Assembly: GCA_031292375.1 (NCBI GenBank)
Contig: JARLHF010000001.1
Location: forward strand, 10,960-74,959
Direction: 5' to 3'
Length of the DNA stretch: 64,000 bases
DNA from: Chlamydiales bacterium
GTDB taxonomy: Bacteria; Chlamydiota; Chlamydiia; Chlamydiales; VFKH01
The notes below the pieces were generated by a model. That model saw nothing but the letters and a program-made list of their open reading frames with translations. It did not search any database and was not told where the DNA came from. The position numbers were made by a program, and so were the translations under genes. Position 1 is the first letter of the stretch; each line of letters opens with the position of its first letter. This document shows positions 1 through 64,000 of this stretch, piece after piece.

Positions 1-422
1 ACCAACTGAAGAATGTGATCATTCTGGCCCAAATAGAAATTCACTCTTACATGAGAATACTCTTCTCGAAATCTCTTCAAATAGGCGGGAATTACAGCAA
101 GGGAAAAACTGTGTGTACAGGCAAATTCAAGATTCCCTATCTGAAAAGACTCTTCTTGGGACAAGTTCTGTTGAAATTGGCTAACCCTCTTTAAGAGATC
201 AATGGCCTCTTTAAAAACACTCAATCCTTGGGGGGTTGGTCTCAAACGATTTGGATGGTGAGCTAGAAGAGCCACTCCTAACGATTTTTCAAGCTTGGAA
301 ATCCCCTGACTAATAGCTGATTGAGTGACAAAATTCGCTTTTGCAGCGGCAGATAAACCACCTAATCGAATAGCATCGCAAAAATATTTGAGATTCACCA
401 AATTTAATATTTCTTCTTTCAT
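1..422 (-). CDS. LysR-family transcriptional regulator, N-terminal ~140 aa (3' part lies beyond the window start)
   Basis: Minus-strand translation from ATG (cat at 420-422) reads MKEEILNLVNLKYFCDAIRLGGLSAAAKANFVTQSAISQGISKLEKSLGVALL..., a canonical LysR wHTH. Absent from the ORF track because there is no stop in the window. Divergent from uhpC. Confidence 0.85.
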   Translation of the reverse strand, partial: MKEEILNLVNLKYFCDAIRLGGLSAAAKANFVTQSAISQGISKLEKSLGVALLAHHPNRLRPTPQGLSVFKEAIDLLKRVSQFQQNLSQEESFQIGNLEFACTHSFSLAVIPAYLKRFREEYSHVRVNFYLGQNDHILQL

Positions 423-443
423 AAGACATTAATTTATCTTAAG

Positions 444-479
444 CATGGATTAACATCTATTAATTTTTCTTAATCCATG
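444..479. promoter_or_regulatory. Inverted repeat CATGGATTAA-N16-TTAATCCATG in the LysR/uhpC divergent intergenic region (candidate LysR operator)
   Basis: Perfect 10-bp arms read directly at 444-453 and 470-479. The position between divergent genes is typical of LysR autoregulatory sites. Confidence 0.4.
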
Positions 480-518
480 GAGTCGTTTACAATTTGGACA
501 TCTAAACCAAGGTATCCA

Positions 519-1862
519 ATGAATTTATTATTTAAGAAGCTAAAGCCCGCTCCTCATCTCCCGGAAATAGCAAACACGGCAATAGTTAAAGAAAAATATA
601 ACTATTGGCGTATCCGCATTTTATATTCAATGTTCATTGGGTACGCTTTTTATTATTTCTCTAGAAAAAGCTTTGTGTTTGCCATGCCCGGCATTATGCA
701 AGAATTGCAATTGGACAAAAGTCAACTTGGCATTGTAAGCAGCATTTTTGCGCTTACTTATGGAATAAGCAAATTCGCGAGCGGTGTGCTATCAGATCAA
801 TCTAACCCTCGCTATTTCATGGCTTTTGGCCTTATTTGCTCTGGGATTCTAACTATTTTTGTTGGATTTTCTTCCTCTCTTTATCTATTTGCAATTTTAT
901 GGGGACTTAATGGCTGGTTCCAGGGATTTGGTTCGCCTCCTTGTGTGAGGCTTCTTTCGCACTGGTATTCTCATTCTGAGCGTGGCTCGTGGTGGTCAAG
1001 TTGGACGGTATCACAAAATGTAGGCGCTTTTTTGATCCCTTGGATCGCAGGAATTTGCCTGCACTATTACAATTGGCAATTGGCTATGTTTGCTCCGGGG
1101 CTTTTATGTATCTTGGGCGGTTTTTTCCTCATTAACCGTTTGGCGGACACCCCCCAATCTCTTGGGCTTCCTCCAATTGAAAAATTTCGCAATGACTATA
1201 TAAGTCAGAAGCGTAATGACCATGAAGAAGAAGAGCTGTCAACTCGATCGCTCCTCTTAAGCGTCTTAAAGAATAAATGCATCTGGATACTTGCTGTTGC
1301 CTATTTCTTTATTTACACTGTACGTGTTGGAATAGAGAGCTGGACAGCGCTTTTTATGATTGAATCGGAAGGGTATACCCCTATTTATGCCTGTGGCTTA
1401 GTCTCTCTTTTTGAAGTGGGCGGTTTTTTTGGAGGACTTTCCGTAGGTTGGATATCAGACCGTCTCTTTAATGCAAAACGAGGCCCTGTCAATGCCTTAT
1501 TTGCAATCGTTTTGCTAGTTTCAATCCTTAGTTTTTGGTCTATGCCAAAAGGATGTGCCTGGCTCAATTCCTCTGTCATGTTCATTATCGGCTTTGCCAC
1601 TTTCGGACCTCAAATGTTGATCGGGATTGCGGTCACAGAATTGGCTCACAAAAAGGCATCCGCAACAGCCAATGGTTTTGCAGGATGGGTAGCCTATATT
1701 GGCGCTGCATCCGCGGGATTCCCCCTTGGCAAAATCATTGATTATTTAGGCTGGAAAGGTTTTTTTCTCTCAATGATCCTCTGTTCAGGTATCTCCATTA
1801 CCCTGCTTCTGTGGAGCATGACCTTTTCCCTCAAAAAAGAGATGAGTCAAATTTCTCCTTAG
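519..1862 (+). CDS. uhpC: MFS sugar-phosphate antiporter, UhpC/GlpT family
   Basis: Track ORF 477..1862. Collinear by eye with E. coli UhpC (YWRIRILYSMFIGYAFYYFSRKSF, SDQSNPRYFM, FQGFGSPPCVRLL, GPQMLIG). The Met at 519 aligns best with the UhpC N-terminus; 477 is the alternative start. Confidence 0.85.
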   Translation: MNLLFKKLKPAPHLPEIANTAIVKEKYNYWRIRILYSMFIGYAFYYFSRKSFVFAMPGIMQELQLDKSQLGIVSSIFALTYGISKFASGVLSDQSNPRYFMAFGLICSGILTIFVGFSSSLYLFAILWGLNGWFQGFGSPPCVRLLSHWYSHSERGSWWSSWTVSQNVGAFLIPWIAGICLHYYNWQLAMFAPGLLCILGGFFLINRLADTPQSLGLPPIEKFRNDYISQKRNDHEEEELSTRSLLLSVLKNKCIWILAVAYFFIYTVRVGIESWTALFMIESEGYTPIYACGLVSLFEVGGFFGGLSVGWISDRLFNAKRGPVNALFAIVLLVSILSFWSMPKGCAWLNSSVMFIIGFATFGPQMLIGIAVTELAHKKASATANGFAGWVAYIGAASAGFPLGKIIDYLGWKGFFLSMILCSGISITLLLWSMTFSLKKEMSQISP

Positions 1863-1981
1863 AATCAAAGATATTTTTTAACTCTAGGTTTTCTTGTAAA
1901 TGCGTTTTAGATCTAAGACTCTTTTTCAGAATTCTTTGTGGTTGGCTTCCTCACGTAAATACTGTAACCTATTGTAATCAT

Positions 1982-2320
1982 ATGATATACACAAACAAGT
2001 TCAAGAATTATTTGTGTATAATTATTTTGATAGATGAAATAGTCGAACATTTACCAAGAGGACGCGCTTATCTTGCGGATCAACTTCAAAGAGCAGGTAC
2101 TTCAGTGCTTCTCAATATTGCTGAAGGTGCTGGAGAATACTCTAGTAATGAGAAAGCTCGATTTTATCGAATGGCAAAACGATCTGCAACAGGATGTGCA
2201 GCGATTTTTGATGTATGTATCCGTTTAAAATTAGCTAACGAAGAACAATATAAACGAGGAAGAGAGCTATTGGTGCATATAGTAGCAATGCTTACAAAAA
2301 TGACTCAAGCATATAGTTAA
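1982..2320 (+). CDS. Four-helix-bundle protein (23S rRNA intervening-sequence protein / S23p family), apparently lacking its native N-terminus
   Basis: The C-terminal ~95 aa (IVEHLPRGRAYLADQLQRAGTSVLLNIAEGAGEYSSNEKARFYRMAKRSATGCAAIFDVC...) match the family pattern (L.RA..SI..NIAEG......E...F...A.GS..E). The first codons after the ATG at 1982 are encoded by the repeat itself. The upstream part of track ORF 1811.. looks non-coding. Confidence 0.6.
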   Translation: MIYTNKFKNYLCIIILIDEIVEHLPRGRAYLADQLQRAGTSVLLNIAEGAGEYSSNEKARFYRMAKRSATGCAAIFDVCIRLKLANEEQYKRGRELLVHIVAMLTKMTQAYS

Positions 2321-2375
2321 GGGGATTAATCGGGCAATGGCACGTATAAACAATTCTTGAACTTGTTTGTGTATA
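1986..2375. mobile_element. TIR-bounded ~390-bp unit carrying a four-helix-bundle ORF (IVS-like element of the TACACAAACAAGTTCAAGAATT repeat family)
   Basis: Left end is TATACACAAACAAGTTCAAGAATTATTTGTGTATA (1986-2020). Right end is its inverted copy CAATTCTTGAACTTGTTTGTGTATA (2351-2375). The same termini bound the MITE at 23010-23171. TA dinucleotides sit on both flanks. Confidence 0.5.
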
Positions 2376-2514
2376 AATAATAACAGGGTAGACAGGATCA
2401 GCCGAAACGGCTAGCAGGATAGCCTTTGATTAAAAAAGCAATGTTTCTTAAAAAATGCTTTCTTGCCCTATCCTATCAGCCGTTTCGGCTGATCCTGTCT
2501 ACCCTGTTATTATT
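2376..2514. repeat. 139-bp palindromic element: perfect 37-bp inverted arms with a 65-bp partly self-complementary spacer
   Basis: AATAATAACAGGGTAGACAGGATCAGCCGAAACGGCT (2376-2412) is the exact reverse complement of 2478-2514. AGGATAG/CTATCCT extends the stem. Each arm also holds a mini-hairpin (AGCCG-AAA-CGGCT). It sits between convergent genes. Confidence 0.8.
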
Positions 2515-2544
2515 AATTATTTTAAAGTTTTTGCGTAACATAAG

Positions 2545-3339
2545 TTAAGAATAGAAATAATCGATTTCCTCATTTTTTTTAGGGCCGATTACCCTCCAAT
2601 TCAATCGAAGATTATACTGGTTAAAATGAATCTGCCCAAAATAAGTATCTCCTTCACAAAGATGCGAATCGACAGACGACAGGGAATGTTTATCAGAAGG
2701 CGCAAGGTGAAAAAGAAAAACAGGATGATCTGGACCTCGACGTAAATGTTCCAAAGAAATCACGCCAGCATTGCGATCTAAGGTCCAACGAAATATGTTG
2801 CTAAAACTGACCTCTCCACCCTGCTTGCCTTGCCAAGTCCCTTTTTCATTAAAGATTAACGTATTGGAACCATCCCTTAACATGACGACATCACCTTGAC
2901 CTTTCCCATTCCATCCTTTTTCTTCTTTAGATTTTGTCCTCGCATGGAAGGTAAGCTGAGTAATGCTCGTGAGCTTCTCCCAGAAAGCCAGGAGAATCTG
3001 AGCTTTATTTTCTTGATAGGCTGATGATGTTTTAAACCCCTCCTTTACAACATAGTATTCTTTCTTGTTATGGGCTGGAAGCAGAGTATATGCTTTTTTT
3101 AGCAACTGTTCAAGTTCGCTCATTAAGGGATAAGATGGGTTAAATTGATACAGACGAGTCTTTCCTTCATAATAGCTTGTAATGAGCCCACCTTTTTCCA
3201 AACGATTCAATGCCTTTTGAAGAGGTGTAAGCGATGTGTCAAGAGATCGATGCAATTGGGTCCCATAGCATTTTCCATTTACAAACAGGAAAATCAGGAT
3301 TCTTTGAACATTTTTGTTGCCGCATAAGACTTCAAGCAT
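2545..3339 (-). CDS. Winged-helix (MarR/ArsR-like) DNA-binding protein with an uncharacterised C-terminal domain; candidate regulator of the divergent bio operon
   Basis: N-terminus NVQRILIFLFVNGKCYGTQLHRSLDTSLTPLQKALNRLEKGGLITSYYEGKTRLYQFN is a wHTH pattern. The C-terminal ~150 aa has no recognised catalytic motif. ATG at 3339; the track start at 3348 is TTG. Confidence 0.55.
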   Translation of the reverse strand: MLEVLCGNKNVQRILIFLFVNGKCYGTQLHRSLDTSLTPLQKALNRLEKGGLITSYYEGKTRLYQFNPSYPLMSELEQLLKKAYTLLPAHNKKEYYVVKEGFKTSSAYQENKAQILLAFWEKLTSITQLTFHARTKSKEEKGWNGKGQGDVVMLRDGSNTLIFNEKGTWQGKQGGEVSFSNIFRWTLDRNAGVISLEHLRRGPDHPVFLFHLAPSDKHSLSSVDSHLCEGDTYFGQIHFNQYNLRLNWRVIGPKKNEEIDYFYS

Positions 3340-3367
3340 AAAAAACAACCTTCTTTCGAATTTTTAT

Positions 3368-3384
3368 AAACTACTTTTTAGTTT
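3368..3384. promoter_or_regulatory. Palindromic site AAACTA-N5-TAGTTT, copy 1
   Basis: AAACTACTTTTTAGTTT read directly. It lies inside a 24-bp direct repeat (TTTTATAAACTAYTTTTYTAGTTT) shared with 3449-3472. Confidence 0.4.
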
Positions 3385-3455
3385 TTCAGAATCGCATCAT
3401 TTCCTTCGATAAAATCAGAAAAAGATCCATTTCTAAACTATTTTCGATTTTTTAT

Positions 3456-3472
3456 AAACTATTTTCTAGTTT
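3456..3472. promoter_or_regulatory. Palindromic site AAACTA-N5-TAGTTT, copy 2
   Basis: AAACTATTTTCTAGTTT, about 30 bp upstream of the predicted bioB -35. An extra half-site AAACTA is at 3435-3440. Confidence 0.4.
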
Positions 3473-3501
3473 CAACAAGTCAATTTATGGATCATTTCCT
3501 A

Positions 3502-3530
3502 TTGAAAATAGTAAAAAACCAGGCTAAAAT
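3502..3530 (+). promoter_or_regulatory. Sigma-70-like promoter for the bio operon (TTGAAA-17 bp-TAAAAT)
   Basis: TTGAAA at 3502-3507 and TAAAAT at 3525-3530 with an exact 17-bp spacer. A GGAGG RBS precedes the bioB ATG at 3573. Confidence 0.4.
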
Positions 3531-3572
3531 CCATATTTCAAATACAAAACAGCTGAAATATGGGAGGCTTAA

Positions 3573-4544
3573 ATGTCTATCAGACATGACTGGACTATTG
3601 AAGAATTAAAACAATTATATGCAATGCCCCTTCTTGAACTCATTGCAAAATCCAATCTTTTTCACAATCAGTTCCATGAACCAACTCAAGTTCAAGTTTG
3701 TAGTCTAATCTCCATTAAAACAGGAGGATGCCCTGAAGATTGCAAATACTGCGCCCAGTCATCTCGTTATCAAACATCTGTCTCTGCTCAACTAATGATG
3801 CAATATAAGACCGTCCTCAATGAAGCAAAAAAAGCCGCTGAACGAGGGGCCACTCGAGTTTGCTTGGGAGCTGCCTGGAGAGAAGTGCGTGATAGCAAGC
3901 AATTTGAAGAAGTACTCCAAATGGTTAAAGGGGTTACCGATTTGGGTGTAGAAGTATGTTGTACTTTGGGAATGCTTAAAGAGAATCAAGCTGAGCAGCT
4001 TAAAGAAGCTGGACTATACGCCTATAATCATAACCTTGATTCCTCTGAAAAGTTTTATAAAACAGTCATTACGACACGAACTTATCAAGATCGGTTAAAT
4101 ACATTAGACATTGTCGAGAAAGCCAATTTAAACGTCTGTTGCGGTGGCATCTTAGGACTGGGAGAAGAGCCTATAGACCGACTAGAACTCCTACTAACGT
4201 TGTGCAGGCGAAATCCCCATCCTGAATCTGTCCCTATCAATCGATTAAGTCAAATTCCTGGCACACCCCTTGAAAATCAACCAAAAGTATCTATTTGGGA
4301 AATGGTCCGTGTCATTGCTGTGGCTCGCATCGTTTTACCTGAGGCAATGATTCGATTATCTTGTGGACGCATTGAAATGTCCTATGAGCAACAAGCATTA
4401 TGTTTTCTAGCTGGTGCCAATTCGATTTTTGCAGGCGAAAAGCTTTTAACAGTCGCCAATACTCCTGTTGACAAAGATGAGGAAATGTTCCAGCTCTTAG
4501 GCCTTAAGAAGCAACCTGCATTTGCCAAGGGCTACTCAAAATGA
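3573..4544 (+). CDS. bioB: Biotin synthase (radical SAM)
   Basis: [11 protein letters not shown] radical-SAM CxxxCxxC motif. Overall collinearity with BioB ([14 protein letters not shown]). Its stop overlaps the bioF start (ATGA). Confidence 0.95.
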
Positions 4545-5668
4545 CATTACATCTAGAAAATAGATTACAGAAACGCACAAAACTGGGAAATCTACGAACC
4601 TTAAAAATTACCCAGCCAATTATCGATTTTTCTTCTAATGACTACCTGGGGCTTGCTCGCTCCCCTCAACTAGCCACATCTGTTTTCCAAGAATGGGAAG
4701 CACACTTAAGCCATCTCAATGGGCTAGGATCAACAGGCTCTCGTTTACTGACAGGTAATTCGATCTACGCTCAAGAGTTAGAGGAGAAGATTGCCAAATT
4801 CCATGGCTACGAGGCAGGACTGCTATTCAGCTGTGGATATATGGCTAATGTAGGTCTTCTCTCAACAATTACAAGTCAAGAAAGTGTCATCTTCTTTGAT
4901 GCTGCAATACATGCTTCCACTCATGATGGGACCCGCTTAAGCCGAGCCAAAGCATTTCCTTTTAGGCATAATGATCTCAGGTCTCTTGAAAATCGCCTTA
5001 AAAGCTGCCTCTCTCAAAAAGATTGCTTTATTTGCATTGAATCCATCTATTCCACCGATGGTTCCATGGCCCCACTCACTGAAATCAGTCAACTTGCCAG
5101 AGAATATAAGGCTCATCTCATCGTAGATGAAGCTCACGCTGTAGGAGCTTGTGGACCACAAGGACGAGGTCTTGTCGCAGAACACAACCTTATGGCTCAT
5201 GTTTTTGCTCAAGTGACAACCTTTGGAAAAGCACTTGGCACTTACGGAGCCATTGTTCTTGGCAATCATACCTTAAAGCAAGCGCTCATCAATTTTGCAA
5301 CACCTTATATTTATACAACAGCTCTTCCCTTTCAAACACTTGCAGCCATCAAATGTAGCTACGATTTATTCCCGGAAATGTCTCAGGAACGAAATCAATT
5401 GCAAAAGCTCATTCAAATTTTTCGTGCATCCTATCCAAGTTCTTCTATGAGCCATATCCAATCTGTGTCAATTGAGGGAAACGAATCCATAAAGCAAGCA
5501 GCTCAAGCTATTATCAAAAAAGGATTTGATATAAGACCTCTCATGAGTCCAACAGTCCAGAGAGGACATGAAGTGCTCCGTGTCTGCCTACACGCTTTTA
5601 ATACAAATGATGAACTAGCACAGTTAATAAACAACATCCAACTCCATAGGAGTCCTTGCTATGCATAA
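4541..5668 (+). CDS. bioF: 8-amino-7-oxononanoate synthase
   Basis: PLP-dependent alpha-oxoamine synthase pattern: [32 protein letters not shown] (PLP lysine). Confidence 0.9.
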
Positions 5669-6290
5669 AATTATGGTAGCAGGAATAGGCACTGATGTGG
5701 GAAAAACGGTGGTTAGCACCGTCCTTGCTATTCTTTTGAATGGTGATTATTGGAAACCAATTCAATGTGGCGATGAGGAAAATTCTGATACCATTATGGT
5801 AAAAAGATGGCTCGATACAACGACACATACTATCCACCCACCTGCTTACTCTTTAAAGGCACCCTTATCACCTCATCAAGCAGCTCGCTTAGAAAACACT
5901 CTAATTAGGCTAGATTCCATCATCCTGCCACAAACAACACGTCCCTTGATCATCGAAGGCGTCGGCGGTATTCTTGTTCCTCTAACTCCAAAAATTTCTA
6001 GTATAGACCTGTTCAAATCCTGGGATTGTCAATGGATTATTGTTTCAAAGCATTATCTTGGTAGTATTAATCATACCCTTCTTACCATTGAAGTCTTAAA
6101 AAAGCTTTGCCTTCCTATCCTTGGCATCATTTTTAATGGAGAACACAACCCCGATAGCGAGTCCGCCATCTTAGAAATTTCACAAGTTTCTGTTTTAGGA
6201 AAACTACTTCCTGAAGCCAATTTAAACCCTCAAACCATTCAAAGGTATGCAAAACAATGGCAACCACTCTTTTCCAAACTCCTTCTTTAA
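5661..6290 (+). CDS. bioD: Dethiobiotin synthetase
   Basis: GTDVGKT P-loop at the N-terminus, IIEGVGG motif, ~209 aa, sits between bioF and bioA. Confidence 0.9.
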   Translation: MHKIMVAGIGTDVGKTVVSTVLAILLNGDYWKPIQCGDEENSDTIMVKRWLDTTTHTIHPPAYSLKAPLSPHQAARLENTLIRLDSIILPQTTRPLIIEGVGGILVPLTPKISSIDLFKSWDCQWIIVSKHYLGSINHTLLTIEVLKKLCLPILGIIFNGEHNPDSESAILEISQVSVLGKLLPEANLNPQTIQRYAKQWQPLFSKLLL

Positions 6291-7552
6291 TTGAAAAGGA
6301 TCGCGCTTGCATTTGGCATCCGTTTACTCAAATGCATATAGCACGTCCACCAATCCCTATCATTCGAGCTAAAGGCCCCTATCTTTATGCTGAAAATGGA
6401 AGTAGGTATTTGGATGCCATTTCCTCCTGGTGGGTCAATCTTCACGGACATGCTCACCCTTATATTATTGAGAAAATCAAATCTCAGGCCGAAGTATTAG
6501 AACATGTGATTTTTGCAGACTTTACTCATGCCCCAGCAGTTGAATTAGCATCTAAGCTCCTTTCGATCCTCCCTGGAGCTATGTCAAAAGTCTTCTATTC
6601 AGATAATGGATCAACAACCGTTGAGGTTGCCCTCAAAATAGCACTACAATATTGGCATAATCGCAACACTCCTAAGACAAAAATTATTTGCTTCAAAAAT
6701 AGCTACCACGGTGACACTTTTGGAGCCATGTCAGCTGCAGGGAGAAACGAATTCAATAGACCATTCTGGAAACATCTTTTTGATGTTGAGTCGATAGATC
6801 CGCCTCTAAAGGGCCAAGAAGATCTTTCTTTATTGCAACTTCGATCCATTCTAAATCAAGGCAACGTCGCTTGCTTTATTTTTGAGCCACTTGTGCTAGG
6901 ATCTGGAGGGATGATTATGTATCCACCACAGGGACTAGATAAACTCATCCAATGCTGTAGGCAATATCATGTTTTAACTATTGCTGATGAAGTCATGACA
7001 GGATTTGGTCGCACCGGAACTCTTTTTGCCTGCCAGCAGCTAACTGAAAATCCAGATCTTATTTGTTTATCCAAAGGACTAACAGGGGGCTTTTTACCGT
7101 TGGGAGTCACTGCTTGTACAGAAGAAATTTTTAATACCTTTTTGAGTGATCAGATTTCCCAAGCATTTCTTCATGGCCATTCTTACACAGCCAACCCTCT
7201 TGCCTGTAGTAGTGCTCTTGCTAGCCTTGACCTTCTCTTGGATAATAACTGTTCTCTACAAAGGGAGATGATTGAAGCTTGTCACCAAGATTTTTGTAAT
7301 CAATGGCGCTTTCATCCCAAACTAAAGCGGTGTGAACATCTTGGAACGATTTTAGCTTTGGAATACCAGACGAAAAGTCGTTCCTATTTTCAATCAATCC
7401 GTGATCGTCTCTATTATTTTTTCCTCAATAAAGGAATTTTGCTTCGTCCTTTAGGTAGCGTACTTTATGTGCTACCTCCTTATTGCATTCAAGCAAATGA
7501 ACTACAATTTATTTACGCTCAGATCATTCTCACTCTTGAAGAAAATTTATGA
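6257..7552 (+). CDS. bioA: Adenosylmethionine-8-amino-7-oxononanoate aminotransferase
   Basis: Class-III aminotransferase motifs: WHPFTQM, SWWVNLHGH, DEVMTGFGRTG, LSKGLTGG. Confidence 0.9.
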   Translation: MATTLFQTPSLIEKDRACIWHPFTQMHIARPPIPIIRAKGPYLYAENGSRYLDAISSWWVNLHGHAHPYIIEKIKSQAEVLEHVIFADFTHAPAVELASKLLSILPGAMSKVFYSDNGSTTVEVALKIALQYWHNRNTPKTKIICFKNSYHGDTFGAMSAAGRNEFNRPFWKHLFDVESIDPPLKGQEDLSLLQLRSILNQGNVACFIFEPLVLGSGGMIMYPPQGLDKLIQCCRQYHVLTIADEVMTGFGRTGTLFACQQLTENPDLICLSKGLTGGFLPLGVTACTEEIFNTFLSDQISQAFLHGHSYTANPLACSSALASLDLLLDNNCSLQREMIEACHQDFCNQWRFHPKLKRCEHLGTILALEYQTKSRSYFQSIRDRLYYFFLNKGILLRPLGSVLYVLPPYCIQANELQFIYAQIILTLEENL

Positions 7553-8223
7553 CTTCATTTACTTCTAACGCCTATCAAATTGAGCAGCTTCTAACTACTA
7601 TTGTTGCTTCCAATACGTTGCATGCTAAATGGCTCAATACTCTTTCTTTTCTTGAAAACTGCGGGGCTAGGAAAATCGCAGCTTGTGAGCATCCTACACT
7701 TGTAAAAGAAGAAATGCTTAAACATGCAGCAGAAGAATTTCGTCATGCCCATCATTTAAAGTGCCAGATTAAAAGAGTTTCCTCTAACCCAATGGACACC
7801 TATTCTCCTTTCTTTATGCTCGGAGAAGCTGCAGCTCTGCATTATTTGACAGCCTTAGACTTAAAAGCATCACGCTATCTTAAGATGCTCGGGCTTTCTA
7901 GGCATTCCATTAAAGAAGCAGCCTATCTACTTGTTACCTATGCAATAGAGCTTCGAGCTGACGAGCTTTACCCAATCTATGATAAGGTCCTTCGTAAAGC
8001 GGGTTCGCGTGTTGCAGTTAAATCCATCCTTTTAGAAGAAAAAGAACACCTCAATGAAATGAAAGAGGGATTGAAGCAACTTCCTTCAGGATTTACACAT
8101 GCAGCATATGTCTGTGCAATAGAGAGCGATTTATGCAAGCTGTGGCTGGCCGGAGTTGCCAAAAGTATACATCGAGTAATTCCCGCAGCAAAGAATTCCT
8201 CGATGTATAAACCAGTAGACTAA
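7549..8223 (+). CDS. Ferritin-like di-iron four-helix-bundle protein of unknown function, translationally coupled to bioA
   Basis: The start overlaps the bioA stop (ATGA). The sequence shows the E...ExxH...E...ExxH arrangement (LENCGARK, AAEEFRHAHH, AIELRADE, LLEEKEHL). Confidence 0.6.
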   Translation: MTSFTSNAYQIEQLLTTIVASNTLHAKWLNTLSFLENCGARKIAACEHPTLVKEEMLKHAAEEFRHAHHLKCQIKRVSSNPMDTYSPFFMLGEAAALHYLTALDLKASRYLKMLGLSRHSIKEAAYLLVTYAIELRADELYPIYDKVLRKAGSRVAVKSILLEEKEHLNEMKEGLKQLPSGFTHAAYVCAIESDLCKLWLAGVAKSIHRVIPAAKNSSMYKPVD

Positions 8224-8270
8224 AAGCCATAAGCCATTTATCATCCTACCCATAGCGGTTGGATAAAATA

Positions 8271-8723
8271 ATGGCGCGCGCCCAAGACATCAAAGTTTAC
8301 GAACAAAAACCAAATGATTTCTCACACAAAGTAGAAGTAGCTGCGACCTATGTAAACGTGAGGGGCAAGTTGTTATTACTAGAACTTTCCCATAATAAGT
8401 CTGAGGCTGGAGCTTGGGGTGTACCTGCAGGAAAGCTTGAAGAAAATGAAACCTCCTTAAACGGTGCCAAAAGAGAACTATTAGAAGAGACTAGTATTGA
8501 TGTTTCAAAAAATCAATTTCAATCATTCGGTCAGCTATATATTCGTAAACCAGATATTGATTACATCTATCACGTTTTCTCAGTTCGTTTAGCTAAGCTG
8601 CCGACTATCATCCTATCTTCTGAGCATTTATCATACAAGTGGGTCTCTTTGAAAGAGGCTGAAAACCTACCTTTGATGGATGGTGCACAGCAGGCCTTGG
8701 ACTTTTATTACCGGCACTTATAG
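8271..8723 (+). CDS. NUDIX hydrolase
   Basis: Intact Nudix box GKLEENETSLNGAKRELLEETSI (Gx5Ex7REUxEExGU). ATG at 8271; the track start at 8259 is TTG. Confidence 0.85.
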   Translation: MARAQDIKVYEQKPNDFSHKVEVAATYVNVRGKLLLLELSHNKSEAGAWGVPAGKLEENETSLNGAKRELLEETSIDVSKNQFQSFGQLYIRKPDIDYIYHVFSVRLAKLPTIILSSEHLSYKWVSLKEAENLPLMDGAQQALDFYYRHL

Positions 8724-8780
8724 TTTCTAAATGTGAGTAATTTATTGATTTAAATTTTCTGATATATTTTGATCAACGGT

Positions 8781-9650
8781 ATGAAAAAGAAACTTTTGCT
8801 AGGCTTGTTTGCAGTGATCATCGCAGTGATCGGTATTGTCATTGTATTGGCAAGTGAAAATGCTTTGGTAGTTCATCCTAAAGGGATAATTGCGAAAAGC
8901 CAACTAGAACTGATTATTACGAATATCATTCTCATGCTAATTATCATCGTTCCAACCTACCTCCTTTTATTTACAGTTGTATATAAATACTGCATCAAAA
9001 AAAAACATGCAAAATATAATCCAGATCACTCTTTTGGCCTTATTGGAGAGCTATTAATGTGGGGAGTTCCTTCCATTATAGTTGCTGTGATGGCTGTTGT
9101 GACATGGGATGCCACACATAAACTGAATCCCTATAAACCTATCGAGAGCGATATTAAACCACTTGCTGTGCAAGTCGTTGCTATGGATTGGAAATGGCTA
9201 TTTATTTATCCAGAGCAAGGTATTGCGGTATTAAATGATTTTCATATTCCAGAGAGAACTCCAATTCACTTGAAATTGGCAGCAGATGGTACACCGATGA
9301 ATTCATTTTGGATTCCGCAATTAAGTGGGCAAATATATTCTATGACGGGGATGACAACCCAGTTATACCTGATGGCGGATGGTCCGGGTGAATATAGAGG
9401 CAGAGCTGTTGAGATCAATGGGGAGGGCTATGCGGATATGACATTTCCCGTAACATCATCCTCTCAAGATGATTTTAATGCTTGGGTTACACAGGTAAAA
9501 AAATCATCTCTTTATTTAACCGAACAGACTTATAAAGAACTCGTCAAGCCTTCTGTGAATAAGGCCACCACTCCCTTTTCAGAAGTAGAAAAGGATCTAT
9601 TTGATAAAATAATTCAAAAATATATGTATCCAACCAAACCGGTATTATGA
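8781..9650 (+). CDS. cyoA: Cytochrome bo3-type quinol oxidase subunit II
   Basis: Collinear with CyoA (FWIPQLSGQIYSMTGMTTQLYL). It lacks the CuA Cys/His ligands, so it is a quinol rather than cytochrome c oxidase. N-terminal TM helices. The track start at 8769 is TTG. Confidence 0.85.
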   Translation: MKKKLLLGLFAVIIAVIGIVIVLASENALVVHPKGIIAKSQLELIITNIILMLIIIVPTYLLLFTVVYKYCIKKKHAKYNPDHSFGLIGELLMWGVPSIIVAVMAVVTWDATHKLNPYKPIESDIKPLAVQVVAMDWKWLFIYPEQGIAVLNDFHIPERTPIHLKLAADGTPMNSFWIPQLSGQIYSMTGMTTQLYLMADGPGEYRGRAVEINGEGYADMTFPVTSSSQDDFNAWVTQVKKSSLYLTEQTYKELVKPSVNKATTPFSEVEKDLFDKIIQKYMYPTKPVL

Positions 9651-11614
9651 AAGAATTCTTGCTTGGAAAATTGACTTTAGACGCAATTCCTCATGCCTGG
9701 AATACGATAGGAGGAACTTTTTTTATTATCATGCTAAGCATTGCAATTGCAGTGTACCTCACTAAAACCAAGCGTTGGAACTTTCTTTGGCATGAATGGC
9801 TCACATCTACCGATCCCAAAAAAATTGGGACCATGTACATGATCTTTTCATCTATAATGTTCTTTCGCGGGATGCTAGATGCAGGCATGGTATGGCTTCA
9901 GCAAGCCATTGCAGCAGATTCACAAGGATATCTTACTGCAGACCACTTCCAACAAATTTTTACATCGCATGGCGACATCATGGTTTTTTTCGTAACGATG
10001 GGCTTCTTTTTTGGACTCATGAACTGGATTATACCCCTTCAAATTGGTGCTCGTGACCTTGCTTTCCCGTTTGTGAATTCTTTAGGGTTCTGGCTCACTG
10101 TTGCTGGAGGACTACTTATTAACTTATTTTTTATCGTCGGAGGAGATTTTGCCAACACAGGCTGGCTTGCCATTGCCCCTTTCTCTGAGCTCGAATTTAA
10201 CCCAAGTGTTGGTGTTGATTACCTTATATGGAGTCTACAACTCTCTGGACTTGGTAGTCTACTTGCTGGAATTAATTTTCTCGTTACAATCATAAAAAAA
10301 CGAGCTCCAGGAATGACCTTAATGAAAATGCCTCTATTCACCTGGAATTCCTTGTGCGCAATGGTTCTTATTATTTCAGCCTTTCCAGTACTTACAGCAA
10401 CGACATTGCTTCTTTGGCTTGATCGTGCTTATGGAATGCATTTCTTTACAACAGGGTATTCTGGAAATCAAATGATGTATTGGAACCTCATTTGGATGTG
10501 GGGTCATCCAGAAGTTTATATTTTGGTTATACCTGCATTTGGCATGTTCTCGGAAATTGTCTCCACATTTTCTCAAAAAAAAGCTTCTGGATACGTTTCC
10601 ATGGTATTTGCAGCAATTACAATCACTGGCTTATCCTATCTAGTCTGGCTTCACCACTTTTTTGTTATGGGTGCAGGCCCGGATGTAAACTCTTTTTTTG
10701 GCATGGTAACAATGCTCATAGCAATACCTGCAGGCGTGCAAGTATTTAATTGGATACTTACTATGTATAAAGGAAAAATAAACTTAGCCTCTCCCATGTA
10801 TTGGTTCATCGGTTTTTTAATCTTATTCATGTTAGGAGGCATGGGAGGACTGTTTATGGCATCACCTCCTGCCGATTTTCAAGTGCACAACAGTTTATTC
10901 CTAGTTGCCCATTTCCATACAATGATTGTCGGAGTAGCTCTTTTTGGAATTTTTGCTGGCATCACTTTTTGGTTTCCTAAAATTTTTGGATTTAAACTTG
11001 ATGAACGACTAGACAAACAAGCTTTTTGGTGTTGGTTCATAGGATTTTTTGTAGCCTTTATCCCTCTCTATCTATTGGGGTTCATGGGAGCGCCAAGGCG
11101 TATTGATCACTATGACTCCTCAACTGGATGGCAGCCCTTATATATCACTGCAGCAATTGGGTTTGTCATCATTTCATGCGGAATTGCCACTCAAGTTTAT
11201 CTGTTTATCAAAAGCATTAGGCAAAGAAAACAACACAGGGATACTACAGGAGATCCTTGGAATGGCAGAACGCTTGAATGGGCAACTCATTCCCCACCTC
11301 CATTTTATAATTTTGCAGTAATCCCTTCTATTACAAGTCATGAGGCCTTTTGGGAGATGAAAAAACAGGGCCTGAAGCCAGAAAAAAACTATCACGATAT
11401 CGAGTGTTTTAAAAACACAGGTATGGGGATCTATATATCCTGTTTTGCTTTCTTAGTAGGATTTGCAATTGTCTGGCATATTATTTGGCTCATCGTTGTA
11501 GGTCTCCTTGGAGTCATTGCTTGCATCATCATTCTTTCTTTTAATGATGAAATGGAATATGTACTACCCGCTGCAGAAGTTGCCAAAATTGAACAATCTT
11601 ACCTCAAGAAGTGA
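9647..11614 (+). CDS. cyoB: Quinol oxidase subunit I (heme-copper oxidase)
   Basis: WGHPEVYILVIPAFGMFSE, HFHTMIVG and other HCO subunit I signatures. 655 aa. Confidence 0.95.
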   Translation: MKEFLLGKLTLDAIPHAWNTIGGTFFIIMLSIAIAVYLTKTKRWNFLWHEWLTSTDPKKIGTMYMIFSSIMFFRGMLDAGMVWLQQAIAADSQGYLTADHFQQIFTSHGDIMVFFVTMGFFFGLMNWIIPLQIGARDLAFPFVNSLGFWLTVAGGLLINLFFIVGGDFANTGWLAIAPFSELEFNPSVGVDYLIWSLQLSGLGSLLAGINFLVTIIKKRAPGMTLMKMPLFTWNSLCAMVLIISAFPVLTATTLLLWLDRAYGMHFFTTGYSGNQMMYWNLIWMWGHPEVYILVIPAFGMFSEIVSTFSQKKASGYVSMVFAAITITGLSYLVWLHHFFVMGAGPDVNSFFGMVTMLIAIPAGVQVFNWILTMYKGKINLASPMYWFIGFLILFMLGGMGGLFMASPPADFQVHNSLFLVAHFHTMIVGVALFGIFAGITFWFPKIFGFKLDERLDKQAFWCWFIGFFVAFIPLYLLGFMGAPRRIDHYDSSTGWQPLYITAAIGFVIISCGIATQVYLFIKSIRQRKQHRDTTGDPWNGRTLEWATHSPPPFYNFAVIPSITSHEAFWEMKKQGLKPEKNYHDIECFKNTGMGIYISCFAFLVGFAIVWHIIWLIVVGLLGVIACIIILSFNDEMEYVLPAAEVAKIEQSYLKK

Positions 11615-12204
11615 GCGATATAATGGAAGTAAGCAAAATAAGTGATGTAAGCGAAACAAAAGTATTTGGGTTTTGGGTCTATTTAATGACCGATCTTGTC
11701 ATTTTTGCTGTACTTTTTGCCTGTTTCATTGTTTTGCATAACAATACTTTTGGAGGCCCCAGCGCAAAAGAGCTATTTCATCTACCATCTATGCTAGCAG
11801 AAACACTCATCTTGCTTACTAGCAGCTTTACCTGTTCTCTGGCAATGCTTGCAGTTCGCAGAGGATTAAAAAACTTAAGCATCATCTGGTTCATCATCAC
11901 GTTTCTTTTGGGAGTGTCCTTTCTCTGCATCGAAATTTCAGAATTTACAGATTTTGTAGAAAGAGGAGCCAGTTGGCAGCGCAGCGCCTTTCTCTCCTCA
12001 TTTTTTACATTAGTAGGCACACATGGATTCCATATCTCTGTAGGACTATTGTGGATGCTTGTAATGCTATTTCGCATCGCTTTTCGCCCCCTCTCAAAGC
12101 ATAGTGTCTCCAGGATTTTTCGCATGGCCCTTTTTTGGCACTTCCTCGACTTTGTTTGGATCTTTATTTTTACCGTTGTATATGGAATGGGATATTTGTT
12201 ATGA
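11611..12204 (+). CDS. cyoC: Quinol oxidase subunit III
   Basis: KVFGFWVYLMTDLVIFAVLFA matches the CyoC N-terminus. Five TM segments. The GTG at 11611 overlaps the cyoB stop; the alternative ATG is at 11623. Confidence 0.9.
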   Translation: MSDIMEVSKISDVSETKVFGFWVYLMTDLVIFAVLFACFIVLHNNTFGGPSAKELFHLPSMLAETLILLTSSFTCSLAMLAVRRGLKNLSIIWFIITFLLGVSFLCIEISEFTDFVERGASWQRSAFLSSFFTLVGTHGFHISVGLLWMLVMLFRIAFRPLSKHSVSRIFRMALFWHFLDFVWIFIFTVVYGMGYLL

Positions 12205-12503
12205 ATCATGAACTATCATTACGCATCACAGGCTTTATTACAGCTCTCCTATTAACTCTTGCAGCCTACTTTATTATTTTACATCCAGAGCTTTTTAACT
12301 TTAACGTTAAAATAGCTATCATCGTCATTTTTACTCTTGCTCTCATTCAGTCTCTTGTTCAGCTCATCTTTTTTATCAATGTATGGAAAGAAAAAGGCCC
12401 TCTTTGGAACTTAGGTATTTTTATTTCTACCGTTTTCATCATCTTTATTATCATCTTCTTTTCTATCTGGATCATCGACCACCTCAATTACAATATGCGA
12501 TGA
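12201..12503 (+). CDS. cyoD: Quinol oxidase subunit IV
   Basis: 100-aa, 3-TM protein. Its ATG overlaps the cyoC stop (ATGA). The track ORF 12135.. extends spuriously upstream inside cyoC. Confidence 0.8.
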   Translation: MNHELSLRITGFITALLLTLAAYFIILHPELFNFNVKIAIIVIFTLALIQSLVQLIFFINVWKEKGPLWNLGIFISTVFIIFIIIFFSIWIIDHLNYNMR

Positions 12504-13040
12504 AGTAGTTCTGCATAATATTGTAATGATTTTTTAAATTTTTTCCAGCAACTCCCGCAGCGGAAATTGCTCCTAATTTCTAGTGCATTAACAATTTCTC
12601 AACTGCTTGAGACGTAATTGTTTGATTAAATCTGTCGCCACGTTGTGGCTCCAATAGTTTAGAGAGCATTTGTCCATGGGTTCAATTCGCTTGCGCTCAT
12701 TTTCACCCATGGCTAACAACATGTAACCACTTCGTGGCTAAGATACTGCTTCGCAGTTGAAAAATCGTATAAAACTTAGGGTCTTCTCCAAAACAGGTTA
12801 ATTTTGCCCACTCCACAAATTCATACGAACAGAATTTCCTGACAGAAGATTAAAACTTAAACGAGAGAGTCGCCTGTTAAGGATGTCTTTCAATGCTCGT
12901 TCTGCCGTTCGGATGCTGAAACTTGGACTTTACAAGAATTGTTCGCTATAGCCGACCCAGATTCCAAAAAACTGTGGCAATCTCTGGCTTTTTTTTCTTT
13001 GAATCAAGTATACTCTTTCCTTTAGCTACTAGGAGAGACA

Positions 13041-13574
13041 ATGATTCTCAAAAAAGAATTTTATTTTATTCGGCATGGACAGACCGACTACAATACCTCA
13101 AGTCAAAAAGTTGATCATGATGATGTGTCATTAAATTCTGTAGGTTTTCAACAAGCTAAAGCTGTAGAGCCAATCATGGCAAACCTTTCTATTAAGTCGG
13201 TGTGTTTTAGCCCTCTAAAAAGAGCGAAAGAGACAAAAGAAGCAATTGCTGCACGTTTGCAAGCAGCTTACTATGAAATTGCAGAACTTAGAGAATGCTC
13301 GACACAGATTTGGAACGATATGACAAGCTGTGGAGCTTACGCCTATCACGACTCGCGCGACCATGTAAGGAATTTTATGCAAAGGACTCTCAGTGGAATC
13401 AATCAAGCCCTTTCTTATGAAGGACCTGCTTTAATCATAGCGCATGGCGGCATTCATTGGGCTATGTGTTGTTTAATGAGCATAACTGGCCATGAATGGG
13501 CTATAGACAACTGTCTTCCTGTTCATTTCTCCTTGACATCTGAGGGTAACTGGAAAGCGAGAAAGCTTGCATGA
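13041..13574 (+). CDS. Histidine phosphatase superfamily protein (phosphoglycerate mutase / CobC-like)
   Basis: FYFIRHGQTDYN (RHG catalytic motif), SPLKRAKET, IIAHGG. AGGAGAG RBS upstream. Confidence 0.8.
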   Translation: MILKKEFYFIRHGQTDYNTSSQKVDHDDVSLNSVGFQQAKAVEPIMANLSIKSVCFSPLKRAKETKEAIAARLQAAYYEIAELRECSTQIWNDMTSCGAYAYHDSRDHVRNFMQRTLSGINQALSYEGPALIIAHGGIHWAMCCLMSITGHEWAIDNCLPVHFSLTSEGNWKARKLA

Positions 13575-13891
13575 AAAAATTTTATTTAACAGCATTAATA
13601 TTGCTGCAACAATTTAACAAGAGAATTCTCGAAAATCAAAAGCATGGAAGATCTTCGCGTTAATGATTTAAAGCAATTAGGCTTGTAAAAAAATCTCTTT
13701 TAATTTTAGATTACTGGATCTTCATTAACTTGGATACATTATGCGTTCACTTTCTTGCTGTTACGCTTTTTAACAATTAAAGACGAATACTTAATGTCAT
13801 TTCAATGAAAAAAGTACTTGGTAAAGGCAATCGAGAAATGAATACTAACTTCAACAATGTGCTTTACTGGACTCTTGATCTCAATGCAAAG

Positions 13892-15208
13892 ATGCTCTTT
13901 AAATGCCTTTTAAGAACTTTTTCTATCCTTTTTCCATCTACTTGTTTGATCTGCTCTCAGCAAGTAGAACACAGGCCTATTCATTATATTGATAAAGGAG
14001 TGGGCGTATCTAGTAACCCAAGCCCCACTGATCACATTGGAACGGGGTATTTTGGAGAGAAGTTATTTGAAACATTTGGCTGGAGGGCAAAAGATGATGG
14101 CCTTACCTTAGAAAGTTTATGGATCTTAGATGGAAATCAACTTCTTTCAGGTGGCAAACCCTCTCAAGACAAAGGATCTGTAAATAACTTAGTTCAATTC
14201 GAATTGCTTTTCAATCCAGACAAAGTAAGTAATTGGAAAGGTGCACTATTTGCAATAGAACTTTTGCAGCTCAACGGCTCTCAAACAAATGCCAACGCAG
14301 GCCTTGTACAAGGCTTCGAAGGACTTATACAAGCAAGTCCTCTCAACCGGACAAGTCTGTACGAATGGTGGTACCGTCAAGAGCTTTTAGATGGTAACTT
14401 AATTACAAGAATTGGAAAGTCTACTCCTAACTCAGATTTTAACTGTGTTAATCGTTTATTTCCCATGAATGACAAAAGAGTCTCTCCAGTTGCCAGTGGG
14501 ATTATTGCAGGCACGATTTTCACTCAAGGCTCTCTTTCTTCTTTTTTACCTAGTTATTATAATTCGGCCTTTGGAGCTAGCGTTTTTTATTTCCCCATAA
14601 AGGACTTTTACCTCTCTGTCGGAGGATATGATGGCAACAAAGCTCATGGGGAACAAACAGATTTAAAAGCTCCTCAATTCAATGGCTACTACCTTCTTAT
14701 TAGCGAGTCGGGATATTCATGGTCTGATGCAGAATTACCAGGAAGAGTAGCTGTTGGTGTATGGAGGCAGACAGGTAAACTTACCCTCGATACAAAAGTC
14801 AAGTCCATTACACAACAAGGAGCTTATGGAAGCTATTTTTATGGATCCCAGCGCCTATGGTGGAAAGACAAAATGCATGCCAATAGTGGTATTGTTACCT
14901 ACTTACAGCTTGGTATCAATAACACTAAAACGCTTCCTATCAATAAGTTTTTAGGCTGGGGGCTCTCTGCTTATGGCCTTGTTCCTGGAAGACTTAAAGA
15001 CTCTTTTGGCTTGGGTCTTAGCCTTGCAGGTCTCAATAAAAATAGTGAACCTTATTCTAGTGAATGGATGTTTCAAACTTACTATCAATGCTGTGTATAT
15101 GGTTCCTTCTATCTTGAGCCTGTAATTAGCTACATTCCTAGACCAGGAGCTGCAGAGAACCTTCCTCAAACTTGGGCAGCCACCCTAAGAGTATTAGCTC
15201 TTTTTTAA
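13892..15208 (+). CDS. Outer-membrane beta-barrel porin, OprB (carbohydrate-selective porin)-like
   Basis: Signal-peptide-like MLFKCLLRTFSILFPSTCLICS from the Met at 13892 (track start 13805). LYEWWYRQELLDGNLITRIGK resembles the OprB family. Alternating beta-strand pattern and a C-terminal ...LALF. Confidence 0.55.
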   Translation: MLFKCLLRTFSILFPSTCLICSQQVEHRPIHYIDKGVGVSSNPSPTDHIGTGYFGEKLFETFGWRAKDDGLTLESLWILDGNQLLSGGKPSQDKGSVNNLVQFELLFNPDKVSNWKGALFAIELLQLNGSQTNANAGLVQGFEGLIQASPLNRTSLYEWWYRQELLDGNLITRIGKSTPNSDFNCVNRLFPMNDKRVSPVASGIIAGTIFTQGSLSSFLPSYYNSAFGASVFYFPIKDFYLSVGGYDGNKAHGEQTDLKAPQFNGYYLLISESGYSWSDAELPGRVAVGVWRQTGKLTLDTKVKSITQQGAYGSYFYGSQRLWWKDKMHANSGIVTYLQLGINNTKTLPINKFLGWGLSAYGLVPGRLKDSFGLGLSLAGLNKNSEPYSSEWMFQTYYQCCVYGSFYLEPVISYIPRPGAAENLPQTWAATLRVLALF

Positions 15209-15259
15209 AAATTATGAGCCATTGCCTATTTACAACAAATTAGGTACAATCGAGCCACT

Positions 15260-16933
15260 ATGAAAAAACCACTTCCTATTGGAATTAGCGACTTCAAAAA
15301 AATAATTGACGGAGGCTATGCTTATGTCGATAAAACTCTTTTGATCCAAGAGATCATAGAAAGAGGAACTCACGTTGCTCTCATTCCTCGTCCACGCCGC
15401 TTTGGCAAGACACTCAATCTTTCAATGTTACGTTATTTCTTTGAAAAGACAGCAGAAGACACGAGCTATCTATTTAAAAATTTAAATATTTGGAATAACG
15501 AAAAGTATAAAAGCCTGCAAGGACAATTCCCTGTTGTTTCGATCTCTCTCAAAGATGTAAAGCACATCTCTTGGGAAGAGAGCTTTAAAGTATTGCACAC
15601 ACTCATTGCCAAGGAAATGGAGAGGCATCATTATATCTTAGAAGTCCTAACAATAAGGGAGAAAGAACTTTATCATAAAATTCTCTCAGAAGAGAACAAC
15701 AAACCTTTAATTGAACAAAGCCTACTTCTAATCACAGAATGGCTGCATCGCTACCATGCCAAGCAAGTTATTCTCTTGATCGATGAGTATGATACTCCAG
15801 CCCATGCAGCTTACATTGGAAACTATTACAATACCTTTATCGACTTTATCCGCAACTGGCTTTCAGCAGGCTTAAAAGATAATGTGCATTTAGAGCGAGG
15901 TATTCTTACTGGTATTCTACGCATTGCAAAAGAGAGCATTTTTTCAGGATTAAATAACATTAGTACCTTTACAATATTAAATGAACCATTTAGTGATAAA
16001 TTCGGATTGTTAGAATCAGAGGTAAAAGAACTTTTAAAAAATCATGCCCTTTCTGATAAACTTCCTGAAATTAGTCAATGGTACAATGGTTACCGTATGG
16101 GATCTTGTACAGGAATTCATAATCCTTGGTCTGTTTTACAATGCATTGCTGAAAATGGTGCTTTATCTCCTTACTGGGTAAATACAAGTGATAATGCGCT
16201 TATGAAACATCTCATTGCTAAAGGAACTGATGATCTAAAAGCAGATATCGAGGAGCTTCTTAGAGGCGGTATTGTAGAAAAAACGATCGAAGATGGCGTT
16301 ATATTTCCAGGCCTCGAGCAAGACCCAAGTAGCATATGGTCTTTACTTCTATACAGCGGCTATTTAACAATTGACACAACCCCCTCTTATGGTGTTCCAT
16401 GCCAATTAAAGATTCCTAATATCGAAGTATCTGAACTCTATAAAACAATGATCTTAGATTGGTTTAAAACCAGCATTCATGAACATAAATATCGTATGCT
16501 CCTAAATAGCCTTGTCAGCGGTGATATTGACACTTTTTCTCAACTTTTTAAAGAATTTATGATCTCATCCGCAAGTGTTTTTGACGTATCCGCTGAAGAA
16601 TCTGAAAAAATTTATCATGCATTTATTTTGGGTATGTTAGTTGGGCTCAAAGATCAATATGAAGTTAAATCAAATCGTGAAAGTGGCCTTGGTAGGTATG
16701 ACGTCATGCTCATCCCTAAAAATACAAATGATTTAGGAATTATCATGGAATTCAAGAAGGTTGGTCGTTTTGAAGAAATTGACTTAGAAAAAGCTGTTCT
16801 TGCTGCCTTAAAACAAATAGAAGACAAACAGTACGCTCAAGAACTTCTTGATCGCGGTGTAAGCCGTATTTTGTATCTTGGGTTTGCCTTTGAAGGCAAA
16901 CGCGTTCTCATCCGTTCAAAAATTAAAACTTAA
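15260..16933 (+). CDS. Predicted AAA-ATPase-like / PD-(D/E)XK nuclease family protein (AAA-ATPase_like + DUF1703 architecture)
   Basis: N-terminus LPIGISDFKKIIDGGYAYVDKTLLIQEII...RPRRFGKTLNLSML is the signature of this family. The C-terminus GRYDVMLIP...IMEFK fits a PD-(D/E)XK core. Confidence 0.7.
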   Translation: MKKPLPIGISDFKKIIDGGYAYVDKTLLIQEIIERGTHVALIPRPRRFGKTLNLSMLRYFFEKTAEDTSYLFKNLNIWNNEKYKSLQGQFPVVSISLKDVKHISWEESFKVLHTLIAKEMERHHYILEVLTIREKELYHKILSEENNKPLIEQSLLLITEWLHRYHAKQVILLIDEYDTPAHAAYIGNYYNTFIDFIRNWLSAGLKDNVHLERGILTGILRIAKESIFSGLNNISTFTILNEPFSDKFGLLESEVKELLKNHALSDKLPEISQWYNGYRMGSCTGIHNPWSVLQCIAENGALSPYWVNTSDNALMKHLIAKGTDDLKADIEELLRGGIVEKTIEDGVIFPGLEQDPSSIWSLLLYSGYLTIDTTPSYGVPCQLKIPNIEVSELYKTMILDWFKTSIHEHKYRMLLNSLVSGDIDTFSQLFKEFMISSASVFDVSAEESEKIYHAFILGMLVGLKDQYEVKSNRESGLGRYDVMLIPKNTNDLGIIMEFKKVGRFEEIDLEKAVLAALKQIEDKQYAQELLDRGVSRILYLGFAFEGKRVLIRSKIKT

Positions 16934-17594
16934 TCAAATGATGAGCTTCTAAAAAAGTGCTCTTGTTATAAGCATCATTCCAAAAATGCCATTCTAATAA
17001 AGAGCTATACATAAAGGCATTTTTCATGCTCTCTAATGTATTTACAGAGCACTTACTTGCTGTTTTATCTAGTATGGATATGGCCAAATCAGTTCCTCTT
17101 GAAAATTCCTGACTAGAATAAGTCTCTATCCAAAGCATGTAAGGGTTTTCTTCTTTAGCATATGCAGCTATATGCCTTCCTACTTCCCTATAAATCCAAA
17201 AACAGGGTAGCACTGCTGCAATAGCCTCTTCCAATGAAGCAGTTGACGCCGTTGAAATAAGGTAGTGAGTATAAGACATACAAAACACAGAAGGCTCAAT
17301 CGTATCGCAAGTATAATTTGGAGCCAAAAATTTGGCATGTAGTTCACGCTCTGCAACGAGAGCTCCCAGTGCAAAATTCAAAAACTGATGAATCATTTCT
17401 GAAGAGCTTGCCCTACCTGCAATGAGCGCAAGCGCCCTAGAAAAGCTCTTTAAATAGTAAGCATCTTGCTCCATATAAAAAAGGAATCTCGATCTCTCTA
17501 ATGTTCCCTCAGCAAGTTCCCTATTAAAGGGATGATTTATAATTCTTTGATAAATGGGAAAAGTTTGCTGCCAAAGATCACTAGAAAACGTCAT
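16923..17594 (-). CDS. tenA: Thiaminase II / aminopyrimidine aminohydrolase (TenA family)
   Basis: LWQQTFPIYQRIINHPFNRELAEGTLERSRFLFYMEQDAYYL is a typical TenA N-terminus. The Met at 17594 sits 1 nt beyond the thiD stop; the track start at 17627 lies inside thiD. Confidence 0.85.
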   Translation of the reverse strand: MTFSSDLWQQTFPIYQRIINHPFNRELAEGTLERSRFLFYMEQDAYYLKSFSRALALIAGRASSSEMIHQFLNFALGALVAERELHAKFLAPNYTCDTIEPSVFCMSYTHYLISTASTASLEEAIAAVLPCFWIYREVGRHIAAYAKEENPYMLWIETYSSQEFSRGTDLAISILDKTASKCSVNTLESMKNAFMYSSLLEWHFWNDAYNKSTFLEAHHLIKF

Positions 17595-17595
17595 A

Positions 17596-18396
17596 TTAAA
17601 AGCTCCAAAAATGATGAACAGGACCATTTCCCTGACCTATTCTCAAGGATGCACCTGCACTAATTGCTTGTGTAAGATATTCTTTAGCCCTCTGAACGGA
17701 CTCATGAATAGAAAAACCTTTTGCTAGAAATGCAGCTATCGCAGCTGAAAGCGTACACCCTGTCCCATGTGTATTTTGTGTCGAGATTCTTTTACTTGAA
17801 AACCAATGAATCTGCTTATTTGAATTTTTCAAACATAAACAATCTGAGCAATCAGCGTCTAAATGCCCTCCCTTTACAAGCACTGCCAAAGGACCCATCT
17901 CAATCAAATCCAAAGCTGCTTTTTCCATTTGGGCTTTATTTTGAATCTTTCTTCCTAAAAGCCTTGAAGCTTCCATCAAATTGGGGGTCAACACCGTTGT
18001 AATCGGGAAAAGGCGCTCTTTCATAGTAGCAATGGCATCTGGTTGTAAAAGCACATCACCACTTTTTGCAACCATAACTGGATCAAGAACAATGCAATTC
18101 ACACCATACTGACACAAAATATTCACAACACTATCAACAATGTCCTTGCGATACAACATTCCTATTTTTACAGTATCTATACAAATATCATCTAAAATGG
18201 CTTTAATTTGTTCTTCTATACACTGAAGCGATACATCATAAACTGATCTAACTCCAATAGTATTTTGAACTGGAATAGCTGTCAAAACAGTTGTTCCATA
18301 ACATCCCAAAGCTGAAAATGTTTTAAGATCTGCTTGAATACCAGCACCCGCACTTCCATCAAAACCTGCAATTGTAAGTACTTTATAAAGCCCCAT
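17596..18396 (-). CDS. thiD: Hydroxymethylpyrimidine / phosphomethylpyrimidine kinase
   Basis: VLTIAGFDGSAGAGIQADLKTFSALG..., GTGCTLSAAIAA. Ribokinase-fold ThiD pattern. Confidence 0.9.
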   Translation of the reverse strand: MGLYKVLTIAGFDGSAGAGIQADLKTFSALGCYGTTVLTAIPVQNTIGVRSVYDVSLQCIEEQIKAILDDICIDTVKIGMLYRKDIVDSVVNILCQYGVNCIVLDPVMVAKSGDVLLQPDAIATMKERLFPITTVLTPNLMEASRLLGRKIQNKAQMEKAALDLIEMGPLAVLVKGGHLDADCSDCLCLKNSNKQIHWFSSKRISTQNTHGTGCTLSAAIAAFLAKGFSIHESVQRAKEYLTQAISAGASLRIGQGNGPVHHFWSF

Positions 18397-19027
18397 ACGC
18401 CTCCATTTTTTTCCCCATCATAGTAGCTGCATTTACAGGGCAATTTGCATCAAAAATTGCAGAAACTACAGCTACTCCTGCAACACCACATTCCAAAACT
18501 TCATCTACATTTGTCTTGTTTATACCACCAATTGCAATCATTGGATGGAAAGAAATAGAACATGCATATCTCAAATCGTCTAGTCTCCAATAAGTACTAC
18601 AATCACTTTTTGTCTTTGTAAAAAACACAGGACTTGCAGCAAGATAATTCACATCCTCATTTTGAGCTTCTATGACATGAGTTATATTCTCTACAGATAA
18701 TCCAATAATTGCTCGTTTACCAAGAATTTTTCTTGCTTCAGACACCTTTACATCAGACTGACCTAAATGAACTCCATCTGCATCTACCACATGAGCCACA
18801 TCTACATTGTCATTAATGATTAATGGAACACTCATTGGCTTTAAAATAAGTTGTAGTTTTTTTGCAAGAGCCACAAATTCATGAGCTGAAATCCCCTTTT
18901 CTCTCAATTGAACGATTTTTACACCACCCTTAATAGCTTTATGGATAATTCTAAAAAAATCTTCCAACTCAAGACCTACTCGATTGGTAACTAAATAAAG
19001 TGATAAATCCAATGGATATCTATTCAT
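18383..19027 (-). CDS. thiE: Thiamine-phosphate synthase
   Basis: LYLVTN, VQLREK, DGVHLGQ, IAIGGI motifs. Overlaps thiD and thiM. Confidence 0.9.
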   Translation of the reverse strand: MNRYPLDLSLYLVTNRVGLELEDFFRIIHKAIKGGVKIVQLREKGISAHEFVALAKKLQLILKPMSVPLIINDNVDVAHVVDADGVHLGQSDVKVSEARKILGKRAIIGLSVENITHVIEAQNEDVNYLAASPVFFTKTKSDCSTYWRLDDLRYACSISFHPMIAIGGINKTNVDEVLECGVAGVAVVSAIFDANCPVNAATMMGKKMEAYGAL

Positions 19028-19835
19028 AATACTCCACGCATATGTATTCTTCTATTTCAGCAAGTGATATTGAATAAAGTGTGTCCATGAATAATGGAAT
19101 AAATGAACCTGGTCCATTTGATCTTCTAGCTGCTATTTCCCCAGAAATACTTATAAGAATTGCAGCATGAACTAACCCCAAAAAGGCATTTGGATTAATT
19201 GCTAAAAAAGCCCCTGCAATTGCGGTAGCACCGCAACCCATTCCTGTAACTTTTTCCATTAAAGGATGGCCATTATGAACAAATATGCATGACTCACCGT
19301 CCGTTATTATGTCACTTTTACCACTCATCCAAACGATGCATCTTTTTCTAGATGCCAATAATTTTGCTTGCTGTACATGTTCCATGGGATTTAGAGAGGT
19401 ATCAACGCCCTTTGTCATTCCTTGAACATTACAAAGAGAGACAATTTCTGATGCATTACCTCTAATTGCAGTGATGATACCGTGAGCAATAATGGTATTA
19501 GCTGTTTTAGTTCGGTACTGAGTAGCACCCGCACCCACAGGATCAAATACCACTGGAATACCCTTTCGATTCGCTGTTTTTATCGCTAAAAGCATACTAG
19601 ACACCCATGGAGAGCTTAGCGTGCCTATGTTTAAAACAAGGCTACTCGCAATCATAGTCATATCCTCTACTTCTTCTAGAGCATGAGCCATAACGGGGGA
19701 GGCACCAAGAGCAAGCAGGCTATTTGCTGTTTGCTCCATGACAACATAATTGGTTATATTATGAACGAGAGGAGAATTACTTTTGATTTTTTGGATGTCC
19801 GACCAGATACTGTGTGGATCTACTTTCATCTTCAC
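19020..19835 (-). CDS. thiM: Hydroxyethylthiazole kinase
   Basis: PLVHNITNYVVMEQTANSLLALGASPVMA, DPVGAGAT and GMGC motifs. GTG at 19835 or ATG at 19829. Confidence 0.9.
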   Translation of the reverse strand: MKMKVDPHSIWSDIQKIKSNSPLVHNITNYVVMEQTANSLLALGASPVMAHALEEVEDMTMIASSLVLNIGTLSSPWVSSMLLAIKTANRKGIPVVFDPVGAGATQYRTKTANTIIAHGIITAIRGNASEIVSLCNVQGMTKGVDTSLNPMEHVQQAKLLASRKRCIVWMSGKSDIITDGESCIFVHNGHPLMEKVTGMGCGATAIAGAFLAINPNAFLGLVHAAILISISGEIAARRSNGPGSFIPLFMDTLYSISLAEIEEYICVEYYE

Positions 19836-19836
19836 G

Positions 19837-19920
19837 CTTCCTCCGCTGGTATTATCCAGATCAGGTTTTAGGGTATTTCTCAGCTAAGGTAATTACAAAC
19901 CTTAAGCACCCCTGGTGATT
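19837..19920 (-). promoter_or_regulatory. TPP (THI-box) riboswitch in the thiM leader
   Basis: The minus strand reads ...CAGGGGTGCTTAAGG..CCTTAGCTGAGAAATACCCTAAAACCTGATCTGGATAATACCAGCGGAGGAAGC. This matches the conserved GGGGUGC / CUGAGA / ACCUGAUCUGGAUAAUACCAGCG core. The 3' GGAGGA doubles as the SD. Confidence 0.9.
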
Positions 19921-19987
19921 AAAAACTTATTTCTCTAACAAAGCCAAACTTATACCCTTAATCACAAAATTATTTCAAGCATTAGTA

Positions 19988-20329
19988 TTATGAACAAGTA
20001 TTCTTAGTGCGAAGCTCTTTTATTTTTTCCAAGTCAAAGCAATAAGGCTCATGATCTTTTAATTCTCTCAAAATAGTTGCAAGGATTTTGTGTATCCATC
20101 CTTGCAAATTATTGTTTAGCCGATAATAAACCCATTGACTTCTACGCTCATCCGATATAAGACCTGATTGTCGCATAAGAGCCAAGTGCCTAGAAATCTT
20201 TGGTTGCATACTCCCAAGCACTTGACTAAGCTCACAAACGCATAATTCTTTTTCTTTTTGAAGCAATAATAAGCATCTAAGCCGTGTCTCATCAGATAGT
20301 ATTGCAAATAACTCATCAGGAGTCATCAT
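19988..20329 (-). CDS. arsR: ArsR/SmtB-family metalloregulator
   Basis: ELCVCELSQVLGSMQPKISRHLALMRQSGLISDERRSQWVYYRL, with the CVC metal-binding motif and HTH. Confidence 0.85.
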   Translation of the reverse strand: MMTPDELFAILSDETRLRCLLLLQKEKELCVCELSQVLGSMQPKISRHLALMRQSGLISDERRSQWVYYRLNNNLQGWIHKILATILRELKDHEPYCFDLEKIKELRTKNTCS

Positions 20330-21191
20330 GATTTTTCTTTGGTTTAATTGCTTTTATTTTTGCTGATACAACATAATTTTCTGCATCAGAACCAGGTACC
20401 CAATCCTTGATAAACATACGACTATTTTCTTGTGGTTCAATCACAATATCTACAAATCCCGCATTAGACAAGATTTTTTTAAGTTCGCCTATTGTAATAG
20501 CACCCGAAATACAATTACAATAAAGCTCTTTATTATTAACCATTTCTTGCGGCAAAGGCTTGCTTGCAACCATGTCAGAAATTGCGATCCTTCCCCCTTC
20601 TTTCAAAACACGAAAAGACTCATTAAAAACTTGGGTCTTATTAGTTGACAAATTCACAACGCAGTTAGAAATGATTACGTCAACAGTATTGTTTGGAAGC
20701 GGTAAATGTTCTATTTCTCCTAAAAGAAATTCTACATTCTTATAGCCACTTTTTGTAGCATTAATTCTTGCCTTACTTAGCATTTCGGGCGTCATATCAA
20801 CACCATACACTCTACCATAAGGGCCTACTTTACGTGCAGCTAAAAAAACGTCAAAACCTCCACCTGCACCCAAGTCTAAAACGATTTCACCTTGTTTTAA
20901 AGCAGCTATTGCTTGCGGGTTTCCACAACCAAGTCCCATATTAGATCCTTCTGGTGCACTCTCCAGCTCTTCTTTCGTATAACCTAATTCTTGTGAATAG
21001 TTATCATCCGGTTTATTAGACACTCCGCAGCAACTACGTGAATTACCACAGCTTTTATTTTGATTATTAGCATCAGCTACACTTCCATACGCACCTCGTA
21101 CTTCTTGTTTTACCTCTTCTACGTTTTTAAATCCCTGGTTTTGTGCAACATACTGCACATATTCCATTTTTGGTGGTTGATAATAATCCAT
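20316..21191 (-). CDS. arsM: Arsenite S-adenosylmethionine methyltransferase
   Basis: VLDLGAGGGFDVFLAA SAM motif, Cys-rich SCGNSRSCCG, DVIISNCV. Met at 21191 with an AAGGAGAG RBS; the track start at 21248 is TTG. Confidence 0.8.
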   Translation of the reverse strand: MDYYQPPKMEYVQYVAQNQGFKNVEEVKQEVRGAYGSVADANNQNKSCGNSRSCCGVSNKPDDNYSQELGYTKEELESAPEGSNMGLGCGNPQAIAALKQGEIVLDLGAGGGFDVFLAARKVGPYGRVYGVDMTPEMLSKARINATKSGYKNVEFLLGEIEHLPLPNNTVDVIISNCVVNLSTNKTQVFNESFRVLKEGGRIAISDMVASKPLPQEMVNNKELYCNCISGAITIGELKKILSNAGFVDIVIEPQENSRMFIKDWVPGSDAENYVVSAKIKAIKPKKNHDDS

Positions 21192-21218
21192 ATTGCTCTC
21201 CTTAGTTATAAGCATTAC

Positions 21219-21234
21219 ATACATATATATGTAT
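21219..21234. promoter_or_regulatory. 16-bp perfect palindrome ATACATATATATGTAT upstream of arsM (candidate ArsR operator / promoter)
   Basis: Read directly, about 28 bp upstream of the arsM ATG. The arsM-arsR operon is expected to be autoregulated. Confidence 0.35.
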
Positions 21235-21282
21235 AAACGAATATGCAAATAAGATCAACATAAATTCATCACATATATAGAC

Positions 21283-21519
21283 CACATTATTTACGATGAA
21301 CTTTGTCAAGGAAAGGTATTTTCTGAATCTAAAGATGAGCTAATTCGTATCATAGAAGCTCTTAAAGACGATGGAGCAGAAGCTGTTTTACTCGGGTGTA
21401 CAGAGCTTGGAATGCTCATTTCAGCAGAAGATGTAACCATTCCAGTGTATGATACAACCATTTTACATGCCAAAGAGGCGGCACGAATGTCTCTATTCTA
21501 CACACAGACCAATTCTTAA
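21283..21519 (+). pseudogene. Aspartate/glutamate racemase family gene, 3' remnant (~78 codons with no usable start)
   Basis: The frame reads HIIYDELCQGKVFSESKDELIRIIEALKDDGAEAVLLGCTELGMLISAEDVTIPVYDTTILHAKEAARMSL... This matches the C-terminal third of Asp/Glu racemases, including the second catalytic Cys context (LGCTE). The N-terminal ~150 aa are missing. Confidence 0.7.
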
Positions 21520-21534
21520 ATTGGTCTGTGTGTA
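21499..21534. terminator. 16-bp-stem hairpin between convergent genes; a probable variant of the dispersed repeat family
   Basis: TACACACAGACCAATT-CTTA-AATTGGTCTGTGTGTA read directly. The ends TACACA.../...TGTGTATA and internal CAATTCTT resemble the TACACAAAC...CAATTCTTGAAC repeat. Confidence 0.45.
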
Positions 21535-21543
21535 TACCGAAAG

Positions 21544-22602
21544 TCATTGGCTCTTTAACCAGATGTCATAGGTTTTTTGTACGGGAAGAGCTGCCTGTCC
21601 GCTTTCTACAAGAATTTGAATGCGCTGCATAATCTGCGAATTCCTTTCAAACTCTAAAAGGCTAGGGCTTGCAACTCCCAATTCTCTTAAACGACAAGCC
21701 AAAAGTTCTACTCTAGTAGCTTCTGGGTAATGTTGTACACCACCAGTAAGAGCAATTGACTTTTCTGTTGGACTTAAAGAGTCTTCATCTCGTGGATGAA
21801 TAAAGTAAACGATTGAATAACGCTCTACATTTGGCTTTGCAACCACTTGATGAATAGCACTCTTAAAATATCCATTGGTCAAATTTTGAAGCATGTCACC
21901 GCCATTTACGATAAATGCATTCGCAGGTACTTTTACACTGATCCACTCTCCATCATGAAAGACTTGTAACCCCTCTTCTGTTGCGGCAGGAAGTATAGTA
22001 AACAGATCGATATCAGTATGTCTTGCTGCCCACAATCTTCCAGAGTCAGGGTTTTGAGGATAATGTAGGGTACGTAAAAGACATTCACCGCCCTTTGACA
22101 TCTCAGGAAGAAAATCTTCATTTTCTCCTATAGCTAATGAAAAAACACCTTCTAGAATCTGTGCATACTGATCTAACACATCCATAAGATGAGTCATAGG
22201 GCTTTGCAAATCCATCCACTGAGGCCATAGGTTTTTTGCTCTTCCAATATGTACTAACTCCTTAAAATCTTTTGTTGCAAACCCTTGCGCCGTCTCTCCT
22301 GGAACATATCCTCTCTGTCCATTTAATTCTGGAGCATAAATCTCATTTTTGTATTCAAGAGGAGTAGAAAAAAATTCTTCAGATGCTCTATATGCAGCTT
22401 GCAATGCATCCTGATCAACACCTGTATTTATAACAGCAAAAAATCCTATCTCATGCAGTGCTTTAGCTACATCCTCAACAAATTTTTGTTTCTTTTCTGG
22501 ATGATAGTAATCATTTAAATCAACCACTGGAATTGTAGAATCAAATGCCCCTACAACGCCTACTCCCAACACCATTAGACAAATCATCAAACGCAATAAC
22601 AT
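21544..22602 (-). CDS. 2-oxoglutarate/Fe(II)-dependent oxygenase (isopenicillin N synthase-like) with an N-terminal signal/anchor sequence
   Basis: IPVVDLNDYY, ALHEIGFFAVINTGV, the HxD facial triad context AARHTDIDLFTIL, GDMLQNLTNGYFKSAIHQV. The N-terminus MLLRLMICLMVLGVGVVGA is hydrophobic. Confidence 0.8.
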   Translation of the reverse strand: MLLRLMICLMVLGVGVVGAFDSTIPVVDLNDYYHPEKKQKFVEDVAKALHEIGFFAVINTGVDQDALQAAYRASEEFFSTPLEYKNEIYAPELNGQRGYVPGETAQGFATKDFKELVHIGRAKNLWPQWMDLQSPMTHLMDVLDQYAQILEGVFSLAIGENEDFLPEMSKGGECLLRTLHYPQNPDSGRLWAARHTDIDLFTILPAATEEGLQVFHDGEWISVKVPANAFIVNGGDMLQNLTNGYFKSAIHQVVAKPNVERYSIVYFIHPRDEDSLSPTEKSIALTGGVQHYPEATRVELLACRLRELGVASPSLLEFERNSQIMQRIQILVESGQAALPVQKTYDIWLKSQ

Positions 22603-22821
22603 AACATTCTCCTTACTTTGCTATAAAAAACGAGGGATGATATCGATTAACACTTTAATTTTACAAGCCTTACGTTTTGAAAATCATGCGTATCATGCCA
22701 ACATGAATATTTATATTGCCAAAATGCTACCTTAACAATATATTAACACATCATCGGTTACTTTTAAATTTTCAAGATGAAATTTTGGGTACTTTTTAAA
22801 GAAGATAATTTGGAGGCTTTT

Positions 22822-23374
22822 ATGCGTATTGAAGATTGTTTTGTTCCTAACAATTTAGGATCACTTTCTGTTTTTTATGAGAACGAGGAGTTTTTCATAG
22901 AAACAACAGATGGGAAGCGCGCAATTCAAAAATGCGATCTCTCAAAAGAACTAAAAAATATTTCAGAGCCAGCATTATCAGCGCTGCTGTCCAAAGGCCA
23001 ACTATGTGTTATACACAAACAAGTTCAAGAATTGGTTTTTGACAACGCGAAAGCTTTCGCGGTTCAACGATCATAATCAACTCCATATTGCTAATATTGA
23101 GTTGATTATGATCGTTGAGCCTCGGGGCTTTGGCGCAGTCAAAAAACAATTCTTGAACTTGTTTGTGTATAAACCAATAGGAAACGATCATGGCATTGAA
23201 TTTAGAGCAAGAGTCTTAGGTGCTGGTCCTATTCTTGGCGCGCTTACGTTTGGTGTTATGGTTGTTGTTGGTGGCGCACTGACTCTTATTCCAGGTGGGC
23301 AGGCCGTGGGAGCAGCAGTTATAGCCGTTGCTCCCGAAACAGCTGCTGCTGCAACGGCCTTACCTACCCCATAA
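22822..23374 (+). pseudogene. Small membrane protein gene (C-terminal bilobed Gly/Ala-rich hydrophobic domain) interrupted by a MITE
   Basis: The 5' part (track 22777..23076, likely Met at 22822 with a GGAGG RBS) and the 3' part (frame of track 23006..23374) become one continuous frame (...SKGQLCV|KPIGNDHG...) when 160 bp is removed. The 160 bp is the element plus one TA. Confidence 0.6.
23010..23171. mobile_element. 158-bp MITE flanked by a TA target-site duplication; ~32-bp TIRs TACACAAACAAGTTCAAGAATTG(G/T)TTTTTGAC
   Basis: TIRs are read directly (23012-23043 versus the reverse complement of 23138-23169, 1 mismatch). The whole element is a long imperfect palindrome with a central 19-bp stem (CAACGATCATAATCAACTC...GAGTTGATTATGATCGTTG). 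TA is present at 23010-11 and 23170-71. Confidence 0.75.
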
Positions 23375-23428
23375 GCAAGAATTTAAGTTTTAGTATCCAA
23401 AACCAACTTCAATATAAGGAGTTTAGTC

Positions 23429-23755
23429 ATGTCAATAACTGTACATAATATTCCAGAAAGCCGTCAAGCCCATCAAAGGGAAAATACGGATGTACCTGCA
23501 GGAGTTCGAAGGAACGGAAGATTTTCTTTTGGCGCTATTACTAGAGCAGCGCTCAAGGTTGCCACAGTGGCAGCTCCCCTTCTATTACTAGCAAGTCAAA
23601 TCTCCGGAGCAGATGCAGGACCTGCTGCATATGCCATCTGTGTGGCAGCTTGCGGAACAATTGTAGGAGTTACCAGTGCTGGCACATTACTTCCAGCAGG
23701 AATAGGCCCTTGCATCAGTGCTTGTTGGACTGCATTCCTTGCACCTACTCTATAA
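23429..23755 (+). CDS. Small membrane protein with a hydrophilic N-terminus and a multi-lobed Ala/Gly/Cys-rich hydrophobic domain (Inc-like candidate)
   Basis: AAGGAG RBS. The first ~35 aa are polar, followed by ALKVATVAAPLLLLASQI-SGADAGP-AAYAICVAACGTIVGVTSAGTLL-PAGIGP-CISACWTAFLAP. Resembles the C-terminus of the upstream interrupted gene. Confidence 0.6.
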   Translation: MSITVHNIPESRQAHQRENTDVPAGVRRNGRFSFGAITRAALKVATVAAPLLLLASQISGADAGPAAYAICVAACGTIVGVTSAGTLLPAGIGPCISACWTAFLAPTL

Positions 23756-23762
23756 ACCTTGC

Positions 23763-23798
23763 TTAAAGTGCCAACATAACTAAATGTTGGCACTTTAA
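23763..23798 (+). terminator. 14-bp-stem hairpin downstream of the small membrane protein gene
   Basis: TTAAAGTGCCAACA-N8-TGTTGGCACTTTAA read directly. There is no clear U-tract. Confidence 0.4.
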
Positions 23799-23911
23799 AG
23801 CTACAAAAGTGTGGTGCTTAAAAATGCTACACAACCCAGATTTTCCAAATGGCAACAGGAAGACCTTCGCGCCCCAATTGCACTGTAGAGTTCAAATGTA
23901 GTAGAGAAATT

Positions 23912-25522
23912 ATGGCCAATGCAGTCGGAATTTATCGAGGATCATTTGATCCACCGCACAACGGGCATTTAGAAGCTGTTAACTATGTATTAAAAACTTG
24001 CATGGCTTCTGTAACTATCGTTTACAAGGACCTAAATTCGTCCAAACCTTTTCGAAGCAATAATAAAATTCGTAAAAAACTTTTGAAAACCATGTTCAAA
24101 GATATGCAAAACGTGGTTATATCAAAAAAAACCTATGAAGCAGCTTTGATTGATTTGCTATCTGATTCTACAATCATCAAAATTTATCACATAATAAGCT
24201 CAAAGACTTTAGATAAACCCATATGGCCAATTGGATTATCAACAAAATTAGCATACTTTATCATCCCAAAAAGGGATTATCCTATTGTAAGACCTGTATC
24301 GAGTTGGAATAATTTACCAGCAGAAACTACTAGTGTTGAGCACTTTACTGAGCGATACCATTCATCTTCCGAATTACGTGCATTGCTTTTTGAAAGAAAT
24401 TTTCAAACTGCAAGCCTTGGCCTGCCTGCCCTAGTTTTTGATCAAATTCTGAGCCAAAACTTCTTTGTATCAAGTGAGAACGAATATTCATTTAGAACCA
24501 TCATTCAAGATGTTAAAAAAATAGTAGAAAATGAAATTGTTCTTAAAAATAGTGTACCCATAGAAAAATATCCCCTTTCGTTTCATATAGGAAATGATAT
24601 TGGTATTAGTGGTCTTTCCAATGATAAAGTCTGTTTTGTCAAAGATAAAGATGAACAAATATGCTTAGTTGTTAAAGTTTTTCTGGGAAATGATTATAAG
24701 GGTAATTATGAGAGTGAACTTTTAGGTTATGCAACTCTCAAAAAGTTAAATTTGCACTTGATACGGATTCCTGAGTTATTTTTTTCACATCAAAAAGAAA
24801 ATTTTGCCTTCATTGGTATGAGCTTTGTCTTAGGCAAATCTCTTGCAGAGATGATGCAAGCCTCTCCTGAGGCAATACGTTTGTGCGCACAAGCCAATCT
24901 TGAGTTACACCTGGCTCAAAGATCACTGGCTACTGAAATATCGGCTCAACAAATAGCTGTTTATGAAGAGGTCATAGTAAGGGTTACTGATAGATTAAGC
25001 AATATACAAACTTCTTTTCTTCCCCCCGATATTGCAGCGAAATTAAAGACTCGTTGGTTACAGAAGCATCTATCGTTTGTTGCTAATCCAGGTTTACTTA
25101 GCTTCACACATGGAGATCCAAATCATAGCAATTGGATTGTCGATTTAGACAATCATTGCGTGACTTATATTGACTTAAGTTTATTTAAACGATCTATTTC
25201 CCCACAAGAGACCCCTAGTGGGTTTGCTATCAACGAAGTAGAAGAGGCTCTGATTATGTTTAGAGTTGCTGGAAAGCAAAGAGGGAATTTATCTAACGAA
25301 CAAATTCGCGAAATACAAGATATATATGTAAAAGAATATATGGATCATGCACCTGTTGATATTACTACACCCGAAGCTAAAGATTATTTTTTTGCCTATT
25401 GGTCCTTGCGGATTATTGAAGAAATTTTAAAGGACTTTATTAATACTGATGTAGAAGAATCTAAGTTAAAATACCAAGCTCAATTAATAAAAAAAATTGA
25501 CTCGTTTTTAAGCGATTCTTAA
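23912..25522 (+). CDS. Fusion protein: NadD-like nucleotidyltransferase (N-terminal) and aminoglycoside/choline-kinase-like phosphotransferase (C-terminal)
   Basis: The N-terminus has GIYRGSFDPPHNGHL (the (H/T)xGH motif) and a C-terminal SSSELR (ISSTxIR-like). The C-terminus has FTHGDPNHSNWIVD...YIDLS (Brenner HxDxxxxN plus DxS/D). The likely Met is at 23912. Confidence 0.7.
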   Translation: MANAVGIYRGSFDPPHNGHLEAVNYVLKTCMASVTIVYKDLNSSKPFRSNNKIRKKLLKTMFKDMQNVVISKKTYEAALIDLLSDSTIIKIYHIISSKTLDKPIWPIGLSTKLAYFIIPKRDYPIVRPVSSWNNLPAETTSVEHFTERYHSSSELRALLFERNFQTASLGLPALVFDQILSQNFFVSSENEYSFRTIIQDVKKIVENEIVLKNSVPIEKYPLSFHIGNDIGISGLSNDKVCFVKDKDEQICLVVKVFLGNDYKGNYESELLGYATLKKLNLHLIRIPELFFSHQKENFAFIGMSFVLGKSLAEMMQASPEAIRLCAQANLELHLAQRSLATEISAQQIAVYEEVIVRVTDRLSNIQTSFLPPDIAAKLKTRWLQKHLSFVANPGLLSFTHGDPNHSNWIVDLDNHCVTYIDLSLFKRSISPQETPSGFAINEVEEALIMFRVAGKQRGNLSNEQIREIQDIYVKEYMDHAPVDITTPEAKDYFFAYWSLRIIEEILKDFINTDVEESKLKYQAQLIKKIDSFLSDS

Positions 25523-26614
25523 CGTTTCTACCACCTGCAAAATCCTTTGAAAGATTTCTTGAGGGGTCGAAGAGGATTTTGCATGAATAACTATAACGCG
25601 ATTTCGCTTAGTCATAATTGATAAAATTTGAGGAATATGTTCTTTAAAAAACTGCAATCGCTGCATAAGTTCTCTAGAGGAAATATCTTCTTTCCTTTTT
25701 ATAAGCATACCTTCGCAATGCGGACAACATCCTTCTTTAGTTAATGAATCTTCTCTTCTAATTTGTATTTCACAGTTAGAGCAAATATAACGATGTTTTA
25801 GGCGATCCAGAATATCAGATTCATCAACGGAAAGGTATATGGGGATATGAATATCATCCGGTCTTAAAAGGCCATCATTATATACCGTAGATTGCGTTTC
25901 TGACCTTGGAAATCCATCCAAAATAAATCCTTTTTTACAATCAGGATCCGCCATTTTCTTCAGTAAAAGTCCATAAGGAATCTCGTCAGCAAATCGCGTT
26001 GGGCTAGAAATCTGATCATGATACAAAATTACCTCTCCAATAGGCGTATTGGCCCTACATTCATTACGATAAAGATCTCCCATCGATAAAGTAGGTATAT
26101 TATATTGTTCTGAAAGTAACTTTCCTTGAGTGCCTTTTCCAACTCCAACTGTGCCTAAAAGATTAATAACTAATCTAGATTCTAAAGAAGATTTTTTTAA
26201 ATTGCTTGGATCCTCTTTAGAACAAGCTGATTGAAAAGCTTCTTTATATCTTATCGAAGAAAGTGTGTGTTCCATATAATCATGGCCTACCCACTCTATT
26301 TGCGTTTCCGCTCCAGAGAGGCCTTCAATAGGATTGTTTTGCATGACACTATGAAAGACGTGCAAAATAGGATCTCTTTGATCCGTAGATGGTATCTTGC
26401 AACAATATGTAAAATTAATCTCCTCAAAGTCTATAGTTGTTTGCTTACGAACGAGTCTTATAATAGCCTGAAAGTAATCTTCAAGTTCTAAAACACGTCC
26501 TCCTGGAATTCTCCAAGATTCTGAAGTATCGGAGTGTTCATGTAAGAGTAAGAATGTTTTTTGATATTCGATAAAACAGATGGATTTTTGTGGTATCAAA
26601 GAACTTGTGGACAT
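25508..26614 (-). CDS. Fusion protein: degenerate Nudix-like domain (N-terminal) and adenylate kinase with a Zn-lid (C-terminal)
   Basis: The C-terminus is collinear with Adk (GTVGVGKGTQ P-loop, FILDGFPR, CSNC...CPHC lid). The N-terminal GGRVLELEDYFQAIIRLVRKQTTI keeps the Nudix spacing but replaces the REUxEE glutamates. Confidence 0.7.
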   Translation of the reverse strand: MSTSSLIPQKSICFIEYQKTFLLLHEHSDTSESWRIPGGRVLELEDYFQAIIRLVRKQTTIDFEEINFTYCCKIPSTDQRDPILHVFHSVMQNNPIEGLSGAETQIEWVGHDYMEHTLSSIRYKEAFQSACSKEDPSNLKKSSLESRLVINLLGTVGVGKGTQGKLLSEQYNIPTLSMGDLYRNECRANTPIGEVILYHDQISSPTRFADEIPYGLLLKKMADPDCKKGFILDGFPRSETQSTVYNDGLLRPDDIHIPIYLSVDESDILDRLKHRYICSNCEIQIRREDSLTKEGCCPHCEGMLIKRKEDISSRELMQRLQFFKEHIPQILSIMTKRNRVIVIHAKSSSTPQEIFQRILQVVETLRIA

Positions 26615-26736
26615 ATTCCTCTAGAGTACATGTTATGTTGTAAATGTATTTCGCAGCAGATTATTCTATACAGCTTTTTTTGTAGATAAGAATTTTGATT
26701 TTAAGCACACTGTACCATTCTTGTCGTGAGTGATTG

Positions 26737-26780
26737 CATAAAACTTAAAAATAAATGAATTTGTTATTTTAAGTTTTATG
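26737..26780. promoter_or_regulatory. 14-bp perfect inverted repeat CATAAAACTTAAAA-N16-TTTTAAGTTTTATG upstream of the NRPS operon
   Basis: Read directly, about 30 bp upstream of the 26809 start codon, in a divergent intergenic region. Confidence 0.35.
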
Positions 26781-26808
26781 CCACCTCAAATCATCTGGAG
26801 GCATAGAT

Positions 26809-27867
26809 ATGACTTTAACAGCGTTGGTGTTACATGATTTTAGAAGAGATGAAAAGCAGCCACTTGTAGTTAAGCCTGAAAAAGATCAAGACCCTTCTGA
26901 AACTGCTTTTAAAATTTTTATGGTCTCTTCGACCCGGCTCCAACAATATGGAACAGGAAAAATTATTTTTTTGTATGGAACGTCAAATGCGGGTAAAACA
27001 TCGATTTGCAAAGAAGTACTAGCAATCCATTCAGATATAGTTGTTGATGGCATTGATGCTGCAATGGATAGGCATTATCTTAAAATCATTTCAAATATTG
27101 GATCTTTTAAGAAATATTTTTTTGACCGCTATTTGACTATTTCCAGGTGTATTGATGATGATGACATCTCAACTTTTGTTAAAGGACACGAGGTTAAATA
27201 TAAACCATTAAGCACAGTAGAAGAGCGCAAAAATGCACTAGCAGCAGCTTCTTATGTTTCAATAATAGAAGAATTATTCTTTAGTGCAACTCACAGGGAT
27301 GCAGCACAAGATAATTTGTTCGAAAGAGCTCTGCATTTATCAGCAAATGAAAAGAATGTTGTCATTGACGCTGTCGAATGTAATGATTTTTTTGGTTATA
27401 AAGTAAGCAGGATGTTTCATTGCCCTTTATTAATTACTCTTGTTCACTGTTCCTTTGTAAAACTAGCAGAGCATAAAGAAAGAAGAAATAGACAGGCCTT
27501 AGAAATAGACCAGGAGCACGATGCAAGATTTGGAACTTATCCTTTCCTTCAATTTACAGATTTTCTTAGGCCTCGAAGAAGCGGGCAAGAAGCGTACATG
27601 CATAGTGTCAATAAAACAACTGTAACTCAAATTTATGATAAGCATTTGAAAGAAGAGTGTCGATTTAGACCTACTCCAGGAACTGGAGAAGAAGATTTGC
27701 AGGGAAGACGCAATTTTGAATTAGGGATATTATACAGTAAGCTAGGGCTAAAAGAGGATCTGCAAGAAGAAGTGCAATTAACATCCAGAGGTTACTTTGA
27801 CATAGAAATTGATACAGGGGTAGACACGCCTGCTCAGGGAGCACTGAAGGTTCTTCAGTTTATTTAA
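26809..27867 (+). CDS. P-loop kinase, chloramphenicol-phosphotransferase-like (CPT family) with a C-terminal extension
   Basis: KIIFLYGTSNAGKTSICKEV Walker A followed by VVDGIDA and VVIDAVECNDFF. This order resembles CPT (IILNGGSSAGKS...FGVDS...IIIDDVF). GGAGG RBS. Confidence 0.45.
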   Translation: MTLTALVLHDFRRDEKQPLVVKPEKDQDPSETAFKIFMVSSTRLQQYGTGKIIFLYGTSNAGKTSICKEVLAIHSDIVVDGIDAAMDRHYLKIISNIGSFKKYFFDRYLTISRCIDDDDISTFVKGHEVKYKPLSTVEERKNALAAASYVSIIEELFFSATHRDAAQDNLFERALHLSANEKNVVIDAVECNDFFGYKVSRMFHCPLLITLVHCSFVKLAEHKERRNRQALEIDQEHDARFGTYPFLQFTDFLRPRRSGQEAYMHSVNKTTVTQIYDKHLKEECRFRPTPGTGEEDLQGRRNFELGILYSKLGLKEDLQEEVQLTSRGYFDIEIDTGVDTPAQGALKVLQFI

Positions 27868-27889
27868 TAATATTTAGGGGGAATTGACA

Positions 27890-28504
27890 ATGGACATTAT
27901 GAATAAATCAATTAGGCTTACTTATCTTTTGGATCCGCACTGCCAGGCATATGAAGAGCAAGGGCCAAAGATAAATGAGTTGCCAGACCCTCTTCTTAAA
28001 GAATACCAGCAAGGGATTATCCTTAGGGATGTAGAGCAAGCCTATTCACAATCTCTTGAGAAATTCCTGTCTGTTGCAGAATTTGGATGTGTAGATGCCA
28101 TGTTTTCAATAGGTCTCTTATTAAAAAACGAGCTTAAAGATATTAAACAAGCGGCTATTTGGTTTACTAAAGCAGCAGATCTTGGTCATAAAGATTCTTT
28201 ATTTTACTTAGGGTTTCTCTACGCAGTTGATCTTGGAGAGTTTGAAACAGCAGCAAGCTGGTATAAAAAGGCAGCAGAGAAAGGAAATCTCGAAGCTTTG
28301 TTTTTCTTAGGCATTATTTATAAAGATGACCTTCATGATTATCCAACGGCGATAGAGTGGTTTCAGAAAGTAGCCAATCTAGGGTATGCAGAAGGCATGT
28401 ATTACTTAGGGCTTATTTACCGCGATCATTTCAATGACCAGAAAAATGCCCAGCAATGGTTTGATCAATATGCCGTTGCTATGCTTCAAAAGAAATACTT
28501 TTAG
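27890..28504 (+). CDS. Sel1-like (TPR-family) repeat protein
   Basis: Four tandem ~36-aa repeats with the A..W..KAA..G...A...LG..Y pattern (AAIWFTKAADLGHKDSLFYLGFLY, ASWYKKAAEKGNLEALFFLGIIY, AIEWFQKVANLGYAEGMYYLGLIY). Confidence 0.85.
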   Translation: MDIMNKSIRLTYLLDPHCQAYEEQGPKINELPDPLLKEYQQGIILRDVEQAYSQSLEKFLSVAEFGCVDAMFSIGLLLKNELKDIKQAAIWFTKAADLGHKDSLFYLGFLYAVDLGEFETAASWYKKAAEKGNLEALFFLGIIYKDDLHDYPTAIEWFQKVANLGYAEGMYYLGLIYRDHFNDQKNAQQWFDQYAVAMLQKKYF

Positions 28505-29247
28505 TGACTATGTCCATGGCCGTTAAAAAGAGCATTTTTTCTAACTTAAGCGAGAAGGAAGTACACGTTTGGATGATAGATATTGAGGCGCACCTTTCTT
28601 CTTTTAATAGCTACGTTCATATTTTATCTGCTGAAGAAACCCTACGGGCAAATGACTATATCTTCTTAGAACATTCTACTCGTTTTGTAATTAGAAGAGC
28701 TATCCTTCGTATTATTTTAAGTTTTTATACGTCCATTTCTCCTAAAAATATTATTATTAGAACAGATCAAAATGGTAAGCCATACTTGGGTTGTTATGAA
28801 TCAAAAATTTTCTTCAGCCTGTCATATTCTCAAAACTTAGTTTATTATGCAATAAGCTCTAAACCTTGCATAGGCATTGATATTGAATATATTTCAGAGA
28901 AGCCCCCAGAAGAAGATTTAGCAAAGCTTGTTCTGCATTCTGAAGAGTACAAACTTTTTGAGAAGCTTTTTTCTTATCAGAAGAGAGATTTATTTTATCA
29001 ATATTGGAGCCAAAAAGAAGCTTTAGTAAAAGCCATTGGCATAGGTCTGAGATTTCCTCTATCAGATATTCATATTGAATTCTCTAATCATCAAGTTTCA
29101 CGCCTTATTAGTTTTGCAACGTCCCCTGTAGATATGTGGTCTTTATCTTCTCTTGAAATCCCTTCAAATTACGTAGGATACATCGCCTTAAAGGGTGAGC
29201 TCGGTCCTATTAAATATCAACAACTTACAAATAGTGAATATGTGTGA
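28504..29247 (+). CDS. 4'-phosphopantetheinyl transferase, Sfp type
   Basis: IGIDIEYI (Mg-binding D-x-E) and YWSQKEALVKAIGIG (W..KE...K) motifs. ~245 aa. Its stop overlaps the NRPS start (ATGTGTGA). Confidence 0.85.
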   Translation: MTMSMAVKKSIFSNLSEKEVHVWMIDIEAHLSSFNSYVHILSAEETLRANDYIFLEHSTRFVIRRAILRIILSFYTSISPKNIIIRTDQNGKPYLGCYESKIFFSLSYSQNLVYYAISSKPCIGIDIEYISEKPPEEDLAKLVLHSEEYKLFEKLFSYQKRDLFYQYWSQKEALVKAIGIGLRFPLSDIHIEFSNHQVSRLISFATSPVDMWSLSSLEIPSNYVGYIALKGELGPIKYQQLTNSEYV

Positions 29248-30100
29248 AGCGCAAACTTTTTTTATTTTAGGCGAAACTTCCTTAACAGCTCAATGTATAG
29301 AGCACTTATTAGATAGAAAGCATTGTATTTCAGGTCTTATTTCTGATGACCCCTGGCTCCAAGCATGGGCACAAGAGCGCAAAATCCCCCTATTTGATAG
29401 TTTTACCTCTTTAACAGAATTTGATTACCTTCTTAGTATCGTAAATCCAAAGCTTATCCCCAAAAAGATTATTCAGTCAGCTAAAAGATTAGCAATTAAT
29501 TATCACGACTCACCACTTCCTGCTTATGCAGGAGTTCATGCAACATCATGGGCTATTTTAAATAATGAAAAGAAACACGGGATTACTTGGCATATCATTA
29601 CAGAACAGATAGATGCAGGTGGTATTGTAAAGCAAGTAATTTTCCCAATCGATAATGGAGAAACTGCTCTCAGTTTGAATATAAAATGCTACCAGCATGC
29701 TTTGCAATCATTTAAAGAGTTGGTAGTTGAGCTAGAAGAAGGTAGCTGCGTATTCAAAAAACAAGATTTAAGCGGTCGTTCTTATTTTGGTTCTCATAAA
29801 AAACCAAAGCATGCAGGAATCATTTCATGGGATCAAAATGCAAGGGAAATAGAGACTCTTTTTAAGGCTCTTGATTTTGGAAACTACCCCAATAAACTTT
29901 GTAGCCCAAAATTATTGATAAAAGAGTATATTCTTTTTCCAAGCAAGATGGAAATTCTTGATCATTCTTCAGAGCACCCGCCTGGAACAATAATAAAAAT
30001 TACAGGGACTCAGATAGAAGTCGCGACTAACACTTCTGATATTCTCCTAACAGTTCAGGAAAACGACTCTCAAAAAATATTGACTATGCCTGGGGAGTGT
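29240..30100 (+). other. NRPS domain: N-formyltransferase (F) domain (approximate bounds)
   Basis: Fmt-like INYHDSPLPAYAGVHATSWAILNNEKKHGITWHIITEQIDAGGIV (HxSLLPxxRG-type and DxG motifs), as in formylating starter modules. Confidence 0.75.
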
Positions 30101-33100
30101 TTAGCTTCTCTGGATAATTCTCAAAAGTTAGAAGAGTTCTGTTATGAGCTCTCTTTCTATGAGAATTTTTGGGTTAAAGAATTACAAAAAACTACTTACT
30201 TAAACTTAGGACAGTATTCATCTTCTCTAGACATACCCTTTGATACGACTTTAAATTTGCCAACCTCGCTATCAAAAGAAAGCTTATTGGCAGCTATATT
30301 GATTTATTTCTATAGAATATCTCAGCAAAGTAATTTTACGGTAAACTACCAAAATATACCTGTTGGAAATGATTTAAACAGGTTTAGTGACTTGTTTATT
30401 ACTGATCTTCCTTTAAATGTTTCGTTTGTTGCTGAAGACACCTTTCTTAGTGCTCAGGAAAAAATATGCAATGCCTTGCAAATATTAAAAAACAAGAAAG
30501 CTTACTTAAAGGACCTCCCCCTAAGATATCCTGAATTATCCAATTCTTCTCAACAAACTTCATTTATTGGAATTCAATACGTAGATGATATAGCTCAAGG
30601 TGTCGTTTCTAATAAATATAGCCTTCAGATTCTCATTTCGAACCCAGGAAATCAATGTAGAATTATTTCCTCTCAAAACTTAGCTTTTCTATTACGAAGT
30701 ACTGAGCATCTTTTATCGCTTTTAGAGGCAATGAATACCAATACTCCGATTATATCTTTGCCTTTGCTTTCTCAAGTAGAGAAAAAGCAAATCTTAACAT
30801 GGAGTGAAAACAATAGTTCTGATTGTTTTTCTATGTGTACTCATAAATTAATTGAGCGATATGCATTAAAGAATCCTAAGGCCCTTGCAATAGCCTGTGA
30901 TGAATCCTTTCTCTCTTATGAAGAATTAAATAATCGAGCCGAAATAATATCAAAACATTTATGTCTAATGGGAGTTGGGCCAGAAGTTAATGTAGTCCTA
31001 TGCCTAGAAAAATCTTTAGCGCTTGTTATTGCTATGTTAGCAGTGATGAAATCTGGAGGAGCTTTTGTGCCATTAGAGCCTAGCCAACCTGAAGAGCGCC
31101 TTCATTACATTTTAAATGATGCTAAACCTATATTAGTTTTAACACAAAAATCCTTAGAAGCCAAGTTGATGAGAGTCAAGACCCCTCTTTGCTTCATCGA
31201 AGAGGCACTTGCTCCAAAGCATGAAAAACAAGATAAACCCTTTAAGCAACTATACTTATCTAACCGTGCTTATATTATTTATACTTCAGGGTCTACAGGC
31301 TTTCCTAAAGGGGTAGAAGTTGAACACAAACAATTGGCCTTTGTACTGAAGGCAAAAGCATTACAATATCCCCTCAAACATTTAAAATTTTTGTGGGTAG
31401 GCTCAATTAGTTTTGATATCTCTATTGCTAACATTTTGTTGCCCCTTATTTCGGGTGGTACGCTTTATTTTTCTGCTAAAGTCTCTAATACAGATTCAGA
31501 TAGTATTGTACAGCTTTTGAATCGACACAAGATTAATCATTTTGGTCCTCCTGTGTCTCTTTATTCTCTGATCTTAGAACAAAATAAAAAGCTTAGTTGT
31601 CCCACCCTAGAATACGTATGCGTTGGAGGTGAAGCTCTTACAGATTCTATTGTCTTACTACATCAAAAGTATTTTCCACAGGCTGTTTTATTTAATGAAT
31701 ATGGCCCTACAGAATGTACAATTGTATCTTCCTATTCAAAAGTATATGATCCAAATATATTCTCTAGTGCACCTATTTCTATAGGAAAGCCTATTGAAAG
31801 GGCTAAAATGTATGTTCTTGATCATCATCTTCAAATACTTCCTATCGGAGTTAGGGGGGAAATTTATATAGGTGGAGAAGGTGTTGCAAGAGGATATGTG
31901 AACAATCCAGAGCTAACTCATGAAAAATTTATTAACTCTTCTCTTTTTGGTCGTTTATATAAAACAGCAGATCTGGGTTGTTGGCTGCCCCATGGGGAGA
32001 TTCAGTTTGTTGGAAGATCTGATCAACAAATAAAGTTTAGAGGTTATCGGATTGAACTAGAAGAGATTGAAAGAACTTTATGCGGCTATAAAGGCATTCA
32101 ACAGGCAGTAGTTTCTTTAACAGACAATGGTAAGAGGCTTATTGCCTATTTAGTCTTAGAAGCTGATCATGATTCTTTAGTTGAAGATTCTCTTAGAAGT
32201 CACTTAAATACCTACCTTCCTGTATATATGATCCCTTCTGCTTTTTTTATTTTGGATAAATTTCCTTTAACAATAAATGGGAAAATAGATCGCAATGCTC
32301 TTCCTGAACCCATTGTAAGTAGGTCAGGCAACCTTAATTATAAAGCACCTAGAACTGCAGATGAACAATCAATTGCGGAAATATGGTCTTGGCACTTAAA
32401 AGTTGAGCGCATAGGATTGCTAGATAGCTTTTTCGAATTGGGAGGCCACTCGTTACTGGCTGTCCAGGTAATTGTTTCATTGCAGAATACTTTTAAAATA
32501 GAAATCCCTCTAAAAAGCCTTTATGAGCATCCGATTTTAGAAAAATTTGTACAATTCATAACTGATTCAAAAGCTTCGACTACTGTTGCGTCTGTTGAGG
32601 CGTATCCAAAAGTAATCTCCAATCCTTCTGATCGATTTTTAGAATTTCCTTTGACAGATATTCAACAAGCATACTGGATTGGAAGAAATGAAGTTTTTTC
32701 TTTAAGCCAAATTGCGGTTCACGGATATAGTGAATATGAGTGTGATCATTTGGATTTAAATCTACTAGAAAATAGCTGGAATCAATTAATTCGTCGACAT
32801 GAGGCTTTAAGGCTTATTTTTCCTGGGGATGGAATGCAAAAAATTCTTCCGGAAGTTTCTCACTATACTATCCAATGTTTTGACTTTTCTAAAGAAACAG
32901 AAAAGGCTACAGAAACCCATCTTGACAAATTAAGAGAGCGTTTATCCCATCAGGTACTACCAACAGAAATCTGGCCTCTTTTTGAGGTATGTGTTACGAA
33001 AAAGAAAAACAGCTACCGTTTACACTTTAGCATAGATGGTCTTATTGTCGATGGTTGGAGTTTCAATATCTTGCTTTCCGAGTGGGCAAAACTATACTTT

Positions 33101-36100
33101 GAGCCAGAGATGGCTTTAGCGCCTTTAGGAGTTTCTTTCAGAGACTATGTTTTAACAGAAATTCAATTAAAACAACGTAGCCTATATAATAGAGATAAGA
33201 ACTACTGGCTATCTCGACTTTCCGATTTTCCAATTGGGCCTTCTCTTCCTCTTTTTAAACATCCAAAAGAAATAGAAAAACCTGTTTTTGATCGATGTAC
33301 AAAGAAGCTAGAAAAGCATCTCTGGGGACCCCTTAAGGAGCAGATCAAAGCGAGGGGTTTGACTCCAACATCTTTTTTGTTAGCGCTTTTTGGTGAAATT
33401 TTACAATTTTGGAGTAATAGTTCACGTTTTACCATCACCCTTACACTATTTAATCGTTTGCCATTTCATCCCCAAATCAATGAAATCATGGGAGATTTTA
33501 CCTCTCTAACGTTATGTGAAATTGATAATAGAGAGAAAACCACTTTTGTAGAAAGAACTCAAAAGCTACAAGCACGCTTATTTTCAGATATTGACCATCG
33601 CTTGTTTAGTGGAATAGAAGTACTACGTGAATTAAGTCGACAAACCCAAAGCTCTTGGGATGCTTCACTAATACCTGTTGTTTTCACCTCTTTATTGGCG
33701 GAAGAATCTCAAGAAAATAAAACAAATTTTACTACAAATCAGGTGTACAGTATTACACAAACACCTCAAGTGTGGTTAGATTACAAAGCATATAGCCAAT
33801 CAGGAGAACTTGTCGTAGAATGGGATTATGTTAAAGGATTATTTCCAGACAACTTAATTGAAGATATGCACCAAGCCTACTTCAGATTATTGGATAGATT
33901 AGTACATTCAAAAGAGGCTTGGGATCAAACTTGTTTTGATCTGCTTCCCATAAAACAAGAAGCTTGTCGTAATGATACTAATGCAACACACTGGGAAGTC
34001 AAACAGCTCCTTTTACAAGAATTATTCCATTGTAAGGCAAAAGAAATGCCTAATCAGACTGCAGTCATTTATGAAGGAAACTTTCTTTCTTATAAAGAGT
34101 TGCAAATAACATCTAATCAACTAGGCAGCTATTTACGTCATAAAGGAGCCACGCCTAATCGTTTGGTTGCTATCGTCATGGATAAATGTCTAGAGCAGGT
34201 TATAGCGTGCCTTGGGATCCTTAATGCAGGCGCGGCATATTTACCGATTAGTGCCGATCTTCCAGAAGAGAGAATCGTTGAATTACTTAAATTGGGAGAA
34301 GTAGATTTTATTCTGACACAGAATAAGTATCTTAAGAAGCTATCTACACAAAAACTGGAGAACAAGCTTTTAATTACATTAGATGGACTTCAAGCGGATG
34401 TATGGAAGCAGGAAAGCTGTGCGTATTTAAAACCTGTTCAAGTTCTTGATGACCTTGCTTATGTCATTTTCACCTCTGGTTCTACTGGAATTCCAAAAGG
34501 AGTGATGATTAATCATAGAGGAGCTGTAAATACAATTCTCGATATGAACGAGCGATTCAAAGTAAATCATCATGATCGAGTTTTAGCAATTTCTAATTTA
34601 AACTTTGACTTATCCGTCTATGATATCTTTGGCTTATTAGCTTGTGGAGGCACTATTGTCATACCTCGTTCTGAAGATATTAAAGAACCTGTTTGTTGGT
34701 TAGAATTGCTGCAGCTATATAAAGTGACTATCTGGAATAGCGTTCCTATGTTTATGAGCATGCTTGTAGAATATCTAAAAGATAGAGAAGAAGGCATGTC
34801 AACTAATACCGCTTTACGACTGGTCTTACTCAGTGGTGATTGGATACCTCTGGACCTACCACATTCCATTAAAGAGTTTTTTCACCAGCCTGACGTTATC
34901 AGCTTAGGTGGCGCTACAGAGGCCTCTATTTGGTCTATTATTTATCCTATCAACAACGTGCTTCCCGAATGGAAAAGTATTCCTTATGGCCTACCTTTAC
35001 GCAATCAGGAAATGCACGTATTAAATGAGTATTTGCAATCTTGTCCAGACGGAGTGCAAGGAGATATTTATATTGGTGGTATTGGCCTTGCAAAAGGTTA
35101 TTGGATGGATAAGAAAAGGAGTGATGCGCAATTTATCTTTCATGCTAGCTGGAAAAAGCAACTCTATAAAACAGGAGATTTGGGAAGATATTATCCTAAC
35201 GGTGTAATTGAATTTCTTGGTCGTAGCGATAGTCAAGTAAAAGTCAATGGGTATAGAATTGAACTTGGCGAGATACAGAAAACATTAGAATCTCACAAAG
35301 ACATTTCCCATGCTCTTATTACAACACTTGGAGAGAAAGATAAAGAAAAGCAATTGATTGCTTATTTGGCCCTAAGTAACAATCAGGCGCCTGAAATTCA
35401 AAGTGCTGAAATTCAAGATCCTGTAGACAGGATAAATTTTAAGCTGAGTCTTGCAAATACAAGAAGAGTTTTAAAAGAACATAAAAACATTCAGTTTGAC
35501 ATTCCAAAGAACGATTACTCAAAGCTTTTCCGTCGTAAAAGTTATCGTTGCTATGACGGGAACAAGATAAACTCTTCAATTTTGATTAATATATTATGTA
35601 AAAGTTTGAAATCTTCTGGAATTATGGGAAAAGCTAGAGAAGATGCAATTCCTCTCTCAAAATTTGATAGTTTTTTAATGCCCTTAACCGCTTATAGGTT
35701 TCCAGAGTCCCCTATTCCAAAATACACATACCCTTCTGCAGGTGCTCTTTATCCCGTCCAAGTTTATATAAAAGTAAATAGCATTTCAGGAATAGATGCA
35801 GGAGTGTATTTTTTCAATCAAACTGAAAGAAGATTATGTCTGGTTGATGATGAATTATTACCCCTTGATGATCCTAATGATCATTTTACTTTATATTTAG
35901 TAGGAAGAACATCACTTATTAAACCTATGTATGGAGACCTTTGGAGAGAATTTTGTGAACTTGAAATAGGCTATATTGTCCACCTATTAAACAAGTCAGC
36001 AGTTTCTCAGGATTTTCAGCTGATGATGAAACATATGGATGGCAATGAGCCAATCACTATTTTGGGAGCAAGCTATGTTAATGTAAAACAAGAATGCCCC

Positions 36101-39100
36101 TTAGCTCCTGAGGTTGAAGTTTGTGTGTATATTAAGCCAGAGGCCTTAATTGATCTCACAGAGGGATGGTATCAATTTGAGACAAAGGCAAAAAAATTAA
36201 TTCTGATAAAAGATACAATCTCCTTCAACCCGCAATTGGCAGTTACTGACTATTACTCTATCCTAATGGAAGCTTCATTCACCCTATTTTTTTTAAGTGA
36301 CGCTAAGAATTACGCCAGAAGAGTGCAAATTGGAATGTTTGCGCAGCATATTATGGAGAAAGGAATAGATGAGCTAATTGGTTTTTGCCCAATTGGAACA
36401 CTAGACAACAACTGTACTGCTCAATATAGGGAAATTTTAGGTTCTCAACATGTGCTCCATGTCCTAACAGGCGGACCTGTTAGTCAAGCACAATTGCAAG
36501 AAAGAGGTAGCTCCATTCCCAAACCCCCAGAAGAGCGACTTTCTCAAGACTTACAACTTTTTTTAAAGGACAAGCTTCCTGACTATTTTATCCCTTCTTT
36601 TTTCTTAGTTTTAGAAAAATTTCCTCTCTCAGTAAATGGTAAAATTGATTATAAGTCTTTACCCATCCCACAGAACGGACAAAGCATTTCCAAACGTTAT
36701 ATACCTCCTCGCACGGACGTAGAAGAAAAATTGGCTACTATTTGGTCTGAAGTATTGAAAATAGGAAATATAGGGATCCAGGACCATTTTTTCCTCCTTG
36801 GAGGCCATTCCCTCTCAGGCGTGCAAGTACTTTCTCGTATTAGAAAAGTTTTTAGTCTAGATTTTCCAATTAAAAAAATCTTCGAGTATCCAATTCTTGA
36901 AGCTCTAGCAACTCAGATAGCTAAAGAAAGTGAAAAAACCTCTCAATTTGTCTATCCCCCAATAACAAAAGAACCCCATAGTAAGTATTATCCTCTTTCA
37001 TTTACACAGCAGCGTTTATGGTTTTTAGATCAACTGTTAGATAACAAATTGGTTTATATGATTCCCTTGGCATTTAGGCTAAAAGGGTTTCTTGTCCTTG
37101 ATAAATTAAAAATAGGATTAACAAATCTGATCAAGCATCATGAGATTCTTAGGACTGTATTTATCTCTGAAATGGGGATAGCAAAACAGACTGTCTTAGA
37201 AACAAGCTTTTTCGATCTTCCTGTTTATGATCTTTTAAAAGAAAACTCTCTAGTGACAGATCATATGGAAGAAGAAGCCATAACACCTTTTGATTTATCA
37301 AAAGGTCCTTTGATAAGAGGAAGATTACTAAAAATTGAAGAAAACGAGCATATTTTTTTGCTTACTATTCATCATATCATCACAGATGAGTGGTCTATTC
37401 GAGTTTTATTACGAGAAATAAGTTATCTCTATAACTCTTTAAGTGAACTTCCAAAGACACAAACGGCTTCTGATACTATTGAGTATGTAGATTTTACTTG
37501 TTGGCAACGCAATTGGCTAAAGGATAGTATTTTAGAAAAACAATTAAAATTCTGGAAAAATGAGCTAGAAAATTGTACCGATTTATTGCAACTTCCCACA
37601 GATAAACAGCGCCCACAGAGGCCCACCCATCAAGGGGCTATTTTTTCTTATATTATTCCTTCCAAGCTTACTGATCTTTTGAAAAAGACGGCGGAATCAC
37701 AAAAAGTGACTCTATTTATGGTTTTATTGGGAGCCTTTCAAACATTTTTACATCGTTACTCTGGTCAAATAGACATTATAACTGGTTTTCCTGTAGCCAA
37801 TAGACATTATCCTGGAGTAGAAAACCTCTTGGGATATTTTGCCAATACTGTTGTGCTTAGAACAACTTTCCACTCAGAAAGTAACTTCAAAGAAATTTTA
37901 AGCCAAATCAGAGATAAAACAACAAAAATTTATGAGAACCAAGATGTTCCTTTTGAATATTTAGTAGATTATTTGAAGATTCCAAGAGATTTAAGTCGCC
38001 ATCCTCTTTTTCAAGTTATGTTTGTCTATAGAAATAGCAACTTGACTGAACTCATATTGAATGGATTAGAAGTTGAAGAGCTTCCTGTAAACCACCGTGC
38101 TGCAAAATTCGATCTTGTGTTAACAGCTGAAGAAACCCTGAATGAACTAAAGCTAGAGTTTGAATATGCAGTAGATTTATTTGATAAAAGTACTATTCAA
38201 AGAATGTCCCAAAATTTTATTAAGCTGCTAGAAAGTATTGTGGCAAATTTAGATCAACAAGTAAGTCTTCTAGATATTGTTGCAGAACAAGAGTATGACA
38301 AAATTATCCATGAGTGGAATAAAACAGAATGTTTGTTTACTGCTCCATTTTGTTTACATCAGCTCTTTGAAAAAAGAGCTGGTCAAAGTCCAGAACATCC
38401 AGCTCTCATCTTTGAAGAAAAAATAATCTCATACGCAGAATTAAATAAACAATCTAATCGTTTAGCTCGTTATCTTAGAAAATTAAATATATCTTCAGAT
38501 GTTATTGTGGGCATTGCTTTAGAACGCTCTATTGAATTGGTTATCGCTATTTATTCTACTATGAAGGCAGGAGGCGCCTATCTTCCTTTAGAGTTGACCT
38601 ATCCAAAGGATCGCCTTAACTATATGCTAGAGGATGCAAGTGTAGAGGTAGTGATTACACTTACAACAGATCGTGATAAATTTTTAAATTTTAAAGGAAC
38701 GATTTTATGTTTAGATCAACTAGAAATAGATGAAAGCGAAGAAAACTTAAGCATTGATTACCCTCTTTCTTCTCTTGCGTATGTTATTTATACATCAGGT
38801 TCTACTGGGCAGCCAAAAGGGGTCTGTATTGAGCATAAAGGACTTGTTAACCGTATATTATGGATGCAAAATGAGTATCAGTTACTGTCTTACGATAGAG
38901 TACTCCAGAAGACGCCCTTTAGCTTTGATGTTTCTGTTTGGGAGTTTTTTTGGCCTCTCTCATTTGGAGCGTCATTAGTTATAGCCAAGCCAAAAGCCCA
39001 CCGCGATACCGAAGAGCTCATCTACACCATTCAACGTTACTTTATTACATGCATGCATTTTGTTCCGTCTATGCTTGGTTCATTTTTAGAGCTTCAGGGA

Positions 39101-64000: not shown

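Follow-up and report, generated by a model that had tools for sequence, protein, structure and literature searches.

An orthologue of the pimeloyl-forming di-iron oxygenase BioE in the biotin operon of an environmental chlamydia, and a candidate regulator encoded beside it

Introduction

Biotin synthesis requires a pimeloyl thioester, whose origin in chlamydiae had been missing from at least 2012 onward (PMC3459881); the description of BioE in December 2025 closed this gap. Chlamydia genomes have been reported to lack the BioC-BioH, BioI-BioW and BioZ routes, and the same 2012 analysis did not find a known biotin regulator or binding site in Chlamydia (PMC3459881). In the stretch of 64,000 nucleotides from an environmental, non-Chlamydiaceae chlamydia analyzed here (hereafter the window), the four late biotin genes are followed by a fifth open reading frame coding for a ferritin-like protein. 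This arrangement raises two questions, namely whether this protein supplies the pimeloyl moiety and how the operon is controlled.

BioE has been described as a ferritin-like di-iron oxygenase which cuts C14-C18 acyl-ACP or acyl-CoA at C7-C8 to release pimeloyl-ACP or pimeloyl-CoA (PMC12704756; PMC12915131). The evidence includes the complementation of Escherichia coli bioH mutants, an oxygen requirement, an iron content of about 2 Fe per monomer and, in vitro, the conversion of C14-C18 acyl-ACP into pimeloyl-ACP and a Cn-7 acid (PMC12704756; PMC12915131). The characterized members of the family are a Chlamydia orthologue, CpBioE (Adv Sci 2025; PMC12915131), and the Elizabethkingia and Chryseobacterium enzymes, EmBioE and CiBioE (PNAS 2025; PMC12704756).

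Organization of the Biotin Locus

The original prediction held that the window encodes BioB, BioF, BioD and BioA and that a 224-residue protein follows as fifth gene of the operon, through an ATGA overlap with bioA. Both statements stand: all four genes match their TIGR models, BioB, BioD and BioA above the curated cut-offs and BioF below its own (Table 1), while the coordinates and translation of the fifth reading frame place its ATG (7549-7551) across the TGA stop codon of bioA (7550-7552). Upstream of bioB lies a promoter-like element of which both hexamers are kept across an alignment of 12 intergenic regions.

Table 1. Features of the biotin locus, with positions numbered from the first nucleotide of the window.
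Feature	Position	Strand	Description and evidence
Winged-helix/DUF6314 gene	2545..3339	-	264 aa; ArsR/HlyU-like winged helix and DUF6314 (nitrobindin-like) beta-barrel; candidate biotin-regulon regulator; PF19834 5.9e-11
Palindrome O1	3368..3384	.	AAACTACTTTTTAGTTT; candidate operator; begins 29 bp upstream of the regulator's ATG
Palindrome O2	3456..3472	.	AAACTATTTTCTAGTTT; candidate operator; 30 bp upstream of the bioB -35 hexamer
Promoter-like element	3502..3530	+	TTGAAA-17-TAAAAT, conserved, upstream of bioB; 10/12 positions, top match in a scan of 3200-9000
Biotin operon	3573-8223	+	bioB-bioF-bioD-bioA and a fifth ORF; tightly coupled genes
bioB	3573..4544	+	Biotin synthase, first gene of the operon; TIGR00433 378 bits (cut-off 225)
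bioF	4541..5668	+	8-amino-7-oxononanoate synthase, user of the pimeloyl thioester; TIGR00858 7e-100 (under the model's cut-off); PF00155 7.6e-47; conserved operon position
bioD	5661..6290	+	Dethiobiotin synthase; TIGR00347 112 bits (cut-off 83); PF13500 1.6e-54
bioA	6257..7552	+	Adenosylmethionine-8-amino-7-oxononanoate transaminase; TIGR00508 525 bits (cut-off 405); stop overlaps bioE start
bioE	7549..8223	+	Ferritin-like di-iron oxygenase, predicted to make pimeloyl-ACP, 224 aa; ORF and translation, orthology, ligands, synteny

About 70 species-level genomes share the order bioBFDA-bioE. When gene neighborhoods were compared, as had been suggested for probing the link to biotin synthesis, 69 of 72 related loci were found to have bioA immediately before bioE. 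A NUDIX gene (8259-8723) was considered as a sixth member of the operon and rejected, because just one other locus (L056) has a NUDIX homologue after bioE; no terminator-like site was found between this gene and bioE. The cyoABCD genes lie directly downstream of the biotin operon, which points to an oxygen-using lifestyle.

All open reading frames of the window of at least 100 residues were scanned against Pfam or NCBIfam, a 5083-residue frame being covered up to its last 183 codons. Among them, no BioC, BioH, BioI, BioW or BioZ was found, in agreement with the initial claim that the window holds no enzyme of these types, and no P450 is present in the window. Its only methyltransferase (20316-21248) was examined as a possible BioC and rejected: it scores 62 bits against a BioC cut-off of 185, reaches 349 bits with the ArsM model (cut-off 263) and adjoins arsR, which identifies it as ArsM.

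BioE as the Predicted Source of the Pimeloyl Moiety

The fifth gene belongs to a large family: one database yields 1698 homologues at E<=1e-3, and a second contains 540 clusters formed at 50% identity. Pfam and NCBIfam (June 2026) have no model for this family and hence no curated cut-off, and the window protein matches neither collection (at E<=1, COQ7 alone appears, at 0.011). Its assignment comes instead from comparison with characterized enzymes. In BLASTP, it shares 54% identity over 197 residues (E 7e-65) with a Chlamydia psittaci protein (P0295) which starts with MLTSTITT and ends with IEKTCRV, the termini encoded by the published primers used for cloning pBAD24-CpbioE. Identity is 49% with the Chlamydia pneumoniae protein (P0288) and 50% with that of Bergeyella (P0389; Weeksellaceae), within a range of 45-50% for the named Bacteroidota relatives; BioE from environmental chlamydiae is equally close to the Bacteroidota and Chlamydia enzymes. 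EmBioE was compared through fragments decoded from published primers, which agree with the window protein at 17/20 and 17/23 positions, and through named relatives from Weeksellaceae and Sphingobacteriaceae.

The E...ExxH...E...ExxH pattern of di-iron proteins, on which the original prediction was built, is present as E36, E63-x-x-H66, E134 and E164-x-x-H167. Across 65 aligned, diverse members of the family, with 27-52% identity to the window protein, H66 and E164 never vary and conservation reaches at least 90% at the other four positions (E36, E63, E134 and H167), and all six ligands are invariant among the named Chlamydiaceae and Bacteroidota members. They align with E41, E68, H71, E140, E170 and H173 of CpBioE, any one of which, when mutated, abolishes complementation (PMC12915131), and the same ligand set, again with every residue essential, is found in EmBioE (E26/E53/H56/E125/E155/H158). 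The acyl pocket of CpBioE has been assigned to W33, L37, L40, I48, L105, V135, I139, L146, Y147, Y150 and L205 (PMC12915131). In the pairwise alignment, 10 of these 11 residues are identical in the window protein (W28, L32, L35, I43, L100, V129, I133, L140, Y141 and Y144), the sole exception being L205, replaced by W199.

The resemblance to CpBioE extends to the phylum, the place of the gene after bioA, the length (224 residues, versus 219 in CpBioE) and the lack of a nearby BioL gene. The two proteins differ at positions contacting the acyl carrier, with K46, K102, Y103 and D106 of CpBioE corresponding to R41, L97, H98 and T101. Of these contacts in the window protein, R41 and K42 resemble EmBioE and F34 is shared, whereas L97, H98 and T101 match neither enzyme; with such mixed residues, the sequence gives no prediction of ACP versus CoA preference. 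EmBioE and CiBioE are likewise linked to late bio genes. EmBioE is, however, a homodimer taking both CoA and ACP substrates and is encoded in a bioEFD unit under the MocR-type repressor BioL, while in the window the order is bioBFDA-bioE, without BioL.

The AlphaFold2 model of the window BioE is all-helical (pLDDT 80.6). Structural relatives are distant: phmmer against PDB sequences returned nothing meaningful, Foldseek gave a TM of only about 0.4 to an ADO-like protein, and a profile of the family matched best, among PDB entries, a cyanobacterial aldehyde decarbonylase, with a marginal E of 0.028 and the E and ExxH motifs aligned. The authors of the BioE study name this enzyme, cADO, as the closest solved structure (PMC12704756). 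Like BioE, cADO (e.g., PDB 5uwz) has long acyl chains as substrates and is a di-iron enzyme of the ferritin-like type, and the E and ExxH of the second half align; it differs in removing C1 from an aldehyde, while BioE cleaves the C7-C8 bond of a thioester.

On this basis, the characterized chlamydial BioE has a clear orthologue in the window protein, and the reading frame at 7549-8223 very probably encodes a non-heme di-iron oxygenase supplying the pimeloyl moiety for biotin synthesis, an assignment resting on orthology and gene context. We infer for it the same activity as that of the characterized orthologues, and a preference for ACP. The six carboxylate and histidine ligands would hold two iron ions and, with O2 and an electron donor, the enzyme would oxidize a C14-C18 acyl chain carried by ACP and cleave its C7-C8 bond, yielding pimeloyl-ACP together with the remaining Cn-7 chain as a free fatty acid. 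BioF, from the same operon, would then condense the pimeloyl thioester with alanine, before BioA, BioD and BioB complete biotin. The bioE gene would be translationally coupled to bioA and co-transcribed from the conserved promoter upstream of bioB.

The P450 BioI of Bacillus subtilis also performs an O2-dependent C7-C8 cleavage of long acyl-ACP to form the pimeloyl moiety. The outcome is analogous to that of BioE; the fold and cofactor are unrelated, BioI being a heme-thiolate P450. The original prediction had proposed, by analogy with BioI, that the di-iron protein releases pimeloyl-ACP from a longer acyl-ACP. Orthology to the published BioE and the gene context support this idea, which was right and yet, given that orthology, already in print: the activity was published in December 2025, so the di-iron route to pimeloyl-ACP is no longer novel (PMC12704756; PMC12915131).

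Two other functions have to be considered for this gene. Ferritin-like di-iron enzymes are chemically versatile, and one homologue (L062; 53% identity) is located away from bio genes, among TauD-like, methyltransferase, DsbB and lipid A acyltransferase-like genes. The window protein might thus be a paralogue of the BioE family with another product, arising from a cut at a different chain length or from acyl-ACP desaturation or hydroxylation for lipid metabolism, rather than a supplier of pimelate. The canonical place of the gene after bioA, shared with nearly all its relatives, the retention of the pocket of the characterized enzyme and the lack of another pimelate source in the window make this very unlikely. 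Alternatively, the protein could be an accessory iron protein, providing iron supply or repair for the Fe-S clusters of BioB or protecting BioB by scavenging peroxide like a rubrerythrin. Mycobacteria are known to have auxiliary proteins for BioB (BsaP), relatives of the window protein bear database names such as hypothetical, "rubrerythrin family" or "bacterioferritin", and family members show weak Pfam matches to Rubrerythrin, as well as to COQ7 and AurF. Orthologues nonetheless compensate for a missing pimelate pathway and form pimeloyl-ACP in vitro, and the window protein has a conserved hydrophobic acyl pocket and lacks a rubredoxin domain, leaving such an accessory role more improbable still.

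A Candidate Regulator of the Biotin Regulon

While BioE in Elizabethkingia is controlled by BioL, no MocR/aminotransferase-type regulator was found in the window by Pfam and NCBIfam scans, and BioL was rejected as regulator of this operon. Chlamydia is also devoid of BioL (PMC12915131), and the window, with no BioL adjacent to the operon, falls within this BioL-less chlamydial arrangement. The only regulator adjacent to the operon is the divergently transcribed winged-helix/DUF6314 protein, which has no aminotransferase domain. Its start codon at 3339 is supported by the listed homologues, which are of about 264 residues and share 75-90% identity. In Foldseek searches with an AlphaFold2 model, the winged helix aligned with SqrR/HlyU (TMt about 0.7) and the DUF6314 barrel with nitrobindin and Rv2717c (TMt about 0.5). 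No mention of DUF6314 was found in the literature searched.

Among loci from genomes, 45 of 61 have the gene next to bioB; among those from metagenomes, 35 of 54 do, and a further 7 loci have it next to bioY. The intergenic region separating it from bioB contains a conserved palindrome, AAACTA-N5-TAGTTT, and in a motif search of 1.23 Mb, 62 of 70 matches fell within 450 bp upstream of bioB. Related palindromes are also present upstream of bioY. At the window operon, O2 coincides in part with a promoter-like sequence of the minus strand. Both the divergent gene and the palindromes are absent from a Chlamydiaceae locus (L065).

This gene therefore looks like an undescribed regulator of the biotin regulon, which may be new. 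We lean toward a model in which biotin supply in environmental chlamydiae is controlled by this winged-helix/DUF6314 factor, binding the palindrome AAmCTA-N5-TAGkTT before bioBFDA-bioE and bioY, with the barrel sensing biotin or an intermediate. Sites that precede the bioB -35 hexamer and cover a possible promoter on the minus strand are compatible with repression, activation or pure autoregulation. Autoregulation fits this layout best, and nitrobindin-like barrels bind heme or lipids; the protein could then be an autoregulated factor responding to such a different signal and lying next to bioB by chance, in line with the 12 of 54 metagenome loci in which no bio gene neighbors it. We regard this as rather unlikely, as bioB or bioY, two unrelated biotin functions, adjoins the gene in the other 42, the same type of palindrome occurs in the intergenic regions of both, and the motif is concentrated before bioB.

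The candidate biotin regulator resembles BirA (class II), BioR (GntR), BioQ (TetR) and BioL (MocR) in being encoded beside bio genes, with palindromes in bio promoter regions. It differs from them in having no ligase, GntR, TetR or aminotransferase domain.

Implications for Chlamydial Biotin Metabolism

Collectively, these data indicate that the BioE solution to pimelate synthesis is the rule across environmental Chlamydiota, beyond the pathogenic genus, and recognizing bioE genes corrects metabolic reconstructions which score such organisms as biotin auxotrophs. The window BioE adds a member to the family and not a principle; the winged-helix/DUF6314 gene and its putative operator are the more useful lead. 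Uncontrolled BioE has been reported to be toxic in Elizabethkingia (PMC12704756); for environmental chlamydiae to have a dedicated regulator would be in keeping with this toxicity and with the lack of a known chlamydial biotin regulator. If this reading is true, the winged-helix/DUF6314 factor would add a fifth type to the bacterial biotin regulators represented so far by BirA, BioR, BioQ and BioL, and would serve BioE in these organisms as BioL does in Bacteroidota.

A Probable BioE, a Di-Iron Enzyme Encoded by the Fifth Gene of the bio Operon

The BioE enzymes of Elizabethkingia and Chryseobacterium are ferritin-like non-haem di-iron oxygenases which contain ~2 Fe per monomer, require O2 and a reducing system, cut C14, C16 and C18 acyl-CoA or acyl-ACP at C7–C8 and complement E. 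coli strains without a pimelate pathway (PMC12704756, December 2025). Most Chlamydia species carry bioE in their bio cluster, and the characterised Chlamydia enzyme (CpBioE), a monomer with ~2 Fe, converts C14–C18 acyl-ACP to pimeloyl-ACP, while stearoyl-CoA is not converted (PMC12915131, December 2025). CpBioE rescues E. coli bioH mutants under aerobic conditions only and is inactivated by mutating E41, E68, H71, E140, E170 or H173, or likewise eleven hydrophobic pocket residues (PMC12915131).

In the window, the 224-aa product of the gene following bioA carries the E...ExxH...E...ExxH pattern on which the original prediction was built, as E36, E63-x-x-H66, E134 and E164-x-x-H167. This protein, which is 100% identical to the 'hypothetical protein' P4L16_00100 of a Chlamydiales MAG, has no match in Pfam or NCBIfam release 20. 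Homologues number 1698 in one database (E ≤ 1e-3) and form 540 clusters (50% identity) in a second, which shows that the ORF is a real, conserved gene. An alignment of 65 diverse family members shows no variation at H66 and E164, and conservation of at least 90% at E36, E63, E134 and H167.

Chlamydiaceae orthologues were recovered by a search that took the Chlamydia sp. 17-3921 enzyme (locus L065) as query. One of them, P0295 of C. psittaci (219 aa), starts with MLTSTITT and ends with IEKTCRV, exactly as encoded by the published pBAD24-CpbioE primers, and shares 54% identity with the window protein over 197 residues (E 7e-65). All six iron ligands of CpBioE align with those of the window protein, and 10 of the 11 pocket residues are identical (W28, L32, L35, I43, L100, V129, I133, L140, Y141 and Y144 in the window numbering), the sole difference being L205 of CpBioE, replaced by W199. 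Comparison with P0295 and its C. pneumoniae counterpart (P0288) also revealed that, in Table S2 of PMC12915131, the 'CpbioE' cloning primers and one mutagenesis primer set encode the C. psittaci protein, and the ligand-mutant primers (E41A, E68A, H71A, E140A, E170A and H173A) the C. pneumoniae sequence (e.g., TLSFLENSGAKKISASEHPT and RHGHYLKTQISR); as residue numbering is identical in both proteins, the conclusions drawn here are unaffected.

The six ligands are also invariant in an alignment of eight sequences (the window protein, C. psittaci, C. pneumoniae, Chlamydia sp. 17-3921, Bergeyella of the Weeksellaceae, two Sphingobacterium and a Bacteroidota MAG), with 45–51% identity to the window protein. 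By these identities, the environmental chlamydial BioE is roughly as close to the enzymes of Chlamydiaceae as to those of Bacteroidota. Fragments of the Elizabethkingia enzyme (EmBioE) encoded by mutagenesis primers, HAKWLNTLSFMENAGARKIS and YLFVTYAIEVRADELYPVYQEAL, agree with the window protein at 17/20 and 17/23 positions, respectively. At the reported CoA/ACP contact positions, F34 is shared with both EmBioE and CpBioE, R41 and K42 are EmBioE-like, and L97, H98 and T101 are unlike either enzyme; carrier preference is not readable from the window BioE sequence.

Genomic Context of bioE and Other Pimelate Routes

The four biotin synthesis genes noted upstream of bioE were all identified (Table), contiguous and with each pair of neighbours overlapping by 4 to 34 bases. 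The ATGA overlap with bioA is likewise present, the bioA stop codon being formed by the last two bases of the bioE ATG and the next A. bioE is followed at 36 bp by a NUDIX hydrolase gene, whose position is not kept elsewhere. Then comes cyoABCD, the complete operon for a cytochrome bo3 quinol oxidase, which shows that the organism uses oxygen, as an O2-dependent BioE would need.

Features of the window
Feature	Position	Strand	Identification
PF05635 gene	1811-2320	+	23S rRNA-intervening-sequence-type protein
Candidate regulator	2545-3339	-	264 aa; winged helix + DUF6314; divergent from bioB
O1	3368-3384		perfect palindrome AAACTA-N5-TAGTTT, in 233-bp intergenic region
O2	3456-3472		as O1
Promoter-like sequence	3502-3530	+	TTGAAA-17-TAAAAT, conserved upstream of bioB
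bioB	3573-4544	+	TIGR00433, 378 bits (cut-off 225)
bioF	4541-5668	+	TIGR00858, 7e-100 (below the model's cut-off); Aminotran_1_2, 7.6e-47
bioD	5661-6290	+	TIGR00347, 112 bits (cut-off 83)
bioA	6257-7552	+	TIGR00508, 525 bits (cut-off 405)
bioE	7549-8223	+	224-aa ORF, orthologue of characterised BioE
NUDIX gene and cyo region	8259-12503	+	
cyoABCD	8769-12503	+	cytochrome bo3 quinol oxidase
Nuclease gene	15260-16933	+	predicted AAA-ATPase/PD-(D/E)XK nuclease protein
Thiamine cluster	16923-19835	-	salvage/synthesis
arsR-arsM	19988-21248	-	
arsM	20316-21248	-	NF008823, 349 bits (cut-off 263)
Phosphopantetheinyl transferase gene	28504-29247	+	4'-phosphopantetheinyl transferase
Peptide synthetase gene	29195-44446	+	5083 aa, non-ribosomal

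Conservation of this neighbourhood was assessed in 72 loci from a one-genome-per-species scan, with gene order determined by tblastn using the window's proteins. Chlamydiota MAGs account for nearly all of them (Parachlamydiaceae, Rhabdochlamydiaceae, Waddliaceae, Criblamydia-like and Neptunochlamydia), the rest being a few labelled Verrucomicrobia and one Chlamydia species. The outcome was strongly positive: bioA lies directly upstream of bioE in 69/72 loci, usually with the full bioB-F-D-A set and often with the same overlap at the bioA/bioE junction. Of the three exceptions, one (L023) is truncated by the contig end and another (L003, 7881-10642) has the order regulator-bioB-bioE without intervening bioF, bioD and bioA, the only locus with bioE directly after bioB. 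The third (L062, 9962-10615) encodes a BioE homologue of 53% identity, and no bio gene occurs within 10 kb of it; the neighbouring genes encode a TauD-like dioxygenase, two methyltransferases, a DsbB-like protein and a lipid A acyltransferase-like protein. This homologue may represent a relocated bioE or a paralogue whose role in lipid oxidation is a different one.

As anticipated, a scan of all ORFs of at least 100 aa in the window (the 5083-aa ORF up to 183 codons before its end) found no alternative pimelate enzyme (BioH-type hydrolase, BioW, P450 or FabH-like BioZ). The BioC candidate, product of the only methyltransferase gene of the window, is ArsM (BioC model, 62 bits; cut-off 185) and its gene adjoins arsR. 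An analysis from 2012 had found no known pimeloyl-CoA pathways and no known biotin regulators in chlamydial genomes (PMC3459881).

The window also encodes TenA-family, ThiD (phosphomethylpyrimidine kinase), ThiE (TMP synthase) and ThiM (hydroxyethylthiazole kinase) proteins, and a non-ribosomal peptide synthetase, unusual in a chlamydial genome, which comprises an N-terminal formyltransferase domain, three condensation domains, four each of the adenylation and carrier types, and a reductase at the C-terminus.

A Candidate Regulator of the Biotin Regulon

The candidate regulator gene divergent from bioB starts at ATG 3339, as supported by homologues of ~264 aa at 75–90% identity. Its product has an N-terminal ArsR-like winged helix (profile matches include Rv1994c; Foldseek TMt ~0.7 to SqrR and HlyU) and a C-terminal DUF6314 domain (PF19834, 5.9e-11). 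The latter is modelled as a helix and a roughly ten-stranded barrel, whose best PDB matches are nitrobindin and M. tuberculosis Rv2717c and Rv0813 (TMt ~0.5). No mention of DUF6314, or of a regulator of such build, was found in the literature searched.

O1 and O2 each lie within a 38-nt direct repeat, and an alignment of twelve intergenic regions revealed the palindromes and the promoter-like sequence as conserved blocks. Allowing at most one mismatch, 70 palindrome matches were found in the window and the 72 loci (1.23 Mb), of which 62, including all perfect ones, are situated no more than 450 bp upstream of bioB; these are spread over 41 scanned sequences, 20 of them with two sites. The regulator adjoins bioB in 45/61 genome loci. 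Of the 54 metagenome loci from a regulator-side search whose upstream stretch reached 700 bp or more, 35 have it beside a divergent bioB and seven beside a divergent bioY (PF02632, E 1e-30 to 6e-34), with the same palindrome type in the regulator-bioY intergenic regions. In two of these seven (L116, 1341-2786; L117, 1348-2882), the gene after bioY encodes a BPL_N domain (PF09825, 3e-41 and 1.5e-11), which is N-terminal in eukaryote-type biotin-protein ligase. Neither regulator gene nor palindrome was found in the Chlamydiaceae locus L065.

A gene that adjoins either the synthesis or the transport genes of biotin, with a site common to both, bears the classical hallmark of a pathway regulator. 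This winged-helix/DUF6314 gene, kept beside bioB or bioY across Chlamydiota, is a candidate for an undescribed regulator of the biotin regulon. Since site O2 is placed 30 bp upstream of the -35 hexamer of bioB and over a possible promoter of the regulator itself, autoregulation is the only effect directly suggested by the geometry.

Function and Significance

Orthology and synteny support the proposal of a di-iron enzyme making pimeloyl-ACP by oxidative acyl-ACP cleavage, an activity established in orthologues. The ORF, its motif, its orthology and its synteny are observed directly, and its product is very probably a functional BioE. Activity of the CpBioE type is its most likely function, the chemistry being known from orthologues alone. 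As published for CpBioE, it would perform an O2- and reductant-dependent multistep oxidation of long acyl-ACP, and cleavage at C7–C8 would supply pimeloyl-ACP to BioF. The pimeloyl-ACP hypothesis is supported yet overtaken by publication, Chlamydia included. What is new is the window BioE itself, an unannotated orthologue; its lineage, environmental chlamydiae being mentioned in neither PMC12704756 nor PMC12915131; and its nearly even resemblance to the enzymes of both groups. The part worth pursuing is the adjacent candidate regulator.

Follow-up and report, generated by a model that had tools for sequence, protein, structure and literature searches.

A 158-bp palindromic MITE of the IS630/Tc1-mariner type splits a small gene in a Chlamydiales genome

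RUP in Streptococcus pneumoniae, Correia/NEMIS in Neisseria and Nezha in cyanobacteria are bacterial MITEs of the IS630 family. They are non-coding elements of 100–160 bp with terminal inverted repeats (TIRs) of ~25–30 bp, which insert at TA and duplicate it; they have a strong potential to form hairpins in transcripts, and a transposase of the IS630/Tc1-mariner type is presumed to mobilise them in trans. Another group, the Rickettsia palindromic elements (RPEs), consists of in-frame insertions that are translated within the host protein and that, to our knowledge, have neither a TA duplication nor a known transposase partner. ISY100 and other Tc1/mariner/IS630 elements insert at TA only, and the TA is duplicated (PMC2170065). 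The N-terminal HTH domain of the ISY100 transposase binds terminal repeats of ~24 bp, and ISY100 mini-elements retaining 30 bp per end transpose like the full element (PMC2170065).

Here we characterise a palindrome in the window, by which we mean the whole 64,000-nt stretch of DNA analysed, taken from a metagenome-assembled genome (MAG) of the Chlamydiales. It is a known kind of element, an IS630/Tc1-mariner-type MITE, newly found here in Chlamydiota; our literature search returned no account of this MITE type in Chlamydiae. The chlamydial MITE matches RUP, Correia and Nezha in size, TIRs, TA duplication, hairpin and lack of coding capacity, whereas its sequence is unrelated to theirs and its host belongs to the Chlamydiota. 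It also differs from them in being a full palindrome with both ends of the right-end (IRR) type, and it was seen once. The element and the gene around it have the following parts.

22822..23010, + strand: 5′ half of the split gene, codons 1–63 up to the insertion point; annotated as the 84-aa P4L16_00185 (P0001, 100% identity)
23010..23011, no strand: left TA target copy; keeping one TA restores the frame and the gap-free alignment
23012..23169, no strand: MITE of 158 bp, non-autonomous, a near-perfect palindrome encoding no transposase (from sequence, repeats, folding and the end match to the contig L007 element described below)
23012..23043, + strand: left TIR, 32 nt, whose outer ~27 nt (TACACAAACAAGTTCAAGAATTGG) are common to the IS family
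23138..23169, − strand: right TIR, 32 nt, with one mismatch against the left TIR
23170..23171, no strand: right TA target copy (from sequence and the deletion test)
23172..23374, + strand: 3′ half of the split gene, a Gly/Ala-rich hydrophobic C-terminus ending in PTP; annotated as P4L16_00190 (P0123, 69 aa)

Read directly, the element starts with TACACAAAC and finishes with GTTTGTGTA, with TA on each side. The left 32 nt (TACACAAACAAGTTCAAGAATTGGTTTTTGAC) and the reverse-complemented right 32 nt (TACACAAACAAGTTCAAGAATTGTTTTTTGAC) differ at a single position; as written on the forward strand, the right end is GTCAAAAAACAATTCTTGAACTTGTTTGTGTA, followed by TA. The repeat finder returned nested inverted repeats spanning the whole element (46-nt outer arms and 32-nt inner arms, each pair at 91%). 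As a DNA single strand, the 158 bp fold into one long hairpin (−68.1 kcal/mol, z = −17.7), and the corresponding RNA hairpin reaches −102.6 kcal/mol (z = −19.1); none of 200 shuffles folded as well. Both direct inspection and the repeat search thus bear out the sequence-only reading, which had described a TA-flanked palindrome of 158 bp with 32-bp TIRs carrying one mismatch. Six copies of the 21-nt terminal motif are present in the window, whereas shuffles predict 0.00. The ORFs within the MITE are read-through frames only, and consensus scans detected no outward promoter or terminator within the element.

Removal of 23012..23171, the element plus one TA (160 bp), yields ...tgt gtt aaa cca ata gga... 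and an open frame reading ...LSKGQLCV/KPIGNDHG...ALPTP before the stop codon (the slash marks the junction). The two ORFs are therefore fused in frame, as had been claimed from the letters alone, and a 130-aa protein results. Alternative boundaries (CAC...GTG with a TATA or an inner TA duplication) were ruled out, since the corresponding 156- and 158-bp deletions create a stop codon; the reading frame thus fixes the boundaries as a TA duplication plus 158 bp. The upstream ORF now continues into the MITE and stops at 23076. The element resembles RPEs, which are palindromes of 100–150 bp inside protein genes of obligate intracellular bacteria, but an RPE-type identity was rejected because 160 bp is not a multiple of three and because of that stop.

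Two proteins, P4L16_00185 and P4L16_00190, are annotated at this place in the MAG, and an in-frame fusion has a prior chance of one in three. These points would fit two separate genes fused in frame by coincidence, with the palindrome as an intergenic repeat or regulatory hairpin, and the relatives of the 130-aa protein speak against that reading. An exhaustive HMMER search with the 130-aa query returned ~150 proteins at E<=1e-3, 18 of them at E<=1e-10, and the full-length relatives (129–150 aa) align over residues 3–130 in a single stretch that covers both halves. The best relative, P0122 (135 aa, 48% identity, E=9e-33), does so as well. The junction is gap-free in the multiple alignment and matches residue for residue (GQLCV/KPIGND in the window, GQLCL/KKIGND in P0122), and the C-terminal PTP is kept. 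In addition, the 3′ half lacks a native start codon; the only one available is a GTG inside the right TIR (23165), at which the annotation begins. We consider the separate-gene reading to have a very low probability and take the two ORFs to have been a single gene. The relatives span both halves, so that neither of the outcomes against which the sequence-only reading had set its claim, ORFs that are never contiguous in relatives or a segment that is ancestral coding sequence, was encountered. Judged from these alignments, the 160 bp are evidently an insertion into a formerly continuous gene.

The relatives emerged only from the exhaustive HMMER search, as a word-indexed protein search with the fused protein found its own 84-aa fragment only. 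Pfam contains no family for the reconstructed 130-aa protein. Its C-terminal ~50 residues are strongly hydrophobic, with a Kyte-Doolittle peak of 2.2 at residues 85–103, which would fit a membrane anchor. A promoter-like site (10/12 match) lies upstream of the 5′ half at 22716..22744. The best relative bears the locus tag P4L16_06020 and is therefore an intact paralogue within the same MAG. The neighbouring 108-aa ORF at 23429..23755 (+) has a C-terminus that is likewise Gly/Ala/Cys-rich and hydrophobic, and no Pfam family; as a candidate tandem paralogue it was rejected (BLASTP E=0.11).

In agreement with what had been noted before, the 64 kb of the window contain no transposase of the matching type (tblastn with the transposase, E>5). 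We scanned public collections with the TIR 20-mer CACAAACARGTTCAAGAATT and obtained 6 genome loci and 13 metagenome loci. One of the latter, contig L007, which comes from a different metagenome than the MITE host, carries the IS630-family transposase with matching TIRs that the sequence-only reading had proposed to look for. Its 1.6-kb element (L007 59..1658) is bounded by TA followed by TACACAACGTGATTCAAGAATTGG on one side and by CCAATTCTTGAACTTGTTTGTGTA followed by TA on the other, and has two ORFs. ORF1 encodes a 355-aa transposase of the IS630 family, which scores 211.7 bits with the NCBIfam equivalog NF033545 (cutoff 100) and has a C-terminal DDE_3 domain (2e-31) and an N-terminal HTH_33 domain in Pfam. 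Plasmids of Vibrio, Salmonella and Klebsiella carry annotated IS630 transposases to which it is ~44% identical across 96–98% of its length. ORF2 encodes a 117-aa four-helix-bundle protein (PF05635, 1e-23; TIGR02436) and overlaps the transposase gene by 14 nt.

The L007 element has the features that define the IS630 family and that it shares with ISY100: a transposase that combines HTH and DDE_3 domains, TIRs that are imperfect, and a TA on either side. It differs in its length of ~1.6 kb, in the second, translationally overlapping gene (PF05635/TIGR02436) and in long subterminal (GCCCGN)n inverted repeats; in classical IS630 members, unlike L007, the transposase is the sole gene. Our literature search found no account of an IS630 element carrying a four-helix-bundle gene. 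The left flank of L007 (1..58) repeats part of the element's own transposase gene (626..683) exactly but in inverted orientation, which reflects either insertion into another copy of the IS or a chimeric assembly, and the right flank is an IS4-family transposase gene. Because the left flank is an inverted self-copy, matching flanks cannot verify the target duplication of L007.

The ends of the MITE match the right terminus of L007 at 29 of 29 and 28 of 29 nt, TA included. The full IS has a left end that differs from its right end, and both ends of the MITE are of the right-end type, as are both ends of a 386-bp unit elsewhere in the window (see below). Comparison of the MITE interior with the subterminal (GCCCGN)n region of the IS gave no convincing homology beyond ~29 nt, so that the ~27–29-bp ends alone tie the MITE to the IS. 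With its termini matching those of a TA-flanked element that encodes an IS630-family transposase, the MITE falls into the IS630/Tc1-mariner type to which its TA duplication had originally led it to be assigned.

The whole element is a hairpin, like REP-like or IS200/IS605-associated elements, and one motif-bearing Waddliaceae contig (L004) has an ORF resembling the IS200/IS605 TnpA. We therefore weighed mobilisation by another system (REP/RAYT, IS200/IS605-type PATEs or a host function), under which the IS630 likeness would be convergent or secondary. The motif does not flank the L004 TnpA ORF, however, which lies at a distance of ~1.3 kb; IS200/IS605 elements duplicate nothing, whereas TA duplication is the signature of IS630/Tc1-mariner elements; and chance could not plausibly account for an exact match of 27–29 nt to the outermost end of an IS630 element with TA flanks. 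Such a mobiliser appears highly improbable. We conclude with high confidence that 23012..23169 is a MITE of an IS630/Tc1-mariner-family IS living in environmental Chlamydiae.

As a mechanism, a full-length copy present elsewhere in the genome, or formerly there, would supply the transposase in trans. The transposase would bind the ~24–30-bp terminal repeats and excise the element, whose 3′ ends would be joined to a TA at positions staggered by 2 bp; gap repair would then duplicate the TA. In ISY100, ~24–30 bp per end suffice in cis, which would explain the mobility of a 158-bp derivative.

The target TA lies within the codon pair GTT/AAA (Val62-Lys63) of the 130-aa gene, and the addition of 160 bp shifts the frame. 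The 5′ half now comprises 62 native and 21 element-encoded residues and lacks the membrane segment, while the 3′ half carries the membrane segment and has lost the native start. As predicted from this arrangement, the gene is most likely inactivated and null. In the transcript, the long hairpin (an 80-bp stem) would be a likely target of RNase III. The intact paralogue P4L16_06020 may make the loss of the gene tolerable.

The empty site is inferred from paralogues (<=48% identity). Public data yielded no orthologous empty site, the relatives found being these paralogues; the sequence expected for an empty site, with one TA and the element absent, is GTTAAACC. Both TA copies have survived unchanged, the two TIRs match almost perfectly and each gene half is still undamaged and open, all of which suggests that the insertion is evolutionarily young and makes "recent" a plausible description. 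The window holds four terminus-bearing loci in its 64 kb and the 158-bp form once. Protein searches, including one with the MITE-encoded peptides, and scans of contig collections that do not include this MAG gave no further 158-bp copy, and the 19 kb examined from the Logan assembly of a close relative (L032) have none.

The source is a MAG, and repeats of this IS family do confuse assemblies: many of the contigs are 1.5–2 kb long, the left flank of L007 looks chimeric, and loci L023–25 share a left flank while their right flanks differ. The insertion could in principle be an assembly or binning artefact, with a repeat collapsed or mis-joined, or a minority variant in the population. We regard this as very unlikely, since an artefact would not be expected to leave a perfect TA duplication that, once removed, gives back every codon of a conserved protein, and since the contig is collinear on both sides. 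The insertion may be a variant that is not fixed in the population, and minority-variant status would leave the identity of the element unchanged. We therefore retain the reading as a MITE insertion.

The other sites in the window with MITE-type termini are as follows.

1988..2373, + strand: 386-bp unit, a second non-autonomous member of the family, TA-flanked (from termini and PF05635, E=9e-19)
60757..60818, + strand: two abutting 31-bp mini-units (TACACAAACAGGTTCAAGAATTATTTGTGTA), TA-flanked, after which a further TACACAAA follows
21510..21532, − strand: degenerate solo terminus with 5 mismatches in 23, then TA; weak evidence

The 386-bp unit consists, in order, of a 31-bp mini-unit, a TA, a 5′-truncated four-helix-bundle gene (PF05635) and a right terminus. 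The gene lacks approximately its first 20 codons; its product shares 76% amino-acid identity with that of the L007 gene and carries the MAG annotation "four helix bundle protein" (102 aa). The unit is intergenic, with an MFS transporter gene on one side and a DUF6314 gene on the other. Directly adjoining it is a second, unrelated palindrome of ~140 bp (2376..2514; arms of 50 nt at 92%) with the terminal motif AACAGGGTAGACAGGATCAGCC, a DNA hairpin of −52.6 kcal/mol (z = −16.8) and a single copy in the window.

In the mini-unit TACACAAACARGTTCAAGAATTATTTGTGTA, 23 nt from one terminus are fused to 8 nt from the opposite one. Three occur in the window (1988..2018 and the two at 60757..60818), against 0.00 expected, and no TA separates the units of the tandem pair. 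A Waddliaceae MAG has a 37-bp analogue (L004 1835..1871). The mini-units may have arisen by abortive gap repair or by extreme internal deletion.

Rfam searches of the window and three chlamydial loci at gathering thresholds identified no RNA family at any element site. Their sole match was away from these sites, a TPP riboswitch (RF00059, 64.4 bits) at 19820..19923 (−) of the window, upstream of the minus-strand cluster 16923..19835. At 29195..44446 (+) the window has one ORF of 5083 aa.

The four-helix-bundle remnant of the window has 2756 homologues at E<=1e-10; the best 120 of these are 73–85% identical, mostly 117 aa long and mostly on contigs of 0.5–2.8 kb. Such short contigs of about IS length are the pattern expected of an assembly-breaking repeat. 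In three of six gene contexts (P0003, P0024 and P0019; L022–L030), the four-helix-bundle gene is immediately preceded by a DDE_3 transposase gene, which either overlaps it by 14 nt or ends 4 nt before it. The remaining contexts have the four-helix-bundle gene alone, bordered by (GCCCGN)n inverted repeats, at these positions.

L020 2868..3423: solo four-helix-bundle gene
L031 2853..3384 and 5981..6053: solo four-helix-bundle gene, and a small palindrome made of nothing but the two GC-rich repeats
L021 2904..3490: solo four-helix-bundle gene

L020 and L031 represent ordinary chromosomal neighbourhoods (rpiA/NIF3 interval; mur/ftsW cluster), and L021 is at a contig end. The solo genes with (GCCCGN)n repeats may form a second tier of non-autonomous derivatives.

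The ~1.6-kb IS has long TIRs, composed of the AT-rich outer ~27 nt and the subterminal (GCCCGN)n repeats. The outer termini vary by sub-lineage (...AATTGTGTA, ...AATTGGGTA), with TA always next. All seven right flanks, which differ from one another (three from L023–25 and four from L026–30), begin with TA, and TA is found on both sides of the L023–25 copies, of the 386-bp unit and of a relative on the plasmid pPNK of Candidatus Protochlamydia naegleriophila. The latter is an internally deleted relative of the IS (L033 2179..2975; record 57614..58410), with TA followed by TACTGAAAGTGATTCAAAAATTGG at one end and CCAATTTTTGAATTTCCTTGGGTA followed by TA at the other, and the N-terminus of its transposase is 63% identical. 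It sits between two RHS-repeat genes and is annotated as a "winged helix-turn-helix domain-containing protein". The IS family is thus resident in Chlamydiae, in MAGs of the Chlamydiales and Waddliaceae and on pPNK.

A Bacteroidetes MAG contains a 154-bp palindromic MITE with the same ~27-nt ends (L001 1496..1649, identical to L010 2464..2617); its interior is unrelated to that of the chlamydial MITE and its flanks are TA and TT. These ends suggest that the same transposase lineage may operate across phyla. By our estimate, ~2 chance matches are expected in the genome scan, and we take L001/L010 to be real. The non-chlamydial loci L002 and L005 and most metagenome matches (L008, L009, L011–L015 and L017–L019) were set aside as likely chance, because each has a single copy of the motif and no partner end within 5 mismatches.

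PF05635 genes are also enclosed in some of the intervening sequences (IVSs) of 23S rRNA. The MITE itself was rejected as an rRNA IVS, given its protein-coding location and the absence of an rRNA match in Rfam. The 386-bp unit resembles the ORF-bearing IVSs of Coxiella and Leptospira (PMC4990558) in size and architecture, being ~400 bp long, enclosing a PF05635 gene and being bounded by stem-forming inverted repeats of ~28 bp; it differs in lying in intergenic chromosomal DNA rather than in an rRNA helix. Transposase-less units with a four-helix-bundle gene between long inverted repeats are found at 1988..2373 of the window and at L020 and L031. The origin of ORF-bearing rRNA IVSs is described as unresolved, and older proposals saw the IVS as a transposon remnant and its ORF as "a component required for mobility" (PMC4990558). 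Proteins of the PF05635 family are similar to Avd, an accessory protein of DGRs (PMC10053308), and are present in rRNA insertions of CPR bacteria (PMC11270868). By analogy, we tentatively propose, as a possibility to which we give rather low odds, that IVSs could be non-autonomous derivatives of the IS630 lineage with the four-helix-bundle gene (IS630-4HB) that landed in rRNA helices, where RNase III would cut the TIR stem; the four-helix-bundle protein would then be a nucleic-acid-binding accessory factor. The IS630-4HB lineage is accordingly put forward as a candidate mobile ancestor of IVSs, a lead and not a result.

For the Chlamydiae, this case documents a family of IS630-type MITEs together with matching full-length elements in environmental members of the group, and the presence of these termini on a Bacteroidetes element is a hint of inter-phylum exchange. 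For annotation, and for the study of gene evolution, its value is that two public "hypothetical proteins", P4L16_00185 and P4L16_00190, are the halves of one gene that a transposon has most likely killed. The two-gene IS630 lineage with its conserved PF05635 gene is apparently very abundant in metagenomes, and it offers a testable origin for IVSs and a possible function for a large uncharacterised protein family. If true, this origin would offer a concrete solution to a problem that has stood for 30 years, the source of IVSs.

Follow-up and report, generated by a model that had tools for sequence, protein, structure and literature searches.

The window, i.e., the whole stretch of 64,000 nucleotides that was analysed, carries on its forward strand a gene for a genuine bifunctional enzyme, in which a NadD-like HxGH-class nucleotidyltransferase (aa 1-190) is followed by an APH-type kinase (aa 205-536). 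The frame is open without interruption from 23849 to 25522 (+), and orthologues begin at the ATG at 23912. This start agrees with the single two-domain protein at 23912-25522 given in the preliminary description, and the motifs GSFDPPHNGHL, SSSELR, HGDPNHSNW and DLS likewise lie where they had been placed. An identical NCBI entry (P0001) is named "MAG: phosphotransferase [Chlamydiales bacterium]". The features are as follows:

23912..25522, +, fusion protein, complete ORF of 536 aa plus stop (from the ORF list; start backed by orthologue N-termini)
23912..24481, +, NadD-like HxGH-class nucleotidyltransferase domain, aa 1-190 (Pfam CTP_transf_like; family profile against NadD structures)
23939..23971, +, GSFDPPHNGHL, HxGH nucleotide-binding signature, aa 10-20 (HNGH at aa 16-19), conserved in the family
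24029..24058, +, DLNSSKPFRS, family motif D-x-N-x-x-K-P-x-R, aligned with NadD 'N-V-P-P-H-R-P'
24194..24211, +, ISSKTL, degenerate version of the family 'IIGSDLL' (G96S, D98K; G and D 97% conserved)
24263..24280, +, IPKRDY, family 'IPRxDY' with R120K (R 97% conserved)
24359..24379, +, HSSSELR, SSTxxR second signature of HxGH transferases, aa 150-156, aligned to NadD 'VSSTMIR'
24422..24466, +, LPALVFDQILSQNFF, C-terminal NadD-type helix (lP..V..yI...gLY) leading into the linker, aligned to IPDKVKKYVEENGLY of 1kam
24524..25519, +, APH / eukaryotic-like kinase domain, aa 205-536 (Pfam APH; Foldseek)
24611..24631, +, GLSNDKV, glycine-rich loop, family 'GLSGD' with G237N (S236 95%, G237 88% conserved)
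24668..24730, +, VVKVF ... ESELLGY, beta3 lysine K255 (100%) and alphaC glutamate E269 (92%)
25109..25135, +, HGDPNHSNW, catalytic loop (Brenner motif HxDxxxxN), aa 400-408 (H400, D402 and N407 100%)
25166..25180, +, YIDLS, metal-binding aspartate (DFG equivalent), aa 419-423 (D421 100%)
25214..25411, +, family-specific C-lobe elements P-x-GF(A/P)xxE, Y476 and (F/Y)YW-x-LR (G437 98%, Y476 100%, W497 98%)

The possibility that two separate genes had been joined by a sequencing or assembly error, raised as a caveat to the original observation, is out: the same architecture is continuous in 30 chlamydial clusters of 33-63% identity, drawn from independent assemblies (NCBI, ENA, JGI, Logan), an unbroken fusion recurs in dozens of full-length relatives at greater distance, and the linker is conserved. 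AlphaFold predicts two domains for the window protein (pLDDT 91.5 and high throughout, pTM 0.85), with continuous helices at residues 173-182, 189-193 and 195-212. The pTM of this single-chain model indicates a fixed inter-domain arrangement, in which the NadD-like domain would be packed against the kinase.

The NadD-like transferase domain

The proposal that the N-terminal domain is a nucleotidyltransferase was upheld by profile searches. Pfam CTP_transf_like matches the window protein over aa 7-76 with 24.4 bits (gathering cut-off 21), and the family N-domain profile, in which the window protein is included, aligns to full-length NadD (1kam, E 5.8e-14, positions 3-189). Membership in NadD itself was judged by the TIGR00482 and PRK00071 equivalogs. 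NadD/NMNAT models are the best matches for 21/21 family N-domains tested, all of them below cut-off: the window protein reaches 22.2 bits against the 112.45 required by TIGR00482, and the family as a whole 22-57 bits, compared to 147-149 for the true NadDs P0167 and P0169 in the same search. Phosphopantetheine adenylyltransferase (PPAT, CoaD) gave the best single-sequence NCBIfam match, but was rejected, as the profile covers PPAT only over the first ~70 aa (TIGR01510, 32.7 bits vs cut-off 103.3; matches span only positions 3-75 of the ~160-aa PPAT fold). Matches to CCT/ECT structures (2b7l, 3elb) span positions 6-62 only, and the second signature reads HSSSELR, not RTEGISTS. The nadR_NMN_Atrans model matches N-domains weakly, and rfaE_dom_II is weakly touched by two of the 21 (3.7e-4).

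Residue conservation was scored across 64 family members. G10, F12, D13, P14, H16, G18 and H19 of the first signature are conserved at 91-97%, S151 and S152 of the second at 98% and R156 at 94%, and N42, K45, P46 and R54 are invariant or near-invariant. The profile alignment places the family's K45 on R46 of E. coli NadD, and the pyridine-stacking H45 of that enzyme on a variable family position. In E. coli NadD, the SYT loop (Y84), W117/Y118 and H45 hold or select the pyridine nucleotide (PMC8035330). By sequence alignment only, the NadD 'rnapsyta' (SYT) loop is an insertion relative to the family, and W117/Y118 align with unconserved residues.

The G and D of the family GSD motif align with G107/D109 of E. 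coli NadD, which lie <8 A from the adenine moiety, with the G107 backbone docked to the ATP adenine, and the family's R120 aligns with the arginine of NadD 'RPG', the ATP contact R134 in E. coli (PMC8035330). The window protein deviates from the family at 4 of 37 conserved positions (G96S, D98K, R120K, G237N). SSK in place of GSD, together with K for R, is found in the window protein alone, both family motifs being 97% conserved, and no other of the 64 members has a non-acidic residue at position 98. Because the unique GSD-to-SSK and R120K replacements align with the ATP side of the NadD pocket, the transferase half of the window copy may be weakened or re-specified, and its transferase step may not run at all. 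Two further family members, P0021 and P0030, have lost the HxGH region and kept the kinase.

The APH-type kinase domain

Pfam APH (PF01636) matches the window protein over aa 233-422 with 33.2 bits (gathering cut-off 23.2), and is matched by 18/18 family kinase domains (best 1.8e-18). In Foldseek searches, the kinase half shows a bilobal kinase fold, with APH(2'')-Ia/IVa and APH(3') as top matches (E about 5e-9). The sequence profile is remotely like Bud32, Mph(2'), OspG and APH(2'') (E 1e-4 to 1e-3), and no characterised APH subfamily is closer to the kinase than the others. The APH(3') equivalog level (NF033068) is not reached, with 21.9 bits vs a cut-off of 205, and the choline/ethanolamine kinase model PF01633 has no match in the window protein and weak matches in 3 of 18 relatives. 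The C-terminal domain matched none of the P-loop kinase models, and no PfkB domain was found either.

The catalytic set of the window kinase is intact (K255, E269, H400/D402/N407, D421). The C-lobe elements GF(A/P)xxE and YW-LR have no counterpart in characterised APH subfamilies, and could form the substrate pocket. The preliminary description of an HxGH-class NadD-like nucleotidyltransferase and an APH-type kinase on one chain is thus borne out, with the catalytic residues conserved in the family, and the architecture, of which its authors knew no characterisation, was found to be uncharacterised: no PDB entry holds both domains, database names for the family are generic only, and literature searches on the architecture, chlamydial NAD salvage and giant-virus homologues returned no relevant report.

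Distribution and genomic companions

The phyletic survey suggested for the fusion recovers it from environmental Chlamydiae, one Legionella-like bacterium and klosneuvirus-type giant viruses, a range restricted to microbes that inhabit amoebae and other protists. In seven of ten chlamydial loci, the fusion is followed by a GT32-type glycosyltransferase (GT), an IQ-motif atypical kinase and a GT28-like GT, in this order. The module reaches Rhabdochlamydiaceae and Waddliaceae (34% identity), and also adjoins a very distant fusion, P0041, on a contig with a Legionella_OMP gene. It is missing from the giant-virus and several bacterial homologues, as well as from the window, L007 and L008 copies. 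The companion GTs have N-terminal signal-peptide-like segments, and in two lineages the GT32-type enzyme is fused to the IQ (calmodulin-binding type) kinase. Similarity of the partner GT to SetA and to the GTs of clostridial toxins is seen around the DXD site, but GT32 (Och1/MIPC-synthase type) is its better match. The partner IQ protein has a conserved IQ motif (Pfam E 7.5e-6) and a predicted Bud32/RIO/Lpg2603-like kinase fold. The kinase fold of this IQ family became visible only after structure prediction, a PDB profile search having given no match. An hhalign comparison of the IQ family with the kinase domain of the fusion yielded no more than a 19-column match at 3.5% probability.

At none of 17 loci did a NAD gene turn up next to the fusion. 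The sole NAD-related clue comes from a single species, in which an NrtR-like regulator (NUDIX plus NrtR winged-helix) lies directly upstream of the fusion, and a pair of palindromic boxes is found upstream of that nrtR, not of the fusion. A link to an NrtR regulon was rejected, the palindrome pair being restricted to this species and absent from the window and other loci.

The window copy is an orphan without companion module: tblastn searches of the window with the GT, IQ and GT-B queries gave no match. The homologue lists contain no further protein attributable to the MAG from which the window derives, which may nevertheless carry a second copy or the module elsewhere. Its neighbours, i.e., NUDIX-ADK, a CPT-like protein, Sel1, a 2OG oxygenase and small ORFs, stand beside no other family member. 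The fusion gene adjoins the CPT-like protein, a chloramphenicol-phosphotransferase-like P-loop protein, and lies 3.7 kb upstream of a 5083-aa NRPS with its PPTase.

Putative function and related systems

The best explanation, considered possible rather than probable, is that the fusion is a two-step activator (X-OH -> X-P -> NDP-X) that supplies the companion module. The kinase would phosphorylate a hydroxyl of a small molecule X, and the transferase domain would then move NMP, probably AMP in view of its NadD ancestry, from an NTP onto the X phosphate. The resulting NDP-X might serve the neighbouring GT32-type GT, IQ-motif atypical kinase and GT28-like GT. The logic of phosphorylation followed by nucleotidylation, as already put forward in the preliminary description, is reasonable by analogy with NadR, RibF, HldE and CoA synthase, in which a kinase is fused to an HxGH transferase for adjacent steps. 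A similar pairing is known from the Kennedy pathway, where a choline-kinase-fold kinase acts with a PF01467 cytidylyltransferase. X is unlikely to be the riboside of nicotinamide or of nicotinic acid, given that the pyridine-holding elements of NadD are absent; better candidates are sugars, polyols and amino-alcohols, and the choline (alcohol) or sugar option fits the genomic context better than NadR-like salvage of nicotinamide riboside (NR). However, sugar-1-phosphate nucleotidyltransferases usually have another fold, and the viral, several bacterial and the window, L007 and L008 copies lack the module. Moreover, because of the signal-peptide-like segments and the GT32-IQ kinase fusions, the companion GTs may act outside the bacterial cytoplasm, in which case they would hardly profit from a donor-making enzyme of the bacterium.

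NadR-like NAD salvage, in which the kinase would phosphorylate nicotinamide or nicotinic-acid riboside and the NadD-like domain would adenylylate the mononucleotide to NAD or NaAD, would serve chlamydiae that are unable to make NAD de novo; many Chlamydiae import NAD instead of making it. The N-domain is homologous to NadD throughout, the C-terminal helix included, NadD/NMNAT models are best for all 21 members, one species offers the NrtR-type regulator with its boxes, and a Yasminevirus relative is named 'nicotinate (nicotinamide) nucleotide adenylyltransferase' in databases. Against this function, NadD scores are 22-57 bits, below the cut-off of 112 and far from the 147-149 of true NadDs; the SYT loop (Y84) is deleted, W117/Y118 are unconserved and H45 falls on a variable position, the NrtR neighbour occurs once, with boxes upstream of nrtR rather than of the fusion, and conserved synteny is with glycosyltransferases instead of NAD genes. 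NAD salvage, one of the options named at the outset, is not upheld as the leading one and is considered unlikely. Less likely again is a host-directed effector function, i.e., that fusion, GT32-type enzyme and IQ kinase act in the eukaryotic host on a protein, lipid or glycan, with the two activities used separately or with a target being phosphorylated and the phosphate then adenylylated. Such a role would agree with the Sec-type signal peptides directly before the transferase domain in the distant members P0034, P0039 and P0051, with the C-terminal position of the kinase domain in giant multidomain proteins and the double occurrence of the transferase domain in a 2626-aa protein, with the IQ motif and Bud32/RIO/Lpg2603-like fold of one partner and the SetA- and toxin-like DXD region of the other, with F-box and LRR proteins among the neighbours at other loci, with homologues in giant viruses, and with the precedent of phosphoryl-AMPylation by Legionella effectors of another fold. 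Yet the window protein and its close orthologues start at the first Rossmann strand, without a signal peptide, and the partner GT is closer to GT32 than to the toxin GTs. To our knowledge, the NadD/PPAT-class enzymes characterised so far have small-molecule substrates.

Two further readings concern the window copy in particular. An inactive transferase half, leaving a kinase-only protein or, in the extreme case, a relic, is improbable, even though, out of 64 members, this copy alone lacks an acidic residue at the GSD aspartate, also carries G96S, R120K and G237N, has lost the companion module, and has a parallel in P0021 and P0030. The full-length ORF is intact, as are HxGH and SSSxxR, only 4 of 37 conserved positions are changed, and pLDDT is high throughout. 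Least probable of all is the modification of a xenobiotic or antibiotic, i.e., self-resistance or tailoring tied to the adjacent NRPS cluster, where a drug-like molecule would be phosphorylated and then modified by the transferase. Aminoglycoside and macrolide phosphotransferases are the best structural matches, and the NRPS and the chloramphenicol-phosphotransferase-like protein lie close by; however, neither an NRPS nor these neighbours occur at the 16 other loci, and the structural ranking is not specific because APH entries dominate the PDB. We know of no role of NadD-like domains in resistance.

A broader proposal, ranked below the effector function and above decay of the window copy, is that the fusion makes the donor, or primes the target, for an unrecognised four-gene host-interaction module, which is exchanged among environmental chlamydiae and Legionella-like bacteria, the related fusions in giant viruses being taken in as well. 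The fusion would then make an unprecedented ADP- or NDP-linked compound or, alternatively, a host molecule would be phosphorylated and then adenylylated, which would be new chemistry for the NadD fold. Taken together, the restricted spread among amoeba-associated microbes and klosneuviruses and the conserved linkage to two GTs and an IQ kinase suggest that intracellular microbes possess an undescribed pathway, either for a glycoconjugate or for host manipulation. Fusions of a kinase with an HxGH transferase define the activation routes to NAD, FAD, CoA and ADP-heptose, and the family would add another, with a different kinase fold. If NAD salvage were true instead, the kinase would be a non-orthologous NR kinase, and would account for cofactor salvage in some of the chlamydiae. 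In either case the family lends itself to experiments, being soluble and confidently modelled, with motifs that can be tested.

Among known systems, NadD (B. subtilis 1KAM, E. coli 1K4K) shares with the family the HxGH and SSTxxR signatures, the 'GxD' and 'R' motifs and the C-terminal lP..V..yI...LY helix. In contrast to NadD, the family scores a fifth to half of the equivalog cut-off, lacks the SYT loop and the W-Y pair and is fused to a kinase, and the window copy has SSK for GSD. The APHs and Mph(2') are alike to the kinase half in fold and catalytic motifs, but APH(2''), APH(3') and Mph(2') are only 13-18% identical to it and have no family C-lobe motifs GF(A/P)xxE and YW-LR, and a resistance context is seen nowhere in the family outside the window. 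NadR likewise combines an HxGH adenylyltransferase and the kinase that makes its substrate on one chain; its C-terminal kinase is of the P-loop type, whereas that of the fusion has the APH/protein-kinase fold, and a pyridine substrate is unlikely for the fusion. In the Kennedy pathway, an APH/ChoK-fold kinase and a PF01467 transferase phosphorylate and then nucleotidylate an alcohol, but as separate proteins in known organisms, and the N-domain of the fusion is NadD-like rather than CCT/ECT/TagD-like (matches to these are confined to about 60 aa, with E about 3e-5 to 6e-5). Finally, HldE/RfaE has a PfkB-fold kinase and the reversed domain order, but it also carries a kinase and an HxGH-class transferase on one chain and makes an ADP-sugar for glycosyltransferases, and offers the nearest parallel for a fusion that may serve its GT neighbours.

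The fusion gene and its relatives

The plus strand is open without interruption from 23849 to 25522 in the window ORF list, and alignment with orthologues supports a shared start at ATG 23912, which gives a protein of 536 aa and agrees with the limits of the preliminary description (23912-25522). The motifs quoted there were all found in place:

aa 10-20, GSFDPPHNGHL
aa 150-156, HSSSELR
aa 400-408, HGDPNHSNW
aa 419-423, YIDLS

Pfam recognizes CTP_transf_like (aa 7-76, 24.4 bits against a cut-off of 21) and APH (aa 233-422, 33.2 bits against 23.2), and the identical NCBI entry, from a 114-kb contig, is named 'MAG: phosphotransferase [Chlamydiales bacterium]', which identifies the organism as an environmental chlamydia. 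The fusion is genuine. The preliminary description had considered two separate genes joined by a sequencing error, but this fails because the continuous architecture recurs in independent assemblies (NCBI, ENA, JGI, Logan; 30 homologue clusters, 33-63% identity, nearly all full length), the inter-domain linker is conserved without gaps in the orthologue alignment, an exhaustive profile search (3557 relatives, 38 of them below 1e-30) returns dozens of proteins of 500-620 aa that match both halves in a single stretch, and AlphaFold2 predicts one compact model (pLDDT 91.5, pTM 0.85), in which helices continue from the transferase domain into the kinase.

A phyletic survey, as had been suggested, finds the family only in giant viruses and in intracellular microbes associated with amoebae. 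A shorter member of 437 aa (P0070; L016 7001-8314) lies in a mimivirus-type giant-virus contig, with neighbours that include MIMI_R596-like Evr1/Alr, XRN, Ras, a Ser/Thr kinase and Asp/Asn-tRNA synthetase, and a Foldseek search of viral models (BFVD) adds relatives in Harvfovirus, Yasminevirus and Terrestrivirus.

Two conserved catalytic domains

Searches with the single window sequence were ambiguous for the N-terminal domain: the best NCBIfam match was PPAT/CoaD (6.7e-8), with NadD second, and the best PDB match was Bacillus subtilis NadD (2e-3). A profile built from 21 diverse family N-domains rules out the PPAT/CoaD identity, since NadD structures align from end to end of the domain, its C-terminal lP..V..yI...LY helix included (1kam, E 5.8e-14, positions 3-189), whereas PPATs match over the first ~70 residues and CCT/ECT/TagD over ~60 residues only. 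NadD models are matched by all 21 N-domains, and the nucleotidyltransferase assignment holds over the full domain. The domain is nevertheless not an orthologous NadD, because the window protein scores 22 bits and its relatives at most ~57 against TIGR00482 (cut-off 112), while true NadDs recovered with the same profile reach 147-149.

In Escherichia coli NadD, the pyridine ring is stacked by H45 and W117, and the preference for NaMN or NMN is set by Y84/Y118 (PMC8035330). In the profile alignment, the Y84 loop ('rnapsyta') is an insertion that the fusion family lacks, W117/Y118 fall on unconserved residues and H45 on a variable position; the acceptor pocket is therefore not recognisably of the pyridine-nucleotide type. 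On the opposite side of the E. coli site, G107 and D109 lie <8 Å from the adenine moiety, the ATP adenine is docked to the G107 backbone, and R134 contacts ATP (PMC8035330). Judged by these roles, the NTP-binding half of the active site is conserved in the family.

The C-terminal half is an APH-type kinase, as first described, and its catalytic set is intact: Pfam APH is matched by all family kinase domains compared (18/18; Choline_kinase by 3/18), and K255, E269, H400-x-D402-x4-N407 and D421 are 92-100% conserved among 64 members. The two-domain enzyme family is shown to be genuine, with both active sites under selection. The closest structures to the modelled kinase are APH(2'')/APH(3') (E about 5e-9, 13-18% identity), and the sequence profile places it about equally far from Bud32-type kinases, Mph(2'), OspG and APH(2'') (all E >= 1e-4). 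Family-specific C-lobe motifs (P-x-GF(A/P)xxE, Y476 and YW-x-LR) are without counterpart among characterised kinases, and homology gives no pointer to the kinase substrate.

The profile-search set also includes very large multidomain relatives (P0081, 1435 aa; P0087, 2626 aa; P0073, 861 aa), in which the kinase domain sits C-terminally or as a tandem pair; the 2626-aa protein holds two copies of the transferase domain. This suggests modular reuse in large, possibly secreted proteins. Two further relatives, P0021 and P0030, have lost the HxGH segment and retain the kinase, a hint that the kinase may be able to stand alone.

Genomic context

Genomic context is the most informative evidence on the fusion. 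In seven of ten chlamydial loci, among them STE3, a Rhabdochlamydiaceae MAG and a Waddliaceae MAG (34% identity to the query), it is followed by three genes:

gene 1, ~325-aa DXD glycosyltransferase (Pfam Gly_transf_sug 1.6e-13, Caps_synth, weak TcdA_TcdB), relatives named GT32/Och1-like in sources
gene 2, ~400-aa protein with a conserved N-terminal IQ motif, IQxxWRGxxVRR (Pfam 7.5e-6)
gene 3, ~580-aa protein, C-terminal half GT28/GT1-like (PDB processive diacylglycerol beta-glucosyltransferase, 1.9e-7)

Genetic linkage of the fusion to a pair of glycosyltransferases plus an atypical kinase is frequent; a very distant fusion, P0041, adjoins the same three genes, on a contig that also has a Legionella_OMP gene. 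Both glycosyltransferases start with a signal-peptide-like hydrophobic segment. In two lineages, Rhabdochlamydiaceae and Waddliaceae (e.g., L005 9361-11184), the GT32-type enzyme forms a single chain with the IQ protein, the GT32-type half carrying a signal peptide. The IQ protein (e.g., P0180, L003 10592-11755) belongs to an uncharacterised ~400-aa family, its IQ motif being of the calmodulin-binding type. Its predicted structure (pLDDT 88.8) resembles Bud32/PRPK/RIO-like atypical kinases (Foldseek 4ww5 at 1e-4) and Legionella Lpg2603 (4e-3), and conserved K79, E122, RxDNxP and IDLG are consistent with this fold. A paralogue in locus L013 has an additional C-terminal domain.

In the closest orthologous locus (L001, 63% identity), from an uncultured chlamydia, the GT32-type gene (9392-10341) is split into overlapping pieces (9452-9922 and 9805-10341), by either a frameshift or a sequencing error. 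Here alone, an NrtR-type NUDIX/winged-helix regulator lies directly upstream of the fusion, preceded at 20-100 bp by two copies of a palindrome, likely an autoregulatory operator, which is absent from all other loci and the window:

L001 6368-6385 and 6425-6442, TAGTGT-N7-ACACT(A)

The window copy is a somewhat atypical orphan. tblastn finds no module genes in the window, and none of its neighbouring genes, a Sel1 protein among them, stands beside any other family member examined. The features around it include:

23009-23172, near-perfect 164-bp palindrome (arms 23009-23089 and 23093-23172, 91% complementary)
23006-23374 and 23429-23755, plus strand, ORFs of 122 and 108 aa directly upstream of the fusion
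25508-26614, minus strand, 368-aa NUDIX-adenylate-kinase fusion, convergent, overlapping the 3' end of the fusion by 15 bp
26809-27867, plus strand, 352-aa chloramphenicol-phosphotransferase-like P-loop protein (N-terminal match only, PF07931 1.4e-6)
28504-44446, plus strand, 4'-phosphopantetheinyl transferase, then a single 5083-aa multi-module NRPS ORF

The palindrome, ~740 bp upstream of the fusion, yields mirror-image ORFs on both strands and could be a hairpin element or MITE-like insertion. Neither of the two small ORFs matches Pfam, and both have a hydrophobic C-terminal half rich in Gly/Ala. The pairing of an N-terminal NUDIX domain (aa 17-114) with a full adenylate kinase, lid included (aa 150-364), whose NCBIfam adk match of 1.6e-37 falls short of the cut-off, is unusual, and the P-loop gene is the third consecutive nucleotide-handling or kinase-type gene. 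Downstream, the NRPS region is flanked by a DUF2608 protein and an FAD monooxygenase. Elsewhere lie a biotin operon (3573-8223), haem-copper oxidase subunit I (9647-11614) and a cluster of carbohydrate-active genes (49124-58318: GT2, GH64-like beta-1,3-glucanase, GMC oxidoreductase, glucose dehydrogenase, GH63/MGH1-like hydrolase).

The window copy carries unusual residues at four sites where family conservation is 88-97% (G96S, D98K, R120K and G237N), three of which align with the ATP side of the E. coli NadD pocket. G96S and D98K turn GSD into SSK, and this copy is the only one among 64 members in which position 98 is non-acidic. It keeps HxGH, SSSxxR and the complete set of kinase catalytic residues intact.

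Candidate function and comparison with known fusions

We tentatively propose, at somewhat less than an even chance, that the kinase domain would phosphorylate a small molecule (X-OH to X-P), which the transferase domain would then convert to NDP-X, X being a sugar, polyol or amino-alcohol rather than a pyridine riboside, and the product serving the enzymes linked to the fusion. The NadR-like salvage of nicotinamide riboside that the preliminary description offered as one option ranks below this and is unlikely: NadD homology over the full domain and the NrtR neighbour in one species speak for it, but the pyridine pocket is missing, NadD scores are low, and the synteny is with glycosyltransferases and an atypical kinase.

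Somewhat more doubtful is a host-directed effector acting on macromolecules; the window protein has no signal and its fold is typical of small-molecule enzymes, although distant members carry signal peptides, the module partners include an IQ-kinase and toxin-like features, and some relatives are giant multidomain proteins. That the window copy is kinase-only or decaying, which would be compatible with any other reading, is improbable, and a xenobiotic or NRPS-linked modification very improbable.

The order of steps in the proposed route from X-OH to NDP-X is taken from other fusions, because all known kinase/HxGH-transferase fusions (NadR, RibF, HldE, CoA synthase), to our knowledge, work in the order kinase then transferase. 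As the preliminary description supposed, the architecture is uncharacterised: PDB searches gave no solved structure that combines the two domains, databases gave only generic names and no curated family, and no literature on a kinase/NadD-like transferase architecture was found. Fusions between kinases and HxGH nucleotidyltransferases are well known as a concept; the pairing of a NadD-like with an APH-type domain, and the genomic context of that pairing, are not.

Follow-up and report, generated by a model that had tools for sequence, protein, structure and literature searches.

To our knowledge, no formylating NRPS module other than LgrA has had its structure solved. In this linear gramicidin synthetase (F-A-T; 5ES5, 5ES8 and 5ES9) the formyltransferase domain (F) comprises the N-terminal ~193 residues and is joined directly to the adenylation domain (A) (PMC10510592). 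F of LgrA acts on PCP-bound Val (PMC10510592; PMC4504003), and formylation of a carrier-bound aminoacyl thioester with N10-formyl-THF is known only for LgrA (cited in PMC4504003). In module 1 of ACV synthetase a half-size domain, C*, superimposes on the C-lobe of VibH; the active-site motif is missing from it, and it plays an important part in catalysis (PMC7884236). Loaders of the formylation-adenylation-PCP type have also been described for oxazole polyketides (OzmO, CongA, PtxE and RizA), and PtxE has a length of 1154 aa (PMC5764310). In a literature search no explicit description was found of an F domain combined with a truncated condensation (C) domain.

The window analysed here is a stretch of 64,000 nucleotides from a Chlamydiales bacterium (contig JARLHF010000001.1), and it includes an NRPS gene for which Pfam and motifs gave the domain order F(N+C)-C*(X)-A1-T1-Cy-A2(Ox insert)-T2-C-A3-T3-C-A4-T4-R. 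X denotes the segment between F and A1. The features discussed below are the following.

28504..29247, forward strand: gene of an Sfp-type phosphopantetheinyl transferase (PPTase) (Pfam ACPS, 8.5e-19; AASDHPPT_N)
29240..44446, forward strand: NRPS gene, 5068 aa (ORF list, Pfam, motif scan)
29240..29794, forward strand: F catalytic subdomain, aa 1-185 (Pfam Formyl_trans_N, 1.2e-15, aa 71-150)
29795..30094, forward strand: F C-terminal subdomain (F_C), aa ~186-285 (Pfam Formyl_trans_C, 7.5e-8, aa 190-283)
30113..30799, forward strand: X, putative C-lobe-only pseudo-condensation domain (C*), aa ~292-520 (hhalign, X-only profile, AlphaFold2)
30800..32344, forward strand: C-A linker (LPLLSQVEKKQILTW...) and adenylation domain A1, aa ~521-1035 (Pfam)
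32357..32590, forward strand: carrier domain T1 (PCP), aa ~1040-1117 (Pfam PP-binding from aa 1046; AlphaFold2 helices at aa 1040-1117)

The formyltransferase domain and its comparison with LgrA

The ATG at 29240 was preferred as start of the NRPS gene over the GTG at 29195 given in the ORF list, because it matches the N-terminus of the family (MxxxxxFxCxxIG) and because the stop of the upstream PPTase gene overlaps this start (ATGTGTGA). An orthologue of the gene (contig L083) has ~50% amino-acid identity, so that synonymous sites are saturated and dN/dS is unsuitable. The Cy domain carries the motif DGLIVDGWS at aa 1266.

F is located at the N-terminus of the initiation module, beginning at aa 1 and followed by A1 from aa 539 (Pfam AMP-binding aa 539-886, 3e-69; AMP-binding_C aa 942-1015) and T1 from aa 1046. 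The preliminary description of this DNA had placed an Fmt-like domain at the opening of the loading module, and this is borne out by the Formyl_trans_N and Formyl_trans_C matches and by the presence of the catalytic residues N87 (29498-29500), H89 (29504-29506) and D125 (29612-29614), which lie within INYHDSPLPAYAG...IDAGG. F thus has both the Formyl_trans_N fold (PF00551) and the Asn-His-Asp triad of the formyltransferase superfamily, and among 72 relatives N87 and H89 never vary and D125 shows a conservation of at least 90%. The best relatives of F in the PDB are sugar N-formyltransferases, ArnA and FMT (1e-16 to 1e-12, phmmer); it aligns with the active-site region of the sugar formyltransferases, and the alignment with ArnA and FMT extends to aa ~286. 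The Formyl_trans_C subdomain of FMT and ArnA has an OB-like fold. Judged by sequence, F is a complete FMT/ArnA-like formyltransferase with catalytic and C-terminal subdomains.

The module resembles LgrA in that an N-terminal formyltransferase-fold domain is fused to A-T and in that the catalytic regions of the two F domains are homologous (phmmer 5e-7, aa 56-164), but sugar N-formyltransferases, ArnA and FMT are nearer relatives of F in the window than the F of LgrA is. In the family-profile alignment the start of the A domain (position ~578) corresponds to LgrA residue ~197. Given that A of LgrA begins right after an F of ~195 aa, there is no room for a Formyl_trans_C subdomain in LgrA, whereas the window adds this subdomain and a C-lobe of ~230 aa, neither of which LgrA has. 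Instead of the short F of ~190 aa set directly on A that is typical of LgrA, ~345 aa (F_C and X) intervene here. By analogy with LgrA, formylation of the carrier-bound first amino acid would be expected, and this substrate is presumably carried by T1.

Relationship of X to the condensation-domain C-lobe

A functional condensation domain (PF00668) has two lobes of together ~450 aa, the motif HHxxxDG and a score above the Pfam gathering threshold, and X does not show these properties. As a single sequence X gave no significant match in Pfam, NCBIfam, the PDB (phmmer) or a word-indexed protein search, and Pfam Condensation was absent for the X of the window even at E ≤10. An NCBIfam AusA match that apparently extended into X was gone when X was searched alone, and it was discarded.

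When an alignment of 97 X sequences was compared with one of 77 C domains using hhalign, a match with a probability of 99.6-99.8% was obtained (E 1e-24 to 7e-30), which begins at residue 149-171 of winC3, i.e. directly after HHxxxDG (HH is residue 141). The core of X without its conserved tail still gave E 1.2e-16, as against E 0.1-0.7 for ten column-shuffled controls. A profile built from X only matched 44 PDB chains, every one of them a condensation-superfamily domain or an NRPS/PKS synthetase that contains one, and in the alignments listed for chains that start with a C domain the match covers approximately residues 190-450, the C-terminal half. Pfam Condensation itself matches 21/29 of the relatives of X, and in one of these (P0114) the match covers profile positions 191-456 of 456. 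These profile comparisons argue that X is a homologue of the condensation-domain C-terminal lobe with the N-lobe missing. The ~220 aa before A1 had previously been assigned by eye to the C-terminal subdomain of a C domain; the assignment stands, for a segment of ~230 aa: hhalign and the X-only profile speak against an unrelated linker, and the AlphaFold2/Foldseek result fits a C-lobe.

X is collinear with the C-terminal ~280 columns of PF00668 and shares with it the YW...L helix, the LLxRY motif, the C5 region and the LPLLt C-A linker; it differs in having no N-lobe, no HHxxxDG and no reportable Pfam score, and where the C6/C7 motifs would stand it has a conserved motif of a new kind, TYxRDxxxRYPxL. 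All three motifs that had been noticed earlier (FW..EL, LLAA...Y and LPL) were located, in ENFWVKEL (aa 308-315), LLAAILIYFYR (aa 349-359) and DLPLNV (aa 389-394). The reported lack of HHxxxDG was likewise confirmed, since a regex scan of aa 1-560 found neither HHxxxD nor xHxxxD[GAS], and the genuine C domains of the same protein carry the motif (HHIITD at aa 2711 and HHAILD at aa 3777). The final ~60 aa of X together with the linker resemble the stretch with which ordinary C domains close ahead of A. From the end of X at aa ~520 (position 30810 corresponds to aa ~524) it is only a short way to A1 at aa ~539, a placement found in nearly all relatives. The scores of the X profile with starter C domains (RzmA-Cs, 7c1k, 1.6e-10; 'Surfactin synthetase' chain 8f7f, which we take to be the SrfA-A starter C domain, 9e-10; CDA-C1, 5e-5) overlap in range with those for elongation C domains (McyB, 8e-18; TycB, 2e-10; SrfA-C, 1e-8).

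Having a C-lobe only, no HHxxxDG and a position directly before the first A, X may be read as a C* domain as described in ACV synthetase. In module 1 of that enzyme, the only one for which a need of C* for activity has been demonstrated, C* is also half-size, C-lobe-like and motif-less and directly precedes the first A, but no formyltransferase stands before it. The comparison with X is one of description.

Six residues of X are invariant in the family (E308, W311, R359, P391, D425 and R429) and persist among sequences that are only ~22% identical. W311, R359 and D425 align with residues that are conserved in genuine C-lobes too, whereas E308 and R429 are unlike the residues of genuine C-lobes at the same positions. 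The mean pairwise identity of X is 0.23, the lowest of any part of the module (F_N, the catalytic subdomain of F, 0.44; A core, 0.39). The X of the window is also ~50 aa shorter than the family norm; together with the low identity and the failure of the Pfam model, this indicated that the constraint on X is relaxed. The spacer from F_C to A is 290-340 aa in 94/97 family members.

Structure model and distribution of the F-X-A unit

An AlphaFold2 model of F-X-A-T built with a 72-sequence alignment had a pLDDT of 90 and a pTM of 0.85 and was compact. Most 10-residue blocks across X had pLDDT values of 88-97, with three loop blocks at 68-76. A model of aa 1-560 from the single sequence (pLDDT 32) was uninformative. 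With Foldseek the multi-sequence model aligned with EntF C-A-T (5t3d) over 936 columns (TMq 0.65, rmsd 6.4), a length that fits aa ~190-1125, and with Txo1 C-A (6ozv) at TMt 0.66. Judged from these alignment lengths and TM-scores only, the model is compatible with a placement of X-A-T over C-A-T of EntF, and it is from the same values only that we infer how X meets A and where F is located with respect to X. T1 is apparently in the thioester-forming position in the model, given that the best match is EntF in that conformation.

Of 147 cluster representatives, nearly all had the order F_N-F_C-X-A, and species-representative genomes of many phyla contain at least 596 F-X-A loci, with carriers that include Legionella, cyanobacteria, myxobacteria, Photorhabdus and Streptomyces. 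Where a complete C domain comes first (P0049, P0021 and P0136), the F-X-A unit is still found intact. Some relatives have no F, neither in the protein nor as a gene upstream; they start with the HExFW helix and have the order X-A-T, and two of them (P0112 and P0089) start with (Y/Q)HE(H/A)FWV and keep the X residues. Two apparently stand-alone F-X proteins were set aside, as they have the look of artefacts or remnants: P0178 lies in a cluster that holds several broken NRPS genes, and P0177 is flanked by transposases with no adjacent NRPS.

F-X-A is thus a conserved unit and no one-off fossil. The preliminary description had seen in X a vestigial half domain, a fossil left by grafting an F domain onto a former starter-C module. 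The C-lobe without N-lobe and His motif is borne out, and for the starter-C origin the X profile scores alike with starter and elongation C domains. A vestigial or local fossil, however, does not hold in view of the number of loci, the conserved spacer, the invariant residues and the confident AlphaFold2 model. Given that F-X-A is conserved across phyla, any graft must be ancient and X must have been kept under selection. The F-X-A architecture seems to be the common formylating one in nature.

The size of PtxE is that of F-X-A-T, whereas an F-A-T of the LgrA type would have ~770 aa, and an F-X-A-PCP protein of 1122 aa is present in Streptomyces caatingaensis (locus L073). From length only, the oxazole loaders OzmO, CongA, PtxE and RizA would therefore contain X. 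These loaders serve formyl-glycine-derived oxazoles on PKS lines, whereas the window holds a four-module peptide line that ends in a reductase. A link to the oxazole pathway through the Streptomyces caatingaensis locus was rejected, as the neighbouring gene is an aldehyde dehydrogenase and not an OzmP-like gene.

Role of the module and alternative readings

Our preferred reading, to which we assign a probability of about 70%, is that aa 1-1125 form a formylating initiation module, F_N-F_C-C*-A-T, in which X is a non-catalytic structural C-lobe on A. By analogy with LgrA, F would use N10-formyl-tetrahydrofolate as donor to formylate the T1-loaded amino acid at its alpha-amine. X, without N-lobe and HHxxxDG, should be unable to form peptide bonds and would have been kept as a structural domain that packs on the A core like the C-lobe in a normal C-A platform, supporting the function of A and fixing F beside A-T. 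The relatives that run X-A-T without F suggest a role of X chiefly for the A domain. Probably, then, X preserves the C-A platform and anchors F, which formylates the amino acid on T1. The proposal in the preliminary description that the segment acts as a docking scaffold for formylation on T1 is plausible for X, although we infer both the formylation chemistry and any scaffold or platform role.

It is also conceivable, if rather doubtful, that F and X together make up a chimeric pseudo-C domain, in which F replaces the N-lobe and the C-lobe keeps acceptor-side docking of T1, pantetheine entry and the C-A platform. T1 would then dock on X in the way it docks on ordinary C domains, offering its aminoacyl thioester to F. 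F adjoins X exactly at the expected end of the N-lobe, the model is compact at its pTM of 0.85, and the ~936 EntF columns exceed X, A and T, so that F_C may cover the space of the N-lobe; the integrity of F-X-A behind a complete C domain points the same way. Set against this are the modules in which X directly precedes A-T without any F, so that X is not bound to F, and the apparently thioester-forming position of T1, which makes the model silent on docking to X. If F did stand in for the N-lobe, NRPS N-formylation would have a second solution, different in structure from that of LgrA and far more widespread, half C domains would be reusable adaptors for grafting foreign tailoring enzymes onto A-T, and side-chain formylation would be possible in the C-F-X-A-T relatives.

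It is highly improbable that X has no function and is merely decaying, as a long linker that stayed behind after a domain swap and whose deletion was not selected. Such decay would fit the low conservation of X, the loss of ~50 aa that takes the window's copy below the Pfam threshold and the lack of a catalytic motif, but it is contradicted by the retention of X at conserved length in distant phyla, by residues that stay invariant at ~22% identity, by a fold predicted with confidence, by the presence of X in F-less modules and by the requirement of C* for activity in ACV synthetase (PMC7884236). Even less credible is a gain of a new catalytic or ligand-binding function through E308, R429 and their neighbours, e.g. 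folate or substrate gating. Invariance of these two residues in X but not in genuine C-lobes, and TYxRDxxxRYPxL in the place of C6/C7, would be expected of a new function; X has no known active-site signature, however, the same residues occur in the F-less P0112 and P0089, and E308 and R429 would be accounted for equally well by salt bridges where two domains meet.

Papers depict modules of this kind as plain "F-A-PCP". Recognition of the retained C-lobe gives correct domain boundaries for annotation and for engineering (cut points for swapping or adding F domains). It also provides a large natural data set for the C* problem of ACV synthetase, i.e. why initiation A domains retain a C-lobe, and supplies residues of X that can be tested (E308, W311, R359, D425 and R429). 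The product predicted for this genome is an N-formylated tetrapeptide aldehyde or alcohol with a thiazole or oxazole.

Organization of the NRPS gene and its surroundings

The region at 29240-30810, which holds the formyltransferase (F) domain and the stretch up to the first adenylation domain (A1), forms the beginning of a 15.2-kb ORF encoding a product of 5068 aa. The start in the mechanical ORF list was GTG 29195, and ATG 29240 is favoured since it fits with both the family consensus (N-terminus MCEAQTFFILGETSL) and the overlap with the stop codon of the phosphopantetheinyl transferase (PPTase) gene. From 27000 to 36000 the ORF list has no entry of at least 100 aa on the other strand. The GC content of the window is about 0.36, which together with the Sel1/TPR and DUF2608 genes adjoining the cluster and with Legionella loci among the relatives makes a Legionella-like host probable.

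Features of the NRPS gene and adjoining genes (window positions; domains from Pfam in NRPS residues)
27884-28504, Sel1/TPR protein gene
28504-29247, Sfp-type PPTase gene upstream of the NRPS, 8-nt overlap with the NRPS start region, ATGTGTGA
29240-44446 (+), NRPS gene
aa 71-150, Formyl_trans_N (F_N), 1.2e-15
aa 190-283, Formyl_trans_C (F_C), 7.5e-8
from aa 539, AMP-binding
from aa 1046, PP-binding
downstream of the first module, Cy-type domain, A with weak nitroreductase-like insert, T-C-A-T-C-A-T, terminal NAD_binding_4 reductase
44436-45350, DUF2608 gene, 11-nt overlap with the NRPS 3' end

The PPTase gene ends within the start codon region of the NRPS, which suggests that translation of the activating enzyme is coupled to that of the synthetase; on the orthologue contig L083 a short upstream ORF has an equal 8-nt overlap. 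Module 2 (window ~32500-37000, aa ~1085-2500) carries the Cy motif DGLIVDGWS at aa 1266 and a weak nitroreductase-like (Ox) segment between A core and A sub (aa ~2293-2403, E 0.004), and a motif scan found two genuine C domains (HHIITD at aa 2711 and HHAILD at aa 3777). From the Cy-type domain, the Ox segment and the terminal reductase, the predicted product is therefore an N-formyl tetrapeptide aldehyde or alcohol containing a thiazole or oxazole. Possible tailoring enzymes, an SDR (adh_short_C2) and an FAD-dependent monooxygenase, are encoded on the opposite strand directly past the NRPS/DUF2608 pair (45310-47483, -). Just upstream of the cluster are two fusion ORFs of unusual make-up, one joining a cytidylyltransferase-like domain to an APH phosphotransferase (23849-25522, +) and the other NUDIX to adenylate kinase (25508-26614, -), and a P-loop CPT-like ORF is found at 26809-27867.

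Homology of the segment between F and A1

The Fmt-like domain that the preliminary description had placed at the start of the loading module was recovered by both Pfam formyltransferase models. The nearest solved structures in a PDB sequence search were sugar N-formyltransferases (5vyr, 1.4e-16; 4xd1, 8.5e-16), together with ArnA and Met-tRNA formyltransferase (FMT), and the alignments with ArnA, FMT and 4xd1 span the C-terminal subdomain up to aa ~286. The window F domain is a complete two-subdomain formyltransferase, unlike that of LgrA, whose match to it was confined to aa 56-164 (5e-7). Among 72 relatives, N87 and H89 (INYHD) never vary and D125 (IDAGG) shows at least 90% conservation, so that the domain looks catalytically competent.

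The segment that follows (X, aa ~292-520, 30113-30799) was searched alone as aa ~290-540 and gave no Condensation match in Pfam even at E ≤10, no relevant NCBIfam family (the sole match, at 0.03, was chance-level and to an unrelated enzyme model), no PDB sequence, and no protein in a word-indexed search. When 97 aligned F_C-to-A spacers were compared by hhalign with 77 aligned genuine C domains, the probability was 99.6-99.8% (E 1e-24 to 7e-30). In the third-module C domain of the window's NRPS, the collinear counterpart of X spans residues 149/171-455 and begins right after the HHxxxDG motif (residue 141). With the conserved tail removed, aa 292-480 still gave E 1.2e-16, as compared to 0.1-0.7 in 10 column-shuffled controls. 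A 29-sequence X-only profile that stops before the C-A linker matched 44 chains among all PDB sequences, each being either a domain of the condensation superfamily or an NRPS/PKS synthetase that contains such a domain (e.g. McyB, 8e-18; TycB residues 200-447, 2e-10; SrfA-C residues 200-443, 1e-8; LgrA C domain residues 962-1203, 2e-8), and the matches sit in the C-terminal half wherever the chain begins with a C domain. Pfam Condensation was matched singly by 21/29 relatives (best 7.6e-12), the window X not being among them, and in relative P0114 the match covers profile positions 191-456 of 456.

At the level of profile comparison, the homology of X to the C-terminal lobe of a C domain is settled, as had been proposed from C-domain motifs that were correctly picked by eye. 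The reported absence of HHxxxDG also stands, since a regex scan of aa 1-560 found no HHxxxD or similar motif. The observation itself is thus real and the homology call right, correct in every particular.

A model of aa 1-1125 (AlphaFold2, 72-sequence alignment) had a mean pLDDT of 90 and a pTM of 0.85. X, in which strands and helices alternate, scored 88-97 in most 10-residue blocks and 68-76 in three loop blocks. Foldseek matches in PDB included EntF C-A-T(-TE) in its thioester-forming conformation (5t3d; TMq 0.65 and rmsd 6.4 over 936 aligned columns) and Txo1 C-A didomains (TMt about 0.65); LgrA F-A-T structures fitted far more poorly overall (rmsd >20).

Distribution and conservation of the F-X-A unit

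Searched exhaustively with phmmer, 1.84 billion representatives yielded 147 relatives, and when these were probed with the window's own F_N, F_C, X and A1, almost all had the order F_N-F_C-X-A, with X at residues ~300-590. In a few ordinary multi-module NRPSs the match was restricted to the final ~60 aa of X and fell where a normal C domain runs out just before A. In species-representative genomes, scanned with a degenerate pattern, relatives are encoded at no fewer than 596 loci, and most of the 80 loci kept match over F as well as X (typically from query residue 8 to 560). Hosts among the matches listed include Alpha- and Gammaproteobacteria (including Legionella nautarum, L. moravica, L. 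longbeachae and Photorhabdus), Acidobacteria, Gemmatimonadota, Chloroflexi, Planctomycetes, Bacteroidetes, Myxococcota, many cyanobacteria and Streptomyces. In precomputed Pfam annotations of many homologues, Condensation is already listed beside both formyltransferase families.

In 94/97 relatives, F_C and A are separated by 290-340 aa; only in the window and in P0001, its orthologue with 49% identity, has a deletion behind the first helices reduced this distance to 262 aa. In these two, X falls ~50 aa short of its length elsewhere in the family and no longer has any Pfam Condensation score, and the largest single gap (~20 residues; columns ~370-395 of the family alignment) follows the FWVKELQ helix. 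The window gene is a somewhat degenerate member of its family. Within X, the residues E308, W311, R359, P391, D425 and R429 vary little or not at all, although the sequences are only ~22% identical. In the hhalign register, W311, R359 and D425 are positions conserved also in genuine C-lobes (YW helix, LLxRY and the acidic C6-motif residue), and E308 and R429 are X-specific.

The mean pairwise identity is 0.23 for X, 0.32 for F_C, 0.39 for the A core and 0.44 for F_N, i.e. X evolves fastest in the module and its constraint is relaxed, yet clearly there. That X is functionless decay only is unlikely because it is conserved. The term "vestigial fossil" in the preliminary description does not hold, since the arrangement is not local, and X is better described as a C-lobe-only (C*) domain that is conserved within a widespread initiation unit, F-C*-A-T.

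In some relatives a Met lies 10-35 residues ahead of the HExFW helix, followed by X-A-T. Two F-less relatives, P0112 (L081 2644-10009) and P0089 (L082 4001-7429), begin at this helix, and no formyltransferase gene was found upstream on their contigs; P0112 is preceded by MatE and serine hydroxymethyltransferase (SHMT) genes and P0089 by a divergently transcribed histidine kinase gene. X can therefore occur independently of F, yet always immediately before an A domain. The P0112 neighbours are a folate one-carbon enzyme (SHMT) and an exporter (MatE), and a U-box/ankyrin protein is encoded on the same contig. In P0049, P0021 and P0136 a complete C domain, and in P0114 a thioesterase, stands ahead of F-X-A-T, which indicates from domain order that F-X-A moves as a block. 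An in-line formyltransferase in an apparent elongation module, as in the former three, is odd and might reflect side-chain amine formylation or gene fusion. Two proteins called as stand-alone F-X are poor evidence for such a form: P0177 (L085 8001-9602) has DDE transposases on both sides and no adjoining NRPS, and P0178 (L086 8001-9827) is followed by fragmented NRPS genes, probably frameshifts of a long-read assembly.

Possible role of the C-lobe and comparison with known modules

By analogy with LgrA, where the carrier-bound residue is formylated before elongation (PMC4504003; PMC10510592), F would formylate the amino acid bound to the first carrier domain (T1). X is read as a non-catalytic C-lobe, a C* domain like that at the N-terminus of ACV synthetase, which is roughly half as large as a C domain, can be superimposed on the VibH C-lobe and lacks the active-site motif, nevertheless being important for catalysis (PMC7884236). 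The most economical reading is in two parts: the A domain would rely on a C-lobe partner (a C-A platform), and in the F-X-A family the same lobe would additionally anchor the full-size formyltransferase. A rather improbable alternative is that F sits in the place of the N-lobe and T1 docks on X as at a normal acceptor site.

The finding bears on the question of why half a C domain is retained by initiation A domains and is of use in annotation and engineering, although it will not surprise specialists acquainted with C* domains. Our literature search found no description of F followed by a truncated C domain. Such modules are drawn as F-A-PCP, both for predicted Legionella F-A-T-Red clusters (PMC5126622) and for the PtxE, OzmO and CongA loaders (PMC5764310, PMC4504003). 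PtxE is listed as 1154 aa (PMC5764310), the size of an F-X-A-T unit, whereas an LgrA-type F-A-T has about 770 aa; judged from length only, characterised pathways therefore probably contain the same unremarked C-lobe.
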